Shown here: one piece after another, positions 1 through 64,000 of the stretch | How the letters are laid out: each line of letters starts with the position of its first letter | How positions within the stretch are numbered: position 1 is the first letter of the stretch | From: an uncultured bacterium | GTDB taxonomy: Bacteria > Patescibacteriota > Doudnabacteria > UBA920 | Assembly (NCBI GenBank): GCA_963749445.1 | Contig: CAVVMJ010000005.1 | Location: 98,915-162,914, forward strand | Reading direction: 5' to 3' | DNA: 64,000 bases | The notes under the pieces: model-generated | Databases searched by the model: none | The model's input: the letters and a program-made list of their open reading frames with translations, nothing else | Told to the model about the DNA's origin: nothing | Position numbers and translations under genes: made by a program

Positions 1-2417
1 AAAACTCATCTGTACTGAAATATTGCAGATGTTTTTTTGTTATTTGTAAATCTTCGATTTTCGGGATTAGTACCGCTACTGAACCATCCATTATTGAGTT
101 ATTGGGTAAGAATGTTGCCCGTGGGTTATAGGAAAGATTGGGAACCAAAACAGCATTATTATTATTTAGGAATTTAGCAATAGCAAACGAATCAATGTTA
201 TTTATATATGAATCATAACCTTTAATGTCTACGACTCCCTGATTAACAATGTTTCTTGACTTCAGAACCCTAATTTTCCCCTCACTTGATGTATGCTTTT
301 TTGTTATTTGACGGTCACGGTAAGCCTTAAAAATATTAAACTTTAATTTTTTAGCTACTTTATCAAAAAAGTTTTCCCTATATATTAACCAGCAAGGGAA
401 TTCTTTTGAAAATATATAATCCTGCCTCTTACTTTCTATCTTATTATTTATAAGGGATTCTATCTTGATAAAATTATCTAGAGGTATTTTTTTTGTTTCA
501 AAAAGTATGCTTATAGTTTCAATTTTGACGCCTTTAAAGCCTTTTTCCCCGTAGTCAAAAATTTTATTAAATTTATATTGAGATAAAAGCTCTCTGGTCT
601 TATTAAATTCTGGGGCGGAAAGTAGGCTTTTTGGAGTAATTAAAGCAACAAAAGAGCCAAGTTTGTTAGCTTTTTCAATAAAGAAAGAGAATAAGTTATT
701 TGTATCTTGATTAAAAGATTGGGATTTATATTTGATGGACAAATTTTTGTCAGTAACCTTGCCGAATGGAGGATTACCCACAACTATGTCATAAGTTTCT
801 TTAAAATCATGCAATAAAAAATCATCATTTATAAAATTTATTTTAATATTTTCCGGTATACTTATTTTTTTTAACAAAACTTTTAAAGACTTTAAAACTT
901 CATTGTCAATATCTACAACATCAATTTCAACTTTTGGAACGCCAGAGTATTTTTTTATAAGGCAAGGCAAAAAATTACCCATACCCACTGATGGCTCAAG
1001 TATTTTTAGATATTCAAATTTATCAGCATCTGGTAAATCTTTAATTAGGGAATAGCAAATATCTTGCCTTGTATAATAAGCAGCCGTTTTTAGCCTTTGA
1101 GCGTTTGCTAATTCATAAATTCGTGAAAGTTGCGAGTAAGAATAAGCGTCCAAATTTTTAATTAGGAATTCATTTAGGTTACCATTATTAAGCAAGCTAT
1201 TTTGCTCTATAATCTTATTTATCTCTTGCTCTGAAAAATTAGCATTAATCAATGCAGTTTTTATATTTTGTGCTAATTGCCTAAAAATGATAGTAGGAAC
1301 AGCTTCACCAAGACATTGTCTTATGTTCATTTCTTCAGAATAGAGATATTTTTTCTTAGATTTTTCATCTAATTTATTTAGTTCCGGGTAATTTTTTTCC
1401 GACCACTTAAAATCATCGGGAATAGACATAAGCCTCATTAATTCCCTTATACTAAATACCCTATTATCTTTTGGGTGCACAGTTACCTGACTGGCTAAAA
1501 TATCGTTTCTCGTATGTACGCAAGGACCGACTTTATCCCAATAGGCACGAGTATACTTGTCGCCATTTTTATTTGTATTGGATACAATTTTCCCGTCAAT
1601 GATTTGGTGGGGTCTCTTTTTAGGATCTTCGTTATCAAATGCTGACTGACCCTCTTTGGTGTCTTTAATCCAATCCAACATTTTTTCTGTATATGGCCTA
1701 AAGTTATGGTAGATATCTTTGTCCCAGATTTCTCCCATATTATTTAAAGATGGTAAATCGCCGATAACTTCCCTAACAGTTCGTTCCTTAGTAAGAGAGG
1801 GTAATATTTCATATGGATTAACATCAGACTGGTCTTTTCTAACTCCAATCACAAGAGTCCTAGTCCTGCTAGATGGATTTCCGTATTCCTTAAAATTTAA
1901 AACTTTGTAAATAATATTATACGTTTCATCCAAATTGTTACCGATGGCTTCCTTAATACTTTTGTCTTTGCCGTCTATATCCGTACAAATAGTATTTAGA
2001 AAAGCTCTAACATTTTCAAGAATAAAAAATTTAGGATTAATTTCTTTTATTAATTTTAGCGACTCAATAACTAAAGAATTTCTGCCAAGCTCATTTTTTT
2101 TCTTATGATTTGCCACTGACATTCCTTGACAGGGAGGGGTCGCTATAATTACATCAATATCCTTGATGTTTTCTTTTTCTTTCCATAGAGTCAATTCCTT
2201 ATAGATTTTATTTTTAACCTCAGACAATATTAAATCACCAGAAATATAACCTGTGTCATATTTGCATTTCTGGTTGTGCTTTTGCACATTTAGCCTTTTT
2301 TCTATCAGTTCTGAGGTGGCAACACAGCCAAAACCCTCAAGCTTGAAGCCATAACAGCCCACGCCCGCACTACTAAATAGGCTTATATATGTTAATTTTT
2401 GTTTCTTTTGTAGCATA
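1..2417 (-). CDS. Fused DNA methyltransferase: N-terminal C5-cytosine MTase domain plus C-terminal gamma-class N6-adenine MTase domain (type IIS/IIG-style M subunit); C-terminus runs off window start
   Basis: Hand translation of the minus strand from ATG 2415-2417 gives MLQKKQKLTYISLFSSAGVGCYGFK (motif I) and ATPPCQGMS (PCQ, motif IV). It continues through FFILENVRAFL (ENV, motif VI), RTLVIGVRKD, TRNDILASQ and RQCLGEAVP (motif X). The second domain shows AAYYTRQDI and LEPSVGMGNFLP (N6A motifs X and I) then VVGNPPFGK (NPPF motif IV). The frame stays open to position 1. It is absent from the ORF track because it is incomplete. Region is about 30% GC versus about 50% elsewhere. Confidence 0.8.
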
Positions 2418-2676
2418 ATAACTCCTTTCAATTATAGATGATTTATGAGTTTTTTGGAAGGAGTGGACTATCGTTCACCTTTATATTATAAATTATAATC
2501 TTAATATTGCAAAATTCACAAAAACCCTTTAAAATTAAGTAAATTTGTATAAATATTTAAGTTATACACACCCCACTGAGGGGCTTTTTTATCTATGCCA
2601 CACAGGTTCGGACGTCGTTCAGGAGGCCGAGCCACAAAAGTCGCCATTTAGGCGGTTTTTTGGTAAGATAAAGTAT

Positions 2677-3066
2677 ATGGCACAAAAGATAAATAAATTC
2701 ATTTATTGGACGCCAAGAATTCTGTCAATAATATTTATATGTTTTTTGGCGTTATTTTCGTTTGATGTGATTACTCCTGAATTAAGTTTTTGGCAGATAG
2801 CCGTTGGATTGTTTATGCACAATATCTCGGTATTTATTTTATTGGCTGCCCTGATAATATCCTGGAAACATGAGATTGTCGGAGGAATCGTTTTTATTTT
2901 AGCGGGATTACTGTACATTATTTTTGCGGTACAACGTGCGCCCGGATGGCATATGGTCTTGATTTGGAGCCTAATGATTGCCGGCCCCGCGTTTTTTATA
3001 GGAATTCTATTTATTATTAATTGGCGCAAAAAACGAAATAATCATAATGATGTTTCCGTAAAATAG
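2677..3066 (+). CDS. small integral membrane protein (about 4 TM helices); ORF track start 2545 is probably too far upstream
   Basis: Track ORF 2545..3066. Hydrophobic stretches ILSIIFICFLALFSF, ISVFILLAALIISW, IVFILAGLLYIIF and LIWSLMIAGPAFFIGILFII. A hairpin plus T-run at about 2566-2600 lies inside the 5' extension. Confidence 0.45.
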   Translation: MAQKINKFIYWTPRILSIIFICFLALFSFDVITPELSFWQIAVGLFMHNISVFILLAALIISWKHEIVGGIVFILAGLLYIIFAVQRAPGWHMVLIWSLMIAGPAFFIGILFIINWRKKRNNHNDVSVK

Positions 3067-3166
3067 GTTCTAATGCCGTCCACGATGCTGAAAGATTTGC
3101 CTAAGATAGTTATGCGGAATTGCGGGGATCAGGGGTAATCAAACTTCGTTAGTCCGCACCATGCCT

Positions 3167-3213
3167 TAGAAGCGCTTCGTTTGGTCCTATTCCACTCGAA
3201 GCGCTTCTTTTTT
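3167..3213 (+). terminator. rho-independent terminator after membrane-protein gene
   Basis: agaagcgcttcg ... cgaagcgcttct perfect 12-bp stem followed by TTTTTTGT. Confidence 0.6.
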
Positions 3214-3232
3214 GTAAACTTAAAATTTTTTG

Positions 3233-3275
3233 GCAAAACAAAAGCCGTTCGATGTCCGCGAGGATCACCGAACGG
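3233..3275 (-). terminator. rho-independent terminator for minus-strand gene 3332..4219
   Basis: On minus strand the stem GCCGTTCG...CGAACGGC is followed by TTTTGTTTTG. Confidence 0.5.
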
Positions 3276-3331
3276 CCTGTGGCTGCCAAAGCAGGCCACT
3301 AATGCGAGTCTGTGCGGGCAGGAGAAAGGTG

Positions 3332-4219
3332 TCATCTGGTTCTCGGTTTGTCGGAGAACCAGAACATATTGGGGATTGTCTGGCACTCTCCGTCCTCGAA
3401 ACAGAGCACCACATCAGCGGGATGCTGTGGACCGTTATAGTCCGGCCCCACCACCGCGTCTACGACGAACACCAGCTCGCCATCCTGGTTGGTGGTGACG
3501 GGTCCCTGTTGCCACCAGTACCAGGGGTTGCCCACAAATGTGTGAACAACTCTGTTAGGTGGAAGATTTCCTAACAGCTTGGCCGAAGAGGTAGTTTCGT
3601 TAATCGGGAAAGTCTGCACCCCCGACACAAAATGCAACCCTTTTCCGCTTGGCCCTGTCCGATTGAGGAAAACCCGCGAAACAAGAGGCTGCTGAAGCAG
3701 GCGTCCGCCTTCTGCGTCCACAATTGAGACTTCCACAACATACTCGCCGTACTTCTGGTTTCCGTACCGGTTGAACTGGTAGGACAAAAGCGTCACCAGT
3801 TCGAACCCACCAAAACCTCCCTTATAAAAACCCCAGGAACCGTTGTCTGGCTCGAAGTACAAAGGCTGGACGCTCCCGTCGTAATAGCCGTTGTCCCCGG
3901 GCAGCAAAACCTGCCCGTAAATTTGGGCGTTGATGGCAAGGCCGATGGTGCCTTGCACAAAGATCAGTCTCGGCACCATCGTGTCGCCAACCTCAAAGGC
4001 TTGTTTGCCGGTGTAGAGATACGCCAAGAAATGCGTGTCCGGCGCTGAAACGCCAGCTCCCCGCGCATTAATGCTGTAGGCGGGATGCGCGGTGTAAAAC
4101 TCCTGCGCACTTTGGCGACGAGGCCGGATCATGGGGTCCAACCTCGTTTGGGCGCTGACCAGCACGGCGGCGGCCAGCAGAATCGCGGCGAGCGCCGCTA
4201 GGAACTTTGCGTTCTTCAT
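3332..4219 (-). CDS. secreted hypothetical protein (signal peptide MKNAKFLAALAAILLAAAVLVSAQ)
   Basis: 295-aa ORF with N-terminal signal peptide. No recognisable catalytic motif. Confidence 0.55.
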   Translation of the reverse strand: MKNAKFLAALAAILLAAAVLVSAQTRLDPMIRPRRQSAQEFYTAHPAYSINARGAGVSAPDTHFLAYLYTGKQAFEVGDTMVPRLIFVQGTIGLAINAQIYGQVLLPGDNGYYDGSVQPLYFEPDNGSWGFYKGGFGGFELVTLLSYQFNRYGNQKYGEYVVEVSIVDAEGGRLLQQPLVSRVFLNRTGPSGKGLHFVSGVQTFPINETTSSAKLLGNLPPNRVVHTFVGNPWYWWQQGPVTTNQDGELVFVVDAVVGPDYNGPQHPADVVLCFEDGECQTIPNMFWFSDKPRTR

Positions 4220-4811
4220 CGAGTTTCCTCCAATCCAAAAATTCCACTAAATCCTACCCGCACGTCATATGCAGGCACTACAAGTCCGCGGAGGCCGTTC
4301 ACGATTGCCCCCGGAAAATTGAATACTTTCACCTGTCATTCTGAACCCCGCATCAAGTACGGGGCAAGCTTGTTTCAGAACCCATTCATTGGATTCCGGA
4401 TAGCCCGCGTCCTGACATATCGGGGCTTGTGGCGTCCGGAATGACAAAAAAATCCAAATCTCCGGGGGTAAAACCTCACTCTTCCCTTTTTACCCCGACT
4501 TAATGCCGGGGCTTAAAATCCTCCTCTGTAAAAAATGTTTAAAATCCCACAGCCCACAATTTGGGATTATGGGTTGTAATTATACAACATTTATTTACCT
4601 TTATCAAGGCTCGTGTCACCTATGTATCCCATCTTTTGCAGGCTCACTAAATAAGAAAACATAATTTCTGGTCTGGACAAATTCTGGGATTTTGGTATGC
4701 TGTATAGTCTCACTGTCAACAAGGATTTGCCGAAATTGTGATTCCGTCAATTCTCTGCTGAAAGGCGGAAAAGAGCCAAACCCAAAGGGCTCTCTTGTCA
4801 GGAGGAAAAAG

Positions 4812-6743
4812 ATGAAACATCTGTTAGGTTTGATTGCCTGGATGTTCGTCTACATCCTGGCAATGCCGCCTGCTTTGGCGCAAGAACCGCAGGAGCAGCT
4901 CTGCACCTATAACCTGGGTGCCGGTTGGTTGTTTCCGAAGGGTGTGTATGCCATCGCTCTTCATGACGGCTGGGGACCGCGAACTGCGGAATGTATCGCC
5001 GAACTGAAACGGCGAAACATAACCGCGTCTTTGTTCCAAAACTCTTGCCATTACTTTGGCGAGATCGCGGATTCGCGTTCCGTGAACTGCAAAGGGGTGG
5101 GAAATGTATCCCTGGATCTCCTCAAGGAGCCTGCAGCTGCCCATCAGTTTCTGGGCGACCACGGCGCTAACCATCTGGTTCTGTCAGCCATCCCGCTGGC
5201 AGACGCGCTCAACGAAATTAGGAGGCCGATAGAACTGTTCGGTCCCTATGTGGGCGCGGATAATCCATTCCTATTTACGCCCCCGGGTTGGGTGTGGAAT
5301 GCGGGGCTGGCTAATGCGGCCAACAGCGATCCCGAAATTAGCGGAAAGCTGCAAGGACCGGTCGGAGATGAGTACGACGGTTCTGGTTATATCGGATCGG
5401 TTTACATCCCGAATGATCAGATCTGCATGACGAAGTACAGCGTCCAGCAATGCGCCAAGTTGTTTTTTGACGCCATGGCCGCCGCCAACCACGGCGGGAT
5501 TATAGTCATTCATGACTTTAATCCTTACGCCCCAAACCCTTGGGATCCAACGGATCCCAAAAGCGGGTATGCGTTGGATCTTTTGGTGGCAATTTTGGAC
5601 GGCTGCGCGCAGGCTGTGGGTCAAACATGCACCTTTGTCCGTCCTGATGCCATTCCCGGCATCCGCGGCAGCATGTCAGTGACCTCACTCGGAATAATAT
5701 CAGACCCGCTTGACAACTTTTCGGACAAGATCGCCCCTGTCGTTGTGGGCGATCTTAACCACGACGGCCGTCAAGATGTTCTTGTTGCCCGCAATGACGG
5801 TATGTATTGCGGCATCACGGCTACGAACGGCAGGCAGTACCGGCTTTATCAATGCTTGGCGTTCAGCGGTCCAAGCATGATAGCCGGTCACTATTGGCTG
5901 GCGGATGTGGATGGAGACAGCCTTCCCTATTTGGTTTGGCTTAATAACGAGCAGGGAATGCTCGGAGCCAAGTGGGACGGAGACAGGCATTTCGGAGCAG
6001 TCCGGTTGATCTCGGGTCACTTTGCGGCCAAGTATGGGTGGAACAGCCAAACTTACAACGACACCATCCGTTTTGGCGTTGTGAGAAAAGGTGTTCTGCC
6101 CGACGTTGTGGCCATGACCGCAAGGGGAGTCGCAATTGCCCCCAACAGCGGGCATGGGACATTTGATACGCCGGTGTTAATCCCGGCACTGGGTTATGAC
6201 CCGACGAATCAAGACTGGACGCCGGAGCAAGCCGCTCATAACTTGATGCTCGCCAATCTTAACGGAAACGGCTTGTTAGGTGTTGTCATTCCGGGTTCAA
6301 CTGTTTTGCTCTATGCACAGAACCTGGGCGGCAACGGCTTCGCCGCGTTCCGGCCCCTAGTTACAACCGACGGGTTTAGTTACTGGAACAACCCGTCCGG
6401 CGGCTATTGGACTGCATTCAACACAACCGTGATTAAAGGCCACCCAGCCATCGTAGGTTGGGCGCCAAACGGCTTTGCCTACTCCGGCATCGCCACCGTC
6501 CGCCGTCAGTCTGCACGCACGCCCGCGCAAGTCGCGACCGACAAGGTCGGTTGGATCTGCAACGATTGCTTCGTCAGCTTGCCGGGCTGGCTGGTTGCCT
6601 GGCGGCTGGCTGGCGTCAATCTGACCCCGGAAGTCGGTTTTGCCGACTTTACTGGGAACGGCTCCCCCCAACCGTATGTGTTGTGGACAGGTGGGCTCTA
6701 CACCGCTGACATGCCCCCATCAACCACTTCGCAGATCAAATAA
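4812..6743 (+). CDS. secreted protein with NodB-like polysaccharide-deacetylase-like N-terminal region and FG-GAP/VCBS-type repeats
   Basis: Start at MKHLLGLIAWMFVYILAMPPALA preceded by the RBS aggaggaaaaag (track ORF starts further upstream at 4692). Motifs ALHDGWGP and IIVIHDF. Repeats VVGDLNHDGRQDVLVARNDG and LANLNGNGLLGVVIPG. Confidence 0.5.
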   Translation: MKHLLGLIAWMFVYILAMPPALAQEPQEQLCTYNLGAGWLFPKGVYAIALHDGWGPRTAECIAELKRRNITASLFQNSCHYFGEIADSRSVNCKGVGNVSLDLLKEPAAAHQFLGDHGANHLVLSAIPLADALNEIRRPIELFGPYVGADNPFLFTPPGWVWNAGLANAANSDPEISGKLQGPVGDEYDGSGYIGSVYIPNDQICMTKYSVQQCAKLFFDAMAAANHGGIIVIHDFNPYAPNPWDPTDPKSGYALDLLVAILDGCAQAVGQTCTFVRPDAIPGIRGSMSVTSLGIISDPLDNFSDKIAPVVVGDLNHDGRQDVLVARNDGMYCGITATNGRQYRLYQCLAFSGPSMIAGHYWLADVDGDSLPYLVWLNNEQGMLGAKWDGDRHFGAVRLISGHFAAKYGWNSQTYNDTIRFGVVRKGVLPDVVAMTARGVAIAPNSGHGTFDTPVLIPALGYDPTNQDWTPEQAAHNLMLANLNGNGLLGVVIPGSTVLLYAQNLGGNGFAAFRPLVTTDGFSYWNNPSGGYWTAFNTTVIKGHPAIVGWAPNGFAYSGIATVRRQSARTPAQVATDKVGWICNDCFVSLPGWLVAWRLAGVNLTPEVGFADFTGNGSPQPYVLWTGGLYTADMPPSTTSQIK

Positions 6744-6786
6744 CCCGCCGGATGCACACAGCAAGCAACCGGCGGGGCTTTTTATA
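6744..6786 (+). terminator. rho-independent terminator
   Basis: cccgccgg...ccggcggg stem then CTTTTTAT immediately after stop 6743. Confidence 0.6.
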
Positions 6787-6892
6787 ATACGAAAAAAAAG
6801 AAACAACGCCCAGTCAAAGACGTTTATTATTACATAGCGCGCCATATTAAGCATTAAGAAAGGAGAATAAATAAAAGAAAGGGGTGAGAAAT

Positions 6893-7186
6893 ATGATTAT
6901 CGTGCATGATATTTTTGTCTGTAAGCCGGGTAACGCCTCCAAGGCCGCGAAACTGTTCAAGGAAATGATGGCCACAAACAAAGAGACGGTTAACATTATG
7001 ACCGACATCACCGGTCAATACCACCGGGTGGTTATGGTTTCCAAATATGACGACCTGGCGGCCTATGGAAAAGCGCTTGAGGCGTATATGAATCCGACCG
7101 AGGAAATGAAAAAAGCCATGGCCAAAATGAGAGACTTCCAGGAGATGTATTTGGGCGGCAGCCGCGAAATTTTTAAGGTTTGGTAA
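6893..7186 (+). CDS. small hypothetical cytoplasmic protein
   Basis: Track ORF 6884..7186. RBS aaaggggtgag upstream of the ATG at 6893. Sequence MIIVHDIFVCKPGN... Confidence 0.45.
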   Translation: MIIVHDIFVCKPGNASKAAKLFKEMMATNKETVNIMTDITGQYHRVVMVSKYDDLAAYGKALEAYMNPTEEMKKAMAKMRDFQEMYLGGSREIFKVW

Positions 7187-7344
7187 CGATTGTTATTTAT
7201 TAAAGTTTTTTTGAATTTGCCTATTTTAGCGCCGTTCAGGAGTTCGGGATATTTGAGATGCGGCAAATTGAAGACCGACAGAGGGGCTCCACGGCGTTTG
7301 GTGTCTGCCGGGGATTGTTCTGTCGGTTTTCTGACGGTGGATTG

Positions 7345-7785
7345 CTAGGGGGTTGGCCAGGCGGATTTAGTTTTGCTCCGCGAAACGCCGTTTTGCGGGC
7401 AAAAACGGTGGGCGGAGCCAATTACCCGAGCCAACTCATCGTGAACTACCGGCTCGGATCGCAAAACATCGTGGGCGCCTAAATTCAGCGCTTCCGCCCA
7501 GAGGCGCTCATCCGCAAGCCGGCTGCACACAATAACAGAAGGCCTGGATTCTGTCGTCTTGGCGTGTTCCAGTACTTCTCGCCACGTAGTCCCGTCCCGA
7601 AGATCCTGTTCACAGCAAAGGACTACGGTTATCCCTTTCTCCCTCTTCAGAAGCGCCTTGACTTTCTCAAGGCCAGCAGTCTTGACTATTTTGTGCTTTA
7701 ATTTGCCTTTGCGGAGAGCTTTTCTTATTTCTTGGCAGCTTATCGTCGTCTGTCCAACCAGAAGCATTTTGATTCTATTATCCAT
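7345..7785 (-). CDS. stand-alone receiver(REC)-like domain protein, possibly degenerate
   Basis: MLLVGQ..., VVLCCEQDLRDGTTW and SVIVCS...AHDVLRSEP resemble the CheY-like fold. Not all phospho-acceptor positions are canonical. Confidence 0.4.
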   Translation of the reverse strand: MDNRIKMLLVGQTTISCQEIRKALRKGKLKHKIVKTAGLEKVKALLKREKGITVVLCCEQDLRDGTTWREVLEHAKTTESRPSVIVCSRLADERLWAEALNLGAHDVLRSEPVVHDELARVIGSAHRFCPQNGVSRSKTKSAWPTP

Positions 7786-7886
7786 GCGTATTCCTTATCC
7801 TTCCTCCTGCAACCAAATTTCCATGTAATACGAAATTTTTTGCCTAACGTTTCTTTATTTATCGGCCAGCTCAAATTTTGGCACCA

Positions 7887-7922
7887 TCAAAAAATTCCAT
7901 CTTAAAAGATGGAATTTTTTTG
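7887..7922. terminator. bidirectional hairpin terminator
   Basis: aaaaaattccatctt aaa agatggaattttttt. Confidence 0.5.
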
Positions 7923-7984
7923 TTATCAGCCGCAAATAAGCTGCCGAAAGAATCTAACGTTTTCTTTTTTTGCCTTATGAATAT

Positions 7985-8347
7985 CTAAGCTTGCTTTTCG
8001 GCAAAATTGCCAATGTAGGGAAGTTTGTATTTTTCCCCTTTGTAAGCCTTAATTATCATTACAATCCACAAAATCAGCGAAGCCAGGCTGACTAAGGGGC
8101 TTAACATCGCTCCCAAAAGCGGGAGATAACCCAAAACATAAGATATCACCGTTAAAATGATTGATAAAACTGTGGATTGCATGGCATGGAACCGGACGTA
8201 CTTATTTTTGGAGGTTAAGAAAAAGAACAGGCCGGTGATAAAACCCAAAACATACGACAGCGCGGCTGCGGTGTTCTGGTTTAAGCCATCGGCCACGGGA
8301 GGCGCGGGGCTGATGGGGTTTGGTTGGGGATTGGTTTGGTTATCCAT
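7985..8347 (-). CDS. DUF4870-like small membrane protein
   Basis: Pro-rich N-terminus followed by FHAMQS and hydrophobic helices, as in yhaH/DUF4870-type proteins. Confidence 0.5.
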   Translation of the reverse strand: MDNQTNPQPNPISPAPPVADGLNQNTAAALSYVLGFITGLFFFLTSKNKYVRFHAMQSTVLSIILTVISYVLGYLPLLGAMLSPLVSLASLILWIVMIIKAYKGEKYKLPYIGNFAEKQA

Positions 8348-8640
8348 TTGATTTTGTGTTATTGATAAGATTTCTTGTTTAAACTATAAAGTATTTTGAG
8401 CGGGATGTCAAAAAATGTGCTGCCGGGCTTAGGTTGCTTTTAGGATTTTCGCGATTGATGGGCGCATCAGGGGAAGTCTAAAATAGCAGGATAAAGCCTT
8501 AGCGATATCATTTAACTATTTGGTTGAATGTTATTATAAAAATATTTTCTCTGTCAAGCTGGGTTTTGCGCACTGTAATAAAAATACGCTTTTTGTCCCC
8601 TAACTTCTAACCGTTGAAAAGAAAAGTTGCCAAAGAACGT

Positions 8641-8680
8641 CAAAAACACCCTTTGCTAATAGGTTCAGGGTGTTTTTGTT
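8641..8680. terminator. bidirectional terminator downstream of 8710..9933(-)
   Basis: aaaaacaccct...agggtgtttttgttt. Confidence 0.55.
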
Positions 8681-8709
8681 TGCGGTTTGCTTACGGATTT
8701 ATCAAAGAG

Positions 8710-9933
8710 CTAATTGTCTTTGCCGTTTTTGTTGCCGCTTCCGTTTTGGCTGCTTCCGTTATGCCCATCGCCGCCGCGTGAATTGCCGTCGGATGAAGAG
8801 CCGGAAGAGTTTGCGGAATTGGTGACCGCGGAATGGATGATAACCGCGTTGTCGCTGCCACCGGAAGAACCGCCTCCGGAAGTTGTAATATTAGCGCCGT
8901 CATCGCCGCCGATGTTGCCGGTATTGCCACCGGTATTGCCATGGGAGGAGCCGGAGTCATCGCCGCCAATTTCGTTCCCATCACCGCCGCCATTGCCATT
9001 TTTGCCTTGTTGGTAAATTACCAATTTGCCGTTTTGGACAATGTAGATGGTCGGGTTGCCCTCAAGCTGCACCAGCGTGCCGTTGGGCAATAAGAGAGGC
9101 GTTGAAGGGCTGTTTCCCACATTAATCTGCGTGCTGGTGGCGTTGGCCAAGCCGGTTGATTGGGCGGAGAGCTCAATGACAGCCGGCTGGCTAAAGCTTA
9201 GGCCGGTAAAACCGGATAAGCCCGCGGCATCGGCCATTGTTGTCGTTCCGTTAAGGATGCCAGGGGTGCCGCTGATCAAGACTGAAGAAAGAGTGACGTT
9301 TCTGGCGTTGTCAGCGGTTACCGTATTGCCGAACTGGTCCTCTACGGCAACTTGGGCGGAAAAATTGGAACTTACCGTGGTGGTGGCTGGCGGCTCGGCG
9401 GAAAAACCAAGCATACTGGCCGCTCCGGGAACCTGGGTCAATGTTCCAAAGTTGGTGGAGGAAGCGACGCCGTTAATGCTGCCGGCTGACATGGTGATGT
9501 TGCCTAAAGCCAAAGGCGTGCCGGACGCGGCTTTGACCTTAAGCGGCACTATGGAGCCGACTGTTAAGCTGCCCGGCGCGGTGGAAGTGGAGGTAATGTT
9601 CAGGCTAAAATGCGTGACATCAGGAAAACTCACGGTGGAAGAACTTGCCATAAGGCCGGTTCCGGTGAGGCTGACATTGGCCGAGGAAGCCGTGTCAAAC
9701 ACAAAACCCGAAGGCAATGCCCAGGTTTGAGTTCCGGTGTGGATGTCGCCTGCCGCGTCTTCCGTAACGGTTATCGCCGGCAAGGCGACCGAAGCGCCGG
9801 TCGAGCTGTCGGAAGAAATGCTGGCCGTAGCCGGACTGCTAACTGTGCTCGCGGCTTGCGCGAGCATTCCGCTAAAACCCACTCCGGCAATTAGCGCCAG
9901 AGCGGATCCTATAATGGATATTTTTTTTAACAT
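8710..9933 (-). CDS. secreted surface protein with Gly/Ser/Asn-rich low-complexity C-terminus
   Basis: Signal peptide MLKKISIIGSALALIAGVGFSGMLAQA. C-terminal GGDGNEIGGDDSGSS... Antisense ORFs in this region are spurious. Confidence 0.55.
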   Translation of the reverse strand: MLKKISIIGSALALIAGVGFSGMLAQAASTVSSPATASISSDSSTGASVALPAITVTEDAAGDIHTGTQTWALPSGFVFDTASSANVSLTGTGLMASSSTVSFPDVTHFSLNITSTSTAPGSLTVGSIVPLKVKAASGTPLALGNITMSAGSINGVASSTNFGTLTQVPGAASMLGFSAEPPATTTVSSNFSAQVAVEDQFGNTVTADNARNVTLSSVLISGTPGILNGTTTMADAAGLSGFTGLSFSQPAVIELSAQSTGLANATSTQINVGNSPSTPLLLPNGTLVQLEGNPTIYIVQNGKLVIYQQGKNGNGGGDGNEIGGDDSGSSHGNTGGNTGNIGGDDGANITTSGGGSSGGSDNAVIIHSAVTNSANSSGSSSDGNSRGGDGHNGSSQNGSGNKNGKDN

Positions 9934-10139
9934 ATGCGTATTCTTAATTGTTAATTATCCCTAGCCCTAAATTTGGGTACCGAAATTTGGGTTAGGTAAT
10001 GGGTACAACGCAACAAGAATCATTTTGTTTCAATCCTCGCGGCGGTGAATTTTTTATAAACCAATCAGAAGTATCGCTCATAAGTAAAAGGGATTATACT
10101 TGCCCGGAATGTTTAAAATTTACACTATTGTGGGATGAT

Positions 10140-10200
10140 TTGACAATATAATTTTTTTTTGTTTATTATTTAACCATATGGTTGAATACCATCCAAATTT
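10140..10200 (+). promoter_or_regulatory. putative promoter/operator of arsR-like gene
   Basis: TATAAT at 10147-10152. Perfect 12-bp palindrome AACCATATGGTT at 10172-10183 followed by the partial repeat GAATACCATCC. Confidence 0.3.
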
Positions 10201-10256
10201 TGGTAAAATTGAAAAATTATTTAACGGGGTAAACCTAAGTTCCACCTTTCGGCTCT

Positions 10257-10568
10257 TTGGCAGACCCGACCCGGCGCGACATTTTACAGCGGGTGGCAAA
10301 AAGACAGCTTAGCGTAAGCGAGATAGCGAAAGCCTATAAGCTGACGTTCGCGGCGGTGTCCAAACATCTGAAAGTCCTGGAAAAAGCCGGGCTGGTAACC
10401 AAGCGCAGGCAAGGCAAGCAGCAATATATTCTTTTGGCGCCCGAAGCCCTGCGGCCGCCAAAAAAATATCTGAAGCACTGCCAGATTCTCTGGGAAAGCC
10501 GGCTTCATCCTTTGGCGGCATACCTACCTAACTTGAATCATCCGCATAAAGCTTTAAAGAAAGCTTAG
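10257..10568 (+). CDS. ArsR/SmtB-family HTH transcriptional regulator
   Basis: ADPTRRDILQRVAKRQLSVSEIAKAYKLTFAAVSKHLKVLEKAGLV. Confidence 0.7.
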   Translation: MADPTRRDILQRVAKRQLSVSEIAKAYKLTFAAVSKHLKVLEKAGLVTKRRQGKQQYILLAPEALRPPKKYLKHCQILWESRLHPLAAYLPNLNHPHKALKKA

Positions 10569-10588
10569 GCGGCAAGGGGGAACTAAAT

Positions 10589-10675
10589 ATGAATATTATG
10601 AGCAGCCAGACTGCCGGTAATCGGAAAGTTCTCGTCATAGAGCGCGTTTTTAGCGCGCCGCGCATGCCCGTCTAA
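10589..10675 (+). pseudogene. 28-codon remnant resembling the N-terminus of an SRPBCC/AHSA1-family protein (usual ArsR partner)
   Basis: Strong RBS aagggggaac. Translation MNIMSSQTAGNRKVLVIERVFSAPRMPV then stop. Downstream frames carry fragments (GGREVYQVM) but no intact ORF. Confidence 0.3.
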
Positions 10676-10886
10676 AAAGCGCTTACCGATTATGATAACT
10701 GTCCACGATAATGCGAAAATCCATGGGAAAATGCGGGACTACCGGGATATGTACCTTACCGGCGGCCGCGAGGTTTATCAGGTTATGTAGAAATTTGTCA
10801 TGTTTGAACCGGCATGGACTTTCCGCGGTTTTTTTGATAAATTTAAACTGTGATAAATGGATCTTACCAGAAATCAATAAAAATTC

Positions 10887-11402
10887 ATGGTAGACATAAG
10901 CAATAAGGCAACCTTTCAGGACAATAATTTTGAAACGGCCAAAGACGAGTATTTTGATTTGCGCTGCAAATCCTGCGACAAGTTGCTGGCAAAATTGAAT
11001 CCCCAAGACGCCCGTTTGGACTTGCGGTGCCACCGCTGCGGCGGCATAAATTCCGTTTCTTACGGCACCGACCAGCAGGTGTATTTAACCGACAACGTGG
11101 GTAAAATACTCTACGTCAACGAACAGGTGGAGCAAATAACCGGCTATAGCGCGGAAGAAGTCTTGGGCAAAACTCCGGCGATTTGGGGCAGGCAAATGCC
11201 GCAGGACTTTTACCGCAAGCTCTGGAAGGATATTTTGGAAAAAAAGGAAACGGTTGTGGTCCACATTGTCAATCGCCGCAAGAACGGCCAGCTTTACAAA
11301 GCCCGCACCAGCATTTTTCCCATTTTGAACGAAAAGGGGAAGGTCAGCCACTTTTTGGGCATCCAGACAGTTACGGAAAAAATCGGCGAGCTTTTGGACT
11401 GA
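10887..11402 (+). CDS. zinc-ribbon plus PAS domain protein
   Basis: CKSCDKL...CHRCGG followed by the PAS-like stretch QVEQITGYSAEEVLGKTPAIWGRQMPQDFYRKLW. Confidence 0.6.
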   Translation: MVDISNKATFQDNNFETAKDEYFDLRCKSCDKLLAKLNPQDARLDLRCHRCGGINSVSYGTDQQVYLTDNVGKILYVNEQVEQITGYSAEEVLGKTPAIWGRQMPQDFYRKLWKDILEKKETVVVHIVNRRKNGQLYKARTSIFPILNEKGKVSHFLGIQTVTEKIGELLD

Positions 11403-11449
11403 AAAAATTTATCTATCATTAAGGAAAATCAACATTAATTTTAAATTCT

Positions 11450-11854
11450 ATGAAAGGTTATGCAGATAATATAGAAGAGGCGACTTTAAAAAACAGTAAT
11501 TTTCGCAAAGTGCTGTATACCGCCAAGCACAGCCAGCTGGTGTTGATGAGTTTAAAGCCCAAAGAGGAAATCGGCATGGAAGTCCACAAGGATAACGACC
11601 AATTTTTCCGTTTTGAGCGGGGGCAGGGCAAATGTTTTATTGACGGCAACGAGTATGATGTCGCGGACGGGTCAGCCGTCATTGTTCCGGCCGGAGCCGA
11701 GCACAACGTGGTTAACACTTCCGAAACTAAAGAATTAAAGCTCTACACCATTTACTCCCCGGCCCACCATAAAGACGGGATAGTGCGCGCGACCAAAGCG
11801 CAAGCCGAAGCCAAGGAAAACGACGAAGAGTTTGACGGCGTGACTACTGAATAG
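11450..11854 (+). CDS. cupin-domain protein
   Basis: GMEVHKDNDQFFRFERGQGKCFIDGNEYDVADGSAVIVPAGAEHNVVN. Confidence 0.65.
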   Translation: MKGYADNIEEATLKNSNFRKVLYTAKHSQLVLMSLKPKEEIGMEVHKDNDQFFRFERGQGKCFIDGNEYDVADGSAVIVPAGAEHNVVNTSETKELKLYTIYSPAHHKDGIVRATKAQAEAKENDEEFDGVTTE

Positions 11855-12096
11855 ATAATAAGTGCAAGCTTTAAGTTATGGCTGCCATTTTTTGATCATT
11901 AACTATGAGAACTTAGGCTCCGGGGTGTTCCATCCCGACCGACGACGAGTGCATCCGAGGAGGAGTGGAGGGATCTGTTCAAACAGTAAGTAATAGATTC
12001 CTCGACTCGTCCTCAGCTGCATTCGGACTCGCTCGGAATGGAACGTCAATGTGCAGTTAGAACCTTACAGCTCTGCTCCGGGGAGGATTCATTCTT

Positions 12097-12675
12097 ATGG
12101 ACACTCTCATCAACAAAACCGCAACCGCTTTGGTGGTGATTGATTTGCAAAAAGGCATTACTTCCATGCCGGCCAAGCCGCACGACGGCAAAATTGTAAT
12201 TGCCAATGCCGCCAAACTGGCCAAGGCTTTTAGGAAAAATAATATGCCGGTGTTTTTGGTGAGGATTTTAACATCAACTGACGGGAAAGACCGGCTGGCA
12301 CCAATCGTAGACGGCGAAAACCCGTGGTCAAGTCGCCAGATGCCGGCTGATTGGAGTGAAATTGTCCCAGAACTCGGGCCGGAACCAACCGATTTTATTA
12401 TTACCAAAAAACAGTGGGGAGCGTTTTACGGCACGGACCTGGATTTGCAGCTCCGCCGCAGGAAAATAGACACCATCGTCCTTTGCGGCATTGCCACTAA
12501 CATCGGCGTGGAAAGCACGGCGCGCTTTGCTTTTGAATACGGTTTTCAGCAAATTTTCGCGGAAGACGTCATGAGCGGCCGCAGCGCGGAAGAACACGAA
12601 TTTACCGTAAAAACTATTTTTCCCCGCCTTGGCCGCGTTCGAAGTGCCGAAGATATTTTAGCAGGCTTGGGATAG
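12097..12675 (+). CDS. isochorismatase-family cysteine hydrolase
   Basis: TALVVIDLQKGI... and CGIATNIGVESTAR. Confidence 0.7.
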   Translation: MDTLINKTATALVVIDLQKGITSMPAKPHDGKIVIANAAKLAKAFRKNNMPVFLVRILTSTDGKDRLAPIVDGENPWSSRQMPADWSEIVPELGPEPTDFIITKKQWGAFYGTDLDLQLRRRKIDTIVLCGIATNIGVESTARFAFEYGFQQIFAEDVMSGRSAEEHEFTVKTIFPRLGRVRSAEDILAGLG

Positions 12676-12692
12676 AGATGTGTTAAAAACCA

Positions 12693-12723
12693 GCCTTACT
12701 CGGCTGGTTTTTTATCTAGCTCA
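12693..12723. terminator. bidirectional terminator between convergent genes
   Basis: aaaaaccagccttactcggctggtttttt. Confidence 0.55.
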
Positions 12724-12992
12724 TAATCTACAGTCCAAATTTCATCGCCTTGTGCCGCCAATTGATTTGCGATGGCTTCCGCGGACCATCCAGGCGGCTG
12801 TAGTCCCGGGGAGATTCCACGGTATGTTTTATTGTTTATTACCGCAACCGCGACATAATTGTCAAAAGTACTTTTATAGATACTGACCGGTATTACTTCT
12901 GCCTTACCATCTGTTTCCCTTCGTAAGTTGGTTGTGGCTATTGGCTTTCCGGATTCCACGTCGGGCAATGTTCCCAAAGTCTCTTCACGCAT
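12696..12992 (-). CDS. hypothetical protein, translationally coupled to purB (2-nt gap)
   Basis: ATG 12990-12992 lies directly after the purB TAA at 12995-12997. Confidence 0.4.
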   Translation of the reverse strand: MREETLGTLPDVESGKPIATTNLRRETDGKAEVIPVSIYKSTFDNYVAVAVINNKTYRGISPGLQPPGWSAEAIANQLAAQGDEIWTVDYELDKKPAE

Positions 12993-12994
12993 AG

Positions 12995-14383
12995 TTATAG
13001 GTTAGCTAATTTTGATGCCAAACCGGTGTAATTTTCCGGCGTGAAAGATTTGAGTTCTTTTTTTACGGCATCGGAAACATCCAAATTATCAATGAACCGG
13101 TGAATATCCGCCAGCGTAATTTGTTTGCCGCGAGTTAACTCTTTTAATTGTTCGTACGGCATTTTTACGCCTTCGCGCCGCAAAATGGTTTGAATGGCTT
13201 CGGCCACGACTTCGGGATGGCTGTTTAGATCTTCGCGCACTTTTTGTTCGTTGATTGTTATCCGCGACAAACCCTTGAGTAAATATTCATAAGCGATCAA
13301 ACAATGCGCTAAAGCGGTGCCAAAATTTCTTTCCACCGTGGAATCAGACAAATCCCTTTGAAGGCGAGAGATCGGCAGTTTGCGGGAAAAGAACTCAAAC
13401 AGCGCGTTGGCCATTCCCAAATTTCCTTCGCTGTTTTCAAACTTAATCGGATTAATTTTGTGCGGCATGGTGGAGCTTCCCACGGCACCTTCCACGGGTT
13501 TTTGCACAATCCATTCATCACTAATGTAGCGCCAAATGTCCTGGTTAAAATCAATCAAGATGGTGTTAATGCGACGGAGGTTGTCAAAAATTTCAGCCTC
13601 GCTGTCGTGCGGGTCAATTTGCGTGGCAACAAGGTTTGGCTCTAAGGCAATCAAGCGATTGCGATTGAGGATTTTGATAAATTTTTTGGAAAATTCAACC
13701 CAGTTTATTCTTGGAAAGGCCGCCACGGCCGCGTTAAAGTTGCCCGTGGCGCCGCTGAATTTTACGGAAACTCTTTGGCTTCTTAATTGGTTCAGCTGTT
13801 TTTTTAACCGGTAGCCGAAGACTTTAAATTCTTTGCCAAAGGTGGTGGGGGAGGCGCTTTGGCCGTGGGTGCGGGCCAGCATGGGAAGATTTTTATATTT
13901 TTTGGACAAAGTCTCAAAGGCTTTTTGGATTTTATCGAGCCTGGGAATAATTACCTCTTCCAAGCCTTCGCTTAACATCAGCGCCCGCGCCGGGGTGTTA
14001 ATGTCGTAAGAAGTTAGGGCAAAATGAACCCATTCCAAAACATCCTTAAGCGAGGTATTGGTTAATTTATCTTTGATATAGTATTCCACGGCTTTGACGT
14101 CGTGGTCCGTGGCTTTGATGTTTTTGTAGCCTTTGGTTTCGATGTCGGAAATTATTTGAGCATCGGCATCCGATAAATCGTAAAGCGAGCGGACGAGGGT
14201 TTTTTCTTTAACGGATAAAGATCGCAGGTATTTTTTTGTACCCGGAAGCTCGGAAAGCGCGATTAAGTATTCGCCTTCCACGGCAATTCGATATTTCATC
14301 AAAGCAGCTTCTCTGAAATATTGCGCGAGCGGTTCGGTGGTTTTGCGGTATCGGCCGTCGATGGGGGATATGGAATTTAGCAT
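12995..14383 (-). CDS. purB: adenylosuccinate lyase
   Basis: MLNSISPIDGRYRKTTEPLAQYF..., 462 aa. Confidence 0.9.
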   Translation of the reverse strand: MLNSISPIDGRYRKTTEPLAQYFREAALMKYRIAVEGEYLIALSELPGTKKYLRSLSVKEKTLVRSLYDLSDADAQIISDIETKGYKNIKATDHDVKAVEYYIKDKLTNTSLKDVLEWVHFALTSYDINTPARALMLSEGLEEVIIPRLDKIQKAFETLSKKYKNLPMLARTHGQSASPTTFGKEFKVFGYRLKKQLNQLRSQRVSVKFSGATGNFNAAVAAFPRINWVEFSKKFIKILNRNRLIALEPNLVATQIDPHDSEAEIFDNLRRINTILIDFNQDIWRYISDEWIVQKPVEGAVGSSTMPHKINPIKFENSEGNLGMANALFEFFSRKLPISRLQRDLSDSTVERNFGTALAHCLIAYEYLLKGLSRITINEQKVREDLNSHPEVVAEAIQTILRREGVKMPYEQLKELTRGKQITLADIHRFIDNLDVSDAVKKELKSFTPENYTGLASKLANL

Positions 14384-14386
14384 AGT

Positions 14387-14902
14387 TGTAGCGTGCCGAT
14401 TTATCGGCGTCTAAGTTATTTGTAGAATTGATCAAATTTAAGCAATAATTCTTGGGGATTATTTTGAATGTATTCCCGAATTTTAGTCAGGGCTTTTTCG
14501 TTTCTGACAACGTGTTCATAATAATTCGATTGCCAAAGATTTTGCCCGAAGGTATGGGAAACCTTGGCTTTAAATCTTCGGACGATCTCTCCCAGGTGCA
14601 ATTTGCAGTTGTGAAGGATGAAAATTATATGGATATGATTAGGCATAATCACAAAATAATCCAGTTCAATACCCGGGGTCTTAGATTGGAGGTCTTGCAA
14701 TTCGTTTTCCACTAGAATTTCATTATTTTGAAATAAGTTTTGCCTTAATTTGGCCACAGCGGTCACGAAGTAATATCCATCGGACGTATAATCATATTGT
14801 TTTAGACGAATGTTTTTTCTTCCGTCCATAGGATTGTCCTTCGACGCCGATAAATCGGCACGCTACATAGACCGGTGGGTGTAGCGTGCCCATTTATGGG
14901 CG
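14387..14902 (-). mobile_element. REP-RAYT unit inserted between purC and purB
   Basis: TGTAGCGTGCCGATTTATCGGCGTC at 14387-14411 and its exact reverse complement at 14843-14867 flank the Y1 transposase gene. A variant TGTAGCGTGCCCATTTATGGGCG lies at 14880-14902. Confidence 0.65.
14416..14829 (-). CDS. REP-associated tyrosine transposase (RAYT, IS200-like Y1 HUH transposase)
   Basis: HUH motif MPNHIHIIF. Catalytic-Tyr region NYYEHVVRNE. 137 aa. Confidence 0.75.
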   Translation of the reverse strand: MDGRKNIRLKQYDYTSDGYYFVTAVAKLRQNLFQNNEILVENELQDLQSKTPGIELDYFVIMPNHIHIIFILHNCKLHLGEIVRRFKAKVSHTFGQNLWQSNYYEHVVRNEKALTKIREYIQNNPQELLLKFDQFYK

Positions 14903-14903
14903 A

Positions 14904-15926
14904 TCAGTGTATTTGGTATTTTTTAAGGTTATGCTCAATCCTCTCCGCAATCGGCGTTTGTAAATCCGTTTCAAATTTTTTGCCGGTAATTTGTTCGTAG
15001 ATTTGTATATATCTTGACGACAGCTCGGCAACCATGTCGGCGGGGGCAGCGGGCAAAACTTTGTCTTTGTAGGGGTCGGAATGTTCCTTAAACCACAGGC
15101 GCAGGAACTCTTTGTCAAAATTTTGCGGCTCCTGGCCCGCGTTTATGCGTTCTTGATATGAATCCGCCTGCCAATACCGGGAAGAGTCCGGCGTATGGAT
15201 TTCATCTATTAACGTTAATTTGCCATCATCAGCCAGCCCAAATTCGTACTTGGTATCAACCAAAATCAGCCCGCGGTTTAGCGCTACTTCCTGGCCGCGC
15301 TTAAAAAGTTTGATGGCAATATCGGCTAATTGTTTCCACAATTTTTCCGTCACGATTTTTTCTTTGATGATGTCAGCCGCGCTCAAGGGCCGGTCGTGCT
15401 CATCGGATTTAGTGGTTGGAGTTAGCACTGGTTTATCAAGTTTCCGATTTTTTTTCATCCCGTCGGGCAAAGTAAAATCGCCAAAATTCCGCTCGCCCTT
15501 TTGGTACAAAGTCCACAGCGCGGTACCGGTAACGCCGGTAATGTAGCCTCGCACCACCATTTCAAGGGGAATTACAGAACACTTTTTTACCACTACCGCG
15601 TTGGGGTCGGGGCAATCGATGATGTGATTTTGGATAATATCCTTAGTCTGGTCAAACCAAAACTTGCTGGTCTGCGTAAGCACTTGGCCTTTAAAGGGGA
15701 TAAGCGCAAGATTGCGGTCAAATGCTGAATATCTATCCGTGGATACTAAAATCAGTCTATCCGCCTGGGTATAAATATCCCTTACCTTGCCCTGCCTACG
15801 TTGTCCAAAATTTTTAAATTCCGTTTTTTCCAAGACACGGTGTATGTTTTTTTCGATTGTTTGTTTGTCCATATTTTTTACTATTCTCGTATTCGCGCGA
15901 ATTAGAGATCGATATTTTAATTCCAA
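14904..15926 (-). CDS. purC: SAICAR synthetase (long form); likely true start at MDKQ (15872)
   Basis: GKVRDIYTQADRLILVSTDRYSAFD and VDTKYEFG. Confidence 0.85.
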   Translation of the reverse strand: MELKYRSLIRANTRIVKNMDKQTIEKNIHRVLEKTEFKNFGQRRQGKVRDIYTQADRLILVSTDRYSAFDRNLALIPFKGQVLTQTSKFWFDQTKDIIQNHIIDCPDPNAVVVKKCSVIPLEMVVRGYITGVTGTALWTLYQKGERNFGDFTLPDGMKKNRKLDKPVLTPTTKSDEHDRPLSAADIIKEKIVTEKLWKQLADIAIKLFKRGQEVALNRGLILVDTKYEFGLADDGKLTLIDEIHTPDSSRYWQADSYQERINAGQEPQNFDKEFLRLWFKEHSDPYKDKVLPAAPADMVAELSSRYIQIYEQITGKKFETDLQTPIAERIEHNLKKYQIH

Positions 15927-16954
15927 TTTAATTGCCCTTCAAATTCAACAAGCTTATTTCCTTCTTTAATGACTCCGATTTCGTAAGCATCCACGCCGTA
16001 TTTTTTTAAATGCAGGATGGTTTCATCAACAAATGATTTTTTGACAACAGCGGCAATGCCGACCCCCATATTGAACGTCCTTAACATATCGGCGTCTTCC
16101 AATTGCCCGATTTTTTTTAACGTTTTAAATATCGGCAGGATTTTTATTTTATTAATATCTACCAGCGCGTTCAGGTTATTGGGTAGTATGCGGTTAAGGT
16201 TCTCTTTAATGCCGCCGCCCGTAATATGAGCCAAGCCCACTAATTCCTTTTTTGGAAATAAATCCTTCAGCGAGTTGTAATAGCAGCGATGGGGAGTAAG
16301 TACGGCTTGGATAAAAGGCTTGCCGTCAATATTTTCTTTTAGGATTTCAGGAAACTTTTCCATTAATTTTCTAACCAGAGAAATGCCGTTAGTATGCACT
16401 CCGTTGGATGCCAGAGCCAGCACAACATCTCCTTTTTTAATTTTTGATCCGTCGATAATCAAATTTTTTTCCACCACTCCGGTGATGCTTGCTGTCAAAA
16501 TATAAGTTCCGGCTTCCACCACTCCGGGTTGTTCCGAAGTTTCCCCTCCGGTTAAAACACAGCCATTTTCTTTGCAGGCTGTCGAAATTGATGAAACGAT
16601 TTTTAAAATAACTTCTTTTTCCATTTTTCCGCAGACAATGCAGTCCTGTACGGAAAGAGGTTTTGCCCCCATTACAATGGCATCGTTGATCAAATGGCCG
16701 ATAAGGTCGTAGCAGATTGTTTCAATACTGCCATGTTGCAAGGCCAGTTTTTGTTTGGTGCCCGGCTCTTCGGTTTTGAATACCAAAATCGGATGTTTGT
16801 ATTCTGGAAAAGACCCGTCAAAAAGGCTGGCGAAAGCCCCAATCCTGTTCAGGACTTTGGAGTCAGAAGTTTCTAAAGCTTTGGCCATTTGGCGTTTGGT
16901 GTCGTTGGCCACGTCTATATCTACACCGGATGTTTTGTACGATAGTTTTGTCAT
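15917..16954 (-). CDS. purM: AIR synthetase
   Basis: MTKLSYKTSGVDIDVANDTKRQM... Confidence 0.9.
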   Translation of the reverse strand: MTKLSYKTSGVDIDVANDTKRQMAKALETSDSKVLNRIGAFASLFDGSFPEYKHPILVFKTEEPGTKQKLALQHGSIETICYDLIGHLINDAIVMGAKPLSVQDCIVCGKMEKEVILKIVSSISTACKENGCVLTGGETSEQPGVVEAGTYILTASITGVVEKNLIIDGSKIKKGDVVLALASNGVHTNGISLVRKLMEKFPEILKENIDGKPFIQAVLTPHRCYYNSLKDLFPKKELVGLAHITGGGIKENLNRILPNNLNALVDINKIKILPIFKTLKKIGQLEDADMLRTFNMGVGIAAVVKKSFVDETILHLKKYGVDAYEIGVIKEGNKLVEFEGQLNWN

Positions 16955-17466
16955 TTATTTTCCAAATATTTTTTATATCCCTGTTCTTCCAATTTTTTGG
17001 ATTTTTCGTTTACGACTTCCGCCATTGTTTTTTTGTAGTCAACTAATTTTTTTGCTAAATTTTCATCCGCTATCGCTAAAATTTGTATGGCTAACAACCC
17101 GGCGTTTTTGGCGCCGTCGATGGCGACCGTGGCAACGGGGATGCCCGGGGGCATTTGCATGGTGGAGAGCAGGGCGTCCAGGCCTTCCAGTTTCCAGTTT
17201 ATGGGCACGCCGATTATTGGCAGGGTAGTGTTGGCTGCCATAGTTCCTGCCAAATGCGCGGCACCGCCCGCGCTGGCAATTATCACTTTGAGGCCGCGCG
17301 AAACTGCCGTAGTTGCATACTCGCGCGCCCGTTCCGGCGTCCTGTGCGCGGAATTCACGCTCATCTCAAAAGCCACGCCAAATTCCTCCAAAACCTTAAC
17401 CGCTTCCTGCATCACTTTAAGGTCGGAGTCCGAGCCCAAAATTATTCCTATAAGTGGTTTGTCCAT
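16951..17466 (-). CDS. purE: N5-CAIR mutase
   Basis: IGIILGSDSDLKVMQEA...ASAGGAAHLAG. Confidence 0.9.
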   Translation of the reverse strand: MDKPLIGIILGSDSDLKVMQEAVKVLEEFGVAFEMSVNSAHRTPERAREYATTAVSRGLKVIIASAGGAAHLAGTMAANTTLPIIGVPINWKLEGLDALLSTMQMPPGIPVATVAIDGAKNAGLLAIQILAIADENLAKKLVDYKKTMAEVVNEKSKKLEEQGYKKYLENK

Positions 17467-17514
17467 AGGTCTATTTTAGCATAAGTCTTATAGGTCTGAT
17501 AGGATGGATAAGAC

Positions 17515-18195
17515 TTATTTGCCGTTTAATTTTTTGATAATGCCGATTAAATCTTTCATATTGTGTATAAGAAAGTCGGGATGGTGCTTTTTTAGGCGGG
17601 CGGTGGTGTTAAACCCTCCGGTTATTCCAACTGTATAGAACCCCAATTTTTTTCCGATCTCCAGTTCTTCTTCGGTGTCGCCGATAGAAATTACCTCTTT
17701 TGGTTTATAATGTTCTATTTTTACAAAAGCATGGAGTTTTTGCTCTTTGGTCCTGTCGTGCAAGTGGGAATGGATGTCGGCCGGTGTTCTTGCTAAAGTC
17801 TTTGTAATTAATTTTTTTAAACCTAATCTTTTAAGTTGTCTTTCGATGTCAGTAACAACATGGTTGCTGTAAATTATCGCATTAATGTTATTTTTGTCCA
17901 GCCACTCAAGCGCAGGCCTGACTCCGTTCCTGCTCCTTACTTTTGCCACCCTTTTTTCGTATAATTTATAGAAAAAATCCCATTGTTTAACCGCGAATTT
18001 TTCAAAATTTTCTTTTGGACAGCCGTTGGCTTCGTAAAATTTATATATGGGGACGTGGAATGTATCGCGAAATTGTTTTAAGGTTATGGGGCCGTACCCA
18101 AAAGCTTCCAAAGTTTTGCTGCTTATTTCCCCATGGGCTATTGTGTCGGCCAACAGGGTGCCGTTCCAGTCAAAGGCGATTAATTTTATAGCCAT
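17515..18195 (-). CDS. HAD-superfamily hydrolase
   Basis: IAFDWNGTLLADT and ISIGDTEEE. Confidence 0.6.
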   Translation of the reverse strand: MAIKLIAFDWNGTLLADTIAHGEISSKTLEAFGYGPITLKQFRDTFHVPIYKFYEANGCPKENFEKFAVKQWDFFYKLYEKRVAKVRSRNGVRPALEWLDKNNINAIIYSNHVVTDIERQLKRLGLKKLITKTLARTPADIHSHLHDRTKEQKLHAFVKIEHYKPKEVISIGDTEEELEIGKKLGFYTVGITGGFNTTARLKKHHPDFLIHNMKDLIGIIKKLNGK

Positions 18196-18244
18196 AAAAT
18201 TTTTCTACTAAATACTAAAGGGGCTAAATACGAAAAGTTCGACC

Positions 18245-19672
18245 TCATCTGCCGCTCGTAGATGCTACTGGCGACATCTTCTCCTTGCCAGGAGAAGAGG
18301 GAAACACGGATAAGGATTGCTGGCCGATGTCTGTTCTATAATGCATACCGTCAAAGTTTATAAGATTTACAGCGGCGTAAGCTTTGTTGAGGGCGGATTG
18401 TAAATCATCAGCAATTGCCGTGACTCCGAGGACTCGGCCGCCGTTTGTTACCAACCTCTCCCGGCCTTCGGCCGCCCTCCCCTCATCCCTCGACTCCGCT
18501 CGGGGTGACCTTGAGCTTGCCGAAAGGTCATGAGGGGAGGGGCGGGGAGAGGTTGCAGTACCGGCGTGGAAAATTACAATATCACCAAGCTTTTCCGCTT
18601 GTTCTATGCCGGTTATTGGCAAACCTTTTTCGTATTTGCCCGGGTAGCCGCCGCTGGCTAAGACAATACAGCAGGCAAAGCCCGGGTGCCATTCAATTTT
18701 AATTTTATCTAAAGTTCCTTCCACACTAGCCATCAGGACATCAAAAAGATCGGTTTTCATCAGTCTCATCAAACTTTGCATTTCCGGGTCACCGAAACGG
18801 CAGTTAAATTCAATAACCTTGGGGCCGTCATCCGTTAAAATTAATCCGGGATATAACAGTCCCATAAATGGCGAACTTTCTTTTTTTAGGGCTTTGAGGA
18901 TGGGGGTGACTATGGTATTGGCAACGGTATTTAAAAGATTTTGATTTACCCACGGCACTGGAGCAATAGTGCCCATGCCGCCGGTGTTCGGGCCCTTTCC
19001 GTCGTCAAAAATAGGCTTATGATCTTGCGCCGAAGGCAAGAGTTGGAAGTTTTTGCCGTCGCAAAAAGCGTGGATGGAAAATTCCGGTCCTTGTAAAAAT
19101 TCTTCTATGACTACGTCGTTGCCTGCGTCGCCGAATACTTTTTCCACCATCGCGGCCTTTAGCGCGGCCTTAGCTTCGGTCATTGTCTTGCATACTGTTA
19201 CGCCTTTTCCCAAAGCAAGGCCCGAAGCTTTAATAACTATGGGGGCTTTTATGGTTTCCAGATATTTAAGCGCGTGGTCGTAATTGCTAAAGACTTGGAA
19301 GCGCGCGGTCGGGATATTGGCTTTTTGCATCAAGTCTTTGGCAAAGGCTTTGGAAGCTTCTATGCGCGCCGCCGCCTGGGTCGGCCCCCAAATCAGCAGT
19401 TTGCGTTTTTTAAATTTATTGACAATCCCCAAAGCCAGCGGGTCATCTTGTCCCACTACCGTCAAATCAATTTTCTTTTTTTCCGCAAAATCAGCTAAGG
19501 CATCAATATCTGTGGCTTTGATGTCGATGTTCTCGGCGACTTGCGCCGTGCCGCCGTTGCCCGGGGCCACATAAATTTTCCCGACTTTGGGTGACTGTTT
19601 TAGTTTCCACGCCAAAGCGTGCTCCCGCCCGCCGCCGCCGATGATTAAGATTTTAGATAAGTTTTGCCTCAT
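18245..19672 (-). CDS. purD: phosphoribosylamine-glycine ligase carrying an in-frame 34-aa palindromic-element insertion
   Basis: KILIIGGGGREHALAWKL... 475 aa versus about 425 typical. The extra segment SPRPSPHDLSASSRSPRAESRDEGRAAEGRERL sits just before the conserved VTNGGRVLGV. Confidence 0.85.
   Translation of the reverse strand: MRQNLSKILIIGGGGREHALAWKLKQSPKVGKIYVAPGNGGTAQVAENIDIKATDIDALADFAEKKKIDLTVVGQDDPLALGIVNKFKKRKLLIWGPTQAAARIEASKAFAKDLMQKANIPTARFQVFSNYDHALKYLETIKAPIVIKASGLALGKGVTVCKTMTEAKAALKAAMVEKVFGDAGNDVVIEEFLQGPEFSIHAFCDGKNFQLLPSAQDHKPIFDDGKGPNTGGMGTIAPVPWVNQNLLNTVANTIVTPILKALKKESSPFMGLLYPGLILTDDGPKVIEFNCRFGDPEMQSLMRLMKTDLFDVLMASVEGTLDKIKIEWHPGFACCIVLASGGYPGKYEKGLPITGIEQAEKLGDIVIFHAGTATSPRPSPHDLSASSRSPRAESRDEGRAAEGRERLVTNGGRVLGVTAIADDLQSALNKAYAAVNLINFDGMHYRTDIGQQSLSVFPSSPGKEKMSPVASTSGR
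18452..18555. repeat. GC-rich palindromic insertion element inside purD (family B core CCCTCGACTCCGCTCGGGG)
   Basis: caacctctccc...gggagaggttg terminal inverted repeats, an internal tgacc...ggtca hairpin and the core ccctcgactccgctcgggg. About 104 bp. Confidence 0.7.
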
Positions 19673-19994
19673 GGTGCGCTGCCCCTGGTTGATTTTTTAG
19701 GCGATATTTTATTACCGGTTTCCCATCCTCAAGGCAAAAAAAAAATTCTAAAGTGCCGCGTTTTATAGTAATCTCGTTGCCGGGTTTTACAAGAGAGAGC
19801 TGGATTCGTATTTCTTCAGGGCTCATCCCAAGTTTTTCAGATAAGTCCGGCCGTTCAGCGCCGGGTTTTTTTATATCATGTTTTTTTAAAAGATTTTTAA
19901 CTCCCATGGTCGCGCCTTCCGCGCCAACGATTAGCCCTGCTCCGGCTACTGCGCCTGTTAAGAAATTTCTCCTGTCAATAAGTCTGTCTGGCAT
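19653..19994 (-). CDS. small hypothetical protein with twin-arginine-like N-terminus (RRNFLTGAVAGAGLIVGA); overlaps purD start by 20 nt
   Basis: 113-aa ORF on the same strand as the pur genes. Confidence 0.35.
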   Translation of the reverse strand: MPDRLIDRRNFLTGAVAGAGLIVGAEGATMGVKNLLKKHDIKKPGAERPDLSEKLGMSPEEIRIQLSLVKPGNEITIKRGTLEFFFCLEDGKPVIKYRLKNQPGAAHHEAKLI

Positions 19995-20064
19995 ATATTT
20001 AGTTGGTTAATTTTAAAAAAAATAAAAAAGTGTAGCAAAAAATTTCGTGACGAGTAAGGTTATT

Positions 20065-20661
20065 TTAAGCGCTTAATTTTTCTATCACTTCCACGTACAG
20101 ATGGTTTTCTTTTTCCTTGAGCCGCCTGTATAACGATTCCACGGTATCACCGGCTTGGATTTTTTCATACGTCCGGCCCAGCACCGGGCCAAAGTCAAAT
20201 TCCAAAGTTAAAAAATGGATGGAGGAACCGGCAAAAGTTGCTTTTTGGCTTAAAAAATTGGCAATAGCTTTGTCGGTGAGCATACCTTTGTTCCAAAGTC
20301 CGATGCTTCCGTCGGGGTTGAGTGTTGTTCCATCCTTCGCGTCCGGAATTAATCCGGGATGAAGATTTAAAATTTTATTCGGAAAAGCCAAAATTACTTC
20401 ATCAAGTATAAATTGTTTCCAACCTGCCAAACAAATGTAATCGGGATTAAGTTTTTTTAACAGCGGCAGCAGGTTTTCTTTTTTTGGGCAGATCTCAACG
20501 GCCAGATTATGTTTTTTGGCGCGTTCCAACCCCGGCGCAACAGCTTTGTCGGAAACCACGGCAACAATCTGCCCGTTAATTTTTCCGGCAGCAATTCCGT
20601 CTATAATTGCCTGCAGGTTGGTGCCGGTGCCGGCGTTGGAAATCAATACCGCAATATTCAT
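20065..20661 (-). CDS. purN: GAR transformylase
   Basis: MNIAVLISNAGTGTNLQAIID and ICLAGW...LNLHPGLIP. Confidence 0.85.
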   Translation of the reverse strand: MNIAVLISNAGTGTNLQAIIDGIAAGKINGQIVAVVSDKAVAPGLERAKKHNLAVEICPKKENLLPLLKKLNPDYICLAGWKQFILDEVILAFPNKILNLHPGLIPDAKDGTTLNPDGSIGLWNKGMLTDKAIANFLSQKATFAGSSIHFLTLEFDFGPVLGRTYEKIQAGDTVESLYRRLKEKENHLYVEVIEKLSA

Positions 20662-20765
20662 AAATTGATTTTTCTACTAAATACTAAAATAACTAAAATA
20701 TTAAACCTGTATTTCGTTATTTTTCGTATTTAGTACATTTAGTATATTTTAGTATTTAGTAGAGG

Positions 20766-22190
20766 TTAGAATAACGCGCCTTCCGGTTTTGTCTGCTGGT
20801 AGTTCGGTTCAACCACGTCTTTTTTTCGTTCGCAAATGTCTATGGGGTACTCGCCGGTAAAGCAGGAAGTGCAGAATAAGTCTTGGGGCAGCCCCGTGGA
20901 TTCTATTAATCCTTTTAAAGAAAGATAATATAAAGAAGTGGCGCCCAGGAATTTTTTAATTTCTTCCACGGATTTGGTGGCGGCTATGAGTTTTTTCTGC
21001 ACCGGCGTGTCGATGCCGTAAAAATCGGGAAATTTTACCGGCGGCGAGCTGACCAGAAAATGCACTTCGGAAGCCCCGGCCTCAAACAGCATCTTAACCA
21101 ATTGGCGCGAGGTGGTGCCTCGCACTATGGAATCATCCATCACCACAACTCTTTTGCCTTTTAAGACTTCAGGCAGGGGAGTAAGTTTTAGTTTTACGCC
21201 GAGGTCGCGGCTGTGCTGTTCGGGTTGAATGAACGTGCGGTGGATGTAGCGGTTTTTTACCAACGCCATTTCCATGGGGATGCCCGAGGCGCGGGAATAT
21301 CCGGAAGCCACGGGTACGGCGGTTTCCGGCACGGGCACGATTATATCGGCCTCTATCGGGCATTCTTCAAAAAGTTTCATTCCGCAGTTTTTGCGGACTT
21401 CGTAAACCGACTTGCCCAAAATGTTGCTGTCGGGCCGGGCAAAATAAACAAACTCAAAAATATCCACTTTGGTTTTACTCGGTTCTATTTGCGTTGATTG
21501 TAATCCATCCTTATCAATAATCACCATTTCCCCCGGGAGCACTTCGCGCAAATAATCAGCGCCGACTGTGTGGAAGGCGCAGGTTTCGGAAGCAATCACA
21601 TACCCCGATTTGTTGATGGTGCCTATAGCCAGCGGCCTTATGCCAAACGTGTCACGAACCGCTACTAAAGAATCCTTGGTTAAAATCGTCAAGGCAAAAG
21701 CTCCTGTGAACAGAGGGTAAGCCTTAATAACCGCTTCTTTGATGGATAATCCCTGTTCCAAATAGTAGGCTAAAGCTTTAGCCATAAGCGTGGAGTCGCT
21801 GCAATCGTCCGTCGCGATGTCTTTGCCTTCCAAAAAATCCTTTAGTTTTTTTACGGACGGCAAATTGCCGTTGTGCGCCAAGGCAATTAAATTATCGCCC
21901 GCCAAAATCGGCTGGGCGTGTTTAATATGCGAGCCCTCGGAAGTGGAGTAGCGGTTGTGCCCGATGGCAATGTGGCCTTTGAGGCTTGATATGGTTTCTT
22001 CGCTGTAAACATGAGTGACCAGCCCCATATTTTTGTAGCACTCAATATGGTTGCCGTCCGAGGTGGCAATGCCGGAGCTTTCCTGCCCGCGGTGCTGGAG
22101 CGCGAACAATCCGTAAAACGTCAACCTTGATACATCAAGATTCTTTCCGTAGATGCCAAAGACTCCACATTTTTCGTTAAGATTTTCCAT
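20766..22190 (-). CDS. purF: amidophosphoribosyltransferase (short N-terminal propeptide before Cys)
   Basis: KCGVFGIYG..., 474 aa. Confidence 0.9.
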   Translation of the reverse strand: MENLNEKCGVFGIYGKNLDVSRLTFYGLFALQHRGQESSGIATSDGNHIECYKNMGLVTHVYSEETISSLKGHIAIGHNRYSTSEGSHIKHAQPILAGDNLIALAHNGNLPSVKKLKDFLEGKDIATDDCSDSTLMAKALAYYLEQGLSIKEAVIKAYPLFTGAFALTILTKDSLVAVRDTFGIRPLAIGTINKSGYVIASETCAFHTVGADYLREVLPGEMVIIDKDGLQSTQIEPSKTKVDIFEFVYFARPDSNILGKSVYEVRKNCGMKLFEECPIEADIIVPVPETAVPVASGYSRASGIPMEMALVKNRYIHRTFIQPEQHSRDLGVKLKLTPLPEVLKGKRVVVMDDSIVRGTTSRQLVKMLFEAGASEVHFLVSSPPVKFPDFYGIDTPVQKKLIAATKSVEEIKKFLGATSLYYLSLKGLIESTGLPQDLFCTSCFTGEYPIDICERKKDVVEPNYQQTKPEGALF

Positions 22191-22554
22191 CTTGTAATTT
22201 TTTTTGTTTAACTTGTTCTCTTATCCAGCCTTCAGCCCACCGCAAATATTTTTCGTATTCGGTTTTGCGACTATAACGAGGCAGGTTTAGAGGGATATCC
22301 GCTCTAAAGTCTTGCGACCCTTCGTCCATTATTGAATCTTCTCCTTCCGGGGTTTCGTAGCTGATATGCGGATGGGGTTGCATGCGATAACCTACTTGCC
22401 AGCCTTCTCTCCAGCTTTCATCTTGTAAAGGATCCTTAGCGTACTCTTTGGGCATTTCCCAAGGTTCGTGACCGTTCAGCCCCGCAATAAAACCCTGATG
22501 ATAAATATCATCTAACTCAGCCTCTCTTCTCCCTAAGACTTCAAGTTCGGTCAT
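22177..22554 (-). CDS. hypothetical acidic Trp-rich protein occupying the slot between purQ and purF
   Basis: 125 aa. Overlaps the purF start by 14 nt. No PurS-like features. Confidence 0.4.
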   Translation of the reverse strand: MTELEVLGRREAELDDIYHQGFIAGLNGHEPWEMPKEYAKDPLQDESWREGWQVGYRMQPHPHISYETPEGEDSIMDEGSQDFRADIPLNLPRYSRKTEYEKYLRWAEGWIREQVKQKKLQDGKS

Positions 22555-22558
22555 TCGA

Positions 22559-23341
22559 TTATTTAAAATAGTTAACGGCGTTTTTAAAAATTTGCAAACC
22601 GGCGGCGTATTTGGGCAGGGGTTTACCGGCCCTTATCAGTTTCTCTTTTAAAAGTGGCCAGTTGGGGAGTTGGGTAAAGAACATGGCGCGCTCGGGATGG
22701 GGCATAGTGCCCAGGATTTTTCCGTTGGCTGATGTTAACATCGCAATGTCCAGGGTTGAGCCGTTGGGATTAGGCTTCAAGCTCTGATAGCCGCACATTT
22801 CTCCTTTATAGTATACCGCACCAATCATTTTTTGGCTTTTGATGAGTTTTAGCGTTTTATCATCTGCCACAAATTTGCCTTCGCCGTGGGCGATGGGCAG
22901 GGAGAGATGGCAGATTCCATTTAGCCATGGGCTAGTGTCAAGGGTCACCCTTGACACTACATCCACCCAGCGGTCGGTGTAGCGGTTGTTGTCGTTAAAG
23001 GTGAGCACGCCGGGCAACAGGCCAGCTTGGGTAAGGATTTGGAAACCGTTGCAAATTCCTATCACGAGTTTATCTTTGGCGGTAAATTCCAGTAATTGTT
23101 TTTTTAAATGGTTGTTTAATTTGTTGGCGTAAGCTTTGCCGCTGCCCAAATCATCGCCGTAAGCAAATCCTCCGGGAATGGCAAGAATTTGGTAACGCGA
23201 TAATTTTTTTGGCGAATCAATTAAGTCATTAATATGGACAATATCAGCCTCACCTCCCGCAATGTTAAAAGCTGCCGCGGTTTCTTCCTCGCAGTTTAAG
23301 CCGTAGCCGGATAAAATTATTGCTTTGGGAGAAGTTTTCAT
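22559..23341 (-). CDS. purQ: FGAM synthase glutamine amidotransferase subunit
   Basis: KAIILSGYGLNCEEETAAAF and ICNGFQIL...HGEG. Confidence 0.85.
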   Translation of the reverse strand: MKTSPKAIILSGYGLNCEEETAAAFNIAGGEADIVHINDLIDSPKKLSRYQILAIPGGFAYGDDLGSGKAYANKLNNHLKKQLLEFTAKDKLVIGICNGFQILTQAGLLPGVLTFNDNNRYTDRWVDVVSRVTLDTSPWLNGICHLSLPIAHGEGKFVADDKTLKLIKSQKMIGAVYYKGEMCGYQSLKPNPNGSTLDIAMLTSANGKILGTMPHPERAMFFTQLPNWPLLKEKLIRAGKPLPKYAAGLQIFKNAVNYFK

Positions 23342-23891
23342 GAAACTGTATTTACTAACTACTAATCCTTACTAATATACGAATGTGAATTTCTTGGAAT
23401 TAGTATATTAGTAATTAATTAGTAGTTAGTAAAGTTAGTAATCTTTAAACGTTGACCGGTACGCCCTTAATGCGTCCGCGATTTTTAAATTTACAATGAG
23501 TTTTTGATGTTTATCGGTGATTGTTAAAGTAGATTTGGTGGTGGTTTTGCCGATTTTTGCAAAAATATTTTTTCCGGCGGAGCCGGATCCCGCTCCGCGG
23601 GACATCAGGTTTTCAAAAATAGCGATGTTCTGCGACGCCACGCTGACCAAAATTCGCCCTTGGCTTTCGCTAAATAAAGCCTGATAATTTTCCTGCCAGG
23701 AGCCGGGTACATCGGCCAAGCTGATTTCTGCGCCAAGGCCGCCGCCCATAAGTTTTTTAGTTAGCGCTACAATCAGGCCGCCGCCGTTAACGCTTATGGC
23801 CGAGGCGATTAGGTTTTGTCGGTTGGCGTTGAATAAAGTTTTATATAATAAATAGTTTTTGGCGGCGTTGACTTTTGGAACTCCAACCACC

Positions 23892-23945
23892 CCGTCCGCC
23901 TTCGGCGTCCACCCCTCCTTAAAAAGGAGGGGAGACTGCATTCTG
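23892..23945. repeat. palindromic insertion element (family A: ACCACCCCGTCC...CCCCTCCTTAAAAAGGAGGGG) inside purL C-terminal region
   Basis: Encodes MQSPLLFKEGWTPKADGVV in frame. Confidence 0.65.
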
Positions 23946-24900
23946 AAGTATTCGCTCCCGCCCATTTCATCATCAGTCGTTCCCAATATATAGAGCGAAT
24001 CGCCCGGCAGTTTGGCGTCCAGCGAAACGGTTTTGGCCGCGTCCGGCACCACGCCGATGGCGGAAATCAAAAGCGTGGGCGGAATGGAAATTTTTAGCGG
24101 CTTTCCATCATCGGAAAATCCTTTAAAGTCGTTATACATACTGTCTTTGCCGGAAATAAACGGCGTGCCGTACGCGGTGGCGACGTCGTAGCAGGCGCGC
24201 GCCGCTTGTTTTAACTGCCATAAACGGCCGGGGTCTTCCGGACTGCACCAGCAAAAATTATCCAATAAAGCCAAATAATCAATGTCAGCTCCGGCGGCCA
24301 CGGCCGCGCGAACGGCCGAATCAATGGCAGAAGCGGCCATATTGTAGGGGTTAAGCTCGCTGTAAGACGGATGCAAGCCGTAAGAAAGCACCACGCCTTT
24401 TGGGGAAGTTAAAAGCGGGCGGGTAACCGTGGCCTGGGCGCTAATTTTGCCGCGGCCTTGCAGCGGTTTTAATACAGAGCCGCCTTGGACTTCGTGGTCG
24501 TATTGGGTGTTGATAAAATTGGTGGAGGCTAGGTTGGGGCGGGATAATAATTTAAAAATTAAAGATTGAAGATTGAAGGATTTGGGGATTGCCGATGATC
24601 TTGCATTTTGTGATTTGGGTTTTTGTGTTTTTTGATTTTTAATCGGTCGGCCGTTGTGTAAAAATTCCAAATCCATATCCAGCACAGTCTGTTTTTTGAA
24701 TTTAATCAGGCATCTGCCGCTATCGGTAAATTTACCGATGACCGTAGTCTCTACCCCTCTTTTTTTCATCAGCTGTTGTAATTTTGCCAAACGCTTTGGC
24801 GGCACGGCCAAAACCATTCGCTCCTGGGATTCGGAAATCCAAATTTGCCAGGGCGCGAGGCCGGGATATTTTAAGCGGAACTTTATCCAGAAAGACTTCG

Positions 24901-24951
24901 CAGCCGCCCCTCGACTTCGCTCGGGACGACCCTGTCGGGTCGTTTGCAGCT
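24901..24951. repeat. family B element (CCCCTCGACTTCGCTCGGG + CGACCCTGTCGGGTCG hairpin) inside purL middle segment
   Basis: Encodes NDPTGSSRAKSRGGC in frame. Confidence 0.65.
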
Positions 24952-26280
24952 TGGGCCATTTCGCCGACCGCTGATGATAATCCTCCGGCGCCACAGTCAG
25001 TTATTGAAGAATATAAATCTAAGTTCCGCGCTTCTTTAGCCAGTGCGTCGCTGAATTTTTTTTGCGTTATCGGGTCGCCAATCTGCACGGCCGTGGCCGG
25101 GCTGTTTTTGTCCAAGTCCTTCAGAAGCAAAAGTCGCGCCGTGGATGCCGTCGGCCCCGACTCTGCCGCCCACCATCACAATCAAATCCCCGGCTTTGGT
25201 TTGTTTAATGTGGCCGGATTTGCCGTTAATCAGCCGGGGAATTAATCCCACGGTGCCGGCAAACACCAAAGGTTTGCCGCGGAAGCGCGGGTCAAAATAT
25301 ACAAATCCGGAATTGGTGGGAATGCCGCTTTGGTTGCCGCCTGAGTTAATGCCGGAAATTACGCCGTCCATTATGCGGCGGGAGGAGAGCATCTTGTTGT
25401 CCGATGTAGCGGCATGCCTTGGCATGCCGTCATCATTAGGCACGCCACGGCGTGCCTCTACAGGGTTAGATCGATATAATTCTGTTTTATCGTTCGGGTC
25501 GGCAAAGCAAAAACCGTAAGTATTAATAATCGGTTTTGCCCCCAAACCAAACCCTAAACAGTCGCGGTTGACTCCCACAATTCCGGTAATGGCGCCGCCG
25601 AACGGGTCAAGCGCCGAAGGCGTGTTATGGGTCTCCACTTTGTGGGTGATTAAATAATCGCGGTCAAAAATTATTCCGCCAGCGTTGTCGGTAAATACGG
25701 AGACGCAGAAGTCGTTACGTTTTTTTTGTTGCCGGATGGTTTCCGTGGCCCCCTTAATGTAGGTTTTATAGATGCCTTTTTCCAGCTCGTCCATCGGGTC
25801 GGCAAAAATGGTGTGTTTGCAGTGTTCCGTCCAGGTTTGCGCCAAAGTTTCCAGTTCCACGTCCGTGGGCTTCCGGTTTAGTTTGTTAAAATATTCGCGG
25901 ATGACTTTTAATTCTTCCAGCCCCAACGCCAGCGGCCCGCGCCTTTTCGCAGAAACTGCGAGTGCAGCCGAAGCAGTCCCGTTATTTTTTGATGGGATTG
26001 CTTCGTCGGATGCACTCCTCGCAATTTCCGGTTTTTTTTGGCGTTCCTCTATCCCCAATTTCCCCAGCTTTATCAGCTCCTCATCCGCAATATTCAAATC
26101 CACCCTGCTGACTTTGGCCGAGGCGGCAAGCTTGACTTTGGGCGCGACCATATCCATGCCGCCGTCTTTTTTAAAATCATCAAAACTTTTTACTGCCGCG
26201 CGTTGGATGAGCGGGTTGTAAAGGCTATTGGCGATTTTTTGGATATCCGCGGCTTGCCCGCCGAAGCCTTGGCGTAGGCG

Positions 26281-26337
26281 GGGGCTTCCCCTCCTTTTTA
26301 AGGAGGGGTGTCCTGCGGAGCGGGACGGGGTGGTTGG
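26281..26337. repeat. family A element in opposite orientation inside purL N-terminal region
   Basis: Encodes TPTTPSRSAGHPSLKRRGSP in frame. ccccTCCTTTTTAAGGAgggg palindrome. Confidence 0.65.
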
Positions 26338-26757
26338 AGTATAAAAAGAAATAAAAAAGACCTGAGACGAATAAACATCCTGCCCCGGCTTGAATTTTAT
26401 TTTCGCCCCGTCTTGCAAAGTTTCTTTGGCCGTGCGGCCAATGTTGTCCGTGACCCCGGGCAGAAAACCGATTTCCACGGCAAAATTAAAATTCCGCGGC
26501 GCCTTTAAAGCGGTGTCCGCGGATTCTGCAAGAGGATTGGCCAACAGCGTTTTGGCTTTTTGGATTTGTTTTTGGTTTAGGCGCGCGTCAATCGTATAGC
26601 AGTCCGCCAGATACACCGCCCCCAGTTTGTTTTTTAGCCCCAGCGCCTCAAACTGCTTTTTTTTGACTTTGGCCCGGGCGTCGGGGATGGTGGACTTTAC
26701 GTAAATGCGATGCATTGAGAGATTTGAGATTTATGATTTTAGATTTCAGATTGGAAT

Positions 26758-26861
26758 AAGTTGATGGGCATCTTCGAGTTTGTGGCATAGTCGGCGGTTA
26801 AAGACGCCTCCATCAATAAAAACAACTAAACTGATAAAGTCGCTAGAAGATGCCCATCAAT
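26758..26861. mobile_element. MITE-like element, copy 1 (about 104 bp)
   Basis: Terminal inverted repeats AAGTTGATGGGCATCTTCGAG at 26758-26778 and CTAGAAGATGCCCATCAAT at 26843-26861. Sits directly upstream of the purL start. Confidence 0.5.
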
Positions 26862-27821
26862 CATCCGCAGTGGGCGAAAAACAAAAAAATCTTCCAAAGA
26901 CCGGGAAGAAAATGTGAGCAGGGAATTGGTTGTAAGTTGTGGCGGCTAGTGTGGTAATAAGGTAATAGTGGTAAGTACTTATGCCTTATAACCTAATCTC
27001 AAACAGGCTGCCATGACTTATACCTTTTAACTCTCTATTTGCGGTGTCTTCCACCTGCAGTTTAGCAATAAAAAACCGGGTTGTCAAAAAAAATAGATCC
27101 CCGGAGAAGGATCTTTCTGACTGAAGGTTTTTTGGGGGTTTTGAGGTCCATTTTGAGGTCCATGTCGTCTGGTATTAGGCGGGAAAAGATCCTCTCCGGG
27201 GTTGCTCGGCGGCTGTGTCACCATTGGGGGTGTCAGCCGCCTTGATGTATGGCGTTCATCCGGTCGGTCGTCAGCCGGCCGGGAAAAATTTAAAGGCCTC
27301 CTTTTGTTTGGCTCGCTCCTGGCAGCGAGCGTCGCGCGGAATACTGGCCGCGCCCTAGTTAGCCGGATCCAGGCTGTCCGGCCCTATCATCACCTCGGTC
27401 TTCTTACCTCCCGGGTTTGCCGGCGATTGCCGGAATGCGGTCGGCCTCTATGGATAACGGCCGAGCCGCGTTGCATCTTCCTGGCCACGCCGGGCCGGAA
27501 GGAGTTAGACAAATACTTTACTGATTGCATTAATCAAAATTATAAAGATGAGAAATGATTTAGTCAATTTTTATCGAATTTTGTAACAAATCGTCTGGGT
27601 GTGTTATAGTTAAAAAATCAGGTTTGCCTGAAAATTTACGGGAGGACAATTAAAGGATGATAAGGCTTTTACTTGAGCGGGTTGCTGACCCATTGCTTAA
27701 CGTTGGCGTTTGGGTTATCGACAACCCGTTTTTGGCGTATTTGGCGAGATTATTTTCACGCCGTTCTTAGCGCCATCATCAGAAGCACCAAAGAACGCCG
27801 GGTTGCACAGTAATCCGGCGT

Positions 27822-27858
27822 TTCAAAATTAATAGGACAAATAGGACAAATAGGACAG
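27822..27858. repeat. 9-bp tandem array AATAGGACA x3 (+GATAAGGCA)
   Basis: aataggacaaataggacaaataggacagataaggca. Confidence 0.55.
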
Positions 27859-27998
27859 ATAAGGCAAAATAAAAACGCTTTTTAGGCGGGAATAAAATTT
27901 AGAAAAAGGGGACCGGAAGGGAGTCCCGCGAGAAGCTGAGTCTTAACTGTACTCGAAACTTCTGCAAAAGAGTCCCTTCCGATCGGCGCTGCCGAGCT

Positions 27999-28472
27999 TC
28001 AACCTGTGGCGTTGCCGGTGCGTGTCCCCGCAAGGATGTCGCCCAAGTAGACGACCTCCGGCGGGGGCGCTGCGGTTGCAGCGCTATTGTTCGCCGTCAA
28101 CGCGCCAGTCCAGCTAATGGCCGCGGCCGCACCTCCGGCGGTTACAACGTTGAGAGCGGCCTGCGTGTAGGTAATTGCGGCGGCCGTTGCAGACGAGGTA
28201 GCATTGGCCGTCAAGTTGCGATTGTCCACGCTATTGACCAGGTCGCCGGTCAAGGAAGCGTTGAGAGTCACCGCCGCGACCAGTTGGGCCGGAGGCGATG
28301 GAGTTTCCATCACGTTGAGCACTATGCCAGAGTCGAATCCCGCTTGTTCGGTGATGAGCGGGAACAACTGTTGCGTAGTCAGCGAAGCTGCGGGAGGAGA
28401 AACGTTTGCCATGGCGAACCCCGCGAACAGGGTCAGTACGGCTAACGCCATGATCCATGTACGGAAATTCAT
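27999..28472 (-). CDS. secreted Ala/Thr-rich hypothetical protein (start at MNFRTWIMALAVLTLFAGFAMA; RBS aggaga)
   Basis: Track ORF 27999..28577. The internal Met carries a signal peptide and an RBS. Confidence 0.45.
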   Translation of the reverse strand: MNFRTWIMALAVLTLFAGFAMANVSPPAASLTTQQLFPLITEQAGFDSGIVLNVMETPSPPAQLVAAVTLNASLTGDLVNSVDNRNLTANATSSATAAAITYTQAALNVVTAGGAAAAISWTGALTANNSAATAAPPPEVVYLGDILAGTRTGNATG

Positions 28473-29225
28473 CAGTTCTCCTTGTGATTGTGATCCCTTC
28501 CCTGGAAGGGCTGCGTTACCTATGACAGTCGTCATTACGGGGAAAGAGTCCCGTCGATCTGCTGTACCAGGATACATGATAGGCCCGAAATTTATCTACG
28601 GAAATTTGAGTAGCTAAACTTGGGGCTTATCACGGTATGATATTTGTAAACTTGTCTTAATAATAACTTTTTAAAAAAGTTTGTCAAATAAAAAGGCCGG
28701 GAAACGTGGCCTGCGCTTGGAGGTAACATGTCGTTGGAAAGACAGCGCAAACCCCGTTTCCCGGGTGGAGTAGGAGTTATCTGGCGATGAAGAATGTGCC
28801 AGTATAAAAACAATATGAATCCTCCGATTCAAGTTACAGGAGCCCCGCGGCCCCGGTGATGCATTACTGCGTTGGCTTCGGGAATCCGAAGCCGCGGGGT
28901 CCCAAGCCTTGTTGCCTACGGAGCGTTGTTGGTGGTGGCGACCGTTCGCTTCATCTGATTGTTGTTCCGAGCATCGTTGGGCGCCGTGACGGCGCCGGTG
29001 GTCTTGGTATTCATGTTGTTTATCCTCTTCAATCGAGATGCCTGGCAATATGCCAAGTCTAAGTAAATAATACATCAACAAAAAGGGATTTGTCAAATTA
29101 TGCTTATTATAAAGCGAGAAATAAAATGAAAAACATCAATCAAATATAGCCTAAGATAAGGGGGAATTTAAAATGGGCAAACATATTAAAAATTAGCTTA
29201 CAAACAAGGCAAAAGTTTATCGGTT

Positions 29226-29266
29226 AAATAGGACAGATAGGACAGATACGACTGATAAGACCGATA
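29226..29266. repeat. 9-bp tandem array ATAGGACAG x2 + ATACGACTG + ATAAGACCG
   Basis: Same unit family as the array at 27822-27858. Lies 20 nt upstream of the thpR-like start. Confidence 0.5.
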
Positions 29267-29284
29267 AAATGTTATAATTCGGCT

Positions 29285-29926
29285 ATGAGGATTTTTGTGG
29301 GGATTCCGTTGTCGGAGGAGTTGAGGGGGCGGGTTTTGGAGTGGGAGGGACAACATCGATTCGACCTCTCTGCCCTTCGGCTGCACTCGGGGCATCTCCC
29401 CTCGCCAGGGGAGAAGGGGAACACCGTACGATGGGTTGAGCCCAAGAATTTGCATGTGACGCTGGTGCCGCCCCTCGACTTCGCTCGGGGCCTGCGGCCG
29501 TCTGATATCGAGGGGATCATCAAAAAGTTGGAAACAGTTAAGCATCAGCCTTTTGAAATAAGGTTTGATAAGATATCGTTCGGGCCGAATGTTAGGGAGC
29601 CGAGGATGGTTTGGGCAAGCGGAAACGCGGGAGAGGAAATTAAGAAATTGAAGAAATTGATTGAAATTGCGTTAAGCGGCATTGTTGATAATTCGCGCGG
29701 CCGCGCGTTTTATCAACACGTTACGCTGGCGAGGATAAAAAACCCTCATCCGCCGCTCGATGCATCGCGGCACCTTCTCCCAGGGGGAGAAGGCGGGAAC
29801 ATCCAAGCGGTTGACTGGCGGATGAAAGTAGAAAAGTTTGTGCTTTATGAGTCGCATTTGTTGCCGCAGGGGGCGGATTACGAGGTTTTGGCCGAGTTTT
29901 TGCTACAGCCTTTTACTAAATGCTAA
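29285..29926 (+). CDS. thpR: 2H-phosphoesterase family RNA 2',3'-cyclic phosphodiesterase / 2'-5' RNA ligase (LigT/ThpR) with three in-frame element insertions
   Basis: MRIFVGIPL... Two H-x-T-x motifs, LHVTL and QHVTL. 213 aa versus about 175-190 typical. Confidence 0.7.
   Translation: MRIFVGIPLSEELRGRVLEWEGQHRFDLSALRLHSGHLPSPGEKGNTVRWVEPKNLHVTLVPPLDFARGLRPSDIEGIIKKLETVKHQPFEIRFDKISFGPNVREPRMVWASGNAGEEIKKLKKLIEIALSGIVDNSRGRAFYQHVTLARIKNPHPPLDASRHLLPGGEGGNIQAVDWRMKVEKFVLYESHLLPQGADYEVLAEFLLQPFTKC
29393..29420. repeat. family C palindromic element (TCTCCCCTCGCCAGGGGAGAAGGGG) in thpR
   Basis: Encodes HLPSPGEKGN in frame. Confidence 0.55.
29471..29490. repeat. family B core CCCCTCGACTTCGCTCGGGG in thpR
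   Basis: Encodes PPLDFARG in frame. Confidence 0.6.
29774..29793. repeat. family C element (CTTCTCCCAGGGGGAGAAGG) in thpR
   Basis: Encodes LLPGGEGG in frame. Confidence 0.55.
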
Positions 29927-30033
29927 AATGACTAAAATACTAAACCAGGAATCACCAGTTTAGTATTTTTAGCTTCTTTAGTATTTAGTAGAGGAGGCTT
30001 GCGAAAGATAACCATCTAAACTAAAATTAAAGA

Positions 30034-30750
30034 ATGAGGTTTGTGAAAAAGACCAAGTTAGCCATATTTGACATAGACGGCACGATATTTAGGTCGTCAC
30101 TGGTGATTGAGTTGAGCCACGCTTTGGTGAGCGCCAAAATTTTTCCGCCCCAGGCAAGGGAAGAAATCAGCAAGGAGTATTTGGCGTGGCTGGACAGGAA
30201 AGGCAGCTACGAGGCCTACATAGACAAAGTGGTAAAAATATACGCAAAGTACATCGCGGGAAAAAAGTTCACGGCGGTGGACAAGATCGCGCGACAAGTC
30301 ATCGCTTACCAAAAAGACCGCGTTTACCGTTTTACGCGGGATTTGATTAAGCGATTAAAATATCAGAAATATTTTTTGGTGGCCATTTCCGGCTCTCCGT
30401 CATATATTGTGGGAAAGTACGCCAAAGCCATTGGCTTTGATTTGTTTTTTGGCACGGAGCTGGAAATCATCAACGGAAAATTTACGGGCAAAACCGGCAG
30501 TTTGGACTCGGCTTACAATAAGGCCAAAATCGTGAAGGATTTGGCGCGCCAATATCAGGCAAACCTAAATCAGTCCTTGGCCATCGGCGATACCGAAAAC
30601 GACGTGCCGATGTTAAAGCTGGTTGGCCGCCCAATCGCTTTTAATCCCAATTTACAGCTGGCCAAAGCTGCCAAAAAATATGGCTGGGAAATAGTGGTGG
30701 AACGAAAGGATGTAATGTATAATATTAAAGATTTTAATTTTTACCAATGA
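30034..30750 (+). CDS. HAD-IB family hydrolase (phosphoserine-phosphatase-like)
   Basis: LAIFDIDGTIFRSS and LAIGDTENDVPMLK. Confidence 0.65.
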   Translation: MRFVKKTKLAIFDIDGTIFRSSLVIELSHALVSAKIFPPQAREEISKEYLAWLDRKGSYEAYIDKVVKIYAKYIAGKKFTAVDKIARQVIAYQKDRVYRFTRDLIKRLKYQKYFLVAISGSPSYIVGKYAKAIGFDLFFGTELEIINGKFTGKTGSLDSAYNKAKIVKDLARQYQANLNQSLAIGDTENDVPMLKLVGRPIAFNPNLQLAKAAKKYGWEIVVERKDVMYNIKDFNFYQ

Positions 30751-31463
30751 CCATTAGCATAATCATTCCCGCTTACAATGAGGAAAAATGCATCGGCGAC
30801 TGTTTGCGCGAGATTCTTCGGTATGCCCCGGAAAACTTAACAGAGATAATTGTCGTAGACAACGCCAGTTCGGATAAAACGGCGGAAGCGGCGTTGCAGT
30901 TTCCCAAAGTCCGCGTCGTGTTTGAGCCGGAGAAAGGCTTAACCAAGGCCCGGCAGCGCGGGCTTACGGAGGCCAGGAGCGATTTGCTGGCTTTTGTGGA
31001 CGCGGATAATTTGGTGCCCCGGGACTGGTTTAAAACCATTAATCGCGAATTTAACGCCGACCCCAACCTGGTCTGCCTAAGCGGTCCGTATGTTTATTAC
31101 GACACCCCCAAATGGCAGCAGTGGGCCGTAAAGTGGCTGTACTGGAATATGCTGGCGCGCGTAATTTATTTTTTTACCAAGTATATGGGCACCGGCGGGA
31201 ATATGATTATGCGCAAAGACGCGATCATACAAGCCGGGGGGTTTGACACCAAGATTGAATTTTACGGGGAGGACACGGACACGGTCCGCCGCCTGCACGA
31301 GGTCGGCAAGGTCAAGTTCGCCTGGAATTTTTTTATGCCGTCCTCGGGGCGGCGGTTTGCCAAGGAAGGCACGTTTAAAACCGGCGTGACTTACGTGGCC
31401 AATTATACCAACATCATGGTCAACAAAAAACCGCTGACTAAAAATTATAAGGATATACGCTAA
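30747..31463 (+). CDS. family 2 glycosyltransferase
   Basis: ISIIIPAYNEEKCI, VVDNASSDKT and FVDADNLV. ATGA overlap with the upstream gene. Confidence 0.7.
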   Translation: MTISIIIPAYNEEKCIGDCLREILRYAPENLTEIIVVDNASSDKTAEAALQFPKVRVVFEPEKGLTKARQRGLTEARSDLLAFVDADNLVPRDWFKTINREFNADPNLVCLSGPYVYYDTPKWQQWAVKWLYWNMLARVIYFFTKYMGTGGNMIMRKDAIIQAGGFDTKIEFYGEDTDTVRRLHEVGKVKFAWNFFMPSSGRRFAKEGTFKTGVTYVANYTNIMVNKKPLTKNYKDIR

Positions 31464-31584
31464 AAGTTGATGGGCACAAAAGTTGATGGGCATATTCATG
31501 CGGCTGCAAAAGCTGATTGATATTTTTTGATCAGCGCGTCCGTCATAACCAACTAAAATATACCCTCGAAGATGCCCATCAATC
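31464..31584. mobile_element. MITE-like element, copy 2 (about 120 bp) filling the GT2-nuclease intergenic space
   Basis: AAAGTTGATGGGCAC and AAAAGTTGATGGGCAT at the left end, CCCTCGAAGATGCCCATCAATC at the right end. Internal hairpin gctgat...atcagc plus T-run. Confidence 0.5.
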
Positions 31585-31601
31585 AGAAAGTTTGAAATCA
31601 G

Positions 31602-32447
31602 ATGTCCGATTACTATAAACCAAAACGAAGCTACGGGATTTTTGATCCAAAGTCCGGGCAGCCGTATAAGTTAAGCCGCAGCAAACTGGATTTATTCTTA
31701 AACTGCCCGCGCTGTTTTTATTTGGACCGGCGTTTGGGCGTGGGCCAGCCGCCCGGCTATCCGTTTTCTTTGAACAGCGCGGTGGACGCGCTTTTGAAAA
31801 AAGAGTTTGATATTCATCGCGCGGCGGGGAACCCTCATCCGTTAATGAAAAAATACGGCGTGGACGCGGTGCCTTTACAGGATGAGCGGATGGATTTGTG
31901 GCGGGACGCCTTGCGCGGCGGCATCCAGTATCTTCATCAGCCCTCCAATTTTTTAGTCACCGGCGGCATAGACGATGTCTGGGTCAATCCCAAAGGCGAA
32001 TTAATCATCGTGGACTATAAAGCCACGTCCAAATCTAGCGAAGTCAATATAGACGCCGAGTGGCAAATTGGCTACAAACGGCAAATGGAAATTTACCAGT
32101 GGCTGTTTAGGCAAAACGGGTTTAAGGTTTCCGAGACCGGCTATTTTGTTTATTGCAACGGCGACGCGGACAAGGAAGCCTTTGACGCCAAGCTGGAATT
32201 TACTATTAAGTTGATTCCTTATAAGGGCGATTCGGGGTGGGTGGAAAAGGCCCTGATGGATGCAAAAAAATGTTTGTCATCCGCGGAAATTCCCAAAGCG
32301 CCATTGTCCTGCGATTTTTGCGCGTACCGGCAGGTCGCGGCCGAGGTAGAACATTTATCAGCGGTTTCAAAACCAGGAGCGAGGCCGAAGCCAACATCGG
32401 CCAAAACAAAAAAGAAACAAATAACGCAAGCAACCCCATTATTTTAA
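31602..32447 (+). CDS. PD-(D/E)xK superfamily nuclease, Cas4/RecB-like with Cys pairs at both ends
   Basis: GGIDDVWVNPKGELIIVDYKATS (D...D/ExK). N-terminal CPRCFY and C-terminal CDFCAY. Confidence 0.55.
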   Translation: MSDYYKPKRSYGIFDPKSGQPYKLSRSKLDLFLNCPRCFYLDRRLGVGQPPGYPFSLNSAVDALLKKEFDIHRAAGNPHPLMKKYGVDAVPLQDERMDLWRDALRGGIQYLHQPSNFLVTGGIDDVWVNPKGELIIVDYKATSKSSEVNIDAEWQIGYKRQMEIYQWLFRQNGFKVSETGYFVYCNGDADKEAFDAKLEFTIKLIPYKGDSGWVEKALMDAKKCLSSAEIPKAPLSCDFCAYRQVAAEVEHLSAVSKPGARPKPTSAKTKKKQITQATPLF

Positions 32448-32448
32448 T

Positions 32449-33108
32449 ATGAATTATAATCTTATTCGTTCCAACCGTCGGAGCGTGGCTTTGGTTGTTG
32501 ACCGCCAGGGTATTTTGGTTGTCCGCGCGCCGAAATTTGCCGCGTTGGGTGAAATAGAGCGATTTATTGCGCAAAAGCGCAGGTGGATAAAAAAACACCA
32601 ACAAGCCGCCGCGGAATTTAATCGCCGCAGGAAACAATATATAGAGGGGGAAAGATTTTTGTTTTTGGGCCAAGAATATCCTCTGAGGATTGTGGACGAG
32701 CATCATCGGCGGTTGGTATTTAATCAGCAGGAATTTTTATTGCCCGCACCGCAAGCCGCGCAGGCCAAAGAGCTGTTTGCCGATTGGTATCGCCGGCAGG
32801 CCGAATTTTTATTGCCCAAGCGGGCTGAGTTTTGGCGGCAAAAAATGGGCGTGATTTATAAAAAATTAACCGTCACCGGCGCCCGCAGCCGTTGGGGATC
32901 GTGTTCCGGCCGGGGAACGATAAATTTTTCCTGGCGCTTGATGACTATGCCGCCGGAGGTTATTGACTACGTGGTCATCCACGAGCTGGCGCATTTGGCG
33001 CACCATAACCATTCGCCGAAATTTTGGGCGTTGGTCGGGCAGTTTTGCCCGGATTTTAAGGCATCCAAAAAGGCCCTCAACGGCAACGGTAAAAACCCCA
33101 TTTTGTAG
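32449..33108 (+). CDS. YgjP/DUF45 (WLM/M48-like) zinc metallopeptidase-fold protein
   Basis: VVIHELAHLAHHNHSPKFW. Only a 1-nt gap to the upstream nuclease gene. Confidence 0.7.
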   Translation: MNYNLIRSNRRSVALVVDRQGILVVRAPKFAALGEIERFIAQKRRWIKKHQQAAAEFNRRRKQYIEGERFLFLGQEYPLRIVDEHHRRLVFNQQEFLLPAPQAAQAKELFADWYRRQAEFLLPKRAEFWRQKMGVIYKKLTVTGARSRWGSCSGRGTINFSWRLMTMPPEVIDYVVIHELAHLAHHNHSPKFWALVGQFCPDFKASKKALNGNGKNPIL

Positions 33109-33250
33109 CCTTGCATTTTGCCTGTATGCGGTGTAAAATAAAATTACTTTAAATCTGCGGCCAGGGGGCCGGGATTTGGCGGGGAAGAAAATAAAAATTT
33201 TACGCCAGCTTTAATCTTTTTAAGCTTGGTTTTTGTTAAGCCTCAATTTT

Positions 33251-33673
33251 ATGTATTTTTTTGCTTACGGCTCCAGTATGAATCTGGCCCATATGCGGCG
33301 GCTCTGCGGCTGGAATTGCCGCCCCGTAGGCCCGGCTAAGCTGCTGGATTATGAATTCGGCCTGGACACGCGCGGCTATAACAATGTCCGTCCCATGCGG
33401 GGCGAATTTGTGTGGGGCACGCTTTTTGAGATTAACGAGGCGGCTTTGGCTTCCATGGATGAGTTTGAAGGCTATCCCCGGGTGTTTGACCGCCGTGAGA
33501 TTACGGTTGTCGACGATTCTGGGGAGAGCATGACCGCCTGGATGTACCTGCAGCCGGCTGACCAGTTTGGCAACAGCCGCGGCAAACCCGACCATGTTAA
33601 GGCAATCTTAACCGGAGCGCGGGAGAACGGCCTGCCCGAAGACTGGATTAAAAAACTGGAAACATTTTTATAG
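33251..33673 (+). CDS. gamma-glutamylcyclotransferase (AIG2-like) family protein
   Basis: MYFFAYGSSMN... (track ORF from 33233). Confidence 0.6.
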   Translation: MYFFAYGSSMNLAHMRRLCGWNCRPVGPAKLLDYEFGLDTRGYNNVRPMRGEFVWGTLFEINEAALASMDEFEGYPRVFDRREITVVDDSGESMTAWMYLQPADQFGNSRGKPDHVKAILTGARENGLPEDWIKKLETFL

Positions 33674-33746
33674 CGATTGCCGCGGGGCGAAAAAAGCACT
33701 TAATTACGTATTTATTTACGTATTTTTTTTATTTCCGCCCAAGTGC

Positions 33747-33752
33747 TATAAT
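33747..33752 (+). promoter_or_regulatory. TATAAT -10 box 6 nt upstream of ATG 33759 (leaderless transcript candidate)
   Basis: gtgcTATAATgggcatATG. Confidence 0.35.
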
Positions 33753-33758
33753 GGGCAT

Positions 33759-33971
33759 ATGATCAGAAAAATCTTTAAAACCGGGCATTCAGCCGCCGTC
33801 ACCCTCTCCAAAAAGATTTTGGAGCAGGCCGGTTTAAAGTTGGGCGACGGGGTAAAAGTTGAGGCCGATGAAGTAAAAGGCGCGATTATTATCCGTCCGG
33901 GAAACAAACAAAACCAGCTGGCGTTAAATTTGCATAGCAGGCCGAGATTGGGACCGTCATTAAAAAAATAA
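33759..33971 (+). CDS. AbrB/MazE/SpoVT-type small DNA-binding protein
   Basis: MIRKIFKTGHSAAVTLSKKILEQAGLKLGDGVKVE. Confidence 0.55.
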   Translation: MIRKIFKTGHSAAVTLSKKILEQAGLKLGDGVKVEADEVKGAIIIRPGNKQNQLALNLHSRPRLGPSLKK

Positions 33972-33975
33972 TCCT

Positions 33976-34242
33976 ATGGCCAAACATTTGAATATCAAAA
34001 TTTCGGGTCGGGTGCAGGGGATTGGTTTTCGCTATTGCGCTTACGAAAAATTCGTGGAGTTGGGCGTGCAGGGCAGGGCGGAAAATACCGGCGACCGCGG
34101 CGTACTCATCGAGGCGGAAGGTCCGGAGGCGCAGCTGGAACATTTGGTAAAGTGGTGCCACGAAGGGCCGAGCGGAGCCAGAGTCAGCGAAGTTTCAGTC
34201 ACCGAGCTGGCCGAGCCTTTTGTGCCGCAAAAAAATGGTTAA
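33976..34242 (+). CDS. acyP: acylphosphatase
   Basis: ISGRVQGIGFRYCAYEKF...GRAENTGDRGVLIEAEG. Confidence 0.8.
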   Translation: MAKHLNIKISGRVQGIGFRYCAYEKFVELGVQGRAENTGDRGVLIEAEGPEAQLEHLVKWCHEGPSGARVSEVSVTELAEPFVPQKNG

Positions 34243-34315
34243 TTTTGCGATGTTGATTTAACGCTCGGCCGCGCGTAAAATCAACAAAAGAGATGAAATC
34301 CGCCAGATAAATTTT

Positions 34316-34888
34316 ATGAAAAAAGCAGTCGTGATTGTCATCGTAATTCTCATCGTCGCGCTCGCGGGATTTGTTTATTATCGCAACCGCGAAGGAAAGT
34401 TAATGTCGTATTCCAACCCTTCATCTAATCAAATTAACACTACCACGCCTATGACTATTTCGAGCCCGGCTTTTGCGCAAGGCCAAGCTATCCCAAAAAA
34501 ATATACCTGCGACGATGCGGGCATCAACCCGCCGCTTAATATCAGTAGCGTGCCCCAGGAAGCGCAAAGTTTGGTATTGATTATGGATGATCCGGACGCG
34601 CCGGGCGGTACCTGGACGCATTGGATTGTCTGGAATATTTTGCCGTCCGTAACGTCAATCGCCGAGAATTCTGTTCCACCCGGAGCCATAGTCGGCCAGG
34701 GCAGCTCGGGACAAAACGTTTACGGCGGGCCTTGTCCGCCGAGCGGCATGCACCGTTATTATTTCCGTTTGTACGCCTTGCCGCTGAAATTGAGCATTTC
34801 TTCTTTTTCCGACGTTGCGGCTTTGCGCAAAGCCATGGACGGATACATTATTGCCGAGGCGGAATTGATGGGGACATATTCCAGATGA
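34316..34888 (+). CDS. YbhB/YbcL (PEBP) family protein with N-terminal membrane anchor
   Basis: DDPDAPGGTWTHWIVWNI and GPCPPSGMHRYYF. Confidence 0.7.
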   Translation: MKKAVVIVIVILIVALAGFVYYRNREGKLMSYSNPSSNQINTTTPMTISSPAFAQGQAIPKKYTCDDAGINPPLNISSVPQEAQSLVLIMDDPDAPGGTWTHWIVWNILPSVTSIAENSVPPGAIVGQGSSGQNVYGGPCPPSGMHRYYFRLYALPLKLSISSFSDVAALRKAMDGYIIAEAELMGTYSR

Positions 34889-34967
34889 CAATTGACGATT
34901 AACAATTAATATCGAAAATAATAAAACTGGCGTCTGCGGCAGGATTTTAACCCGCGGGTGTTTTTTA

Positions 34968-34990
34968 TGGTATAATGAAAGCGGTATAAT
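34968..34990 (+). promoter_or_regulatory. extended -10 promoter (TGgTATAAT) plus second TATAAT upstream of pilin-like gene
   Basis: ttatggtataatgaaagcggtataat. ATG at 35005. Confidence 0.4.
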
Positions 34991-35004
34991 CGTCTAGAAA
35001 CAAA

Positions 35005-36891
35005 ATGAAAGAATTGAAAAAAAGGATTGGCTTGTCTAACCAAAATATTGAAGGCGGGGGTTTACCCAGTACCACTTTTGGTCAGACCAAAAGTGGTACT
35101 GGGTTTAGTTTGATTGAGGTCGCGGTGACGCTGGCGGTGTTCGCAATGCTCGCCACCGCGGTTTTGGGCGTAGTGGCCGCGCTTAACCAGGCGGTCAAAA
35201 CCGCCCGCCAGTCAACCCTGGTGTCGTCTTTAGCCGACAATTATATGGAAATTGTCCACAATATGCCGTACAGCCAAATCGGCACGGTGCACGGCAATCC
35301 GGTCGGCACCTTGCCTGACTGCAACGGCACGCCGCCGACTTGTCCAGGCGCTCTTTTGGCCGCGATAGGCGGGCAGAATTATAAAATTTATTACGAAGTT
35401 ACTTACATTGACGATCCGGCCGACGGCGTGGCGCCGGCGGATCCGGCGCCGGCGGATTACAAGCAGGTCAAACTGAGCGTGCAAAACGCCCAGACCAACG
35501 GGGTGACCAATTTTGTGACCACGGTGGTGCCCAAGGGCCTGGAGAATACCAACAACGCCGGCGCCTTGTCCATTGGTGTCATCAATTATTTAGGACAGTC
35601 CGTGCCCGGCGCCACCATAACCATCCAGTCGCCGCCGACTAATCCGGTTATGAACCTGTCCCGCCTGACCGACGCAAACGGCAAGTGGACAGAAGTCGGC
35701 TTGCCGGCCGGGGCGAATAATTACCGCGTGACCGCGACCAAATCCGGCTATTCCACGGACCAGACCTATCCGATAACCGGCCAAAATCCCAATCCGACCA
35801 ATCCGGACGCCACGGTACTTAACGGCCACGTTACGTCGCTGACTTTTGGCATTGATGCGTTGGCCAATTTAACCGTCAACACCGTGGACCAATATTGCGG
35901 GCCCAAAAGCGGGGTCGGCATTAACATTTCCGGCGCCAAAATTATCGGCACTAATCCCAGTGTCTATAAATTTAACCAGAATTTTACTTCCTCCGCCGGC
36001 GCCGTGGTTTTGAACAATCTTGAATGGGACACTTACACGCCGGTGCTGCTAACCGGCCAGGGTTACGTGATTGCCGGAACTTCGCCGGTGCAAAAAATTG
36101 ACGTTTTGCCCGGCACCGCGCAGACTTTTACCATGGTGCTGAATTCCGTGACTACGGGCAATACCCTGCTAGTCATAGTCAAAGACGCGGCCACCCAGAC
36201 GGCCCAGGAAGGCGCGGCCGTGACTTTGACAAACGGCGTCCAGACTTACGGGCCGTACTATACCGGCGGCAGCGTTTGGATCCAGACCGACTGGAGCGGC
36301 GGGCCGGGGCAGGCTTTGTTTGACGGCGGAGGCAGCGCTAAGTATTGGACCGATGACGGCAACATCAACAACAATAATCCCACGGGACAAATCCAGCTGC
36401 GCAAAACCGGCAGCAGCTACGCGCCCTCGGGTTTTGTGGAATCATCCACTTATGATACCGGCACGGCCTCCAGCCAATACACCACTTTGACCTGGCAGCC
36501 CCTGGCCCAGAGCCCGAACACGACTTTGCGGTTCCAGCTGGCGGCCAATAATGACAACGCCACCTGGAATTACGTGGGTCCGGACGGCGCCACCAGTACT
36601 TATTACACGGTTTCGGGCACCAACATCAGCTCGGCGTTAAACAATAACCGTTATGTCCGCTATAAAACTTATTTATCCACCACGAACAGCAGTTCCACGC
36701 CGGTGCTGACTTCGCTGAATATTAATTACGTTTCCGGTTGCCGCACGCCCGGCCAGGTGCTGTTTAACGACAGTATGAGCTCAGGCGGCAATTACAAACT
36801 GACCGTGACTATGCCCGGCTACAGCACCTCCACCGTAAGCAATATGACGGTGAGCGGCGACCAGATCATTCAAGTGTTGGTGTCACCATGA
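35005..36891 (+). CDS. large type IV pilin-like protein (class III signal peptide G|FSLIEV) with long beta-rich extracellular region
   Basis: GFSLIEVAVTLAVFAMLA, 628 aa. Confidence 0.6.
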   Translation: MKELKKRIGLSNQNIEGGGLPSTTFGQTKSGTGFSLIEVAVTLAVFAMLATAVLGVVAALNQAVKTARQSTLVSSLADNYMEIVHNMPYSQIGTVHGNPVGTLPDCNGTPPTCPGALLAAIGGQNYKIYYEVTYIDDPADGVAPADPAPADYKQVKLSVQNAQTNGVTNFVTTVVPKGLENTNNAGALSIGVINYLGQSVPGATITIQSPPTNPVMNLSRLTDANGKWTEVGLPAGANNYRVTATKSGYSTDQTYPITGQNPNPTNPDATVLNGHVTSLTFGIDALANLTVNTVDQYCGPKSGVGINISGAKIIGTNPSVYKFNQNFTSSAGAVVLNNLEWDTYTPVLLTGQGYVIAGTSPVQKIDVLPGTAQTFTMVLNSVTTGNTLLVIVKDAATQTAQEGAAVTLTNGVQTYGPYYTGGSVWIQTDWSGGPGQALFDGGGSAKYWTDDGNINNNNPTGQIQLRKTGSSYAPSGFVESSTYDTGTASSQYTTLTWQPLAQSPNTTLRFQLAANNDNATWNYVGPDGATSTYYTVSGTNISSALNNNRYVRYKTYLSTTNSSSTPVLTSLNINYVSGCRTPGQVLFNDSMSSGGNYKLTVTMPGYSTSTVSNMTVSGDQIIQVLVSP

Positions 36892-37532
36892 AAAAAAAGT
36901 TAAAAGTTAAAAGTGGAAAGTGGAAAGCAAGTGCTGGGTTTACCCTGATAGAGATGCTGGTGTCTATTTTTTGCTTTAGTTTGATTGCTGTTGGCATGAT
37001 CGGCCTGATTTCCGCCATGTTCACCATTAACCGCCAGCAGGGAGGGCTGCTTTCCGACCAGGACCAGGCGCGCCGCTTGGCGTTTGGGATTATGTCGGAA
37101 TTGCGCAACTGCCAAACCTCGTCCTTGGGCGCTTACGCCATTGACACGGCGGGCGATCAGCAGCTGATTTTTTATTCCAACGTTGACAGCGATCAGGCCA
37201 TTGAAAAAATCCGTTATTTTGTTCAAAACGGCCAGTTGTGGAAAGGCGTGACCAAGGTTAGCGGCAGCCCGCTGGGCTATTATCCGGCCAGCGAATTCAT
37301 TACTATGGTGCAAAACAATTTGGCCAACGGGGCCAGTCCGGTTTTTTATTATTATGACGACAGTTATACCGGTACCCAAGGCGCTCTGGCCCAGCCTGTC
37401 AACGCCGTCAACATCAATTTTGTCAAAATTTCCCTCTCGGTTTACAATAAAGCCGGCGTCAGCAACGTTAACAGCTACACGGTTACCGCCAGCGCGGCCA
37501 TCCGCAATTTAAAAACCAATTTGGGATCATAG
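36888..37532 (+). CDS. type IV pilin-like protein (prepilin motif AGFTLIEML)
   Basis: 4-nt overlap with the upstream pilin-like gene. Confidence 0.65.
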   Translation: MKKKLKVKSGKWKASAGFTLIEMLVSIFCFSLIAVGMIGLISAMFTINRQQGGLLSDQDQARRLAFGIMSELRNCQTSSLGAYAIDTAGDQQLIFYSNVDSDQAIEKIRYFVQNGQLWKGVTKVSGSPLGYYPASEFITMVQNNLANGASPVFYYYDDSYTGTQGALAQPVNAVNINFVKISLSVYNKAGVSNVNSYTVTASAAIRNLKTNLGS

Positions 37533-37646
37533 TAAAATAATTTCAAATATCAAATATCAAATTTCAAATAAAAGTCAAGTGTTTAAAATTTTAAAATTTG
37601 GCATTAGGATTTCATTTGTAATTTGTAATTTGGTATTTGACATTTT

Positions 37647-39170
37647 ATGGGACTGCCGTCAAAAAAGCGCATAGTTGGGAATCAATGCGGGTCAATCATG
37701 ATCTTCAATATTTTGATTATTTTTATTTTTTCCACCGTGCTCATCGGCATTTTGAGCGTGGCCACTTCCCAGCTGCGACTTTTGCGCAGCAGCATCTACC
37801 GCGAGTCGGCATTTGACATCGCCGAAGCCGGGGTGAATTATTACCAGTGGCATTTGGCCCATTTTCAGACCGATTACGCCGACGGCAGCGGCCAGACCGG
37901 CTGCAACCCCTGCGGCCCCTATGTCCACAACTATACCGACACGGACAACGAAACCGTTATCGGCAAATTCAGCCTGATGATTACCCCGTCTTTGCTCGGC
38001 TCCACCATGGTGACCATCCAGTCCACGGGCTACACCCTGGCCGCCCCAGCTACCCGGCGCGTCCTGACCGTGCAGTACGGTATTCCCAGCCTGGCGCAGT
38101 ATTCGTTTTTAAGCAATTCCGACGCCTGGATCGGGGGCACGGAAGCGGTGCACGGCCAGTTCCGCAACAACGGCGGTTTGCGTTTTGACGGCACGGGCGA
38201 TTCCTGGATTTCTTCGGCTAAAAATAACATTCCGCCCGGGCCGGGCTACCAGTGCAGTCCGTTTTTCGGATGCTGCCCGGTGCTGACCAAGCCCGGCATT
38301 TGGGGATCCGCGCCGGGTTCTACCCAGTCATTTTGGCAGATGGGCCAGCCCAATTTCAACTTTACCGGCATTACCGCCGATTTGAACACTTTGGAAAATG
38401 ACGCCAAAGCCGGCGGGATTTATCTGGCCCCTTCCAATAGCCAGGGCGATTCGTTGGTGTTTAAAAACGACGGCACCCTGGATATTTATAAAGTCACTTC
38501 GCGCAAGGCCAATCCCACGGGGTATGACACCAATTGCAGCTACAGCGCCTCTTTATGCGCCAGTTCCTGCGGCAGCGCCTGCCTAAATTCCCTCCAGTGC
38601 GAGGCGCGCAACGACCAACTGGACTATAACGCCCGTACGTTCCAAAGCAATCAGGCTATCCCGGGCAACGGCGTCATTTACGTAGAAGATAATGCTTGGG
38701 TGGAGGGCACGGTCAAGGGCCGCGCGCTGGTGGTGGCGGCCAAGCTGGGCGCCGCTTTGTCTTCCATGCCCAACATCATGATTCCCAATAATATAGTCTA
38801 CAATGATTTAACCGCCAACAGCACGGACATTTTGGGCCTGCTGTCGCAAAAGGACATTGTTATTACCTACGCGGCGCCGCAGACTTTGACCATTGACGCG
38901 GCCCTGATCGCGCAAAACGGCGTGGCCAACTTTTTTGACTTCAGCGGCGGCTGCAGCAGCGTGGCCGCGGAAAAGACCACCCTGAACATTTTTGGCTCCA
39001 TGGCCAGTTACGGCATTTGGACCTGGACTTGGACCTGCGCCAACGGCAAATATTCCGGCTACCTCAACACCAACACCACTTACGACGGCCGGCTGCTGTA
39101 TTCGCCGCCGCCGGATTTTCCGGTTGACTCCGCCGCCGGTTACCAGCAATTAAATTGGAAGAGCAATTAA
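37647..39170 (+). CDS. PilX-like minor pilin / pilus-associated secreted protein (alternative start MIFNIL at 37698)
   Basis: Hydrophobic N-terminal helix IIFIFSTVLIGILSVATSQLRLL. 507 aa, Cys-rich. Confidence 0.45.
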   Translation: MGLPSKKRIVGNQCGSIMIFNILIIFIFSTVLIGILSVATSQLRLLRSSIYRESAFDIAEAGVNYYQWHLAHFQTDYADGSGQTGCNPCGPYVHNYTDTDNETVIGKFSLMITPSLLGSTMVTIQSTGYTLAAPATRRVLTVQYGIPSLAQYSFLSNSDAWIGGTEAVHGQFRNNGGLRFDGTGDSWISSAKNNIPPGPGYQCSPFFGCCPVLTKPGIWGSAPGSTQSFWQMGQPNFNFTGITADLNTLENDAKAGGIYLAPSNSQGDSLVFKNDGTLDIYKVTSRKANPTGYDTNCSYSASLCASSCGSACLNSLQCEARNDQLDYNARTFQSNQAIPGNGVIYVEDNAWVEGTVKGRALVVAAKLGAALSSMPNIMIPNNIVYNDLTANSTDILGLLSQKDIVITYAAPQTLTIDAALIAQNGVANFFDFSGGCSSVAAEKTTLNIFGSMASYGIWTWTWTCANGKYSGYLNTNTTYDGRLLYSPPPDFPVDSAAGYQQLNWKSN

Positions 39171-39371
39171 TTTAATTGACAAAATTGACATAATTGAGCA
39201 AAATTGAACATAATTTGATTTGGCAATTATGTCAATTATTCCCGCCTGCCTACGCCAATTATCAATCTCAGATAAATACTAACAATCAGCTGGCTAATCA
39301 ACATCATTAAAATATAACAAACGGCATCGGCGGGCAGGTAAATTATGGCAATTATGTCAATAATCCTTATG

Positions 39372-39782
39372 TTCAAAAAAACTTTTGCATTTTTGTCCAA
39401 GGCGTTGATAATATCGGCAATGTTTTTATTGCCGTTCGGCGTTTCGGCTATGATTTTGGTGCCCAAAGGAATGGTGCCGAATCCGCCGCCGCTGCAGCCG
39501 CATTCGCCTTTGGTCAAACCCAATATTTCCCAAAACGTCAATACGCCGCCCCAGCCAGCGCCGTACGGCCAGACTGCGACTTCGGCGTCCGCCTCCTTGC
39601 CGCCGCCTGCCACAACCAGCCAGTCAGCCGTTGCGCCGCCGCCCGATAATACGGTGGCCGCGGATGAGCAAAGCGCCGATACCACGGCTTTATGGGCCAA
39701 ACCCTGGTTGTGGGCGCTGGTTTTGGTTGTCGGAAGTTCGTTGGGGTATTGGCTGGTTATGAAGGATAGGGATAAGAATTAA
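39372..39782 (+). CDS. Pro-rich membrane-anchored hypothetical protein (track ORF start 39345 lies inside a repeat motif)
   Basis: MFKKTFAFLSKALIISAMFLLPFGVSA... C-terminal TM helix WLWALVLVVGSSLGYWLV. Confidence 0.4.
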   Translation, partial: FKKTFAFLSKALIISAMFLLPFGVSAMILVPKGMVPNPPPLQPHSPLVKPNISQNVNTPPQPAPYGQTATSASASLPPPATTSQSAVAPPPDNTVAADEQSADTTALWAKPWLWALVLVVGSSLGYWLVMKDRDKN

Positions 39783-39875
39783 ATCATTGACATAATTGCC
39801 ATAATTTAAATAATTGCCATAAATATTGGGCCTATTATTTATGTTCAATTATGTCAATTATGTCAATAACATCAT

Positions 39876-41154
39876 GACTCAATCCGCCGCGGGGGATAGC
39901 GAACTGTCATCAATCTACAAACTGCCGCGCGCCACCTGCCCTTACTGCGGCCACAATCCCAGCCCACATTTTTTTACCTGGTACGTGGAAAGCCTGGACA
40001 TTTTATTGGCGCCTTTGCGCCGGTTAATTTTTTACAACCCCGCATCGCGTTTGGTAAGGCGGTGGTTAAAATCGCGGCAGTTTGGCTGGCGTTTTGCCTC
40101 GCTGCTGTTAAAACTGCGGGTGTTCCAAAAGCAGTCTGACATATCGGTTTGCAAAGTCCGCCGCGCCCAGGTCTTGTGGGAAGAAGCGCAAAAACGCGGC
40201 ATCAAATTTTTCGGCCTAAAATTGTTCGGCAAAAATTTGGATATGTACCTGGCCGAGAAAAGCGGCAAAAGGTTGTTTATTGACGGCTTGCCGCGGCCGC
40301 AAAATTCTGACGGCGGCATGCTGGACGTAATGGATGACAAGCTGCTGTTAAAAAATAAATTGGCAGCTGCCGGTTTGCCCGTGCCAGCCGGCGGGAGCGC
40401 GACCGGAATGCCATCAGCTGTTAAAATTTTCCGCTTGATTGATAAACCAGTTATCGTTAAGCCGCGTACCGGCAGCCGTGGGAGACACACCACCACTTTT
40501 GTCCGGACGGAAGAAGATTTGCGGCAGGCCGTCAAAGTCGCCAAGCAGCTTTGCCATTGGGTAATGGTGGAGGAGCAGCTGTTTGGCCCGGTTTACCGTG
40601 CCACGATTATTGATGGCCCCTCGACTTCGCCCCTTCGGCCTCGAGCTCAGGGCCGAGAGGTCGGGACAAGCAAGCTTGCCGGAGTTTTACGCGGCGACCC
40701 GCCGCAGGTAACTGGGGATGGCAAACATACTATCGCGCAGCTGATAAATATCAAAAACTCGCAGCCGCACCCGAGGGTTAAGGACATAGTTATGGACTCA
40801 TCAGCAGAGTTATTTTTGCAGCGCCAGCAATTATTCGCCGACACGATTTTGCCAGCCGGCCAGATTGTACCGATATCCGAAAAAATCGGCCTCAATTCCG
40901 GAGGGTCGTCCAGCGAAGATTTTGACATTTGCCATCCGGACAATGCGGAGCTGTTTTTGCGCGCCGCCGAGGTTTTGGGCGACCCGCTGGTGGGTTTTGA
41001 TTTTATTATTCCCGACATAGCAAAATCGTGGAAAAGCCAAAAATGCGGATTCATTGAAGCCAACTCCCTGCCCTTCATCAATCTCCATCACGATCCACTG
41101 AAAGGAGCCCCCCGCAACGCCGCCGCCCTGGTTTGGGAGATGATGGGAATGTGA
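39876..41154 (+). CDS. ATP-grasp protein resembling the N-terminal domain of cyanophycin synthetase, with in-frame element insertion
   Basis: VIVKPRTGSRGRHTT, ATIIDG...LAGVLRGDPPQVTGDGKHTIAQLI, ILPAGQIVPISEKIGLNSGGSS and VGFDFIIPDI. Track start 39826 is encoded by repeat motifs. Confidence 0.6.
40617..40666. repeat. family B element (CCCCTCGACTTCGCCCCTTCGGCCTCGAGCTCAGGGCCGAGAGGTCGGG) inside ATP-grasp gene
   Basis: Encodes PSTSPLRPRAQGREVGTS between the conserved IIDG and KLAGVLR. Confidence 0.65.
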
Positions 41155-41212
41155 TTGATTAGGATAATTATTAGGTATATACTAATGTATATACAAGTAT
41201 ATATACACGCAT

Positions 41213-41380
41213 ATGAGAAAATACGCGCAAAAAAATATCCGCAAGCTCATCAGGCTGTCGGGCAGCGTGGTGGTCAGCCTGCCGGCGGAATACGTCAGCG
41301 AACTGAAATGGAAGCACGGCCAGAAAGTCGTGGTCCGCAAACAGGGCCGGCATTTGATAGTCAAGGATTTTAGGGATTAA
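41213..41380 (+). CDS. 55-aa AbrB/MazE-type protein (below ORF-track length cutoff)
   Basis: MRKYAQKNIRKLIRLSGSVVVSLPAEYVSELKWKHGQKVVVRKQGRHLIVKDFRD. Ends 6 nt before the glycerate kinase ATG. Confidence 0.5.
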   Translation: MRKYAQKNIRKLIRLSGSVVVSLPAEYVSELKWKHGQKVVVRKQGRHLIVKDFRD

Positions 41381-41386
41381 AGTCAA

Positions 41387-42682
41387 ATGGAAACCAAAAC
41401 GCGCATCATCAAAAATTTTGACAGGCTGGCGACGTCAGATTTGCGGCGGCGGGCGTTGACTATTGCGGAAGCGGGTTTTGCCGCCATTGATACCAAGGCC
41501 GCGGTGAGGCGGACAGTTAAATATAATCAGCAAAAACAAATTTTGGAAGTCGGCGATAAAAGATATCGGCTGGCGGATTTTGAAAGAGTTATGTGCATTG
41601 GTTTTGGCAAGGCGGCGTTTGACGCGGTGAGCGAGCTGCAAAACATCCTCGGCGATAAAATAAAGTGTGGGTTCGTCATTGACCTAAAAGAGGGATCTTT
41701 GGGCAATATTGTCTGTAAAGTCGGTACGCACCCATATCCGACCAAGGTTAACATTGAGGCCACCAAGGAACTTTTGGCCATGCTTTCGGATTGCACCGAA
41801 AAAGATTTGGTATTGTGTGTGGTTTCCGGCGGCGGCAGCGCTTTGCTTTGTTATCCGCACGAGATGTCCTGCGAGGCCGAAGTGGCCATTATTTCGGCGT
41901 TGACCGTAAAAGGCGCGACCATCCAGGAATTAAATACGGTACGCAAGCACATCAGCCGGGTCAAGGGCGGCAATTTGGCCAAGTTGATGTATCCGGCCAG
42001 CGTCATCAGCTTAATTTTTTCCGACGTGCCGGGAGACGATATCAGTATGGTGGCCTCTGGCCCCACGGTGGTGGACAAGACTTTTATGAAAGACGCGGCC
42101 GCGGTTTTAAAAAAATACGACGTGCTGGAGGCGTGCCAGATGCCCTCGTGCAAGCTGACGGAAACTCCCAAACAGGCCAAGTATTTTGAAAAAGTCCAAA
42201 ATGTTCTGGCGGTTTCGGCTAAGCAGGCTTTGGCCGCCATGAAAGACGCGGCGGAAAATTTGGGTTATGATGTAAAAATTTTTTCCGACAGCTTCCAAGG
42301 CGTGGCGCGCGAGTTGGGTTCACAAATCATCAGCGCCAACAAAATCGGACAATGTCTGCTCGGCGCCGGCGAGAGCTCGGTGAAAATTAGCGGTAAGGGT
42401 AAAGGGGGAAGGAATCAGGAAATGGCGCTGGCCGCTTTATCATCAGTTGCCGAAAATCAGGTTTTGGTTTGCGCGGCATCGGACGGCCACGACAACACCG
42501 ACGCGGCCGGCGCAGTTGTGGACACCGGCGTTTTGACTCGGGCCAAGGCTTTGGGTTTGGATTCAAACCAATTTTTGCAAAACAACGACAGCTATAATTT
42601 TTTTGAACAGACCGGCGATCTATTGCAAACCGGCCTGACCGAAGCCAACGTGTCGGATTTTTTTGTGTGCCTGAGACAGTAG
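41387..42682 (+). CDS. glycerate kinase (MOFRL family)
   Basis: VVSGGGSALL and GKGKGGRNQEMALAA. Confidence 0.8.
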   Translation: METKTRIIKNFDRLATSDLRRRALTIAEAGFAAIDTKAAVRRTVKYNQQKQILEVGDKRYRLADFERVMCIGFGKAAFDAVSELQNILGDKIKCGFVIDLKEGSLGNIVCKVGTHPYPTKVNIEATKELLAMLSDCTEKDLVLCVVSGGGSALLCYPHEMSCEAEVAIISALTVKGATIQELNTVRKHISRVKGGNLAKLMYPASVISLIFSDVPGDDISMVASGPTVVDKTFMKDAAAVLKKYDVLEACQMPSCKLTETPKQAKYFEKVQNVLAVSAKQALAAMKDAAENLGYDVKIFSDSFQGVARELGSQIISANKIGQCLLGAGESSVKISGKGKGGRNQEMALAALSSVAENQVLVCAASDGHDNTDAAGAVVDTGVLTRAKALGLDSNQFLQNNDSYNFFEQTGDLLQTGLTEANVSDFFVCLRQ

Positions 42683-42771
42683 TGTCGATAATCAATTTGC
42701 AATAGATGAATTTTTATGCTATAATTAAATAAATTGAGGGAAATTTTTGATGTAAAAATTTAGGCGGGTAA

Positions 42772-43764
42772 ATGAAAATTGTCTTTTACGAAACGCAAAA
42801 ATGGGAAGAAGAGTATTTAAAGGCAAAATTGTCGGGTTTTGACCTGTCTTTTAATATAGGCAGCAAAATTTTGCCTGATGCCGGCGCGGAGATTGTTTGT
42901 AATTTTGTGGGTTCGCCGCTTACTGGCGAAATTATCGGCAAAATGCCGCAGCTTAAGTTCGTGGCCACGCGCAGCACGGGTTATGATCACGTGGATTTAA
43001 AAGCCTGCAGCGAACGGGGGATTGTGGTGAGCAACGTGCCGACTTACGGCGAAAACACGGTGGCGGAATTTGCTTTTGCCCTGCTTTTGGCTTTGTCGCG
43101 AAAGATTTTTCCGGCAGTTAAGCGGGTGCGCGAACAAGGATTGTTTTTGACCGACAGTTTGCAGGGCTTTGATTTGCAGGGCAAAACCTTGGGCGTGGTG
43201 GGCGCCGGCCACATTGGGGTGTTCGTGATAAAAATCGCCAAGGGTTTTGGCATGAATGTTTTGGCTTATGACCCGCATCCCAAAGAGGAATTGGCGAACC
43301 AATATGGGTTTAAATACGCATCGTTGGAGGATTTATTAAAATCATCCGACGTCATTACTCTGCACGTGCCGTATATGCCGGCTACTCATCATTTAATTAA
43401 CGCGCAAAACATCGGCCTGTGCAAAAAAGGTGCCATTATCATTAACACGGCGCGCGGCGGACTAATAGAAACTTCGGCTTTGGTCAGCGCCTTAAAATCC
43501 GGACAAATTGCGGGCGCGGGTTTGGATGTTTTGGAAGAAGAAGGGTTTATTAAGGAAGAGGCCGATTTGCTGATAAACGGGCATCCGAATTTGGAAGAGT
43601 TAAAAATCGCCCTGGCCGACCACGAGCTGATGTATATGGATAACGTTTTAATTACGCCCCATAACGCTTTTAACACCAAAGAAGCTTTGCAAAGAATTTT
43701 AGATACGACTATAATGAATATAGAGGGGTTTGCAAAGGGGCAGCCGATTAATTTGGTTAAATAA
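42772..43764 (+). CDS. D-isomer-specific 2-hydroxyacid dehydrogenase (glycerate DH / hydroxypyruvate reductase-like)
   Basis: GKTLGVVGAGHIGVFV. Pairs functionally with the upstream glycerate kinase. Confidence 0.8.
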   Translation: MKIVFYETQKWEEEYLKAKLSGFDLSFNIGSKILPDAGAEIVCNFVGSPLTGEIIGKMPQLKFVATRSTGYDHVDLKACSERGIVVSNVPTYGENTVAEFAFALLLALSRKIFPAVKRVREQGLFLTDSLQGFDLQGKTLGVVGAGHIGVFVIKIAKGFGMNVLAYDPHPKEELANQYGFKYASLEDLLKSSDVITLHVPYMPATHHLINAQNIGLCKKGAIIINTARGGLIETSALVSALKSGQIAGAGLDVLEEEGFIKEEADLLINGHPNLEELKIALADHELMYMDNVLITPHNAFNTKEALQRILDTTIMNIEGFAKGQPINLVK

Positions 43765-43775
43765 CATTTACCTCT

Positions 43776-44259
43776 CCTACGAACTTACGAACATTTCGAA
43801 CTACGAACTGACCCGTTATGCCAATAAAACCAAAGATAAGGAAACAAGATTTATTATATCCTGACTTATCGTATGAAATTATTGGCGCGTTGCTTGCGGT
43901 ATACAAAGCTTTGGGGCCGGGACTCCCGGAAAAAGTTTACCAAAGAGCGGTCGCGGAGGAATTAAGGAGAAGAGGGATAAAGTTCCAAGAGCAGGTTCCG
44001 GTAAAAATAATTTACGAGGGCATTCCTATAGGAATTTATTATGCCGATTTCGTCATTGAAGATAAAATTGTTTTGGAATTAAAAACTTACAGATTTTTTA
44101 GCAGAAAAAATATTGACCAAACAGTCGGTTACTTAAAAAGTTTAAAATTACAGCTCGGTATGCTAGCCAATTTTACCAGAAATGGTTTGGAATATAAAAG
44201 AATAATTAATCTTACGTAAGAAGCCGGTTCGTAGTTCGTAACTTTCGTAAGTTCGTAGG
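43776..44259 (+). mobile_element. GxxExxY gene cassette bounded by about 36-bp imperfect inverted repeats
   Basis: Left: CCTACGAACTTACGAACATTTCGAACTACGAACTGACC. Right: CCGGTTCGTAGTTCGTAACTTTCGTAAGTTCGTAGGA, which is the reverse complement with a few mismatches. Confidence 0.5.
43818..44219 (+). CDS. GxxExxY family protein
   Basis: GPGLPEKVYQRAV fits G-x-x-E-x-x-Y. 133 aa. Confidence 0.7.
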   Translation: MPIKPKIRKQDLLYPDLSYEIIGALLAVYKALGPGLPEKVYQRAVAEELRRRGIKFQEQVPVKIIYEGIPIGIYYADFVIEDKIVLELKTYRFFSRKNIDQTVGYLKSLKLQLGMLANFTRNGLEYKRIINLT

Positions 44260-44268
44260 ATCATCAAT

Positions 44269-46480
44269 ATGAAACCAAAACCGCCCGGCAGACGCCATAC
44301 GCCTCACTTACATCATCAAACTAAAATTAACCAAACCATTATGGATAAGGTCAAAATCAAAAGGGTAAAAAGGGATAAAAAGAAAGCCACAACAAAAGAA
44401 AAGATTTTGGCCGGTTTGGGCGTGGGCGGAACCCTGATGGGCGGCATTGCGGGAATGCAGGCTAAACCCAGCGCGCAGACGAAACTTGTCAGCATCACCG
44501 GCACCGAGCAGTCCAGCGGCACTTCCAAAATTAAATCCGCAATAAAAAAGCTTTTTGGCGCGACCATTGGAGCGCAGACGGCCAAGGCGGAAGAAAATAC
44601 CACCACAACCCGCACAGTTACAGATCCGGATACTGGTCAAATTACCACTTATTACGACACCACTATTAATGGTATGCCTGTAACGGTTGACCAAAACGGC
44701 ACTACCTGGATAAATCAGGGCAACGGAGCCGAGCAGGTTGACCCGCAGGATTACGGCATAGATCCCAATGCCATACAAACGCAGGCTACCACGTCGTCAG
44801 ATACTTCCGGAACCTCCGGCACAAGCGGCACATCTGGCACATCAGGGACTTCTGGTGACGATGGTTCAAGCGGCACTTCCGGTACATTTCCGGGACTTCT
44901 GGCACATCAGGTGACGGTGGCGGTACAGCGGTGACATGGCGACAGTGGTGACAGCACCACTAATACCGGCCCCACCCTAACCGGCGCGCCAACCTTAAAC
45001 TCCAGCGGCACGGGCATTGATGTGTCCGGTTTGGCATCTAGTGGCGGCAGCAGCGGCATCAGCATTGACGACAGCCAGGTTAACTACAATGTTCCCGGCA
45101 CCTACACCGTAACCATCAACGCTTACGACAGTTCCGGCAACCTGACTTCCCAGACATACCAGGTCACAGTTCCGGCTACATCTGGAACCGCGGTACATCT
45201 GGGACTTCTGGTGAACTCTGGCACTTCCGGTAGTAGCGACGCCACTAATACTGGCCCCACCCTAACCGGCGCACCAACCCTAAACTCTAGTGGCACGGGT
45301 ATTGATGTCTCCGGTTTGGCATCTAGTGGCGGCGGCAGCGGCATCAGCATTGACGACAGCCAGGTTAACTACAATGTTCCCGGCACCTATACCGTAACCA
45401 TCAACGCTTATGACAGTTCCGGCAACCTGACTTCCCAGTCATACCAAGTCACAGTTCCGGCTACCTCAGGTACATCAGGTACCATCTGGAACCAGTCGGC
45501 ACTTCTGGTACATCCGGTACTTCTGGTGCCACAACCGGCCCCACCTTAACCGGTTTGCCAACCCTAAATTCCACTGGCACGGGCATTAACGTGTCCGGCT
45601 TGACGTCCTCGGGTGGCAGCGACAATATCAGCATTGACGACAGCCAGGTTAACTACAATGCTCCCGGCACCTATACCGTAACCATCAACGCTTACGACAG
45701 TTCCGGCAACCTGACTTCCCAGACTTATCAGATAACAATTCCGGCTACCTCAGGTACCTCTGGCACATCAGGGACATCCGGAACCAGTGGCACAAGTGGC
45801 ACTTCCGGCACTCTGGAACCAGCGGAACCTCTGTCGATTTAGGAGCCCCTGTTTCCGGCTCTATACCATCCCGACTCCAACAATTCTTACAGCTGGACAG
45901 CCTCGACTGCCACCATTGGCGGCCAGCAATACACTAACCTAAACCTTTCCGCCCTGTCGGACGGCCGGATTATTGCCTACATTAACCGGCTGGCACGGAC
46001 GTGACTTCAGGTTTACACCTTGCGGCATGACCGGGACTTTATATTCCGCCTATAAGTGCTAGCTCCGGAGCCTGGTACCTCCGGCACTATCAGGGACTTC
46101 GGGTACATCGGGCACATCATGTACATTCGGTACTACTGGAACTTCAGGTCATCTGTCATCTCAGGCACTCGTCGCCGTCCGCCACAACCGGCAACGTACC
46201 ACCCGTGGTTACATTGAACAACGGCGTGTATACGGCTTCGGTGACTATCAACGGGCAAACCTATACGGCTACAGGATCCACTTTGGGCGATTTGAACAGT
46301 AATATGCAAAAGTACAATAATCTTACCGGCAATAACCAGCAAGTTTTTGCGGCTTTGGCTCAGGCTTCCGACGCCTACGCGTTGAAGCAATATAACGCGA
46401 CGCAAGCGGGTAAAACCCCGGGCAACGGCGCGCCAATTGATATATCCACCGCTTCCGTGTACGGCTCCGATGAGTTATGA
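44269..46480 (+). pseudogene. large surface protein gene with three tandem ~95-aa Ig-like repeats separated by (SGT)n linkers; reading frame broken at the linker microsatellites
   Basis: Track ORFs 44269..44934, 45022..45549, 45555..45842 and 46205..46480 each encode the same unit TGPTLTGAPTLNSSGTGIDVSGLASSGGSSGISIDDSQVNYNVPGTYTVTINAYDSSGNLTSQTYQVTVPATSGTSGT, in different frames. Confidence 0.5.
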
Positions 46481-46810
46481 AACCGCTTACAGCAAGTATT
46501 TGGCCCAGTACTAAGGATCACAACATCAACCCCAACCCCGACCCAACTAACTGACGCGCTCGCCGCTTTGGCAAAGGCTTCGACTCAGGCCGATAATAAT
46601 TTCCAGACTTCGTGGTAGCCAGGATAAAGCGGACCTGATTTATGATCAGACTTACAATAACTGGTTATTAATCATCAGGTCAGACCGGATTAAATATCCA
46701 GACAACCTGCTCCCACTCCGCCTGCCGGTTATGTTCCGCCGGGGACAAGAGCTATCTCCACCAGCAATTCTACCACCGTTACCAACCAGGTTAATGGCCA
46801 AACCATTAGC

Positions 46811-49800
46811 TTGACTTTTGTTAATAATTCGGGCGGCAGCACCAGCACTTTGAAAGTGGGAGACAGTTGGACCATAACCGTTACCGGTCCCAACGGTCCG
46901 GTTTATTCCAGCGACAAAAACGGCAACAACCGCACTTTGATGGGTACTATTACAAACGGGGTTCTTCAGTTGTCCGGGACTGTGACTAGCAACGAGACAG
47001 GTCCCTGGAACGAGGTCTGGACTTACGGCGGCACCGCTAACTCAAACGCAAGCCAATCGGGCGGCTCAATTTCAGTTCCGGTCAGCAATTCCACCGTTAT
47101 TAGCGGCGCAACAGGTTACCGGTCAGCCCATAAATCTTACTTTTACCAACAACACGAGCGGCGACACCAGCGATTTAAAAGTCGGAGACAACTGGACCAT
47201 AACCATTACCGGTCCCGACGGTCCGGTTTATGCCAGCGAGCCGGATGGCAGCGACCGCACCTTGATGGGCTACATCAAGGCGGCAGTTCTCAATTGAACG
47301 GAACCATTACCAGCGACCAGGATGGTCCATGGAATGAGCTTTGGACCTTATGGCGGCACCACTAACTCAAATGCGGTCGGAACAATAGGAACCTTACAAT
47401 TCGGCGTTGCCGGTTCGGCCAGTTTGAACTTTACCAATGCCGGCGGCGGAACCAACGCCTTGGGCTTAGGCAACAGCTGGGTTATTGATATCAAAAATTC
47501 CGCTCCCAATGCTCCGGTCTACGGCGTGAACGCCGGCGGCGTGAGCTATCTTGGAATGACCGACGATCAGGGCAATTTCCACTTGGTGGGCCCCAGTTTG
47601 ACCCAAGCGGGCGATTGGCAAGTAAATATTGAAGTCGGCCAATCCGGCGATAGGCAAAGCGCAGGCTTACAACCGAATACTGTGGTCCATAATGTGGACA
47701 CCACTAAATTGACCCAAGTCGGCGATACTTTAAAGTTCAATGTTGCCACTACCCCGGCTCTTACTTTAGCTACGTTTAACCCTACTTTAATCCCAACGAA
47801 TCTTCTTACCGTGACTTTTCCGGGCGTATCAAACGGTACCTTACAACTTACTCAAAACTACAACAATCAATACTATGCCGATGCGACGACAGCTCAAAAT
47901 TTAGCAACGTTCTACGGTGGCACAGCGGTTAAAGTGCCGTTAAATTATGGCGGCGTTACCCTAAGCCCGGATGCGGCTTTTTACTGGGAAATTCAGTTTC
48001 CCGACGGTACGCAAATGAACGCCGGACAGTTAGCCACTTATTTTATTAACAATCCCCCGGCGCAGTTCCCGGGTTTGGCTGACACTTACGTTAAAAATGC
48101 GATTGCCTCGGCCGAATACTACCACGCTAATCCCAACGCGCCGGCAGGTTCCTATCCTGTTGCCACAACGGGCGGCCCGATTATTACCAGCACTCCCGCG
48201 GTAATAAATCCCAATACGCCCGTTACTCCGGCCGGAACGCTGGCCATAATTTCTCCGGTGACTTCAGCCTTGTTGGTCGGTACCGGTTATAATCTCCAAT
48301 TTACGGCCACCGGCGGCAGCGGTTCTTATACCTGGAGCGGCAGCGGATCCGTACCCACAGGTATGATTTTTGATGCCACCGGCAAGTTTTCCGGTACGCC
48401 CAGCAAAGCCGGAACGTATACTTTTTACGTAACGGCAAAAGACACAAAAACCAATACCGCCGTGACCAGTTCCGCCATTACCGTAACGGTGCAGGCTCCG
48501 GCTACAACCACCCAGACTGTTGCTACCCCGGTGATTAACGCCAACGGCGTAACGGCCAATGTTACGGCAGGCACTTTAACCATCATGGGCAGTAATTTTA
48601 ATACCAGTTTAACCGGCAACAGCGTGCAGGTTGTCAACAGCGCGGGTGTGGTAACCACCGCCTTAACGGTTTCGGCGGTAAACGCCGGTGGCACCCAGAT
48701 TACAGCTCTGCTACCCACGGGTTTAGCGGCAGGCACTTATACCTACAACGTGCAGGTCGTTAATACCGCGGATCCGAGCTTTAAAGCTTCCAACCGCGTA
48801 TCGGTTACCTTTACGATTGCGGCCGCGCCGCAATCCGCCGCGGCTACCGGTTCCAATGCAGCTCAATCCCAATCCGCCGCGGCAGCCAGTTCCGGCTTAT
48901 TGACCACGGCCCAGTTAAGTAATTATCAGACTGCTAACTTATTGACTATAGACCAGTTAAACAATACTCAAAGCACCGGCAATTTGACTCTGGATCAGCT
49001 GCGGGCAGGCGCGTCATCCGGTGCCGCCGGCTCCGCCGCCGCAAGCACCCTGACCATGGGTGATTTGACTTCAGACGGCGGCTCCGCTAAAACCGGTGCA
49101 GCTACCAAAACCGGTTCTACCGCCAGCTCCACAGGCGGCTTGACTATTGATGATTTGACATCAGGCGGCAGTTCCGCAAATGCCGGTAAAGCCACGACAG
49201 GCACCCTTACTATGGGTGATTTATCCGATCAAACTGGTAATGTTGCCGCAGCCGCAAGCACCGGCAGCGCTGCCGCCGCGTCATCCGCCGCCACCGGTAC
49301 AACATCCGGAACTTCATCCTCCACCACCAATACCGGAGGCGGCGGTGGGGGAGGCGGCACTTCATCCGGCGGCGGCGGGATTATAGCCGGCATTACGCCG
49401 TTCTTTACCACCATCAACCCGGCCAATGGGGCAGTCGGCCAATCCTACAGCGGTTCTATTCAGGCCATCAGCAACTACACTGTGACTTTCAACCTGATTG
49501 GCGGCTCCTTGCCTCCGGGACTGTCAATGAGTTCCGGCGGGACCATCACGGGCACCCCGACTACTGCCGGCACTTATACCTTTACGGTTCAAGCCGCAAC
49601 GTCGCAAGATGTTACCGCCACCAAGCAGTTCACTCTGGTTGTCGGCGCGGCCGGCAGTTCAATCGGCGGCGGAGTGTTAAACATGCAAAGCCTGGGCTCA
49701 ATCCAACAGGTAGCCGGAGCGCAGACTTTCCAGGGACTTCAGATGCCGAGCGGTTACGCGGCTTCGGGTGATGGTTCAGCCACCGGCGGCCTGCAGTACC

Positions 49801-50033
49801 CGGGCCTGCAAATGCCCGATGACCAAACCGCCGTCCAGGACCAAACCGGCCAACAATCGGCGGGCACCTATGTCGTTAAGAAAGGCGACACCCTGTGGAA
49901 AATCGCCAAAGCCACCACCGGTGACGGCCGCAACTGGCGCAAAATCCTAGCTGTTAATCCAGACTGTTTGAGTACTCCAGGCAACACCCGAACCCTCAAA
50001 GTCGGCGCGGTGCTGGTGATTCCGAAAATCTAA
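46811..50033 (+). CDS. large surface protein with Ig-like (He_PIG/IPT-type) domains and C-terminal LysM; N-terminal repeat region carries frame disruptions (about 47100-47350)
   Basis: Track ORFs 46811..47365 and 47322..50033. Repeat copies (LTFVNNSGGSTSTLKVGDSWTITVTGPNGPVY / LTFTNNTSGDTSDLKVGDNWTITITGPDGPVY) fall in different frames. C-terminal LysM: YVVKKGDTLWKIAKATTGDGRNWRKILAVNP. Confidence 0.55.
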
Positions 50034-50084
50034 GCATTGACATAATTGATCAAAACGGCATTTATGCCGTCCCGAACGGAGTGA

Positions 50085-50128
50085 GGGATCCCTCGACTCC
50101 CCCTCGACAAGCTCGGGGTCGCTCGGGA
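50085..50128. repeat. intergenic family B element (GGGATCCCTCGACTCCCCCTCGACAAGCTCGGGGTCGCTCGGGATG)
   Basis: Same CCCTCGAC / CTCGGGG cores as the intragenic copies. Confidence 0.6.
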
Positions 50129-50216
50129 TGACAGCTATAATAATAAATTATAGTTTGTCAATTATGTCAATGATTTTATGCTATAATAATTAAACTTAAA
50201 AAGTAAACCATACGTC

Positions 50217-51080
50217 ATGATTCATCATCACGAAAGCGAAAATGCGGCCGCGGCCGGAGCCGATGCCGCCGATAACCCTCATTGCGACCGCTGCGGCAAA
50301 GATTTAAGCTTTGCGGCTTACATCATCGGCGCCAGCTTGCTGGTGAGCGCGGTACTTGTTTCCGCCACCCTGCTTTACATTTTTAAAACCGCGTCAACGC
50401 GGCTTGATTCGGTGGGATCAACCATGGAGGCAGCGGTGCAAAAAATCGCGGCCCAAACCGCCGCGGCTATCCCTTCTCAACAACAAGTACCGCAGCAGCC
50501 CTCGGCCGTCCAGCCTTCCGCCGCCCCCGCTCCGACCGGACCGGTTAAAATCACGCTAAAGCCTAACACGCCCTATTTGGGCAGCAATACTGCCAAAGTC
50601 ACGGTGGTGGAGTACGCGGATTACCAGTGCCCGTTTTGCGAGAAGTGGTATAGCTCCGTGATGCCGGACTTAAAATCCAAATATATTGATACCGGCAAAA
50701 TCAAATTCGTCTACCAGGACTTCGCGTTTTTGGGCCCGGATTCCAACACCGCGGCCGAAGCTTCTCACTGCGCGGCCGACCAGAATAAATTCTGGCAGTA
50801 TCATGATTATCTGTTCAGCCATCAGGGGCAGGAGGGCTCAGCCTGGGCCACGGGCGATCATCAAAAGCAGTTCGCCGCGGCAGTGGGGCTGAACACGACC
50901 CAATTTAATAGCTGCCTGGACAGCGGCAAATACAAACAGGAAGTTTTGGATGAAACCGCGGCCGGTAAAAGCTACGGCGTCAGCGGCACGCCGAGCGTGT
51001 TTGTCAACGGACAGATTATCGTTGGCGCCCAGCCAGCCGCCACTTTTGAGAAGGCCATAGACGCGGCGTTGAAAAAATAA
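50217..51080 (+). CDS. DsbA-family thiol:disulfide oxidoreductase with N-terminal membrane anchor
   Basis: YADYQCPFCEKWY. Confidence 0.7.
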   Translation: MIHHHESENAAAAGADAADNPHCDRCGKDLSFAAYIIGASLLVSAVLVSATLLYIFKTASTRLDSVGSTMEAAVQKIAAQTAAAIPSQQQVPQQPSAVQPSAAPAPTGPVKITLKPNTPYLGSNTAKVTVVEYADYQCPFCEKWYSSVMPDLKSKYIDTGKIKFVYQDFAFLGPDSNTAAEASHCAADQNKFWQYHDYLFSHQGQEGSAWATGDHQKQFAAAVGLNTTQFNSCLDSGKYKQEVLDETAAGKSYGVSGTPSVFVNGQIIVGAQPAATFEKAIDAALKK

Positions 51081-51175
51081 CCCTTTGATTCTTTTCGGGT
51101 TTGAAATAACCAAAAAACCACTGTGATACGGTGGTTTTTTGATTTAAACTAGATCTGTTGGGTCTGTTAACTAAA

Positions 51176-51304
51176 TCGGTTGGTGGATAAATCAAAATCG
51201 CGGGACTGGTGCATATATCTGTTGGTGGATAAATCAAAATCGCGGGACTGGTGCATATATCTGTTGGTGGATAAATCAAAATCGCCTGTAGCTACAGGCG
51301 ATTT
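51176..51304. repeat. 42-bp direct repeats x2.6 (iteron-like), ending in a hairpin
   Basis: Unit CTGTTGGTGGATAAATCAAAATCGCGGGACTGGTGCATATAT. Third copy is truncated into aaaatcgcctgtagctacaggcgatttt. Confidence 0.7.
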
Positions 51305-51469
51305 TGTGTATTTTTTCGTTACTAATTTCGTTTTTGAAATTAGTTTTATTTTTATCGCAATCGGTAAATTATGAATGCCTTATAAACACTAGCGTTCATC
51401 GATAATTTTAACGTTTAGCGAACGAATTTACCAACCAAAATGGTTAACAGTCCCGATCTGTTGCGTTTG

Positions 51470-51575
51470 CGCGTACGTACGCGTATATTAAACAAATGAT
51501 ATTTTAGCGAAAAGCTGTTTCCGGATAAATTGTAAATTTGTTGCATTTATTCGTACGTACGAATAAATGCAACAA
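51470..51575. promoter_or_regulatory. palindromes CGCGTACGTACGCG (51470-51483) and the 38-bp perfect palindrome TTGTTGCATTTATTCGTAC|GTACGAATAAATGCAACAA (51538-51575)
   Basis: Read directly. A related 20-bp palindrome ATACGCGTACGTACGCGTAT lies at 52155-52174 on the other side of gene 51593..52126. Confidence 0.5.
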
Positions 51576-51592
51576 AGCCCGCGGTAAATAAT

Positions 51593-52126
51593 TCAGCCTG
51601 ACCCGGTGAGTTTAAAGTGTTTCAACAAATCCTTGTCGTCGTCCAACTCCTCCAGCCTGCCTATGCGGATATAATCAATCAGTCCTGTACTTTTCAGGTA
51701 CGTTATCGCCTCGCGGTTCAGCGGGTAAGGGGTCAGGTAGACGCTGGCCTGGAGTTTGAAGAATTCACCGGATTTTAGCAGCCTTCTGAGTTTGTCGCGC
51801 TTGTCGTTGGCATCGCGGGGGATATCAAACATAATCATCCGCCATTTGCCGTCCCACGTTTGTTTTTTGGGCAGCCATGCTTTGGCCATAAGCAGTTCCA
51901 GCTGGCCTTTGCGGGTCAAGCGCAAAAATTTTTGTCCCGCCGCGGTTTTTGTGATGTTTACATAGCCTTTGCGGCGGAGCCTGTAGGCGGTTTGGCGGTA
52001 TTGTTCGTAAGTGCCCGGCTGGCGTTTTTGCTCCCATTGCCGTTTGGATGAAAAAATGGACGTGAAGCCGTCTACAAAGGCAAATAACAGAAAACTTTGG
52101 GGATAGTGTCTTAAACTTCGCGGCAT
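51593..52126 (-). CDS. hypothetical protein, wHTH-like N-terminal half plus Cas2/PaaX-C-like C-terminal half
   Basis: RQTAYRLRRKGYVNITKTAAGQKFLRLTRKGQLEL. C-terminal WRMIMFDIPRDANDKRDKLRRLLKSGEFFKLQASVYLTPYP fits the strand-DIP-basic helix-strand pattern of Cas2/PaaX C-domains. Confidence 0.4.
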   Translation of the reverse strand: MPRSLRHYPQSFLLFAFVDGFTSIFSSKRQWEQKRQPGTYEQYRQTAYRLRRKGYVNITKTAAGQKFLRLTRKGQLELLMAKAWLPKKQTWDGKWRMIMFDIPRDANDKRDKLRRLLKSGEFFKLQASVYLTPYPLNREAITYLKSTGLIDYIRIGRLEELDDDKDLLKHFKLTGSG

Positions 52127-52371
52127 ATTTTTTGATTTATCCTATGTGTTTAATATACGCGTACGTACGCGTATTGTCAACAGATTATGTTTGGTGGAAA
52201 GCGCGGTTTTTGATTTTTGATGTGGCAACAGTTGTTTAGTTTATGCGTACGTGCGTGTAAACGCAACAAGGGAAAGCGATTGATAAAACATTCCTGATTT
52301 TGACGGCCGTCAAAATCAGGAATGTAATAAAAATCGAGAATGAAATCGGGAAATCTTGCCTGTCGGCGGAA

Positions 52372-52941
52372 TCAGGAAAAACCGGCGGGCGGGATTTTTT
52401 TTAGCGGGAGCCGATGCCGTTTTAAAACGATTAAGCACAGCAGGAAAAGGCCGGCGAAAAAGAAGACGGCGGCAATTGAGTGGCCTGTTAAGTTTTGATC
52501 GGAAGGGGGCGGCAAAATGACAGTCAGCGGGATTTTGACTCCGGCGGCCACGGCCAGATTTTTTTTATCCAGCGGCCGCGCCAAAACATCCAGGGACGTA
52601 ACAAAAGGCGCGCCGGCCCGATTTTGGATTTCGGCGGACAGGCGTTTGGCGTCCACGCGGATGCTGACAGTTTTCCGGCCGCCCGGCCCCAAAGCAAAAT
52701 CATTCGGTTCAACGGTGATGGCGCTGGGGAAGTCTGGGGCGTAAATCTGGAAAGTTTGCGCGTCGGCTGTCGGGTTGGCCACTGTCAGCTGCCCCGTTGT
52801 CTGAGCCGGCGCCTGTAAATCCAGTTTGCTGGGGGAAACCCCGATGCCGGAAGCAAGGGCGGTTGGAGCCATAAATGGCATTAGATATATTACGATGGCG
52901 ATTAGTGTCTTTTTAATCATGTTTTTTGGCCATAATGCCAA
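52372..52941 (-). CDS. cell-surface protein with signal peptide and C-terminal TM anchor
   Basis: MIKKTLIAIVIYLMPFMAPTALA... C-terminal AAVFFFAGLFLLCLIVLKRHR. Confidence 0.4.
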   Translation of the reverse strand: MALWPKNMIKKTLIAIVIYLMPFMAPTALASGIGVSPSKLDLQAPAQTTGQLTVANPTADAQTFQIYAPDFPSAITVEPNDFALGPGGRKTVSIRVDAKRLSAEIQNRAGAPFVTSLDVLARPLDKKNLAVAAGVKIPLTVILPPPSDQNLTGHSIAAVFFFAGLFLLCLIVLKRHRLPLKKIPPAGFS

Positions 52942-53070
52942 ATATCAAATTCCAAATTTCAAATGAATGCCAAATGGCCAATTGCCAAGATCAAATTTGC
53001 CGCAGTTTTTGAAATTTGGCATTTAAGAATTGGGATTTTATTTGAAATTTGATATTTGTAATTTGAAATT

Positions 53071-54903
53071 TTACTCCGGGCTTGCCCACAGCACCAGTTG
53101 GCCGGTTTTGGGGCCGCTGGCGCCGGCAAAGCCGCTCGGGACGTTTAAGCCGGCGGTTAGCGTGGAATTTTGCTTGGCGCCGACGATGCCGCTAAAGTTT
53201 TGCCAGAACTTATTGTTGAGCGAGAGATTGTCGGTAAACAGGGGGTCGCCGGAAACCGAGGCGGACAGGCTAAGGCCGACGCTGCCGGTGTTTTGCACGG
53301 TGAGGCTTTTGCTGATTTTGGAGCCGGGGGAAACGGCGCCGAAATCCAAATTGGAAACGTCAACCGTGAACGATACGGAAAAAGACGATTGGTCGGGTGT
53401 GGAAGTGCCCGCTATAAGTCCCGAATCTTGTTGAGGAGCCGCCTGGCCGCCGCTAAAATTGGCGCTCAGGCTCACAGCGGAGGAAGCCGGCCGGCCGACT
53501 TTGAGCGCGACTTGGTTGCTGCGGATGTAGCCGGATTTTTCGGCGTAGACTTTGTAGTAACCGTCCGGGGCGGCAATAACAGCGGTGCCGGCGCTGTCGG
53601 TAGCGGCAGTCGCGTTGCCAAAGTAGACGTTGGCGCCGGACAGGGGAGATAAGGCGTTATTATTGTAGCTTTGCACCGCGGCCGTGACGCTTTGTCCGGA
53701 ATCGGCGGCGGCGGCGGACAAATCAAGTTTAAGCGGCTGCCAGTCAAAGCCGCCAAAGTAAATCAGCAAATTGTCGTTAGGCTGTACCGCAAAGTCCGCG
53801 GCGCCGACCTGCAGGGGGACGTTATTATCCAAAAAAATCCAGCCGGTATTGCCAAAAGCGGCGTCGCTGTTGATTTGGTCCAAATACGGACCGTAACCCG
53901 TTGATTTGATGTCATAAGTAAAACCGCAGCTGGCGGAAGCGTTTTTTACCACATCGATTGCGGTTATGGCTGCCACTTGCCCCGTGCAGATTGGCCCGGC
54001 GGAACCTTCTATCCTAAAGTTGACCGTAAACGTTTGGGCTGCGGAAATAATTTTAAGCGGCAAAGTTTTGCCGGACAGGGCAATTACCGCGTCGGCCGTA
54101 ACCGAAGGAGACGCGTCGGCGGTGTCCGTGGCCAGCCATTTAAAGCTGCCATCCGGATTTTGATAGGAAACTAAAAAGCTCATTGGATTGTTGCCGCCTT
54201 TTGTCCAAGTTTGCGGGTCAACGCCTAAAGCGTCTAACGCCCAGACTACCCAGGAAGTGGAAGAGGAATCCGTATTGCCGCTTGAGGGGTCATATAAGAA
54301 TCCGCCGTCTTGGCCCTGGTCTGTTTTTAAGTAAGCTAAGGCTGAGGCAATATGGCTGTCGGCAGAGGAGGCACCCGCGGCAACCAAAGCCATTATCGCG
54401 GCCGCGGTATCGTTGCTGTCGGAACCTGCCGTAACAGACCAGCCCCACCCGCCGTCGCCGTTTTGATGCGCTAGGATAAAGTTTTTGGAATCAATTATAT
54501 TTTGGTCGTTTATGGGCACTCCGGCGGAGGCCAATGCGAGGATGCCGAAAAAATCATCGTTAAGTGCGGTAATGTCGCCGAGTTGGCTTTGGTTGTGGTA
54601 ACTTTCCAGTGCCGCGACGTAATCTATGGAACCAAAAGTTTTGGGGTTCTGGTTTAAAGATGTAATGGCTAAAATCGGGGCTTCAAAATTTATTGCCGAC
54701 GAACCCGAAACGTTTTTTAAATAGTCGGCCGGTATGTTGTTTGCTCCGAGCGCCGACAGAGCCATTGTCGGCCACGGATTGTTTGAATGGGCGAGCAAAT
54801 AATTTTGAGCTGACTCCTGATTGTAATCGGCTTTGGATAAAATAGGGAAGAAGAGGTTGACGATTACAATAACAGAGAACAATAATGAGAGTTTGGGTTT
54901 CAT
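53071..54903 (-). CDS. secreted protein with prenyltransferase/squalene-oxidase-type (alpha/alpha toroid) repeats and C-terminal beta-rich domains
   Basis: Repeated HQNGDGGWGW, DQGQDGGFLY and YQNPDGSFKW. Signal peptide MKPKLSLLFSVIVIVNLFFPILSKA. Confidence 0.55.
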   Translation of the reverse strand: MKPKLSLLFSVIVIVNLFFPILSKADYNQESAQNYLLAHSNNPWPTMALSALGANNIPADYLKNVSGSSAINFEAPILAITSLNQNPKTFGSIDYVAALESYHNQSQLGDITALNDDFFGILALASAGVPINDQNIIDSKNFILAHQNGDGGWGWSVTAGSDSNDTAAAIMALVAAGASSADSHIASALAYLKTDQGQDGGFLYDPSSGNTDSSSTSWVVWALDALGVDPQTWTKGGNNPMSFLVSYQNPDGSFKWLATDTADASPSVTADAVIALSGKTLPLKIISAAQTFTVNFRIEGSAGPICTGQVAAITAIDVVKNASASCGFTYDIKSTGYGPYLDQINSDAAFGNTGWIFLDNNVPLQVGAADFAVQPNDNLLIYFGGFDWQPLKLDLSAAAADSGQSVTAAVQSYNNNALSPLSGANVYFGNATAATDSAGTAVIAAPDGYYKVYAEKSGYIRSNQVALKVGRPASSAVSLSANFSGGQAAPQQDSGLIAGTSTPDQSSFSVSFTVDVSNLDFGAVSPGSKISKSLTVQNTGSVGLSLSASVSGDPLFTDNLSLNNKFWQNFSGIVGAKQNSTLTAGLNVPSGFAGASGPKTGQLVLWASPE

Positions 54904-55945
54904 ATTTGTGGAATTAATTATTTAGACAAAAGCATCGGCTATCGTCTTCGTCACCGGCTTCGCTATGGTTTCGGCGACAAGCCGGCGGATTGTTCGCAAT
55001 AATTTTATTAGCGACGTAGAGCGAGAGAAACTAAATAGCTTGCTATTTAGTTTCCGAGCCGAGGAGCTAATATAGGTTCAATACCTGGCAGCTCTGCTGC
55101 GTATTGATAGCATCTCCTTGGAAATACCTCGGAGCTCTGTTCCGAGGAACCTTTATTACTGATAACTTGGCTACCCGTCTTCGCTTCCGACTTCGCCAAG
55201 GCTACGTCGGACAAGAAAGCTACGGCGGGTTGTTTTTCAGCAAAGCTGAAAAACAAAAAACCGCTCAACAAGCAGGCGGTAAATAATTATAATATAGATT
55301 GTGTCTATATTAAATTCCTGCTCGGGAGTTTGTTGTTTATTTAGTAACCGGACTGACCCCGACATTTGTCGGAGATTACCGTTGCGGCACAGTGCCGGAT
55401 TTTCACCGGGCTTCCCTAAAATAAACATTTGAATTTTTAACGTAATTGGATTCTATACCGGGAGATAAAAGTTGTCAATCCCGCAAAGTCCCCGGATGGG
55501 CGCCATCCGGTGTCGTCATCCGTTGAAAGCCTTGACAGCTTGGTAATGGGCTTAAAACGGTAAAAACTTAAATAAATAACTGTGGATATTTAAGGCTTGG
55601 CCCAAACGTCTAAAATCAGGGCCTTTGACAAAATCTCTTGCAATGTGTTTTGGGTAAAATCGGTCAATTTTTGGGGTTTTTTGTTTCTCTTTCAAATATG
55701 AGGGATTTTACATATGTGTAACATTTAAGTTAAACCGACTATTAAAATAGTTTCATCAAGCCCGAAAAATGCTTGTTGCACGTTTTATGATTCATTTAAT
55801 TGAACGTTGTAAAAATGAATTAAAAATCTTGTGAACAATTTGCTCCAAAATTCAAATATTTTTCCCCTAACTAAAATTTACAAGCAAATTGTTCCATACC
55901 AAATCTTGTCAGATAAATTTTTTTGTTTAACCTGATAAAAAATTG

Positions 55946-55979
55946 AAAAGAATTTTCCTTTTAAAAGGAAAATTCTTTT
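55946..55979. promoter_or_regulatory. 34-bp perfect palindrome AAAAGAATTTTCCTTTT|AAAAGGAAAATTCTTTT in long upstream region of giant gene
   Basis: Read directly. Confidence 0.4.
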
Positions 55980-56174
55980 ATGTTGCCTGACCGCCGAAAA
56001 TCCGGCTTTTTTTTCGGCCTTTTTTGCCGAATATTTCATTTCTTTCGCTCCAAAAGATGAAACCGAGTTATTGGACCCAATAGCATTTGATTTATAGAAG
56101 TTAGCACGTAAAAAAGGAAAAAAAGTTTTATCAAAACGCGGCGGGTTTTATTGACTTGGATTTACGTAAGAAGC

Positions 56175-56275
56175 TATAATTATATTAGATATCGCTTATC
56201 CGAGATTAAGCGAAAACGGCCAGAAATAAAAGCAAAAGGTTTAACCAAAAAAAAGCGTTCTCGGTTATCCGAGAT
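56175..56275 (+). promoter_or_regulatory. TATAAT (56175-56180) followed by two direct TTATCCGAGAT repeats (56197-56207, 56265-56275) before ATG 56295
   Basis: Read directly. Confidence 0.35.
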
Positions 56276-56294
56276 GCAAATAAAATTCTAAAAA

Positions 56295-59200
56295 GTGGAC
56301 GAGAATTTGAAAGAAAATTTTGATTCGTTCTTAAGCCTCGCGGAAGCGAGCAAGCTAACAGGGTACCACCAGGATTACCTTGGTTTTTTGTGCCGCACCG
56401 GCAAGCTCCAGGGATTTAAAATTGGCAGGAACTGGACGACGACCAAACAAGCCTTGGATGAGTTCATTAAAAACTATAAAAACGGGGTTAGCGAAATCGT
56501 TGATGAAACAGGCAGGAAGATCCCCGTTAAGGTAGAACGCCTAGCCCCTCAAGTTGTCATCGCGGATTTGCCCGCGGGGCAACCTCCAATTGCGGCGGGT
56601 CTTGTTTTTTCGCAGGGCGCAACTCCACAGCCGCAGGAAGTTTTGCCCGCTGCGCTTAATTCCAGTTTAGAGCTTAGGCACCTCCGCAGAGACGTCATTG
56701 ATGAAATTGACAAAAAGGTGCAGAACTTGTCCGCTAGCGTGGAAAAGATTGAAACCCAAACTCAGGAACAGGCGAAACAGTTAGAGGCAAATAAACAACA
56801 AATACTGGCAGTTGTCCCGGTGGCGGAAACGGCGCCGCAAGTACCGTCAACCGCGGCAGCGATAAACAATTTTGCCGAAGAAGACGAGTACGTCAAAAAA
56901 GAACGGCAGCGATTCAGCAACAAGTTTGCTTCCAATTTTGATTTCGGAACCGCGGATATTCACCCGACTACGCCAAGGCTTCGTCGGGCAAGCGCGGAAC
57001 CAGAACGCGGAACATACGCGGATCAATCCAAGTTCGCGCTGGGGAAGGAAAAAGTCAAACAACTTTACGGAAGCTTTACAAAAAAGAGCCGCATAGATTT
57101 TAACCGGGTCGGCGCGTACGCCTTGGTTGCAATAATTTTGGCGCTGTTTATGGGATCGGTGTTCTGGAGAAATTTGTTTAATAATCTGTCCGGCAATCAG
57201 CGGCCGCAGGAAATGAAAATTGTTTACCAGAACAATAATAGCGGCAAGCAGCCAGCGGTAAGCAATCAGCAGCCCGGCGCGGGTCAGGGCGGAACCACCA
57301 TCGTTAACAAAACCGTCAACCAGCTGCTCGGCTTTTCCGACGCGGACTTGTACAGCCTGATAGATAACCGTTTAAACCAATATTTGGCCGAAGGAAGATT
57401 CAAAGGACCCAAAGGGGACCAGGGGCTGCCGGGGCTGCCGGGCGGAGCCACCTACGTAGCGTCAAACCCCGCGACCGGCTTTTCCGGCGGCAGCATTGGC
57501 GGGACAACCTATCTTTCTTCCCAGGATTTTGCCACAAATAACATTACGGTTAACATCAGCCTTACGGACAACGGCACGGCGGTTTTTAACGGGTACGCGA
57601 CTTTTAACGGGAACACAAACTTAAGCGGCACTACGACCATTGCGAATTTGAACGTTGCCAATATTAATCCGAATTTTACCCAGGGCAGCGTGGTGTTCCA
57701 GGGATTAAACGGGCTGGCGCAGGACAACGCGAATTTTTATTGGGACAGCGTAAATCATCGCCTTGGCATAGGCACCACCACCCCGGAATTCGCTTTGGAT
57801 GTTAATGGCGTCGTGAACGCGCAGGCCTTGTACGTTAACGGCACGCCGTATATCGGCAGCCAGTGGATTTCCACCAGCACGGGAATTTATTTTGCTTCCG
57901 GCAATGTGGGTATTGGCACGACTTCGGCTTCAAGCACGATGCTAACTGTGGCGGGCGACACATCGGTATTCGGCAATTTGGCGGTGGCCGGGACATCGTC
58001 GCTGGCTTCGGCAATTGTTGGCAACCTCACAGTTACGGGCACATCAACACTTGATAGGACGTATACGATAGAATTGGCCGTATCGGACTTATCAACGCTG
58101 GCTACAACTTCAGTAACCAGTTTGGCGGTATCGGGAATCTCGTCACTCGCGACCACCACCATCAGCAACCTTACTTTAACCCAGCCGCTGTCTTTGTCGT
58201 CAGGGGGCTTAGGGTTTGATTCGTCGGCTATTCAAAAGGGCGGGCTGTTGGCCGGAACGGGCAACGGAAGTTTTGGCATCCAGCCGGTCGGCAGCGACGG
58301 CTTGTGCTTGCTGGCTTCTTCCACCGCGCCGTCGGGAATGGCCTGGACTGATTGCGCCGTGGCGGCCAATGCCATTACTTCGTTAAACGGTCTGACCAAT
58401 CCGGTGCAGACTTTTGCCACGGGCAGCGACATCAACATCGGTTTGAATATAACCTCCAGCGGATCCACTCACACTTTTACGCCGACTTTTACCGGCACCT
58501 TGGCCGCCAATCGCTTAAACAGCAACGTGGTGCAGGGGATTACGAATGACACAAACATTACCGGCTCAATTTTAAACCAGGTTTTGACTTTGGGCTGGAA
58601 CGGGCAACTTTCCGCGGCGCGCGGCGGCACTGGCACCAACACTTTGGCTTCCTTGACCGTCGGCAGCAACTTAAACATCAGCGGAGGACAGAATGTCCTT
58701 ATCGGCACTTCCACCCAGATTACGTTATCAAACAATCCGTCCTTTACTTCTATCACCGCCACTGCTTCTTCTTCCTTGGGCAATGCCACGGCCACGGCTT
58801 TTTCCGCCACGACCTTTAACGGCAACACCCTGACTGCCGGCTCCGGTACTCTGACTTTGAATAACAACACTTTGTCTTTGCAGGGCGGCAACACTACACT
58901 GGTTGGCATCAATTCCATCACAAGTTCAACGATAGCCACCTCCACCGTTGGCACTTCCACCATCTCCGGCTTTTTGGCCTTAAACTCCACCACCACCAAT
59001 TCCAACATCAGCGGTTCAACCGTCAACAACGTCACCATCCAGGGCAACAGCAATACCTTAACCCTGCTGGGTACTTCTTCCATTGACCAATCCGTCACCA
59101 CCACCTCCACTCCGACCTTTGCCGGCCTCACCGTCAACGGCCCCGCCTCGGCACAATCTTTGATGGTGACGGGCAACTTAACCGCCACGGGTTCGACTAC

Positions 59201-62200
59201 GCTCGCCGCCTTGACGGCCGGCACGTTGGCCGTAACAGGTTCGACTACGCTCACTGTCTTAAATACGACCGGCGCCGTAACCTTTGCCTCTCCCACTACC
59301 ATCATCAACACCGTTACTTATCTCTGGCCGTCTATCCAGGGCGCGGCCAATACTTTTTTGATGGATAACGGTTCAGGAACGTTATCCTGGTCTGCCGCTT
59401 CCACCACCCTGTCCGGTTACGCCTGGATGCTGGGCGGCAACACCTTAACAGCTACCGGCACCTTTGGCACGCTCTCCAACAATGACTTAAACATCATTAC
59501 CAACTCCACCACTAGGATGACCATCCTCTCCGGCGGCAACGTCGGCATCGGCTCGTCCGCCCCAGCTTCCCTGCTGGATGTTTTTGGGACGGCCCAACTC
59601 CGAGGCGCGTCAAACCAAATTGGATTGTATGTCAATTCGTCAGGGAATGTTGGGGTGGGGACGACTTCTCCGGTTGCCCTGTTCAGCGTCAGCGGCAATG
59701 AATTCATCGCCGGATCTTCCACCATAACCAACCTTAACCAAGCCCTGCCCGTGCGTTCTACCGCGGGCGGCGCCCTGTTCAACGGCGCCGTTGCTTTGGG
59801 CTCTTCCGATGTCACCGGCATCCTGCCTATCCTTAACGGCGGCACCGGAGCTTCCACTCTGGCCGGAGCCAACATCGTCACGGCCAACGCCTCAGCCGGC
59901 CAGGTCCCTTACTTTACCGCCCCGACCACCCAAGCCGGCTCTGCCAACTTCCTTTGGAACAATACCAGCAACCTGCTGACCGTCAACGGCACCATTAACG
60001 CCACCACCTCCAACTTTACCAACCTGAACGCTTCCTCCACGGTTTTGACCAACGCCACGACCACGGGCCAATCGGTTCTTTTGGGACAAACCAACGGCAA
60101 GCTGCTGGCTTTAGACCAAAACGGAATCATCATCTCCACTTCCACCGCCTACCAGACCGCCTTGAGCAATCCCGATACCGGCACGGGAGCCTCGCCGCAA
60201 ATCGCTTATTGGTCAAGCGCGACCGGACTGACGGGCGCGTCCGGCTTCCTATGGGACAACTCAAATACCAGAATGGTGGTCAACGGCACGATCAACGCCA
60301 GCAGCACCAACTTTACCAATGCCACCACCAGCCAACTGTTTGTCACCGGTTCTACTAACGGCAAATTAGCCGCTTTGGACGCTAATGGAATGCTCATCGG
60401 TACTTCCACCGCTTACCAAGTGGCCGGCTCTTACCTTACCACCATCGGCAGCGGCTCTTCCTCCACCATCCCTTATTTCACGGCTACGGCCAACACTTTG
60501 CAGGGGTCTAACAACTTATCCTTCAACGGTTCAAATTTAGTTTTGAACGGAACGATTTACGCCACTTCCTCCAACTTTACCAACGCCACTACATCCCAAT
60601 TATTCGTAACGGGACAGACGGGTAAGTTGGCCGCGCTTGACGCCAACGGGATGCTGATAGCGACTTCCACCAGCTATCAGACCGCCCTGACCAATCCCGA
60701 TACCGGCACGGGAGCCTCGCCGCAAATCGCTTATTGGTCAAGCGCGACCGGACTGACGGGCGCGTCCGGCTTCCTTTGGGACAACTCAAATACCAGAATG
60801 GTGGTCAACGGCACCATCAACGCCACCTCCTCCAACTTCACCAACTTAAACGCTTCCTCCACCGTCTTAACCAACTCTACCACCACAAACCAGTCCGTCT
60901 TCTCCGCCATTACCGGCCCCACCTTCCTGGCCTTAGACTCCAACCATATCCTAATGGCCACTTCCACCCCGGTGTTAACGGTTACCGGCTCCGGTTCCCT
61001 CACTTCCACCGGCGGCACCTCCCCGAATATCGCCTTGGTCACCCTGGCTAACAACGCCGTCCTCTTTGGCCAAGGCAGCGCCACCATCGGCACTTCCACC
61101 AACTTTTCCTGGCTTAACGGCCAAAACCTCTTTAGCGTCAACGGCACCATCAACGCCACCTCCTCGCTGTTCACCAACGCCACTTCCAGCAACCTGGCCG
61201 CCACCTCCTTAACCTCCGCCCTGCCGGTCAGGAGCACCACCGCCGGCTACCTCTACAACGGCGCGATTAACCTTAGCTCCGGCTCCTCTGACATTACTGG
61301 CACTCTGGCCATCGGCAGCGGCGGCACCGGCGCCACCACTCTGGCCGGCGCCAACATCGTCACGGCCAACGCCTCAGCCGGCCAGGTCCCCTTACTTTAC
61401 CGCCCCGACCACCCAAGCCGGCAGTGCCAACTTCCTTTGGAACAATACTTCCAACCTGTTAACCATCAACGGCACCATCAACGCCAGCACCTCCAACTTT
61501 ACCAACCTGAACGCCTCCTCCACGGTTTTGACCAACGCGACAACGACAGGCCAGCAGTTCATTCTGGGGCAGACTAACGGGAAACTATTGGCCCTTGACC
61601 AAAACGGCATGGTCATTTCCACTTCTACCGCCTACATCACCACCGCCAACGTCTCCGGCGCCTCGCCCCAGGTGGCCGTGTTTGCCGGAGCCAATACGGT
61701 TAACGGATACAGCGGCTTCCTTTGGGACAACTCAAATACCAGAATGGTGGTCAACGGCACCATCAACGCCACCTCCTCCAACTTCACCAACTTAAACGCT
61801 TCCTCCACCGTCTTAACCAACTCTACCACCACAAACCAGTCCGTCTTCTCCGCCATTACCGGCCCCACCTTCCTGGCCTTAGACTCCAACCATATCCTAA
61901 TGGCCACTTCCACCCCGGTGTTAACGGTTACCGGCTCCGGTTCCCTCACTTCCACCGGCGGCACCTCCCCGAATATCGCCTTGGTCACCCTGGCTAACAA
62001 CGCCGTCCTCTTTGGCCAAGGCAGCGCGACCATCGGCACTTCCACCAACTTTTCCTGGCTTAACGGCTCTAATCTCTTTAGCGTCAACGGCACCATCAAC
62101 GCCACCTCCTCGCTGTTCACCAACTCTACCACCACAAACCAGTCCGTCTTCTCCGCCATTACCGGCCCCACCTTCCTGGCTTTAGACTCCAACCATATCC

Positions 62201-64000
62201 TAATGGCCACTTCCACCCCGGTCCTGGCAGTTACCGGCTCCGGAAACATCGCCTCTTCAGGAGGGACTTCACCTAACCTTACTTTTACCGGAACACTTCC
62301 GATACTTAACGGCGGAACAGGACAGACAACTCTGGCGGCGGCCAACATCGTCACGGCTAACGCCTCAGCCGGCCAGGTCCCTTACTTTACCGCCCCGACC
62401 ACCCAGTCAGGGAGTGCCAACTTCCTTTGGAACAATACTTCCAACCTGTTAACCATCAACGGCACCATCAACGCCAGCACCTCCAACTTCACCAACTTAA
62501 ACGCCTCCTCCACGGTCTTGACCAACGCCACGACCACGGGCCAATCGGTTCTTTTGGGACAAACCAACGGCAAGCTGCTGGCTTTAGACCAAAACGGAAT
62601 CATCATCTCCACTTCCACCGCCTACCAGACCGCCTTGAGCAATCCCGATACCGGCACGGGAGCCTCGCCGCAAATCGCTTATTGGTCAAGCGCGACCGGA
62701 CTGACGGGCGCGTCCGGCTTCCTATGGGACAACTCAAATACCAGAATGGTGGTCAACGGCACGATCAACGCCACCACCTCCAACTTCACCAACTTAAACG
62801 CTTCCTCCACCGTCTTAACCAACTCTACCACCACAAACCAGTCCGTCTTCTCCGCCATTACCGGCCCCACCTTCCTGGCCTTAGACTCCAACCATATCCT
62901 AATGGCCACTTCCACCCCGGTCCTGGCAGTTACCGGCTCCGGAAACATCGCCTCTTCAGGAGGGACTTCACCTAACCTTACTTTTACCGGAACACTTCCG
63001 ATACTTAACGGCGGAACAGGACAGACAACTTTGGCGGCGGCCAACATCGTCACGGCCAACGCCTCAGCCGGCCAGGTCCCTTACTTTACCGCCCCGACCA
63101 CCCAGTCAGGGAGTGCCAACTTCCTTTGGAACAATACTTCCAACCTGTTAACCATCAACGGCACCATCAACGCCAGCACCTCCAACTTTACCAACCTGAA
63201 CGCCTCCTCCACGGTTTTGACCAACGCCACGACCACGGGCCAATCGGTTCTTTTGGGACAAACCAACGGCAAGCTGCTGGCTTTAGACCAAAACGGAATC
63301 ATCATTTCCACTTCTACCGCCTACATCACCACCGCCAACGTCTCCGGCGCCTCGCCCCAGGTGGCCGTGTTTGCCGGAGCCAATACGGTTAACGGATACA
63401 GCGGCTTCCTTTGGGACAACTCAAATACCAGAATGGTGGTCAACGGCACGATCAACGCCACCACCTCCAACTTTACCAACTTAAACGCTTCCTCCACCGT
63501 CTTAACCAACTCTACCACCACAAACCAGTCCGTCTTCTCCGCCATTACCGGCCCCACCTTCCTGGCCTTAGACTCCAACCATATCCTAATGGCCACTTCC
63601 ACCCCGGTCCTGGCAGTTACCGGCTCCGGTTCCCTCACTTCCACCGGCGGCACCTCCCCGAATATCGCCTTGGTCACCCTGGCTAACAACGCCGTCCTCT
63701 TTGGCCAAGGCAGCGCCACCATCGGCACTTCCACCAACTTTTCCTGGCTTAACGGCTCTAATCTCTTTAGCGTCAACGGCACCATCAACGCCACCTCCTC
63801 GCTGTTCACCAACGCCACTTCCAGCAACCTGGCCGCCACCTCCTTAACCTCCGCCCTGCCGGTCAGGAGCACCACCGCCGGCTACCTCTACAACGGCGCG
63901 ATTAACCTTAGCTCCGGCTCCTCTGACATTACCGGCACTCTGGCCATCGGCAGCGGCGGCACCGGAGCTTCCACTCTGGCCGGAGCCAACATCGTCACGG
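56295..64000 (+). CDS. giant membrane-anchored protein: N-terminal HTH_17/excisionase-like domain, coiled coil, TM helix, short collagen-like GXY stretch, then >2000 aa of Thr/Ser/Asn/Gly-rich fibre-like tandem repeats; runs off window; single-base frame change at about 61386
   Basis: LSLAEASKLTGYHQDYLGFLCRTGKLQGFKIGRNWTTTKQALDEFI, TM helix VGAYALVAIILALFMGSVFW, collagen-like GPKGDQGLPGLPGG. Nested repeats of about 690 bp recur at 59880, 61350, 62340 and 63030. The copy at 61381-61391 reads GGTCCCCTTAC where the others read GGTCCCTTAC. Confidence 0.6.

Follow-up and report, generated by a model that had tools for sequence, protein, structure and literature searches.

The left end of the window (the whole stretch of 64,000 nt that was analysed, from a Patescibacterium of about 50% GC) carries a gene for a fused C5-cytosine and N6-adenine DNA methyltransferase, and we concluded, with a probability of about 85%, that this methylase and the neighbouring nuclease form a type IIS restriction-modification system of two genes that belongs to the HpyAV/Hin4II family. 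Renaming the pair as a type IIS system of this family, with CCTTC as its predicted target, is the main gain, one of annotation, and many natural candidates for HpyAV isoschizomers are now on offer. Host genomes of the family measurably avoid CCTTC. The understanding of how such systems work is unchanged. We regard the pair as a commonplace defence module of foreign origin, from a family that has already been described.

The fused methyltransferase gene

On the minus strand an open frame runs from an ATG at 2416 to base 2 (2..2416), with 805 codons and zero stops. Given the base composition of the tract, a random codon is a stop with a probability of about 8%, and the chance of 805 open codons is about 1e-28. 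The full methylase, known from a 100% identical database protein (P0001), has 836 aa; codons 1-805 lie in the window, and the other 31, with the stop, fall beyond its edge. This bears out the sequence-only reading made earlier on this DNA, which had described one continuous minus-strand frame of at least 805 codons and had explained its omission from the ORF track by the frame leaving the window without a stop. A Shine-Dalgarno-like AGGAG (2422..2426, minus strand) is located 5 nt upstream of the ATG, and a consensus scan picked out a putative promoter-like site for this gene at 2485..2521 (minus strand, 10/12 matches), which can be read as TTGTGA-18-TATAAT or TTGCAA-16-TATAAT and is a pattern match only.

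Every motif quoted in the earlier reading, a C5 set followed in frame by an N6A set, was found verbatim in the translation of the minus strand. The C5 half contains FSSAGVGCYG (motif I; aa 14-23, 2348-2377), PPCQ (aa 94-97, with the catalytic PCQ at 2126-2134), ENV (aa 134-136, 2009-2017), and RQCLGEAVP (aa 366-374). The adenine half, with the motif order X-I-IV as read from the translation, contains AAYYTR (aa 445-450), LEPSVGMGNFLP (motif I; aa 473-484, 965-1000), and VVGNPPFGK (aa 545-553, with the catalytic GNPPF at 758-784). Both motif sets were recognized by curated profiles: PF00145 delimits the C5-cytosine methyltransferase domain at 1388..2392 on the minus strand (aa 9-343, E 2.7e-41), TIGR00675 (dcm) is matched with 112 bits (cutoff 100.65), and the Pfam Eco57I core PF07669 matches at 542-871 on the minus strand (aa 516-625, E 4.7e-14). 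The gamma-class N6-adenine methyltransferase module together with a C-terminal target-recognition region extends over 2..1222 on the minus strand (aa 399 to the end), as delimited by the PADLOC profile PDLC03382.

Structural comparison divides the protein in the same way. In the AF2 model the C-terminal half is matched by Foldseek to CamA, M.BseCI, and M.TaqI (E 4e-15 to 1e-13) and the C5 half to HaeIII (E 1.6e-13), and phmmer against the PDB gave HaeIII/HhaI as relatives of the C5 half and TaqI as a relative of the adenine half. CamA, M.BseCI, and M.TaqI (N6A) and M.HaeIII/M.HhaI (C5) are the best structural and sequence matches to the two halves; however, each of them is an enzyme of one domain that stands alone and has another specificity, and identity to the protein studied here is only 15-20%. 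The fused methylase of MhoVII was considered as a relative and rejected, since it joins two adenine methylases and belongs to another family.

We regard the fusion as real and not as an assembly slip, because a separate Logan assembly, made from run ERR10755942, agrees with 2733 nt of the window at 100% identity and the fused arrangement recurs in over 100 homologues of about 840 aa. No stop codon or frameshift separates the two domains in that assembly. In public records such proteins are called only "DNA cytosine methyltransferase" and "hypothetical protein."

The neighbouring nuclease gene

A nuclease had been predicted beyond the window edge, and the sequence to the left was viewed in a 3149-bp Logan contig (ERR10755942) that reaches 416 nt beyond window base 1. 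A convergent HNH nuclease gene begins 91 nt left of base 1; at their stops this gene and the methylase gene overlap by 4 nt. It had been suggested that a restriction endonuclease or a helicase should be looked for here; the endonuclease was found, as this HNH gene, and a helicase is not an expected partner. The neighbour nuclease matches the PADLOC REase_II profile PDLC03488 (E 7.6e-85) and no other REase_II profile. A homologue of about 400 aa adjoins the fused methylase in 79 of 84 loci, the other five being contig ends, and the pairing is therefore complete (79/79) among the loci that extend far enough, with the two genes co-directional in 65 loci and convergent in 14. Vsr, considered as a conserved partner, was found in two distinct loci only among the family loci.

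In the nuclease family four residues are invariant (H302, H303, N319, and H328; HH-x15-N-x8-H), and the same spacing is seen in the fragment GVATHVHHIFP...ENLILLTPEQH of the gene adjoining the window. A structure model of the nuclease (pLDDT 88) has a beta-beta-alpha element at residues 300-332 and, in its N-terminal part, helical or winged-helix-like elements. Pfam HNH gave nothing above threshold on the nuclease (best E 0.015); weak, sub-threshold matches to PF01844 HNH were observed at the beta-beta-alpha position in 24 of 34 nuclease members. An NCBIfam scan of the nuclease gave no match, and a PDB fold search with the model gave no significant match.

The earlier suggestion was that the protein is the M subunit of a type IIS/IIG system. 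The type IIS part stands, with a full-length match to a PADLOC Type II MTase profile (below), and the type IIG part has to be dropped. For a bifunctional type IIG/IIC enzyme that carries nuclease and methylase in one chain, such as Eco57I or MmeI, one can cite the match of the adenine-methylase half to the Pfam family named after Eco57I. However, Pfam, NCBIfam, and PADLOC scans detected no nuclease domain in the 836-aa protein, its N-terminus, where type IIG enzymes have their nuclease, is a complete C5 methylase, and a separate nuclease gene invariably adjoins the methylase, and we give this architecture almost no credence.

It could also be argued that the methylase is solitary or that the system is decaying, with the off-window nuclease gene truncated or inactivated and only methylation persisting. 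Of the nuclease gene, this genome shows only the final 107 codons; a precedent is known in Helicobacter pylori G27, in which the HpyAV homologue has a stop inside the HNH site (PMC2816704), and a fragmentary nuclease match occurs at one family locus (L049). Against such decay, the 107 aa in view form an open frame with all the catalytic residues, 145 codons of the same gene are open in the 89%-identical relative L086, the pairing holds in all 79 evaluable loci, and CCTTC is depleted in the host window (below), as expected under active restriction. We consider a decayed nuclease unlikely. The pair is predicted to be enzymatically active, and the N-terminal 300 or so residues of the nuclease, which lie to the left of the sequence covered, are presumed to be intact.

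Assignment to the HpyAV/Hin4II family

The assignment to a two-gene HpyAV/Hin4II-type system comes from PADLOC profiles, from published data on these enzymes, and from the spacing of the catalytic residues in the nuclease. Three of the profiles concern the methylase. The MTase_II profile PDLC03277 (823 positions) is matched over nearly its full length (aa 5-832 to profile positions 4-818, E 1.8e-235), PDLC03370 (387 positions) is matched by the C5 half (E 9e-148), and PDLC03382 (445 positions) by aa 399-832 (E 3.8e-96). M.HpyAV is a true C5+N6A fusion of 823 aa, and M1.Hin4II and M2.Hin4II have 387 aa and 445 aa, respectively (Chan et al., 2010; PMC2816704). On these three exact length matches (823, 387, and 445) we took the profiles to be HpyAV/Hin4II enzymes. 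The methylase thus appears to be homologous to M.HpyAV and to M1 plus M2.Hin4II, with the identity of the profiles read from their lengths.

The system resembles that of HpyAV (H. pylori 26695; hp0053 for R, hp0054 for M; CCTTC 6/5) in several respects. In both, a C5 domain is followed by a gamma-class N6A domain in one chain (823 aa in HpyAV, 836 aa here), and the nuclease has about 400 aa, adjoins the M gene, and carries a C-terminal HNH site with identical HH-x15-N-x8-H spacing; R.HpyAV has 419 aa and the catalytic residues H294, H295, N311, and H320 (PMC2816704). They differ in that the R gene is convergent here, with the 4-nt stop overlap, whereas in HpyAV it is co-directional and downstream, and in that the host here is a Patescibacterium rather than a pathogen. 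Hin4II of Haemophilus influenzae RFL4 (M1, 387 aa, C5; M2, 445 aa, N6A; R, 418 aa) agrees with the system here in its three activities and their order, but its methylases are separate whereas here they are fused in one reading frame. An unfused three-gene version of the family, with proteins of 389, 449, and 405 aa, is found on an Acinetobacter towneri plasmid. The HpyAV nuclease has an unusual metal preference, with Ni2+ stimulation, and in 2010 the family was seen as concentrated in mammal-associated pathogens and its authors wondered whether it existed elsewhere (PMC2816704). We found it in hundreds of environmental genomes, including those of Patescibacteria; Prevotella bivia DSM 20514 and Flavobacterium johnsoniae CI04 are among the carriers.

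Several known type IIS systems share the general layout and recognize other sites. HphI (GGTGA 8/7) and MnlI/HpyAVI (CCTC 7/6), like the system proposed here, methylate an asymmetric site both at a cytosine (C5) and at an adenine (N6) and have a type IIS nuclease with a C-terminal HNH domain, but their methylase genes are separate, unlike the fused gene here, and the HphI nuclease belongs to Pfam HNH_2, a family that the nuclease here does not match. The HphI genes were reportedly found by Lubys and colleagues in 1996 to lie in the same order, C5, N6A, R. M.Alw26I and M.Esp3I are fused m6A+m5C enzymes and Eco31I has separate M1 and M2; they are type IIS systems with m5C and m6A on opposite strands and an HNH nuclease, as is predicted here (PMC4659465). 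In the Alw26I/Esp3I type, however, N6A precedes C5 in a protein of about 1000-1070 aa, in contrast to C5 followed by N6A in 836 aa here, and the nuclease family is a different one. HphI, MnlI, and Alw26I/Esp3I were rejected as the family on the basis of profile matches, domain order, and word depletion.

The fact that HphI-, MnlI-, and Alw26I-like systems likewise consist of cytosine and adenine methylases with an HNH nuclease (PMC5714182, PMC4659465, PMC3936762) raises the question whether the system here is a type IIS system of the same layout with another specificity, HphI-like (GGTGA), MnlI/HpyAVI-like (CCTC), or Alw26I/Esp3I-like (GTCTC). Identity of the methylase to the closest named relatives is only about 60-65%, which leaves room for a shifted target. 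On the other side, the nuclease matches the one REase_II profile only, and PF13391 (HNH_2) is matched by 2 of 34 nuclease members at E 0.075 or worse, which speaks against HphI. A 1036-position profile of a fused MTase with a C-terminal C5 domain, probably the Alw26I/Esp3I type, gives a weak partial match (aa 8-202 to positions 794-978), and M1.HpyAVI, the adenine methylase of the MnlI type, is of the beta class (PMC3936762) whereas the adenine methylase here is of the gamma class. In the family loci GGTGA and CCTC show no depletion (O/E 1.09 each), and GTCTC is only weakly depleted (0.87, rank 27). We rate another specificity as quite improbable.

Predicted target and its depletion

If the HpyAV/Hin4II-type system restricts DNA at CCTTC, its hosts are expected to avoid the site. 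In 80 family loci (1.32 Mb), which were sampled only from loci carrying this type of system, CCTTC/GAAGG ranks first among 512 five-letter words for depletion (O/E 0.77, z -10.8). Its observed count falls below the expected one in 67 of the 80 loci (p 6e-10), and each of the three taxonomic groups shows the depletion (O/E 0.62-0.79). Words that differ from it by one letter, like those that resemble a Shine-Dalgarno sequence, show none (O/E 0.93-1.17). The window itself contains 82 CCTTC/GAAGG sites, compared with 119.9 +/- 11.2 in dinucleotide shuffles, none of the 100 shuffles being lower; under a stricter Markov expectation the host part of the window has 81 sites vs. 103 expected, a modest depletion (z -2.2, rank 24/512).

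Both m5C on CCTTC and m6A on GAAGG have been assigned to M.HpyAV (hp0054) by SMRT sequencing (PMC3936762). By analogy, recognition of CCTTC, the same m5C/m6A pattern, and a 6/5 cut are predicted for this organism. The predicted target is asymmetric, CCTTC being without A and GAAGG without C, and each strand would therefore need a different chemistry. The N-terminal C5-cytosine methylase, with its catalytic Cys in PPCQ, and the C-terminal TaqI/CamA-like gamma-class N6A methylase, with its catalytic NPPF, would act independently, the adenine methylase probably carrying its own recognition region. The C5 half would place m5C in CCTTC and the N6A half m6A in GAAGG, and the host DNA would thereby be protected. 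In the nuclease, the mostly helical, winged-helix-like N-terminal part would bind DNA and the C-terminal part would hold the HNH (beta-beta-alpha-metal) site; as in HpyAV, the enzyme would bind unmethylated CCTTC and cut 6/5 nt downstream.

The AT-rich tract and its probable horizontal acquisition

The methylase gene lies in an AT-rich tract (1..3100, unstranded) that is marked by a step in GC content; homology to the closest relative, L086, stops within it, at 2570. The sequence-only reading had put the leftmost 3 kb at about 30% GC against about 50% for the rest; measured values are 31% in 1-2570 (0.310), 39% in 2571-3100 (0.387), and 49.6% in 3101-64000 (0.496). In a 500-nt profile GC stays at 0.28-0.37 up to about 3000 and reaches 0.49-0.56 beyond about 3100. 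For sliding windows of 2.5 kb across the remaining sequence the mean GC is 0.494 (sd 0.037, minimum 0.418), and the left-end tract is about 5 sd under this mean. The comparison of codon usage that had been proposed agrees: GC3 is 0.28 in the methylase gene and 0.36 in the DUF7670 gene vs. 0.52-0.69 in 13 host genes. The right edge of the foreign tract is at about 3070-3130 by composition, and the left edge is outside the window. The tract is composite: the restriction-modification module fills 1 to about 2570 and runs on past the left edge, and to its right lies a gene for a small membrane protein of 129 aa (DUF7670; 2677..3066, plus strand; PF24709 E 1.2e-31). The latter gene is missing from the context of the methylase's closest relative; it is as foreign in composition as the module, yet lies outside the module itself.

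The closest relative (L086, 84% nt identity) has a different context, on a contig of uniformly about 32% GC, and its homology to the window ends at 2570. In the majority of some 80 host genomes the module is set off in composition from its flanks, and related copies are found on Acinetobacter and Psychrobacter plasmids. The module is spread over several phyla. These data support the conclusion that the module is foreign and was acquired by horizontal transfer, as had been suggested from composition; it would have entered a Patescibacteria genome of about 50% GC.

The same data could be read as an assembly chimera, an AT-rich Patescibacterium fragment joined to a 50% GC contig with no island at all. 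The contigs of the Logan assembly (run ERR10755942) break off at 2733 and 3511 of the window, with the GC transition between these points, and the module's closest relative sits in the uniformly AT-rich contig mentioned above. However, the methylase shares the public 173,017-bp contig with the host gene purD, the segment 2571-3100 is intermediate in composition and absent from the AT-rich relative, and CCTTC is underrepresented in the host part of the window. In other genomes, isolates included, a sharp AT-rich island in flanks of 45-58% GC is the rule for this module, and breaks in de Bruijn contigs are equally expected from a population polymorphic for the insertion. A chimera thus seems improbable to us.

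Marks of the insertion event were looked for beside the horizontally acquired module. When metagenome contigs were searched for an empty site with the 295-aa host protein next to the tract, no relatives turned up, and the window has no tRNA, nor any tRNA or Rfam element marking an integration site. As a speculation to which we attach little weight, the tract could be a small composite mobile defence islet consisting of the nuclease, the fused methylase, and the DUF7670 membrane protein, without the HTH controller gene that many relatives have, perhaps polymorphic in the sampled population and moving between phyla without a recognisable integrase or tRNA target. The Logan breaks at 2733 and 3511 would be explained if such an islet were polymorphic in the sampled Patescibacteria population. 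In a weaker variant of this speculation, the environmental clade may have drifted to a specificity that is new and related to CCTTC. The hosts named for movement between phyla are Patescibacteria, Bacteroidota, Campylobacterota, and Moraxellaceae plasmids.

A fused methylase at the AT-rich left end

In a 500-nt profile, GC content is 0.28-0.37 over roughly the first 3000 bases of the window and 0.49-0.56 from about 3100. Direct computation gave 31.0% (1-2570), 38.7% (2571-3100), and 49.6% (3101-64000), in line with the ~30% vs ~50% estimated for the leftmost ~3 kb in the sequence-only reading; 2.5-kb windows of the remaining sequence average 49.4% (sd 3.7, minimum 41.8%). The continuous minus-strand frame of at least 805 codons reported there can be translated without a stop from the ATG at 2416 to base 2, and is missing from the ORF listing because it runs past the window edge. 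Since stops make up ~8% of random codons at such AT content, a chance origin (~1e-28 by arithmetic) is ruled out. The C5 and N6A methylase motifs quoted for it were all found verbatim in the translation. The identical 836-aa protein was found by protein-database search on a 173,017-bp contig, thus just 31 codons lie outside the window.

Two methylase domains of different chemistry indeed share this polypeptide: Pfam PF00145 (C5-cytosine methylase) matches aa 9-343 (E 2.7e-41) and PF07669 (Eco57I-type adenine methylase core) aa 516-625 (E 4.7e-14). The protein scores 112 bits against the NCBIfam dcm model (cutoff 100.65). Sequence search related the first half to the solved structures of HaeIII/HhaI and the second to that of M.TaqI. 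In the AlphaFold model (pLDDT 72) the cores are confident and the recognition regions weak; structure search matched the N-terminal half to M.HaeIII and the C-terminal half to CamA, M.BseCI, and M.TaqI. Database searching also returned >100 fused homologues of 830-860 aa with 60-65% identity. Across 22 aligned homologues the per-column identity is 74%, recognition regions included, which argues for a single specificity common to the fused homologues.

A nuclease gene beyond the window edge

The sequence-only reading placed the cognate nuclease past the window edge. An independent (Logan) assembly of the same run (ERR10755942) contains a 3149-bp contig that matches window 1-2733 with 100% identity and extends 416 bases leftward, revealing the methylase stop and the end of a convergent gene, the two stops overlapping by 4 nt. 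The 107 visible residues (GVATHVHHIFP...ENLILLTPEQHFSKAH) show 53% identity to the C-terminus of a 404-aa gene at the same position in a Patescibacteria genome and 48% to a Flavobacterium johnsoniae gene (399 aa) that lies downstream of the methylase there. Scanning species-representative genomes yielded 587 confirmed methylase relatives, of which the best 80 loci were retained. A ~400-aa homologue directly adjoins the methylase in 79 of 84 loci, the contig end coming first in the other five; 65 loci have it in the same orientation as the methylase and 14 in a convergent one. This neighbour family, the predicted nuclease, is annotated as "hypothetical" with no Pfam domain on record. H302, H303, N319, H328, and H333 are invariant in the family. 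In the AlphaFold model (pLDDT 88, pTM 0.83), residues 300-332 form a beta-beta-alpha unit, and 24 of 34 members give a sub-threshold PF01844 HNH match at this place; the N-terminal part is largely helical, with winged-helix-like elements. Just the last quarter of the nuclease gene is seen here, which leaves room for decay further upstream in it; we consider such decay unlikely.

Assignment to the HpyAV/Hin4II family

HpyAV of H. pylori 26695 recognizes CCTTC and cuts 6/5; M.HpyAV is a verified 823-aa C5 + N6A methylase fusion, and in the isoschizomer Hin4II the C5 and N6A methylases are two proteins, M1 (387 aa) and M2 (445 aa), respectively (PMC2816704). The same source lists ten putative homologues of the system in which the methylases are fused, among them systems in Bacteroides, Campylobacter, and Mycoplasma. 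By SMRT sequencing, m5C on CCTTC and m6A on GAAGG have both been attributed to M.HpyAV (PMC3936762). A different chemistry is needed for each strand because CCTTC has no adenine and GAAGG no cytosine.

A PADLOC Type II MTase profile matches aa 5-832 of our methylase over positions 4-818 of 823 (E 1.8e-235), and profiles of 387 and 445 positions match its two halves (E 9e-148 and 3.8e-96). These profile lengths equal the published lengths of M.HpyAV, M1.Hin4II, and M2.Hin4II, from which we infer the identity of the profiles. The neighbour matches one PADLOC Type II REase profile (E 7.6e-85), and its family has the same HH-x15-N-x8-H spacing as the 419-aa HpyAV nuclease, whose HNH site is H294, H295, N311, and H320 (PMC2816704). 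A Hin4II-like unfused layout of three genes (389, 449, and 405 aa) occurs on an Acinetobacter towneri plasmid, and the fused version on a Psychrobacter plasmid. On these profile and motif matches, the methylase and its neighbour are a predicted Patescibacterium member of the already characterized HpyAV/Hin4II type IIS family. The module is not surprising, and it merits correct annotation.

The earlier assignment to a type IIS/IIG M subunit therefore holds for type IIS, given the PADLOC profiles and the separate nuclease gene. Type IIG was rejected on domain content, as Pfam, NCBIfam, and PADLOC scans found no nuclease domain in the methylase. HphI, MnlI, and Alw26I/Esp3I likewise combine m5C, m6A, and an HNH nuclease; profile matches, the order of the domains, the methylase class, and word statistics led us to reject HphI-, MnlI-, and Alw26I-type identities.

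CCTTC avoidance

Before the family was identified, all 4-6-letter words were ranked by observed vs Markov-expected counts in 80 family loci (1.32 Mb). Among the 512 five-letter words, CCTTC/GAAGG showed the strongest depletion (1730 vs 2241 expected, O/E 0.77, z -10.8) in these loci, all of which carry the family. It fell below expectation in 67 of the 80 loci (p 6e-10), with O/E of 0.71 in Patescibacteria-like, 0.62 in Campylobacterota, and 0.79 in Bacteroidota and other loci. One-letter variants and Shine-Dalgarno-like words were not depleted in the 80 loci (O/E 0.93-1.17), and GGTGA and CCTC were slightly enriched. The window contains 82 CCTTC/GAAGG sites vs 119.9 +/- 11.2 in dinucleotide-preserving shuffles, none of which was lower; its host part contains 81 vs 103 by a stricter Markov expectation.

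The sole CCTTC of the AT-rich tract (2457-2461, minus strand) lies in the methylase leader, downstream of a promoter-like -10 (2485-2490) and upstream of the ribosome-binding site (2422-2426). Coincidence (1 seen vs 1.9 expected) or a function as a self-sensing site could explain it. GATC is very strongly depleted (O/E 0.42, z -56) in 80 related loci (L003, L005-L084), mostly Bacteroidota and Patescibacteria flanks, as are many 6-bp palindromes; these depletions are unrelated to the CCTTC system.

Probable horizontal origin of the module

The rest of the window carries purine biosynthesis genes and many secreted proteins. The best named relatives of its PurD, on the same 173-kb contig, are from Patescibacteria and Candidatus Doudnabacteria (61-72% identity). 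GC3 is 0.28 for the methylase and 0.36 for the adjacent DUF7670 membrane-protein gene vs 0.52-0.69 for 13 host genes. The closest methylase relative (89% aa, 84% nt identity) lies on a uniformly ~32% GC contig (L086), which stops being homologous to the window at 2570, upstream of the promoter region of the methylase. Because the neighbours differ beyond this point, the AT-rich tract is a composite of the restriction-modification module and a DUF7670 gene (2677-3066) that is foreign in its own right. The GC content of the module is 5-20 points below that of its flanks in most other hosts as well. The horizontal acquisition proposed earlier from composition is well supported as the probable origin by the foreign GC3, the differing context in L086, and the low-GC module elsewhere.

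The AT-rich end might conceivably have been joined to the host contig as a chimera, given that the independent assembly has contig ends at 2733 and 3511; the presence of the junction in the public contig, the stretch of intermediate composition, the precedent of the module in isolates, and CCTTC avoidance by the host speak against it. The two breaks flank the GC transition and the DUF7670 gene, and would fit either a polymorphism in the population or a problem with repeats or coverage.

Upstream of the L086 methylase is an unrelated 295-aa protein gene (125-1012, minus strand; MDYEIYHDESQENGYWHG...), not homologous to the equal-length host gene at window 3332-4219; the length match is coincidental.

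Intergenic signals and recurring neighbours

An intergenic stretch with unusually strong folding (2590-2670, plus strand; MFE -37.9 kcal/mol, z -3.75 vs shuffles) lies just 5' of the DUF7670 start. It ends in a hairpin of A-run, 10-bp stem, and T-run (about 2636-2661) resembling a bidirectional terminator. At 2571-2592, exactly where related-module homology ends, there is a smaller CCCC-loop-GGGG hairpin with a T-run. Rfam gave no match for the folded stretch or hairpins. Two copies of the perfect palindrome GAAGCGCTTC (~3167-3176 and ~3198-3207), in the spacer that separates the DUF7670 gene from the convergent 295-aa gene, are probably terminators, since a T-run follows the second copy; the RF02844 hit that Rfam gave there (E 0.39) is weak and at chance level.

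Three genes absent from the window recur around the module in relatives: a ~110-aa HTH_3 gene (XRE-type, controller-like) that immediately precedes the methylase in 25 loci (for example L071 9669-10001), a LexA-like gene (LexA DNA-binding + S24 peptidase) abutting the methylase start in nine Patescibacteria-type loci (L005 9291-9959, L003 9400-9999), and a ~127-aa gene without a Pfam match following the methylase or nuclease in 18 loci (L082 2494-2877, L002 12418-12798). Close to the module, F. johnsoniae (L002 12846-13292) and L067 (3079-3417) carry a gene for a Vsr very-short-patch repair nuclease. Vsr was rejected as a conserved partner, being seen in these two distinct loci alone, where it fits active m5C methylation.

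Elsewhere in the window, a 407-aa predicted secreted protein (8710-9933, minus strand) without a recorded Pfam assignment has a long low-complexity tail rich in Gly, Ser, and Asn, and several neighbouring genes also encode lineage-specific secreted proteins. A 1760-aa frame with a GTG start spans 56295-61577 (plus strand), and from 58000 to 64000 the GC skew is strongly negative (-0.18 to -0.34) at 56-57% GC.

Follow-up and report, generated by a model that had tools for sequence, protein, structure and literature searches.

The stretch of DNA analysed here, 64,000 nucleotides in length and referred to below as the window, carries on its minus strand a co-directional run of genes in the order purD-HAD-purE-purM-purC-RAYT-purB, with purB last, and the same order is found in the related locus L002. 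Between purC and purB lies a single small gene accompanied by three copies of a short palindromic repeat. The features of the locus are the following.

12995..14383, minus strand: purB, adenylosuccinate lyase, the downstream neighbour (Pfam Lyase_1 and ASL_C)
14387..14411, plus strand: REP1, G-type, 25 bp (exact match, hairpin fold, inverted repeat I1)
14416..14829, minus strand: gene for a RAYT or TnpA_REP-like protein of 137 aa, a predicted Y1 HUH single-strand DNA endonuclease/transposase (open reading frame, profiles, fold)
14470..14472, minus strand: codon of Y120, the predicted nucleophile, within REYIQNNP (aligned to Y115 of 4ER8)
14629..14637, minus strand: codons of the HUH motif H65-I66-H67, CAT ATC CAT (aligned to H59-M60-H61 of E. 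coli TnpA_REP)
14843..14867, minus strand: REP2, G-type, exact reverse complement of REP1 (exact match, inverted repeat)
14843..14902, no strand assigned: head-to-head doublet of REP2 and REP3 with a 12-nt spacer (inverted repeat I2, 91% complementary)
14880..14902, plus strand: REP3, C-type, TGTAGCGTGCCCATTTATGGGCG (motif match, inverted repeat, hairpin fold)
14904..15872, minus strand: purC, SAICAR synthetase, the upstream neighbour (Pfam SAICAR_synt, 244 bits)

As the preliminary description of this DNA had it, an exact 25-bp sequence and its inverse bracket the 137-aa reading frame: TGTAGCGTGCCGATTTATCGGCGTC is found at 14387-14411 (+) and at 14843-14867 (-), and 0 of 100 shuffled controls contained a match. 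The repeat is composed of TGTAG, a CGT linker, a GCCGAT-TT-ATCGGC hairpin and a final GTC. A third copy, GTAGCGTGCCCATTTATGGGC, lies at 14881-14901 (+) once S is allowed at two hairpin positions, and differs from REP1 and REP2 by compensatory G>C and C>G changes that turn GCCGAT..ATCGGC into GCCCAT..ATGGGC. This variant copy had been said to overlap the purC stop codon (14904-14906). The copy is real but the overlap is not, the 23-nt core ending 1 nt short of the stop codon, which only a 25-nt frame would reach. In the direction of transcription, the purC stop is followed after 1 nt by REP3 (inverse), after 12 nt by REP2 (sense), after 13 nt by RAYT, after 4 nt by REP1 (inverse) and after 3 nt by the purB ATG (14383). 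REP1, which lies 4 nt past the RAYT stop codon, would be present in the operon mRNA as the inverse copy (iREP), and REP2, 5' of the RAYT ATG, in sense orientation; the spacer between REP2 and RAYT contains GAAGGA. A single strand spanning REP2 and REP3 can fold back on itself as a long hairpin that two mismatches make imperfect, at a computed -38.3 kcal/mol as RNA (z -6.5) and -23 kcal/mol as DNA (z -6), and no U-tract follows the hairpin in RNA. Searches of Rfam returned nothing relevant, either at the locus (E<=1) or over the whole window at gathering score. A direct repeat in the flanks of REP1 and REP3 (D1, 78% over 36 nt) was considered as a target-site duplication and rejected, because beyond the REP itself only TATTTG is shared, in two different coding ends.

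The protein passes the Pfam Y1_Tnp profile (PF01797) with 35.4 bits, the cut-off being 23, and its HUH and Tyr motifs align to the solved structure 4ER8, in accordance with the Y1 HUH identity first assigned to it. It reaches 73.2 bits with the NCBIfam model NF047646 (REP_Tyr_transpos), just below the curated cut-off of 80, and 25.3 bits with the NCBIfam IS200 model, whose cut-off is 55. By sequence, E. coli TnpA_REP (PDB 4ER8) is its sole significant solved relative (E=4e-8; 25% identity). Of the two motifs originally put forward as catalytic, HIHIIF does hold the HUH residues (H65-I66-H67), but the tyrosines of YYEHVVRNE are not the nucleophile: it is Y120 that aligns with Y115 of 4ER8, and N124 aligns with the metal ligand N119, the roles of the corresponding HUH, Y115 and N119 residues having been described for the E. 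coli enzyme (PMC3479197). Over 30 homologues H65, Y120, N124 and P125 are invariant and H67 is conserved in at least 90%, while YYEH appears as a motif of the family, with Y104, E105, H106 and R109 invariant in the same set.

An AF2 model built on the 30 homologues (pLDDT 84.2, pTM 0.77) places Y120 on a helix spanning residues 111-123. Its top Foldseek match is 4er8_A (E 4e-9, TM 0.72, rmsd 2.2 A), and next come the IS200/IS605 transposases, IS608 and ISDra2 among them, at an rmsd of about 6-14 A. The alignment extends to residue 121 of the 165 in the 4ER8 chain, and the RAYT ends 11-12 residues further on, 12 past NNP, with just a 4-residue helix after alpha-D in the model; the C-terminal tail of about 20-25 aa that carries G160/E161 in E. 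coli TnpA_REP is absent from the 137-aa protein. Sequence and predicted fold together support the identification of this protein as a RAYT, with TnpA_REP as its closest relative. The window contains one copy of the gene.

A count of the motif across the genome had been proposed as a way to define the REP family. Beyond the three copies at the locus, no further REP was found in the 64-kb window with up to three mismatches allowed, but in the lineage the motif is far from confined to this site, and related genomes carry dozens of copies. When GTAGCGTGCCNATTTATNGGC was scanned against one genome per species (19 fixed bases in 596 Gb, for which we estimate arithmetically about 4 chance matches), it matched at least 112 stretches, nearly all in MAGs of Doudnabacteria and other Patescibacteria, and the three richest MAGs held at least 45, at least 26 and at least 18 copies per assembly, over many contigs. 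Stretches syntenic to window positions 18.3-25.6 kb contain REPs in relatives and none here, and the source genome may be REP-poor.

The hairpin noticed in each copy folds, and it co-varies. At the two free hairpin positions, 140 of the 145 matches listed form Watson-Crick pairs (G/C 68, C/G 67, A/T 5), and GCTGAT/ATCAGC and GCTCAT/ATGAGC are further variants that keep pairing. In an alignment of the stem, two pairs show double changes and 100% of cells pair, which 0 of 500 shuffles achieved; some rows of that alignment had been pre-selected for pairing, and the count at the free positions is the unbiased test. The pattern indicates that the REP stem-loop is kept by compensatory change. Most of the listed copies are paired convergently, GTAG facing outwards and the hairpins inwards, with a spacer of mostly 10-11 nt, and all 49 convergent doublets listed from relatives are heterotypic, combining one GCCGAT-type with one GCCCAT-type copy. 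Doublets of the relatives also lie in-frame inside leuS, purD and an ATP-grasp gene, at non-orthologous sites. Such placement was judged by a stop-free-span test and direct protein alignments, plain ORF cover being an unreliable guide to extragenic placement because ORFs run through REPs. Intragenic copies occur in the related genomes only, none of the three REPs of the window being intragenic. Genomes that share about 74% identity in the neighbouring coding DNA have the same 21-mer of the REP without a single change, and such persistence in the face of saturated synonymous sites would be expected if the encoded protein recognises the REP.

A protein search returned 483 homologues, mostly of exactly 137 aa. 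They derive from metagenomes or from MAGs designated Candidatus Doudnabacteria or Patescibacteria, and JGI tags some of them 'RayT'. The exact protein sequence led to one further stretch, a Logan contig of 4.9 kb with the same sequence as the window. Orthologues in the arrangement purC-RAYT-purB, an order kept in at least four species-level lineages, are 84% (L002-L004), 78% (L005) and 86% (L163) identical to the protein of the window. Remoter homologues, at 62-67%, are flanked by tatD and leuS in L006 and L009 and by bacA and parB in L008, always co-directional with their neighbours and tightly packed. At 9 of 9 loci found via the protein, inverted GTAG-hairpin REPs lie on both sides of the gene, GTAG distal and hairpin proximal, which, with the TnpA_REP-like sequence and fold and the dispersal of the REP in relatives, bears out the REP/RAYT arrangement proposed at the outset. 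The 3-nt linker tracks the RAYT clade: CGT is found in the purC-purB clade as well as in its 68% relatives, T-rich linkers at the tatD-leuS and bacA-parB loci. The G and C types of the REPs are swapped between the window and L002; inversion of the doublet was considered as the cause of this swap and rejected, as recombination between head-to-head copies would flip the spacer only.

Among the syntenic orthologues pN is 0.08-0.15 and pS is saturated (at least 0.74), values that point to strong purifying selection on the RAYT. Its identities of 86, 84 and 78% track those of purC (84, 83.5 and 78.5%). The gene is sparsely distributed, occurring in 1 of 80 metagenome loci anchored on purB (L163); in most of these loci with purC upstream, the two pur genes are 7-46 nt apart with no REP between them. 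L123, the relative with the most similar purB in the purB-anchored scan (81%), has in this gap a C-type REP whose GTAG provides purC with its stop codon, then 46 nt of spacer, then a G-type REP in inverse orientation immediately ahead of the ATG of purB. In this spacer, 20 of 23 positions agree with the final 23 nt of the RAYT ORF, a score that 0 of 300 shuffles reached, and we take the spacer to hold the remnant of a deletion that left the 3' end of RAYT, which implies that the gene was present in that ancestor. In L135 and L150 the slot between purC and purB holds DUF559 nuclease genes. To speak of an insertion, as the preliminary description did, is misleading, given orthologues of 78-86% identity in the same slot and one loss; the gene is no fresh arrival. 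From these sequence comparisons we conclude that the RAYT unit is an old, vertically inherited resident of the purC-purB slot with occasional loss, which agrees with the housekeeping-like behaviour reported for RAYTs (PMC5581495).

We suggest that the locus is, with high probability, a REPtron, that is, a single-copy, vertically inherited RAYT with its cognate REPs on both sides, located in the purine operon of a Doudnabacteria-like genome; the gene itself is a small domesticated transposase gene. At the level of sequence it shows every defining feature but two, as the NCBIfam score narrowly misses its cut-off and genome-wide over-representation is seen in relatives only. Against the proposal we count these two points, the restriction of the REP to the RAYT locus within the 64 kb of the window, the REP-free state here of syntenic stretches that hold REPs in relatives, and the absence of the C-terminal tail of E. 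coli TnpA_REP. In addition, both REPs flanking the gene in the window are G-type, in contrast to the heterotypic dispersed doublets of the relatives, and the doublet formed by REP2 and REP3 is head-to-head, not tail-to-tail.

The gene lies co-directionally between purC and purB, as first reported, all three being on the minus strand. On the coding strand, no promoter-like or terminator-like site was found from the purC stop to the purB start, by a simple, sigma-70 based scan in which absence is weak evidence, and in relatives without RAYT the purC-purB gap measures 7-46 nt. Since the scan found no such site and the junction is tight in relatives, co-transcription of purC, RAYT and purB, with purB reached by read-through as the preliminary description assumed, is plausible and the most economical reading. 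REP1 has displaced no Shine-Dalgarno sequence of purB, since purB of relatives without a REP has none either.

The position of the REPs relative to the pur genes invites a different interpretation, in which they are mainly host RNA or DNA elements that regulate the operon, as stabilisers, attenuators, stalling hairpins or protein sites, with the RAYT either carried along in an inactive state or no longer responsible for spreading them. On an operon transcript the REP hairpins would start 1 nt past the stop codon of purC and 5 nt past that of RAYT, with a REP 3 nt before the purB start, and the REP2/REP3 hairpin would be very stable; ribosome stalling at E. coli REPs that lie within 15 nt of a stop codon has been reported by Liang (2015), as cited in PMC12306157. 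The lack of dispersed copies in the window also suits a local, regulatory role. We nevertheless regard this interpretation as improbable. Purifying selection on the RAYT and the invariance of its catalytic residues are not those of a dead passenger, the identity of the REP 21-mer across genomes and the way in which REP type follows RAYT clade fit recognition by the protein, and the occurrence of REPs in relatives at non-orthologous sites, some of them in-frame in genes, looks like mobility. Regulatory side-effects, moreover, are compatible with a REPtron.

A Y1 HUH fold and hairpin-flanked architecture are likewise shared with the IS200/IS605 family, and one could suppose that an autonomous insertion sequence of this type, selfish, multi-copy and horizontally mobile, has recently transposed into the purC-purB spacer. 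The patchy presence of the gene among purB-anchored metagenome loci and the use of the same slot by other small nuclease genes (the DUF559 genes of L135 and L150) would be in line with such an event. The left and right ends of IS200/IS605 elements differ from each other, and tnpB is often present. Here, a single short repeat, which also occurs dispersed away from the gene, lies on either side in inverted copies, no tnpB-sized ORF adjoins, and there is one copy of the gene in 64 kb. The orthologues in the same slot have diverged in step with purC, the RAYT model outscores the IS200 model by 73 bits to 25, and the predicted fold is far nearer to TnpA_REP than to IS608 or ISDra2. This explanation is largely refuted, and we consider it very improbable. 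It is scarcely credible that the host has co-opted the RAYT for some role linked to purine metabolism. The purC-RAYT-purB order does persist in at least four species-level lineages, and the gene runs in the same direction as its closely spaced neighbours, but close homologues occupy unrelated housekeeping contexts (tatD-leuS in L006 and L009, bacA-parB in L008), the slot is empty in most relatives, one of which has lost the gene, and nothing in the protein hints at a role in nucleotide metabolism.

Among known systems, the REPtron reading of the locus finds its best match, by sequence and by fold, in E. coli TnpA_REP (YafM) and its BIMEs, a group 2 REPtron (4ER8; Messing 2012, PMC3479197; Ton-Hoang 2012, PMC3333891). 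The two proteins share the HUH motif, the nucleophilic tyrosine on helix alpha-D and the asparagine metal ligand, all of them aligned, and both genes are single-copy and flanked by inverted REPs with a 5' GTAG; the pairing of two REP sub-types in doublets recalls the Y and Z types of the E. coli BIMEs. They differ in that identity is 25%, the protein here has 137 aa as against 165, and the autoinhibitory E161 tail is missing, which in E. coli places E161 in the active site, the terminal 13 residues (delta-152 truncation) being inhibitory. The REPs of E. coli are long and bulged, whereas those described here are short, perfect hairpins of 5-6 bp with no bulge. With no tail and a perfect REP stem, the locus does not show the features of group 2. 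By description it resembles the group 3 REPtrons of Pseudomonas, Stenotrophomonas and Marinomonas Mb (Corneloup 2021, PMC8266576), which have short, perfect palindromes preceded by GTAG and no E161 tail. With these, and with REPINs (Bertels and Rainey 2011, PMC3116915), it also shares dispersed inverted doublets with a short spacer and a vertically inherited, housekeeping-like gene. It departs from them in the number of copies, which in the relatives is dozens and not hundreds to thousands, in the strictly heterotypic composition of the doublets and in having a patescibacterial host with a small genome. The likeness to IS200/IS605 TnpA (IS608, ISDra2) extends to the Y1 HUH fold, single-strand hairpin substrates and the logic of a guide tetranucleotide, and stops at the single copy in the window, the identical inverted ends, the missing tnpB, the 25 versus 73 bits and the rmsd of 6-14 A; so poor a superposition is expected if helix alpha-D lies in cis, as it does in the monomeric TnpA_REP. 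Finally, the in-frame doublets of the relatives are akin to intragenic GTAG REPs and to the Rickettsia palindromic elements (Di Nocera 2013, PMC3733652); both in-frame intragenic GTAG REPs and the use of GTAG as a stop codon have already been described in other phyla in that work.

By analogy with E. coli TnpA_REP, the protein would bind single-stranded REP DNA through the short perfect hairpin and its 5' GTAG tag, H65, H67 and N124 would hold a metal ion that activates the target phosphate, and Y120 would cut the strand, forming a 5'-phosphotyrosine link, with strand transfer then rejoining it. On the same analogy, REP doublets (REPINs) would be copied around the genome while the RAYT gene stays put, the mobile unit in this lineage presumably being the convergent doublet of one GCCGAT-type and one GCCCAT-type copy with a spacer of 10-11 nt. 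RAYT-driven REP mobility is undemonstrated in vivo for any system (PMC8266576). The RAYT would most likely be transcribed with purC and purB, transcription crossing the 520-bp unit to reach purB, and the REP hairpins in RNA could conceivably make the transcript more stable, attenuate it, or hold up ribosomes at termination.

We would also advance, tentatively and with slightly less than even confidence, a more specific proposal, namely that Patescibacteria have a compact RAYT clade of their own, lacking the tail, which maintains a long-lived population of REPINs of two types in genomes of about 1 Mb. What suggests this is that the REP 21-mer is nucleotide-identical across lineages with saturated synonymous sites, that every mobile doublet is heterotypic, and that doublets settle in-frame inside essential genes (leuS, purD), where intergenic space is scarce. 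Pairing of a GCCGAT-type with a GCCCAT-type copy would make the long palindrome obligatorily imperfect.

To our knowledge, nearly all work on REP/RAYT systems has been done in Proteobacteria. Our literature search found neither RAYTs nor REPINs linked with Patescibacteria or the CPR, and PMC6006769 makes no mention of such a link. What we describe is a known kind of system, the REPtron of Ton-Hoang and Corneloup or the RAYT-REPIN system of Bertels and Rainey, in a new host lineage, and it indicates that a streamlined, host-dependent lineage can keep a REP/RAYT system in a housekeeping operon over long evolutionary time. For annotation, it means that the purC-purB gap should not be read as an operon breakpoint, and that REP-derived peptides in the relatives (e.g., CSVPIYG...ADKSARY) are insertions and not domains. 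A RAYT of 137 aa without the inhibitory tail, together with a short, perfect REP that comes in two natural compensatory variants, should be convenient for work on how hairpins are read in systems of the group 3 kind. If the proposal of a two-type REPIN population is true, it would provide biochemistry with a minimal RAYT free of autoinhibition, and it would extend the idea of REPINs and RAYTs as 'nested replicators' to the Candidate Phyla Radiation.

Convergent REP doublets and the REPs that flank RAYT genes differ in composition. Among the matches listed, one GCCGAT-type and one GCCCAT-type hairpin are paired in 49/49 convergent doublets (L011-L122, stretches of related genomes and metagenomes) and homotypic doublets number 0/49; each doublet being heterotypic, two mismatches are therefore present in every long REPIN hairpin. 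In contrast, again among the matches listed, RAYT-flanking REPs may be of either kind: homotypic G/G in the window and in the orthologous purC-RAYT-purB locus L163, and C/C in L066, or heterotypic (C/G) in L002, L005 and L085.

In related Doudnabacteria genomes, REP doublets also lie in-frame within real genes, and peptides such as CSVPIHGRSKDADKSARYT are the translation of these intragenic doublets:

L080 3732-6701: leuS with intragenic REPs at 4200/4232 and 5031/5070
L051 5318-6631: ATP-grasp gene with a REP insertion, compared with window 39826-41154
L113 and L087/L002: purD with in-frame REP doublets

The L051 ATP-grasp protein carries a clean 19-aa insertion that is missing from the window orthologue, and 50/182 REP copies among the matches listed lie in stretches that lack stop codons over 200 nt or more to either side. 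GTAG REPs within genes are already known in other phyla (PMC3733652).

The assembly richest in REPs among the matches listed is the MAG JBBREH, in which no orthologue of the 137-aa RAYT was seen in the parts of the genome examined. It holds two RAYT-like genes that are much more diverged (38-39% identity), the second being broken into two frames:

L059 68-514: divergent RAYT-like gene
L096 204-663: divergent RAYT-like gene

At L008, where a RAYT lies between bacA and parB, we note a tRNA-like 3' end (GGTTCGACTCCCTCCCGCGGCACCA; ~4830-5000) directly upstream of the flanking REPs.

The exact REP 21-mer is also present in MAGs labelled as non-Patescibacteria. Single matches, found among those listed in Campylobacteraceae, Sutterella, Deltaproteobacteria, Elusimicrobiales, Syntrophaceae, Ignavibacteria and Gammaproteobacteria MAGs, are roughly at the number expected by chance (~4). 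The three copies clustered within 300 bp in a Saprospiraceae MAG (L041), which have an A/T-variant hairpin, are not due to chance; no RAYT homologue lies within 8 kb of them, and either horizontal transfer or contamination during binning could account for their presence.

The window itself (48.8% G+C) contains other repeats. An imperfect palindrome of ~90 nt, rich in G/C, lies in frame within its purD and codes for ~30 aa (TSPRPSPHDLSASSRSPRAESRDEGRAAEGRE) that the purD of relatives lacks; pieces of this palindrome (CCCTCGACTYCGCTCGGG, CCCCTCCTT...AAGGAGGGG) are found again elsewhere in the window. It appears to represent a second palindromic repeat family, unrelated to REP. Two further genes are bracketed by inverted repeats: 34-nt repeats with ACGAAC-like units (43775-43808 and 44227-44260) around a nuclease gene, and 42-nt repeats containing CGCGTACGTACGCG around a PaaX/Cas2-like ORF, just upstream of which lie three 42-nt tandem repeats (51160-51285).

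18455-18545 (-): palindrome within purD
near 24903, 29369, 29467, 23872-23933/26287-26348 and 26252/56963: copies related to the purD palindrome
43818-44219, within 43775-44260: PD-(D/E)XK_3 (GxxExxY-type) nuclease gene, 133 aa
51593-52126 (-), within 51456-52185: PaaX/Cas2-like-domain ORF, 177 aa

A protein with long Gly-Thr-Ser repeats (44300-47300) and a very long gene of diverged ~300-nt repeats (59800-64000, continuing past the window end) are probably surface proteins. Neither tRNA genes nor Rfam families at gathering score were found in window 1-64000.

At L163, identity to the window is 84% in purC and 86% in RAYT and then falls to 66% in purB, past the downstream REP, a drop that could mark recombination or an assembly junction at the REP. 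Five REP copies occupy the upstream gap.

L163 1339-2301: purC
L163 2554-2967: RAYT
L163 3001-4383: purB

In other lineages, the purC-purB slot has other occupants:

L135 2589-2972
L150 2623-2949
L141 2322-2969
L160 and L174: gaps

At two independent loci (L135 and L150) the occupant is a DUF559 endonuclease gene with G/C-rich hairpins on either side. Other occupants are an ORF of 215 aa with no known identity and 0.6-1.1 kb of other sequence between GTGACA...TGTCAC hairpins. The purC-purB junction looks like a place where small selfish elements land repeatedly.

The L123 junction (345-447) is devoid of RAYT and keeps a REP and an inverse REP, separated by a spacer of 46 nt. The end of this spacer corresponds to the final 23 nt of the RAYT ORF (20/23 identical), and the purC stop codon is furnished by the REP GTAG (GTG TAG).

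Follow-up and report, generated by a model that had tools for sequence, protein, structure and literature searches.

Palindromic repeats inserted in frame in purD and other housekeeping genes of a member of the Patescibacteria

Introduction

Most known cases of housekeeping genes invaded by in-frame palindromic DNA come from Rickettsia and a small number of REP-rich bacteria. As summarised in a later paper, the Rickettsia palindromic elements (RPEs; Ogata et al. 2000, 2002) are in-frame palindromes that belong to several families, reside in unrelated housekeeping genes, and are read as selfish DNA (PMC10969869). The same summary describes their host as a reduced-genome, host-dependent bacterium and the translated segments as judged compatible with the protein fold (PMC10969869). 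GTAG- and CGTC-tagged intragenic REPs are hairpins of 20-40 nt that occur singly or as inverted dimers (Di Nocera et al. 2013; PMC3733652). REPs within coding regions are described from Opitutus terrae and, as RPE-4 and RPE-6, from R. conorii, and encode 20-30 amino acids (PMC3733652). REPs sometimes nest in other palindromes, and CGTC REPs have no known transposase; the survey did not include CPR genomes (PMC3733652). CGTC REPs have a CGTC, TGTC or CCTC tag, 8-9 bp stems starting with A-T, loops of 4-5 nt and a CCA tail, and form head-to-head dimers (PMC3733652). In REPIN-RAYT systems, the great majority of classical REPINs lie outside genes (Bertels and Rainey 2011; PMC3116915). Bacterial MITEs, such as Correia, Nezha, ERIC and BOX, are short, non-autonomous elements with terminal inverted repeats that occasionally form in-frame fusions (PMC10969869, PMC3184786).

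A new example of such known elements, alongside RPEs and intragenic REPs, is a 104-nt palindromic insert in purD of the window, which is the whole 64,000-nt stretch of DNA that was analysed. A literature search of incomplete coverage found no description of in-frame palindromes in CPR. The likeness to RPEs is one of kind: the palindromes are in frame, are absent from close orthologues, occupy several unrelated genes, and lie in a predicted loop. RPEs are roughly 100-150 bp, whereas the modules here are ~20-60 nt and the host is from a different phylum, the Patescibacteria. The units in the window also differ from RPEs in being GC-rich relative to the host genes, in being often nested, and in that one co-resident family is accompanied by a RAYT.

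The purD gene and the position of the insert

The host gene, purD (phosphoribosylamine-glycine ligase), is an open reading frame of 475 aa at 18245-19672 on the minus strand, within which the insert is in frame, as the preliminary description of this DNA had stated. The Pfam domains GARS_N, GARS_A and GARS_C were all matched, with the GARS_C match covering 120 residues for a 92-position profile. PDB homologues were found at E=1e-124, and the AF2 model of the protein has a mean pLDDT of 89 and a pTM of 0.86. The names of homologues point to the Patescibacteria as the phylum of the source. Most homologues are 422-428 aa long, consistent with the earlier statement that this PurD is about 50 aa longer than usual. 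The extra length comes from the 104-nt insert (~27 net residues) and from a C-terminal tail (~18 residues). The tail is unique to the window PurD, contains a 9-bp hairpin TCTTCTCCTTGCCAGGAGAAGA at 18277-18298, and has pLDDT below 50 at residues 458-475.

P0002-P0004, the PurD homologues most similar to that of the window (72% identity, 426 aa), lack the insert. The insert occupies the position of a native beta-turn of 6-8 residues, which is replaced by a segment of 34 residues in the window PurD. The turn has 8 residues (KIDRGQLI) in the non-carrier L001 and 6 residues in PDB homologues; in the alignment with PDB 2yrw, chain residues 385 and 392 bracket the insert. In the AF2 model, the insert lies between strands 372-375 and 406-409, with pLDDT below 50 at 383-403. 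Values this low are limited to the insert and the C-terminal tail, and the remainder of the model is confident. The PurD insert is modelled as a disordered segment within a turn. Absence from the closest orthologues, location in a beta-turn, modelled disorder and the repeats in other genes described below all support the RPE-like reading first put forward from the sequence.

Anatomy of the 104-nt element

The segment at 18452-18555 had been described as a single palindromic element with terminal inverted repeats that encodes about 34 extra residues. The sequence, the coordinates and the encoded peptide (SPRPSPHDLSASSRSPRAESRDEGRAAEGRERL, 33-34 aa) were correct, and the segment is a member of a repeat family, but it is not a single element. 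It is a composite in which a B-family repeat nests in a separate, outer C-family repeat. The terminal inverted repeats belong to the outer C repeat, whereas the core sequence singled out earlier belongs to the nested B repeat.

The outer C repeat is ~60 nt long and has three stems: an outer stem (CAACCTCTCCC/GGGAGAGGTTG), an inner stem (CCCTCCCCTCAT/ATGAGGGGAGGG) and a side hairpin (GGCCTTCGGCC). The left outer arm (caacctctccc, 18452-18462) and the right outer arm (gggagaggttg, 18545-18555) are perfect 11-nt terminal inverted repeats, as expected of a MITE. The left arm is also present in C-family copies of other genes and genomes. The right arm encodes G(R/E)ERL in the purD frame, which takes the place of the native 'dGxL' end of the turn. 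The side hairpin (18463-18473) has a compensatory variant, GCCC/GGGC, in L003. The arms of the inner stem are GCCCTCCCCTCAT (18474-18486) and ATGAGGGGAGGGGC (18530-18543). The nested B repeat (18487-18530, plus strand) is ~45 nt long (CCCTCGACTYCGCTCGGG plus YGACCYTGAGCTTGYCGAARGGTCR) and consists of the core CCCTCGACTCCGCTCGGGG (18487-18505) and a hairpin, TGACCTTGAGCTTGCCGAAAGGTCA. It interrupts the apical loop of the outer repeat between CTCAT and GAGG and is bounded by TCAT...TCAT, which may simply be part of the hairpin and is ambiguous as a duplication.

The nesting is deduced from relatives that carry the outer repeat at the same purD site with the apical loop intact, namely L003/L004 and L005 (loop CTCATGAGG) and L150 (loop CTCATAAGG). 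Compared to these, the window has 45 extra nt exactly at the apical loop. The loop is uninterrupted in L003, L005, L137, L146 and L148. The nested composite is also seen in other phyla (L058, L096 and L082). The internal hairpin structure noted earlier is supported by folding of a 116-nt stretch, both as DNA (-34.8 kcal/mol, z -4.9) and as RNA (-67.1 kcal/mol, z -5.4); in each case 0 of 200 shuffles folded as well.

The terminal inverted repeats and the strong secondary structure liken the purD element to MITEs. It differs from them in its size, at the bottom of the MITE range, and in the lack of the target-site duplication expected of a MITE, which was not found at the outer ends of any of 8 C-family copies. 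A conserved target motif for the outer repeat was not found either. The C family also differs from GTAG and CGTC REPs in its three-stem architecture and in having no tag of any kind.

Searches of the whole window against Rfam at the gathering threshold, and of 14-30 kb at E<=1, gave 0 matches, and a tRNA search of the window found none. An explanation of the insert as an assembly artefact, intein or intron is scarcely credible. The purL gene of the same assembly is broken by two 1-nt insertions, at 24869-24872 and about 25112, which places the sequence quality in some doubt, yet the outer repeat is present at the same site in independent NCBI, ENA and JGI assemblies and the frame is maintained throughout. 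Inteins and self-splicing introns are all far larger than this insert of 34 aa and 104 nt, and both were rejected on this ground; no Rfam family pointed to an intron even at the relaxed threshold.

The outer repeat in other genes and genomes

Within the window and an initial set of loci, the outer repeat was found in purD only. A structure specific to purD was rejected once a metagenome scan placed the repeat in other genes, on other metagenomic contigs. In-frame C-family copies (TSPRPSPHEGR) occur in a class I tRNA-synthetase (LeuRS-like) gene (L137 and L146), in GatB (L127) and in a transaldolase gene (L148), and these copies are near-identical (89% mean column identity). Gut-metagenome matches to a 20-nt palindrome were set aside as an unrelated simple hairpin.

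At least four other genomes, which are not sisters, also have the C family at this codon position of purD, and in both orientations. The preliminary description had reasoned that equivalent segments at the same position in orthologues from unrelated taxa would indicate a native linker. Such segments do exist, in the PurD homologues P0006, P0019, P0037 and P0055. They are not native linkers, since each is the same C-family palindromic repeat, the carriers are not monophyletic on the PurD tree, and the nearest relatives lack the segment (the tree is by neighbour-joining only). That the insert is an ancient linker of the PurD lineage, inherited vertically and lost repeatedly, is accordingly very improbable. 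Five PurD sequences with a segment at exactly the insert position would fit such a linker, but these carriers are scattered beside insert-free sisters in the same neighbour-joining tree. Moreover, the segment is a perfect palindrome that is present in other genes too, is far more conserved than the gene around it, and has only a 6-residue turn as its counterpart in PDB homologues.

A different proposal is that the palindromes arose or grew in place, through template switching or hairpin-primed repair, and then spread by homologous recombination of conserved flanks and not by transposition. The right outer arm encodes G-E-R-L, which is near the native 'dGxL', and is complementary to the left arm at every position. 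The same site is used in several lineages and in both orientations, and the centre of a palindrome can flip. The missing target-site duplication and the tendency of nesting to be at or near hairpin loops also agree with an origin in place. Nevertheless, this is quite unlikely. The ~60-nt sequence, together with its outer arms, has unrelated flanks in the LeuRS-like, GatB and transaldolase genes, and the B core keeps conserved flanks in different phyla. In addition, carriers resemble one another in their purD flanks no more closely than they resemble the non-carrier L001, so there is no evidence of transfer by homologous recombination.

C-family copies are about 89-95% identical, versus 65-83% for the surrounding purD DNA, a difference that old, neutral junk passed on vertically would not be expected to show. 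Two frames are open, and all eight coding copies seen are read in the same one. The same codon position in both orientations, combined with one shared frame, hints at targeting, recombination or a constraint beyond that of tolerated junk. An alternative is that the hairpin or peptide has a function and is kept by selection. It may slow ribosomes or protect the transcript as a structure in the mRNA, bind a host factor as a structure in the DNA, or serve as a surface loop in an interaction, with its spread reflecting recruitment. Conservation above that of the host genes, the shared frame, the very stable mRNA fold (-67 kcal/mol) and the compensatory change that preserves the side hairpin (GGCC/GGCC versus GCCC/GGGC) are all consistent with function. 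However, the closest relatives do well without the insert, the same repeats are found in unrelated enzymes at unrelated turns, and many different families occupy the same hot spots of PurD. A copy in L151 is decaying and has lost its left arm, the peptide is predicted to be disordered, and repair internal to a hairpin can keep a palindrome symmetrical without selection. A selected function is therefore rather unlikely.

The inner repeat in the window and across phyla

The core CCCTCGACTCCGCTCGGGG of the B family has three matches in the window at up to three mismatches (18487, 24908 and 29472), versus 0.02 expected. At four errors the search performed no better than with shuffled sequence, and thus only close or hand-verified copies were counted. 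There are three close copies and three that are split or degenerate, distributed over purD, purL, thpR, an ATP-grasp gene and an intergenic site. The core had been reported at four places outside purD. Those given as 24901 and 29471 are close copies, matched at 24908 and 29472, whereas those at 40617 and 50085 are real but split or nested.

The purL copy (24908-24942, plus strand) is read as NDPTGSSRAKSR and is missing from three orthologues. One core in thpR (29472-29490, plus strand; PLDFARG) adds 6 aa relative to the L005 orthologue, and the stretches 24903-24925 and 29467-29489 are identical at 23 of 23 positions. A B-like core with a hairpin, TCTCCCCTCGCCAGGGGAGA, is located at 29372-29414 (plus strand) in the N-terminal part of thpR, which is ~17 aa longer than in PDB homologues. 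In the cyanophycin-synthetase-like ATP-grasp gene, the core (40617-40667, plus strand) is split by a further nested hairpin, and the 18-aa insert falls in a beta-turn. The intergenic copy (50070-50134) is a doublet with inverted arms, in which the right arm has a further core nested in its loop, and has the widespread flanks GAT...ATGACA. All five single-arm B cores are on the plus (G-rich) strand, which with n=5 is merely suggestive; family A, described below, is found in both orientations.

The recurrence of the core proposed earlier extends well beyond the source genome. The core CCCTCGACTYCGCTCGGG was found at 120 or more loci in many phyla, from Acidobacteria to Sphingomonads. Its flanks are not random: ATGAC follows in 38 of the 138 matches listed, and 18 of these 138 have an inverted partner no more than 120 nt away. 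In-frame B copies are present in a LeuRS-like ORF of Patescibacteria (L033) and in a Xer-like recombinase ORF (L112), both ORFs having been named by eye. An 18-nt core is common to many phyla at the nucleotide level.

The B family may be compared with CGTC-tagged REPs. The purL copy has CGTC and the intergenic copy TGTC, whereas the purD copy has no tag. Unlike CGTC REPs, the coding B copies lack a CCA tail; their stem is 5-6 bp long and includes a G-T pair, and the loop is 6 nt. The widespread B consensus has an ATCCC...GGGAT stem, and inverted dimers of the B family occur at 50070-50134 and in other phyla.

A RAYT and its GTAG-tagged REPs

A REP-associated tyrosine transposase (RAYT / Y1 HUH) of 137 aa is encoded at 14416-14829 on the minus strand, 3.4 kb from purD, and had gone unnoticed in the preliminary description. 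It matches Pfam Y1_Tnp at 35.4 bits (cut-off 23) and NCBIfam REP_Tyr_transpos at E=2e-20, where the 73.2 bits are below the cut-off of 80; its sequence shows the HUH (HIH) and YYEH motifs. A GTAG-tagged REP, GTAGCGTGCCGATTTATCGGC, lies beside the gene (14388-14408, plus strand), with an inverted REP on its other side (14846-14866, minus strand) and a third copy at 14881-14901 (plus strand). Orthologues of the RAYT are present in L005, L150 and L151, with a remnant in L001. The 137-aa Y1/RAYT is flanked by GTAGCGTGCCGATTTATCGGC REPs in the window, L005, L150 and L151. A doublet of this REP is in frame within PurD of L005, and L151 has REPs within both purL and purE, as well as at the end of purB.

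The GTAGCGTGCCGATTTATCGGC family has the features that define a REPIN-RAYT system, which are a RAYT-type gene, inverted GTAG-tagged REP flanks and genomic dispersal. The likeness extends to the small size of the RAYT, its shared chromosomal position across relatives and the dispersed REP doublets, and the REPs of the window fit the GTAG class. The difference is that the cognate REPs of this lineage are repeatedly in frame inside pur genes. The link between the RAYT and the GTAG-REP family of this lineage is well supported.

The purD element has neither a GTAG tag nor similarity to the REP that flanks the RAYT and, for this reason, is not filed as a REPIN of the window RAYT. Neither the B nor the C family has a GTAG tag, and neither is similar to the REPs on the two sides of the window RAYT. 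A RAYT was looked for within 8 kb of each of the 120 B-core loci listed, and none was found. A phmmer search with the window RAYT against all ORFs of L001-L149 found RAYTs in the window, L005 and L001 only; since none was near a B-core locus, a RAYT dedicated to the B family is not supported.

Origin and spread of the purD element

The 104-nt segment is probably non-autonomous, hairpin-forming DNA of the REP/MITE type that resides in a permissive turn of PurD and is predicted to be translated as a disordered loop. The best reading of the insert and its kin is that they are selfish REP/MITE-like hairpin DNA tolerated as surface loops; the predicted loop in PurD is rich in Pro, Ser, Arg and Gly. 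In a first event, a ~60-nt three-stem C repeat would have replaced the native turn of 7-8 residues. In a second event, a ~45-nt repeat of the different, very widespread B family would have entered the apical loop of the C repeat. Only insertions that add 3n bases, leave a stop-free frame, and lie in turns or loops would survive selection, which would explain why every coding copy is in frame. It is most likely that the palindromic elements are neutral or slightly deleterious selfish DNA. The B and C elements appear to be mobile, and may be mobilised in trans by a single-strand-DNA, hairpin-recognising HUH/Y1 (RAYT-like) transposase.

An unlikely but further-reaching explanation is that the C repeat is constrained in structure and spreads horizontally by targeted insertion or homing, and that small hairpins are copied into single-stranded loops by a machinery or host factor that is near-universal but unrecognised. 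Homing is suggested by conservation beyond that of the host genes, the identical purD position in non-sister CPR, the single frame and the tendency of other hairpin repeats to insert at or near hairpin loops. A near-universal machinery is suggested by these features of the C repeat in conjunction with the 18-nt core shared by many phyla. If true, CPR genomes would expose the hairpin-copying machinery because they have almost no intergenic space.

Further in-frame inserts in the window and in relatives

Invasion by in-frame palindromes is pervasive in this branch of the Patescibacteria. The window contains 47 perfect hairpins of at least 8 bp, versus 6-16 in shuffles. At least eight in-frame insertions in four genes had been counted from the sequence; this holds and the count is now larger, since purL, thpR and the cyanophycin-synthetase-like gene contain at least 10 more hairpin inserts that are in frame. 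Family A (CCCCTCCTTAAAAAGGAGGGG), proposed in the preliminary description as a further family, was recovered at 23912 and 26288 in a 62-nt inverted pair. One family A composite in purL (23872-23933) encodes the LFKEGWTPKADG insert; the inverted copy (26287-26348) shares a 29-aa insert with a D-family hairpin at 26252-26282. Elsewhere in purL, a pair of neighbouring 8-bp hairpins (25410-25457) accounts for the NPVEARRGVPNDDGMPRHA insert, and the hairpin CCTTCTCCCAGGGGGAGAAGG in thpR (29773-29793) for an LPGGEGGN insert.

Palindromic repeats are a plausible source of many 'CPR-specific insertions' and low-complexity loops. The inserts affect CPR gene annotation, homology search, structure prediction and phylogenetic alignments. 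A lineage that has a cognate RAYT for one family is a natural system in which to study the movement of hairpin elements and the gain of disordered loops.

Inserts were present in 52 of the 120 best-scoring PurD homologues (43%), with up to four per protein. These 52 homologues have 94 internal inserts of at least 6 aa, which are clustered at few alignment positions and are enriched 2.5-2.8 fold in P, S and R. The PurL, PurB and PurQ proteins of relatives each have their own lineage-specific inserts.

Results and Discussion

The 104-nt palindromic insert at 18452-18555 lies in frame in purD (18245-19672, minus strand). The host ORF encodes 475 aa with Pfam matches to GARS_N, GARS_A and GARS_C, the last covering 120 residues for a 92-position profile. 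The top PurD homologues are from Patescibacteria (CPR) assemblies, one of which is named Doudnabacteria, and are mostly 422-431 aa in length. In the three closest (72% identity, 426 aa) a turn of 8 residues stands in place of the 34 residues of the window protein; in L001, a relative's locus, the turn reads FHAGT-KIDRGQLI-TNGGRV. The preliminary description gave PurD as about 50 aa longer than usual, and the insert together with a C-terminal tail accounts for almost all of the extra residues. The tail is seen in no other homologue and contains a 9-bp hairpin (18277-18298). On the structure of Geobacillus PurD (2yrw) the insert maps between chain residues 385 and 392. An AlphaFold2 model with 65 homologues as input is confident overall (mean pLDDT 89, pTM 0.86) and has the insert linking strand 372-375 to strand 406-409, with predicted disorder at residues 383-403 (pLDDT <50); the sole other low-confidence part is the tail (458-475). 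The inverted termini, caacctctccc and gggagaggttg, are read exactly as first described. The predicted folding energy of a 116-nt segment spanning the element is -34.8 kcal/mol as DNA (z -4.9) and -67.1 kcal/mol as purD-sense RNA (z -5.4), with 0 of 200 dinucleotide shuffles as good in either case.

The purD element is two repeats, an outer repeat of hairpin family C with an inner repeat of family B nested inside it. A shorter palindrome occupies the identical purD codon position in three other assemblies: L003/L004 (GCA_005802045.1 and an ENA assembly), L005 (JGI 3300036766) and L150 (JGI 3300036885). In L003 an outer stem encloses two hairpins, a small side one and an inner one (GCAACCTCTCCC-GCCCTTCGGGC-ACCCTCCCCTCATGAGGGGAGGGAC-GGGGAGAGGTTGC). 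The window element has the same three parts plus 45 nt within the apical loop of the inner hairpin, between CTCAT and GAGG, with TCAT at either edge. These 45 nt consist of the B-family core, as initially delimited, followed by TGACCTTGAGCTTGCCGAAAGGTCA, and the two-part sequence, CCCTCGACTTCGCTCGGGACGACCCTGAGCTTGTCGAAGGGTCG, is also present in unrelated phyla (L058, L096, L082). The L005 palindrome has a different nested insert, in the side-hairpin loop, and locus L151 has a decayed purD copy whose left outer arm is gone. Of the five examples of nesting seen, four are in or at the loop of a hairpin; REPs located within target palindromes were reported earlier (PMC3733652). Relative to the inner hairpin, the side hairpin is on the 5' side in L003 and L150 and on the 3' side in L005 and the window, and thus family C is present in both orientations at one purD site.

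Family C is confined to purD within the window and the first loci examined. A metagenome scan with the 20-nt inner palindrome as query revealed complete in-frame copies in other genes, namely a class I tRNA synthetase gene (LeuRS-like, same site on two contigs), GatB and a transaldolase/FSA gene. Eight aligned copies have a mean column identity of 89%, whereas the purD genes hosting four of them share only 65-75% DNA identity, and 66-83% across the two 90-nt flanks of the insert. Family C is better conserved than its host genes. No raised identity among carriers was found in the purD flanks, and no target-site duplication was found at the C copies. By a neighbour-joining tree, family C occurs at the one purD site, in both orientations, in non-sister lineages. 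Two of three frames of the consensus are open in either orientation, with TGA in the third; all coding copies use one of the two open frames, and every one reads (T)SP..PSPHEGR. The right arm encodes G-E-R-L, mimicking the native end of the turn. The conservation, shared site, both orientations, frame and G-E-R-L match the simple picture of invasion poorly and leave room for targeting, in-place inversion, recombination or structural constraint.

The B core has three matches in the window at up to three mismatches, versus 0.02 expected, and two of these have 23 identical bases in common (family D20). A B copy in purL (24908-24942) is read as NDPTGSSRAKSR and is missing in three orthologues; another lies in thpR (29472-29490), and a weaker copy is at 29372. 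Further copies had been proposed at 40617 and 50085; both are present, but as interrupted versions instead of intact ones. At 40617-40667 the core is split by another hairpin in a cyanophycin-synthetase-like ATP-grasp gene, and compared with 7lgn the protein gains 18 residues at a turn. At 50070-50134 lies an intergenic inverted doublet whose loop contains a second, nested core. When one genome per species was scanned, the core appeared at no fewer than 120 loci, and the matches listed include NC10, Acidobacteria, Verrucomicrobia, Planctomycetes, Myxococcota, Sphingomonads, Bacteroidota, Patescibacteria and others; by our own arithmetic, chance would yield a few dozen occurrences of an 18-mer in 596 Gb. 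Among the matches listed, the flanks are non-random (ATGAC is next in 38 of 138, ACGAA in 14 of 138), and for 18 of 138 an inverted partner lies no more than 120 nt away. The core is in frame at two lower-GC loci, in conserved-looking genes; the host in L033 (Patescibacteria) is a LeuRS-like ORF and the host in L112 is a Xer-like recombinase ORF, both assigned by eye with no family search.

Inserts are not restricted to one gene or one genome. Alignment of the pur operons of the window, L001, L003 and L005 revealed five to six lineage-specific inserts in the window PurL, including family A (23872-23933 and 26287-26348), a D-family hairpin (26252-26282), twin hairpins (25410-25457) and the family B copy at 24908. 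L003 and L005 have inserts of their own in PurL, PurB, PurQ and PurD, and L001 has hardly any in the operon. The 120 best-scoring PurD homologues contain 94 internal inserts that are 6 aa or longer, distributed over 52 proteins with a maximum of four each. The inserts are concentrated at a few alignment positions, which are loops or turns of the model, and are 2.5-2.8 fold enriched in Pro, Ser and Arg. At one hot spot the peptide type differs by genome (PIYGLQPINRHA, VGEGFKPSPT, SPPLRGGAGGGW, SAFAKASADD and others), which favours recurrent, independent insertion. The window has 47 perfect hairpins with stems of 8 bp or more, versus 6-16 in shuffles. GatB (L127), transaldolase (L148) and the LeuRS-like ORF of L033 each contain at least two different hairpin-type inserts, e.g. 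ASIPSSALRAPSPARGEG and PSFAKASEGK, indicating that multi-family invasion extends beyond the pur genes.

Two single-base insertions break the window purL (23435-26715) into three frames; about 240 nt apart, they flank the B-family insert and lie near 25112 and 24869-24872 (an extra G in CTTGGAC; A4 for the expected A3). In relatives purL is a single intact gene of 991-1079 aa; the frameshifts may be a sequencing error or mark a recent pseudogene. Between pur genes of relatives (L005 6978-7457; L003 2667-3684 and 14962-15345) there are other small insertions, encoding a 23S rRNA intervening-sequence protein, a GIY-YIG gene, a HicAB pair and a DUF559 endonuclease gene, and so small mobile genes seem to enter the pur operon often.

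One of the hairpin families has an associated transposase gene in the window. Between purC and purB lies a 137-aa REP-associated tyrosine transposase (RAYT), a Y1 HUH transposase (14416-14829), with HUH (PNHIHII) and YYEH motifs, a Pfam Y1_Tnp match above cut-off and an NCBIfam REP-associated tyrosine transposase match (E=2e-20) slightly under the model cut-off. Inverted GTAG-tagged REPs (GTAGCGTGCCGATTTATCGGC) are on both sides, and the whole (14387-14901) is an ordinary REPtron. L005 and L151 have an orthologue at the equivalent position, and in L150 one adjoins purD; L001 retains only a truncated, decayed remnant. L005 PurD contains an in-frame doublet of the RAYT-flanking REP, giving the peptide DRSVPAESPFGIYRPMNGRATT, L003 PurL likewise has one, and L151 has 12 REP copies in 18.8 kb, some of them within purL, within purE and at the end of purB. 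The RAYT-associated REP family is therefore demonstrably in frame in housekeeping genes of the lineage. The purD element does not belong to this REP family: families B and C have no resemblance to the RAYT-flanking REP, and no RAYT was found near the B-core loci of other phyla among the loci listed.

The initial reading of invading, in-frame palindromic elements akin to Rickettsia palindromic elements is essentially right, and the element is real. As a kind, it corresponds to the Rickettsia phenomenon as set out in PMC10969869. Another match is with the GTAG/CGTC REPs that Di Nocera et al. described inside genes (PMC3733652). The purD element fits the CGTC-REP description there in part only, and unlike a MITE it is without a target-site duplication. 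The element is best filed among protein-coding palindromic repeats, an already known kind. Its notable features are the nesting, a very high incidence within a CPR clade and a core that several phyla have in common; a literature search with incomplete coverage found no report of in-frame palindromic inserts in CPR. The comparisons show the structure, nesting, presence or absence in relatives, spread to other genes and genomes, and the turn position with its predicted disorder. Single-stranded hairpin mobilisation by HUH/Y1 enzymes is established for REP/RAYT and IS200/IS605 systems. The repeats are probably non-autonomous and moved in trans, an HUH/Y1-type enzyme acting on single-stranded hairpins being the most likely route. 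Insertions in hairpin loops and turn-coding sites would reflect accessibility and survivorship, with only insertions of 3n bases that have an open frame and lie in loops expected to persist.

The window contains other repeats. Many AT-rich intergenic regions have a short word repeated three to six times with a 7-9 nt period (18196-18244, 20662-20765, 27816-27870, 29212-29266, 29927-30033, 37534-37647, 39147-39872, 43775-44260 and 52932-53081). The word varies between spacers (AATAGGACA, TTTCAAATA, TTTAGTA and GTTCGTA, for example) and often forms inverted pairs around genes; promoter, UP-element or binding sites are possibilities. A GC-rich, hairpin-dense island of about 200 nt (27290-27520) lies within a 1.3-kb stretch having only two ORFs of at least 50 aa (54 and 118 aa), neither convincing, the longer of which (27202-27558) overlaps the island. 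The island has no Rfam match and fold z-scores of only -1.7 and -2.2, and could be a new RNA or a hairpin-repeat pile-up. A PaaX-like regulator gene (51593-52126, region 51100-52340) is surrounded by long perfect palindromes (51537-51576 and 52288-52325) and bracketed by TACGCGTACGTACGCGTA boxes that make up an inverted pair of 42 nt (51456-51497/52144-52185), with three 42-nt tandem repeats nearby (51160-51285). Coding sequence at 44800-46150 contains GTSGTSG-rich tandem repeats of about 285 nt. Finally, a very large ORF (56295-64000, >1760 aa), probably a surface protein, has repeats of about 300 nt (NGTINATSSNFTN...) with copies up to 100% identical, and holds a copy of the D-family hairpin (56963-56993) also found in purL.

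Follow-up and report, generated by a model that had tools for sequence, protein, structure and literature searches.

Intragenic, in-frame REPs are known from Opitutus terrae, Rickettsia conorii and Thauera, where GTAG- and CGTC-tagged palindromic repeats lie within ORFs (Di Nocera et al. 2013, PMC3733652). These repeats are short palindromes, single or arranged as inverted dimers; they are found in real genes, where they encode some 20-30 extra residues in frame, and some genes have been struck twice, Xanthomonas recB carrying different REPs at approximately the same site (PMC3733652). The Rickettsia palindromic elements RPE-1 to RPE-8 (Ogata et al. 2000, 2002; Claverie and Ogata 2003, as cited in PMC3733652) are, as summarised in the citing paper, palindromes inserted in frame in housekeeping genes, compatible with translation and proposed to be exposed at the protein surface, with several families sharing one reduced genome. 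In the REPIN-RAYT system (Nunvar 2010; Bertels and Rainey 2011, PMC3116915; structure 4ER8), a small Y1/HUH gene is located between inverted GTAG hairpins, REP inverted doublets fold into long hairpins, and both transposase and REPs are conserved across related genomes. MITEs such as Correia and Nezha are also small non-autonomous repeats, able to land in or near genes. The GC clusters and byp elements of yeast mitochondria are GC-rich hairpins which invade protein-coding genes; the ribosome skips over byp elements, so that these need not preserve the reading frame. Literature searches on REPs or palindromes inserted in coding sequence of CPR/Patescibacteria turned up nothing of relevance.

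The purL gene described here belongs to a member of the Doudnabacteria and lies in a 64 kb window, which is the whole stretch of DNA analysed and the one to which all counts for this genome refer. It is a dense new example of the known phenomenon represented by Rickettsia palindromic elements and intragenic REPs: the repeats are found in a bona fide gene, are absent from orthologs, keep the frame locally and contain no stop. The gene carries at least seven hairpin-type inserts of at least five families, designated A (two copies), B, C, D, E and F, whereas the published intragenic REPs occupy at most two sites per ORF (PMC3733652). Family C resembles those REPs in its GTAG head and dimer form; unlike them, most of the families in purL have no GTAG head, the lineage is CPR, and the host gene is metabolic rather than one of replication or repair. 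Compared with the Rickettsia elements, the phylum and lifestyle are different and a candidate transposase is present. The purL elements are far shorter than MITEs, and they have no terminal-inverted-repeat organisation recognised by eye. They measure 30-72 bp, against approximately 100-150 bp for RPE-1, so that the resemblance to the Rickettsia elements is one of behaviour only.

The host gene and the two points at which its frame changes are the following.

23435-26715, minus strand: purL, PurSL-type FGAM synthase, read in three frames, with a conceptual product of 1092 aa
25112-25116, minus strand: frameshift 1, one surplus base, GGA CTTG GAC where relatives have GGA CTG/TTG GAC
24873-24875, minus strand: frameshift 2, one surplus pyrimidine, CCG CTTA AAA TAT where relatives have CCG YTA AAA TAT

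The product contains the Pfam domains FGAR-AT_linker, AIRS and AIRS_C, and its PDB matches are the PurL structures 3VIU and 1VK3. Typical PurL proteins of relatives are about 985-991 aa long, and the roughly 100 surplus residues of the conceptual protein correspond to the short GC-rich elements. The comparison is based on an alignment of 25 ortholog sequences, which share 57-74% identity over aligned columns (52-69% by BLASTP). For purQ of the window the contig collection had no record, and a scan of GTDB representative genomes gave relatives at no more than 67% identity. In the alignment and in the structural model, the conceptual protein has SEDL for SEGL at the frameshift repair, a difference of one residue. 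Peptides predicted to span its insert junctions include ...FYTPTTPSR... and ...NPVEARRGVPNDDGMPR....

The elements inside purL are listed from the start of the gene's coding strand.

26287-26340, minus strand (sense to purL): family A copy 2, composed of ACTCCAACCACCCC, a 17-nt hairpin 1, an A and CCCCTCCTTAAAAAGGAGGGG; encodes TPTTPSRSAGHPSLKRRG; DNA fold z = -4.4
26251-26286, minus strand: family D, CCCGCC-TACGCCAAGGCTTC-GGCGGG, adjoining family A copy 2; encodes SPRLRQGFGGQA
25954-26025, minus strand: family E, an inverted doublet, ATTGCGAGGAGTGCATCCGACGAAGCAAT ... ACTGCTTCGGCTGCACTCGCAGT; encodes IARSASDEAIPSKNNGTASAALAV; fold z = -5.4
25406-25461, unstranded: family C, a REPIN-like pair of 9-bp hairpins with GTAG...CTAC ends; encodes VEARRGVPNDDGMPRHAAT; fold z = -5.5
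24906-24941, minus strand: family B, GACCCGACAGGGTC + GTCCCGAGCGAAGTCGAGGGGC; encodes DPTGSSRAKSRG; a 36-nt insert relative to most orthologs
23880-23935, plus strand (antisense to purL): family A copy 1, read as SPLLFKEGWTPKADGVVG; fold z = -3.3
23573-23602, unstranded: twin hairpin F, CCCGCGGAGCGGG ATCCGGCTCCGCCGGA; encodes RGAGSGSAG; fold z = -3.7

Five elements are shown to be hairpins that fold far better than shuffled sequence: A1, A2, C, E and F have fold z values of -3.3 to -5.5, against +0.7 to -1.2 for three control segments of purL. The family B hairpin is marginal (z = -1.8, with 10 of 200 shuffles folding equally well), and family D (z = +0.8) folds no better than shuffles. Seven GC-rich hairpins were counted in purL, compared with 1.3 +/- 1.1 in dinucleotide shuffles, and the gene, representing 5% of the window sequence, holds 7 of its 29 GC-rich hairpins (P = 5e-4). 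All seven elements are multiples of three bases and stop-free in the local host frame, encoding peptides 9-30 residues long that in many cases abound in Pro, Gly, Ser and Arg. This argues for translation rather than for a bypass of the byp type, in which the frame is free to shift. Inteins, introns and translational bypass were rejected on the same ground, since none of them would require every insert to keep the frame and avoid stops. Two further stretches were considered and discarded. The palindrome at 22933-22959 in purQ is not an eighth insertion, as close relatives encode the same peptide there, and the AT-rich low-complexity stretch at about 24540-24640 is not an element, the region being variable in all orthologs and having no repeat partner. 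Rfam gave nothing at gathering score across the whole window and, within purL, only chance matches to miRNA-like hairpins (E = 0.3-0.9); the search for tRNA and tmRNA genes was likewise negative.

An earlier note, made from the letters of this sequence, had recognised three of these segments as insertions from two families, which is an undercount: C, D, E and F are additional. Its report of family A occurring twice in opposite orientations is confirmed, with limits within 6-12 nt of those first given. The arms at 23872-23933 and 26287-26348 are 84% complementary over 62 nt, and the core CCCCTCCTTAAAAAGGAGGGG has exactly two matches in the window, one per strand, where about 0.01 would be expected by chance. 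For family B the insertion stands, while the hairpin is the doubtful part. The statement that the segments are translated in frame holds locally, but purL as a whole reads in three frames because of two surplus bases, and the middle frame contains the family B element.

Relative to the orthologs, the seven segments are gaps in most sequences of the alignment. Family A copy 2 is shared at the same site by P0002 (89% nucleotide identity) and P0007 (80%), and the site of copy 1 is also occupied in P0001 and P0003. The family D segment is a 30-nt net insert compared with P0007, most orthologs are devoid of the family E insert, and twin hairpin F is an insert relative to most orthologs, with a longer form common to P0004 and P0010. 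The loop of family C holds other GTAG hairpins in P0003, P0005, P0009 and P0017. Overall, intact orthologs have counterparts of A1, A2, B, C and F at the same sites, and contain relatives of D and E at other sites; the orthologs that carry inserts have uninterrupted ORFs of 947-1096 aa. Individual loops therein contain the same element, a different one or none, in a mosaic pattern. P0003 and P0006, for example, are 82% identical at the DNA level, yet differ at five insert sites. Judged from these alignments, the turnover of inserts across the clade is brisk. For family B, the comparison of the filled site (P0001, P0006) with the empty one (P0003, P0010) is clean, the element sitting between two Gly codons, and no target-site duplication, which the earlier note had suggested looking for, is seen there; MITEs differ in this respect. 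Elsewhere the alleles have dissimilar flanking sequences, which prevents exact element boundaries from being set.

The age of the insertions has a bearing on how they arose. Families A, B and C occur at the same site in some orthologs, for A and B at only 65-74% protein identity and for C likewise in distant ones; either they are thus of long standing, or hot spots have seen their reinsertion or exchange. For this reason it is not established that the three hits of the earlier description are recent or independent, nor that the population is actively proliferating; the two A copies are 87% identical by blastn across 54 nt and differ at 13% of positions. The alternative that the three segments are simply conserved PurL sequence is contradicted by their absence from most orthologs. 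The shared elements are 79-89% identical in DNA, compared with 47-53% at synonymous sites (third codon positions) of the same genes, which would not be expected of a purely neutral passenger. Such conservation suggests that the hairpin is constrained, or that the elements were re-inserted or exchanged recently. Between orthologs, family C has identical stems and different loops.

Copies of the families are also found outside purL, two of them in the window.

29467-29489, plus strand: family B constant module, repeated in a LigT-like ORF, exact across 23 nt
56963-56993, plus strand: second copy of family D, within a 1760-aa ORF, 93.5% identical over 31 nt

The family B module is preceded there by a different small hairpin, GGCC-GCA-GGCC, and the family D copy features a compensatory stem change, CCCGAC/GTCGGG. 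Further copies of A, B and D are present in related genomes, including a family A copy in purD of L050; the earlier reading of the segments as insertions of dispersed, hairpin-forming repeats is thus upheld, copies of A, B and D being found in other genes. Relatives of family E are located in purL of L033 and in purQ of L048. Family A was additionally found on 12 metagenome contigs, from soil metagenomes, with a search pattern which left its 17-nt hairpin 1 unconstrained; this hairpin displays covariation at five of seven pairs, a score reached by none of 500 shuffles. Five of the six possible reading frames are represented among the family A copies, and in high-GC bacteria the family is extragenic. 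An apparent recurrence of CTCC or CTGC a few bases 3' of family A copies was also noticed.

The pur operon which includes purL also encodes, 8.6 kb away, a candidate mover flanked by hairpins of a further family, R.

14416-14829, minus strand: RAYT-like Y1 (HUH) transposase of 137 aa, between purC and purB; Pfam Y1_Tnp
14839-14902, unstranded: family R inverted GTAG hairpin pair, GTAGCGTGCCGATTTATCGGCG / GTAGCGTGCCCATTTATGGGCG, upstream of the RAYT gene; fold z = -7.3
14387-14415, unstranded: family R single hairpin, downstream of the RAYT gene and inverted relative to the upstream pair

The best PDB match of the 137-aa ORF is the E. coli TnpA-REP 4ER8 (E = 4e-8), and in the alignment the HUH motif reads HIH against HMH and the tyrosine matches Y115. 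The best NCBIfam model is REP_Tyr_transpos (E = 2e-20), whose 73.2 bits are just below the trusted cutoff of 80 and far above the 25 bits of the IS200 model. RAYT orthologs flanked by the same hairpins are found in the pur operons of L049 and L050, and the position of the gene within the operon varies among relatives. Both the score just under the cutoff and the varying position depart from the classical REPIN-RAYT arrangement. In-frame family R copies are carried by purL of P0001 and P0020 and, among relatives, are also present in purD, purM and purQ. A total of 40 copies of family R were counted across 192 kb of related DNA, about half of them inside ORFs of at least 240 aa, whereas classical REPINs are overwhelmingly extragenic. 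Within the window, no purL element matches the family R hairpins, family C sharing only the GTAG(C/A)G head; a GTAG head is present in C and R, and absent from A, B, D, E and F. No second transposase emerged when the remaining long ORFs of the window that were judged plausible genes (overlapping alternative-frame ORFs excluded) were scanned with Pfam. We infer that RAYTs mobilise family C.

The position of the inserts in the protein was evaluated on an AlphaFold model of PurL, in which every insert is predicted as coil between helices or strands. The model used for this mapping, which the earlier note had proposed, is mediocre, with a mean pLDDT of only 68. The inserts have a pLDDT below 50, at residues 127-151, 227-255, 423-438, 595-599 and 928-942; several core regions score low too, and the low confidence is consequently not specific to the inserts. 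At the positions of B and A1, the solved PurL structure 3VIU shows gaps.

Taken together, the most likely history of purL is a colonisation of its loops by short REP/REPIN-like stem-loops belonging to dispersed repeat families, with HUH tyrosine transposases of the RAYT type as putative movers. Such enzymes would move or copy the elements as single-stranded DNA hairpins. Selection would then purge insertions which break the frame, add stops or strike structured parts of the protein, and the survivors would cluster in a few permissive loops. Once filled, these loops may later be re-used, exchanged or emptied, giving rise to a mosaic among relatives. In intact genes, the elements would be translated as extra peptide loops, as their open frames suggest.

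A different role, in which the host keeps the hairpins for a function of the DNA or RNA (stabilising the mRNA, making transcription or translation pause between domains, or binding a protein), the elements having been exapted, would account for the excess of identity over third codon positions, for the identical stems and differing loops of family C, for the covariation in family A and for the repeated occupation of the same loops in the clade. Conservation and covariation of stems are, however, equally expected if a transposase recognises the hairpin; family A is extragenic in high-GC bacteria, and the alternation of unrelated families and empty sites at one loop among close relatives is hard to reconcile with a site-specific role, so that we regard this explanation as unlikely. 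The possibility that the segments are ordinary lineage-specific loop expansions, produced by local slippage or template switching at palindromes rather than by copies of a mobile family, draws on the lack of a visible target-site duplication and on the flanks, which differ between filled and empty alleles at several sites and make the insert resemble a replacement. It is considered highly improbable in view of the near-identical copies in unrelated genes and genomes, the occurrence of copies in both orientations and several reading frames, and the transposase gene flanked by family R copies.

The frameshifts raise a separate concern, unrelated to the hairpin inserts themselves. The two surplus bases lie within 250 nt of each other in the only multi-frame gene among approximately 20 kb of genes syntenic with relatives, which clouds the notion of an essential gene bearing in-frame inserts as far as this copy is concerned; the copy is either a recent pseudogene or affected by consensus errors. 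Both frameshifts read C-T-T-R where the leucine codon of relatives is Y-T-R, and this pattern would rather suit an error of the consensus where the site is polymorphic, or else a pair of single-base duplications of very recent date. Were purL dead, the elements might have accumulated with no selection against insertions; against this stand the seven open, in-frame elements, the intact orthologs which share five of the sites and carry relatives of D and E elsewhere, and the conceptual protein, which retains all of the more than 300 residues invariant across the 25 orthologs; a dead gene is very improbable as the setting in which the inserts accumulated. The source is evidently a metagenome-type assembly, and the frameshifts indicate that its local consensus may be imperfect, but chimeric joins caused by repeats inside purL have a close to negligible probability, because the same elements occur at the same sites in intact ORFs of independent assemblies from different studies (L001, L002, L048-L050, L063, L064).

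Colonisation by REP-like hairpins, the explanation preferred here, can be extended into a broader and more tentative proposal, possible rather than likely. In Doudnabacteria, and perhaps more widely in CPR, many insertions in protein loops may originate, to this day, from REP-like hairpins, with a few permissive loops acting as heritable landing pads which different families refill, which lineages exchange or which become empty, and with hairpins under nucleotide-level constraint while being translated. At least one family, A, is common, with near-identical constant parts, to low-GC CPR-like bacteria, where it is intragenic, and to high-GC soil bacteria, where it is extragenic; this distribution would imply either a spread across phyla or a very old, conserved recognition module.

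If the segments derive from REP-like repeats, they provide a concrete mechanism for the extra segments of CPR proteins. Inserts of this kind make proteins appear longer and may lead annotation astray; at the same time they constitute a natural experiment, showing where a large enzyme can accommodate loops lengthened by 10-30 residues. The RAYT gene in the pur operon and the in-frame REP copies of relatives form a candidate enzyme-substrate pair, and for REPINs, thought to be confined to intergenic space, persistence inside genes with the hairpins kept becomes a testable question.

The purL gene carries at least seven inserted elements belonging to families A to F, and not the three insertions from two families which an earlier note had counted. 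These short, GC-rich inserts were identified from a 25-ortholog PurL alignment combined with a codon-level view, and are listed below with the z-score obtained by folding each segment as single-stranded DNA and comparing it with shuffles.

23435-26715, minus strand: purL, PurSL-type FGAM synthase (Pfam FGAR-AT_linker, AIRS, AIRS_C)
26287-26340, sense to the gene: family A copy 2, encoding TPTTPSRSAGHPSLKRRG; z = -4.4
26251-26286: family D, abutting family A copy 2, encoding SPRLRQGFGGQA; z = +0.8
25954-26025: family E, inverted doublet, encoding IARSASDEAI...ASAALAV; z = -5.4
25406-25461: family C, REPIN-like doublet of two 9-bp hairpins between GTAG and CTAC, encoding VEARRGVPNDDGMPRHAAT; z = -5.5
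24906-24941: family B, encoding DPTGSSRAKSRG; z = -1.8
23880-23935, antisense to the gene: family A copy 1, encoding SPLLFKEGWTPKADGVVG; z = -3.3
23573-23602: family F, twin hairpin, encoding RGAGSGSAG; z = -3.7

Three control segments of purL gave z-scores of +0.7, -1.2 and -0.25. The two family A copies lie in opposite orientations, as first noticed: their arms (23872-23933 and 26287-26348, 62 nt) are 84% complementary, with 87% identity over 54 nt, and a 21-nt core of the family has just two exact matches in the 64 kb, one on each strand, where chance would give 0.01. Family B likewise held, as a 36-nt insert. Both copies of family A and family B are gaps in most of the 25 orthologs and are thus not conserved PurL sequence; the alignment with Thermus PurL (3VIU) is plainly gapped at the sites of B and A copy 1. 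In an AlphaFold model of only moderate confidence (mean pLDDT 68), every insert is a coil between secondary-structure elements, with pLDDT below 50 at residues 127-151, 227-255, 423-438, 595-599 and 928-942. Furthermore, a family-blind census counted seven GC-rich hairpins in purL versus 1.3 +/- 1.1 in dinucleotide shuffles, the gene, which makes up 5% of the window, holding 7 of the 29 such hairpins found there (P = 5e-4). The best solved relatives of the product are the PurL structures 3VIU and 1VK3/2HS0 (PDB matches), and its nearest database proteins, from Candidatus Doudnabacteria and other Patescibacteria, reach at most 69% BLASTP identity, or at most 74% over aligned columns. With two frameshifts repaired, the protein has 1092 aa, versus ~985-991 aa in typical relatives.

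Copies of families A, B, D and E were also found outside purL. The constant module of family B has an exact 23-nt repeat at 29467-29489, preceded there by a different small hairpin. This repeat lies in a LigT-like ORF (29285-29926), which contains three further hairpins or palindromes (29393-29416, 29683-29718 and 29771-29795), four in all, and seems to be one more densely decorated small gene. Family D has a second copy at 56963-56993, with a compensatory stem change from CCCGCC/GGCGGG to CCCGAC/GTCGGG. In related loci, family A is also present in purD of L050, and B, D and E in other genes. A metagenome scan with the constant parts of family A, leaving the intervening 17 nt free, matched 12 contigs, and one architecture is common to 17 of 17 copies: (A)CTCCAACCACCCC, a 7-bp hairpin with a 3-nt loop, A, and CCCCTCCTT-RAA-AAGGAGGGG. 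The free hairpin covaries at five of its seven pairs, with 21 double-sided changes, a score reached by none of 500 shuffles. Five of the six frames are used by these copies, sense frame 2 being closed by the stop that arises at the turn, TTAAAAA or TTGAAAA. On low-GC, CPR-like contigs family A lies inside genes, e.g. a 2-hydroxyacid dehydrogenase and a Dus-like ORF; on high-GC contigs it is extragenic beside Pfam-supported genes, following the stop codon by 12-39 nt in four contigs and preceding a gene by 33 nt in L058. Among the metagenome contigs (L051-L062), those from high-GC soil bacteria have family A-like two-hairpin modules in clusters and as inverted pairs, and a CTCC or CTGC motif, mirroring the element's 5' CTCC, recurs a few bases 3' of many of these copies.

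A putative mobiliser of such elements is encoded in the pur operon, whose order is purL, purQ, a small ORF, purF, purN, purD, a HAD hydrolase, purE, purM, purC, a transposase-like gene and purB.

14416-14829: ORF of a RAYT-like (REP-associated) Y1 transposase, 137 aa, between purC and purB (Pfam Y1_Tnp)
14387-14902: inverted GTAG hairpins of family R, GTAGCGTGCCGATTTATCGGCG, flanking this gene; upstream pair, fold z = -7.3

The best solved relative of the ORF is E. coli TnpA-REP (4ER8, E = 4e-8), with HIH aligned to the HUH motif and the tyrosine of REYIQNNP to Y115. Among NCBIfam models, it scores highest with that for the REP-associated tyrosine transposase (73.2 bits, cutoff 80); the IS200 model gives 25 bits. 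Pfam scans of the window's other long ORFs that were judged plausible genes found no further transposase. In the related loci L049 and L050, the RAYT ortholog and its identical hairpins are found between purN and purD, so that the "single-copy, immobile" RAYT has changed place within the operon. Family R occurs in frame as a REPIN (inverted REP doublet) in purL of the ortholog P0001, and twice in that of P0020, and copies are also present in purD, purM and purQ of relatives; 40 copies were counted in 192 kb of related DNA, about half inside ORFs of at least 240 aa. None of the purL elements in the window belongs to family R; family C has only the GTAG head in common with it, and A, B, D, E and F lack this head. 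The RAYT link is consequently direct for purL of the relatives, and for purL of the window it is one that we infer.

Other parts of the operon also feature palindromes. At 22933-22959, purQ contains a perfect 12-bp palindrome with a GTAG head, encoding VVSRVTLDTS, a similar peptide being present in close relatives; this exact position is taken by a family E doublet in L048 and by a family R REPIN in L049. The C-terminal domain of purD has a GC-rich hairpin, CATCTTCTCCTTGCCAGGAGAAGAGG, at 18275-18300, and its GARS_C match, 120 residues for a 92-position profile, suggests an insert. The lengths of purD, purM and purQ also vary widely between relatives. The gap from the purL stop to the purQ start (23351-23433) is an 84-nt AT-rich imperfect palindrome of TTAGTA/TACTAA units. 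The ~1.3 kb 5' of purL (26716-27999) yielded neither a convincing ORF nor an Rfam or tRNA match; a 192-nt stretch there (26877-27066 on the minus strand being the conserved part) shares 78% identity with the corresponding region of L048, matches L064 and L050 in part, and is preceded by a promoter-like TTGACA-17-TAAACT at ~27057-27085. This stretch may serve the operon as a conserved long leader, or be a regulatory RNA not described before.

Elsewhere in the window, a pilin-like ORF carries a 41-nt perfect palindrome (35064-35104, 19-bp stem) in its first 35 codons, just 5' of the N-terminal methylation motif. Intergenic perfect palindromes of 28-40 nt (51277-51306, 51537-51576, 52288-52325, 55027-55054 and 55946-55979), some surrounding a PaaX-like regulator gene, bear no relation to the GC-rich families; they may act as operators or terminators. 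At 59832-64000 and 44957-45775, large direct repeats (units of ~300-780 nt, 85-99% identity) lie in and after a 1760-aa ORF, and a tandem repeat of ~285 nt in an Ig-like surface protein gene.

The best reading of these sequences is that REP/REPIN-like single-strand hairpin elements, some of them tied to a RAYT transposase, entered purL many times. Copies that shift the frame, bring in a stop or damage the fold would have been selected against, which leaves only in-frame ones in permissive loops, translated as extra loops. Across the 25 orthologs, a few loops are recurrently filled by the same or unrelated elements, in a pattern which does not match the gene tree. Family A occupies site 1 of the window and of P0002 and P0007; P0001 has a family R REPIN there, P0005 and P0006 have CCCTCTCCC-type hairpins, and P0004, P0008 and P0013 have other elements, the site of P0003 being empty. 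At the family C site, the window's REPIN is also found in the distant P0013 and other GTAG hairpins in P0003, P0005, P0009 and P0017. P0003 and P0006 share 82% DNA identity, yet differ at five insert sites. The sole clean filled/empty pair, for family B, places the insertion between two Gly codons, with no target-site duplication. These data show brisk turnover within the clade, but do not bear out the recent, active proliferation in this genome that had been proposed. Local loop expansion is an unlikely rival, the dispersed copies speaking against it. Selection of the hairpins by the host is given a low probability, and stem conservation keeps it alive: elements sharing a site are 79-89% identical in DNA, far above the 47-53% of third codon positions in the same gene pairs, and shared family C copies have identical stems and different loops. 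The hairpins are therefore either constrained, or were re-inserted or exchanged long after the lineages diverged.

Two further rivals to repeated insertion, a dead gene and an assembly artefact, are both judged unlikely. According to the ORF list and a three-frame translation, conserved PurL sequence is split over frames A (26715 to ~25116), B (to ~24875) and C (to 23435). Set beside the coding sequences of eight orthologs, both shifts were traced to one surplus base each, inside a leucine codon.

~25116, minus strand: frame A to B, GGA CTTG GAC versus GGA CTG/TTG GAC in relatives
~24875, minus strand: frame B to C, CCG CTTA AAA TAT versus CCG YTA AAA TAT in relatives

The shifts are single-base, purL was the only gene to span several frames in ~20 kb of syntenic genes when the window was compared by blastx with ORFs from related loci, and the repaired product retains all of the more than 300 positions invariant in 25 orthologs. 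The frameshifts would therefore reflect either a local error in the consensus or an inactivation that is very recent. Both read C-T-T-R versus Y-T-R in relatives, the pattern expected from a merged C/T polymorphism. The earlier claim of in-frame translation thus holds only locally, family B lying in the middle frame.

In-frame palindromic repeats are known in Rickettsia (RPEs), Opitutus, Thauera, Xanthomonas and others, where they add 20-30 residues and are described at no more than two sites in any one ORF (PMC3733652), compared with seven inserts in this purL; REPIN-RAYT systems are also well described (PMC3116915). No report of palindromic or REP coding insertions in CPR bacteria was found in the literature searched. 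What distinguishes purL is the density of its inserts, which make up ~9% of the protein, and the number of families, together with the hot-spot turnover at shared loops and the presence of one family in both CPR-like and high-GC genomes.
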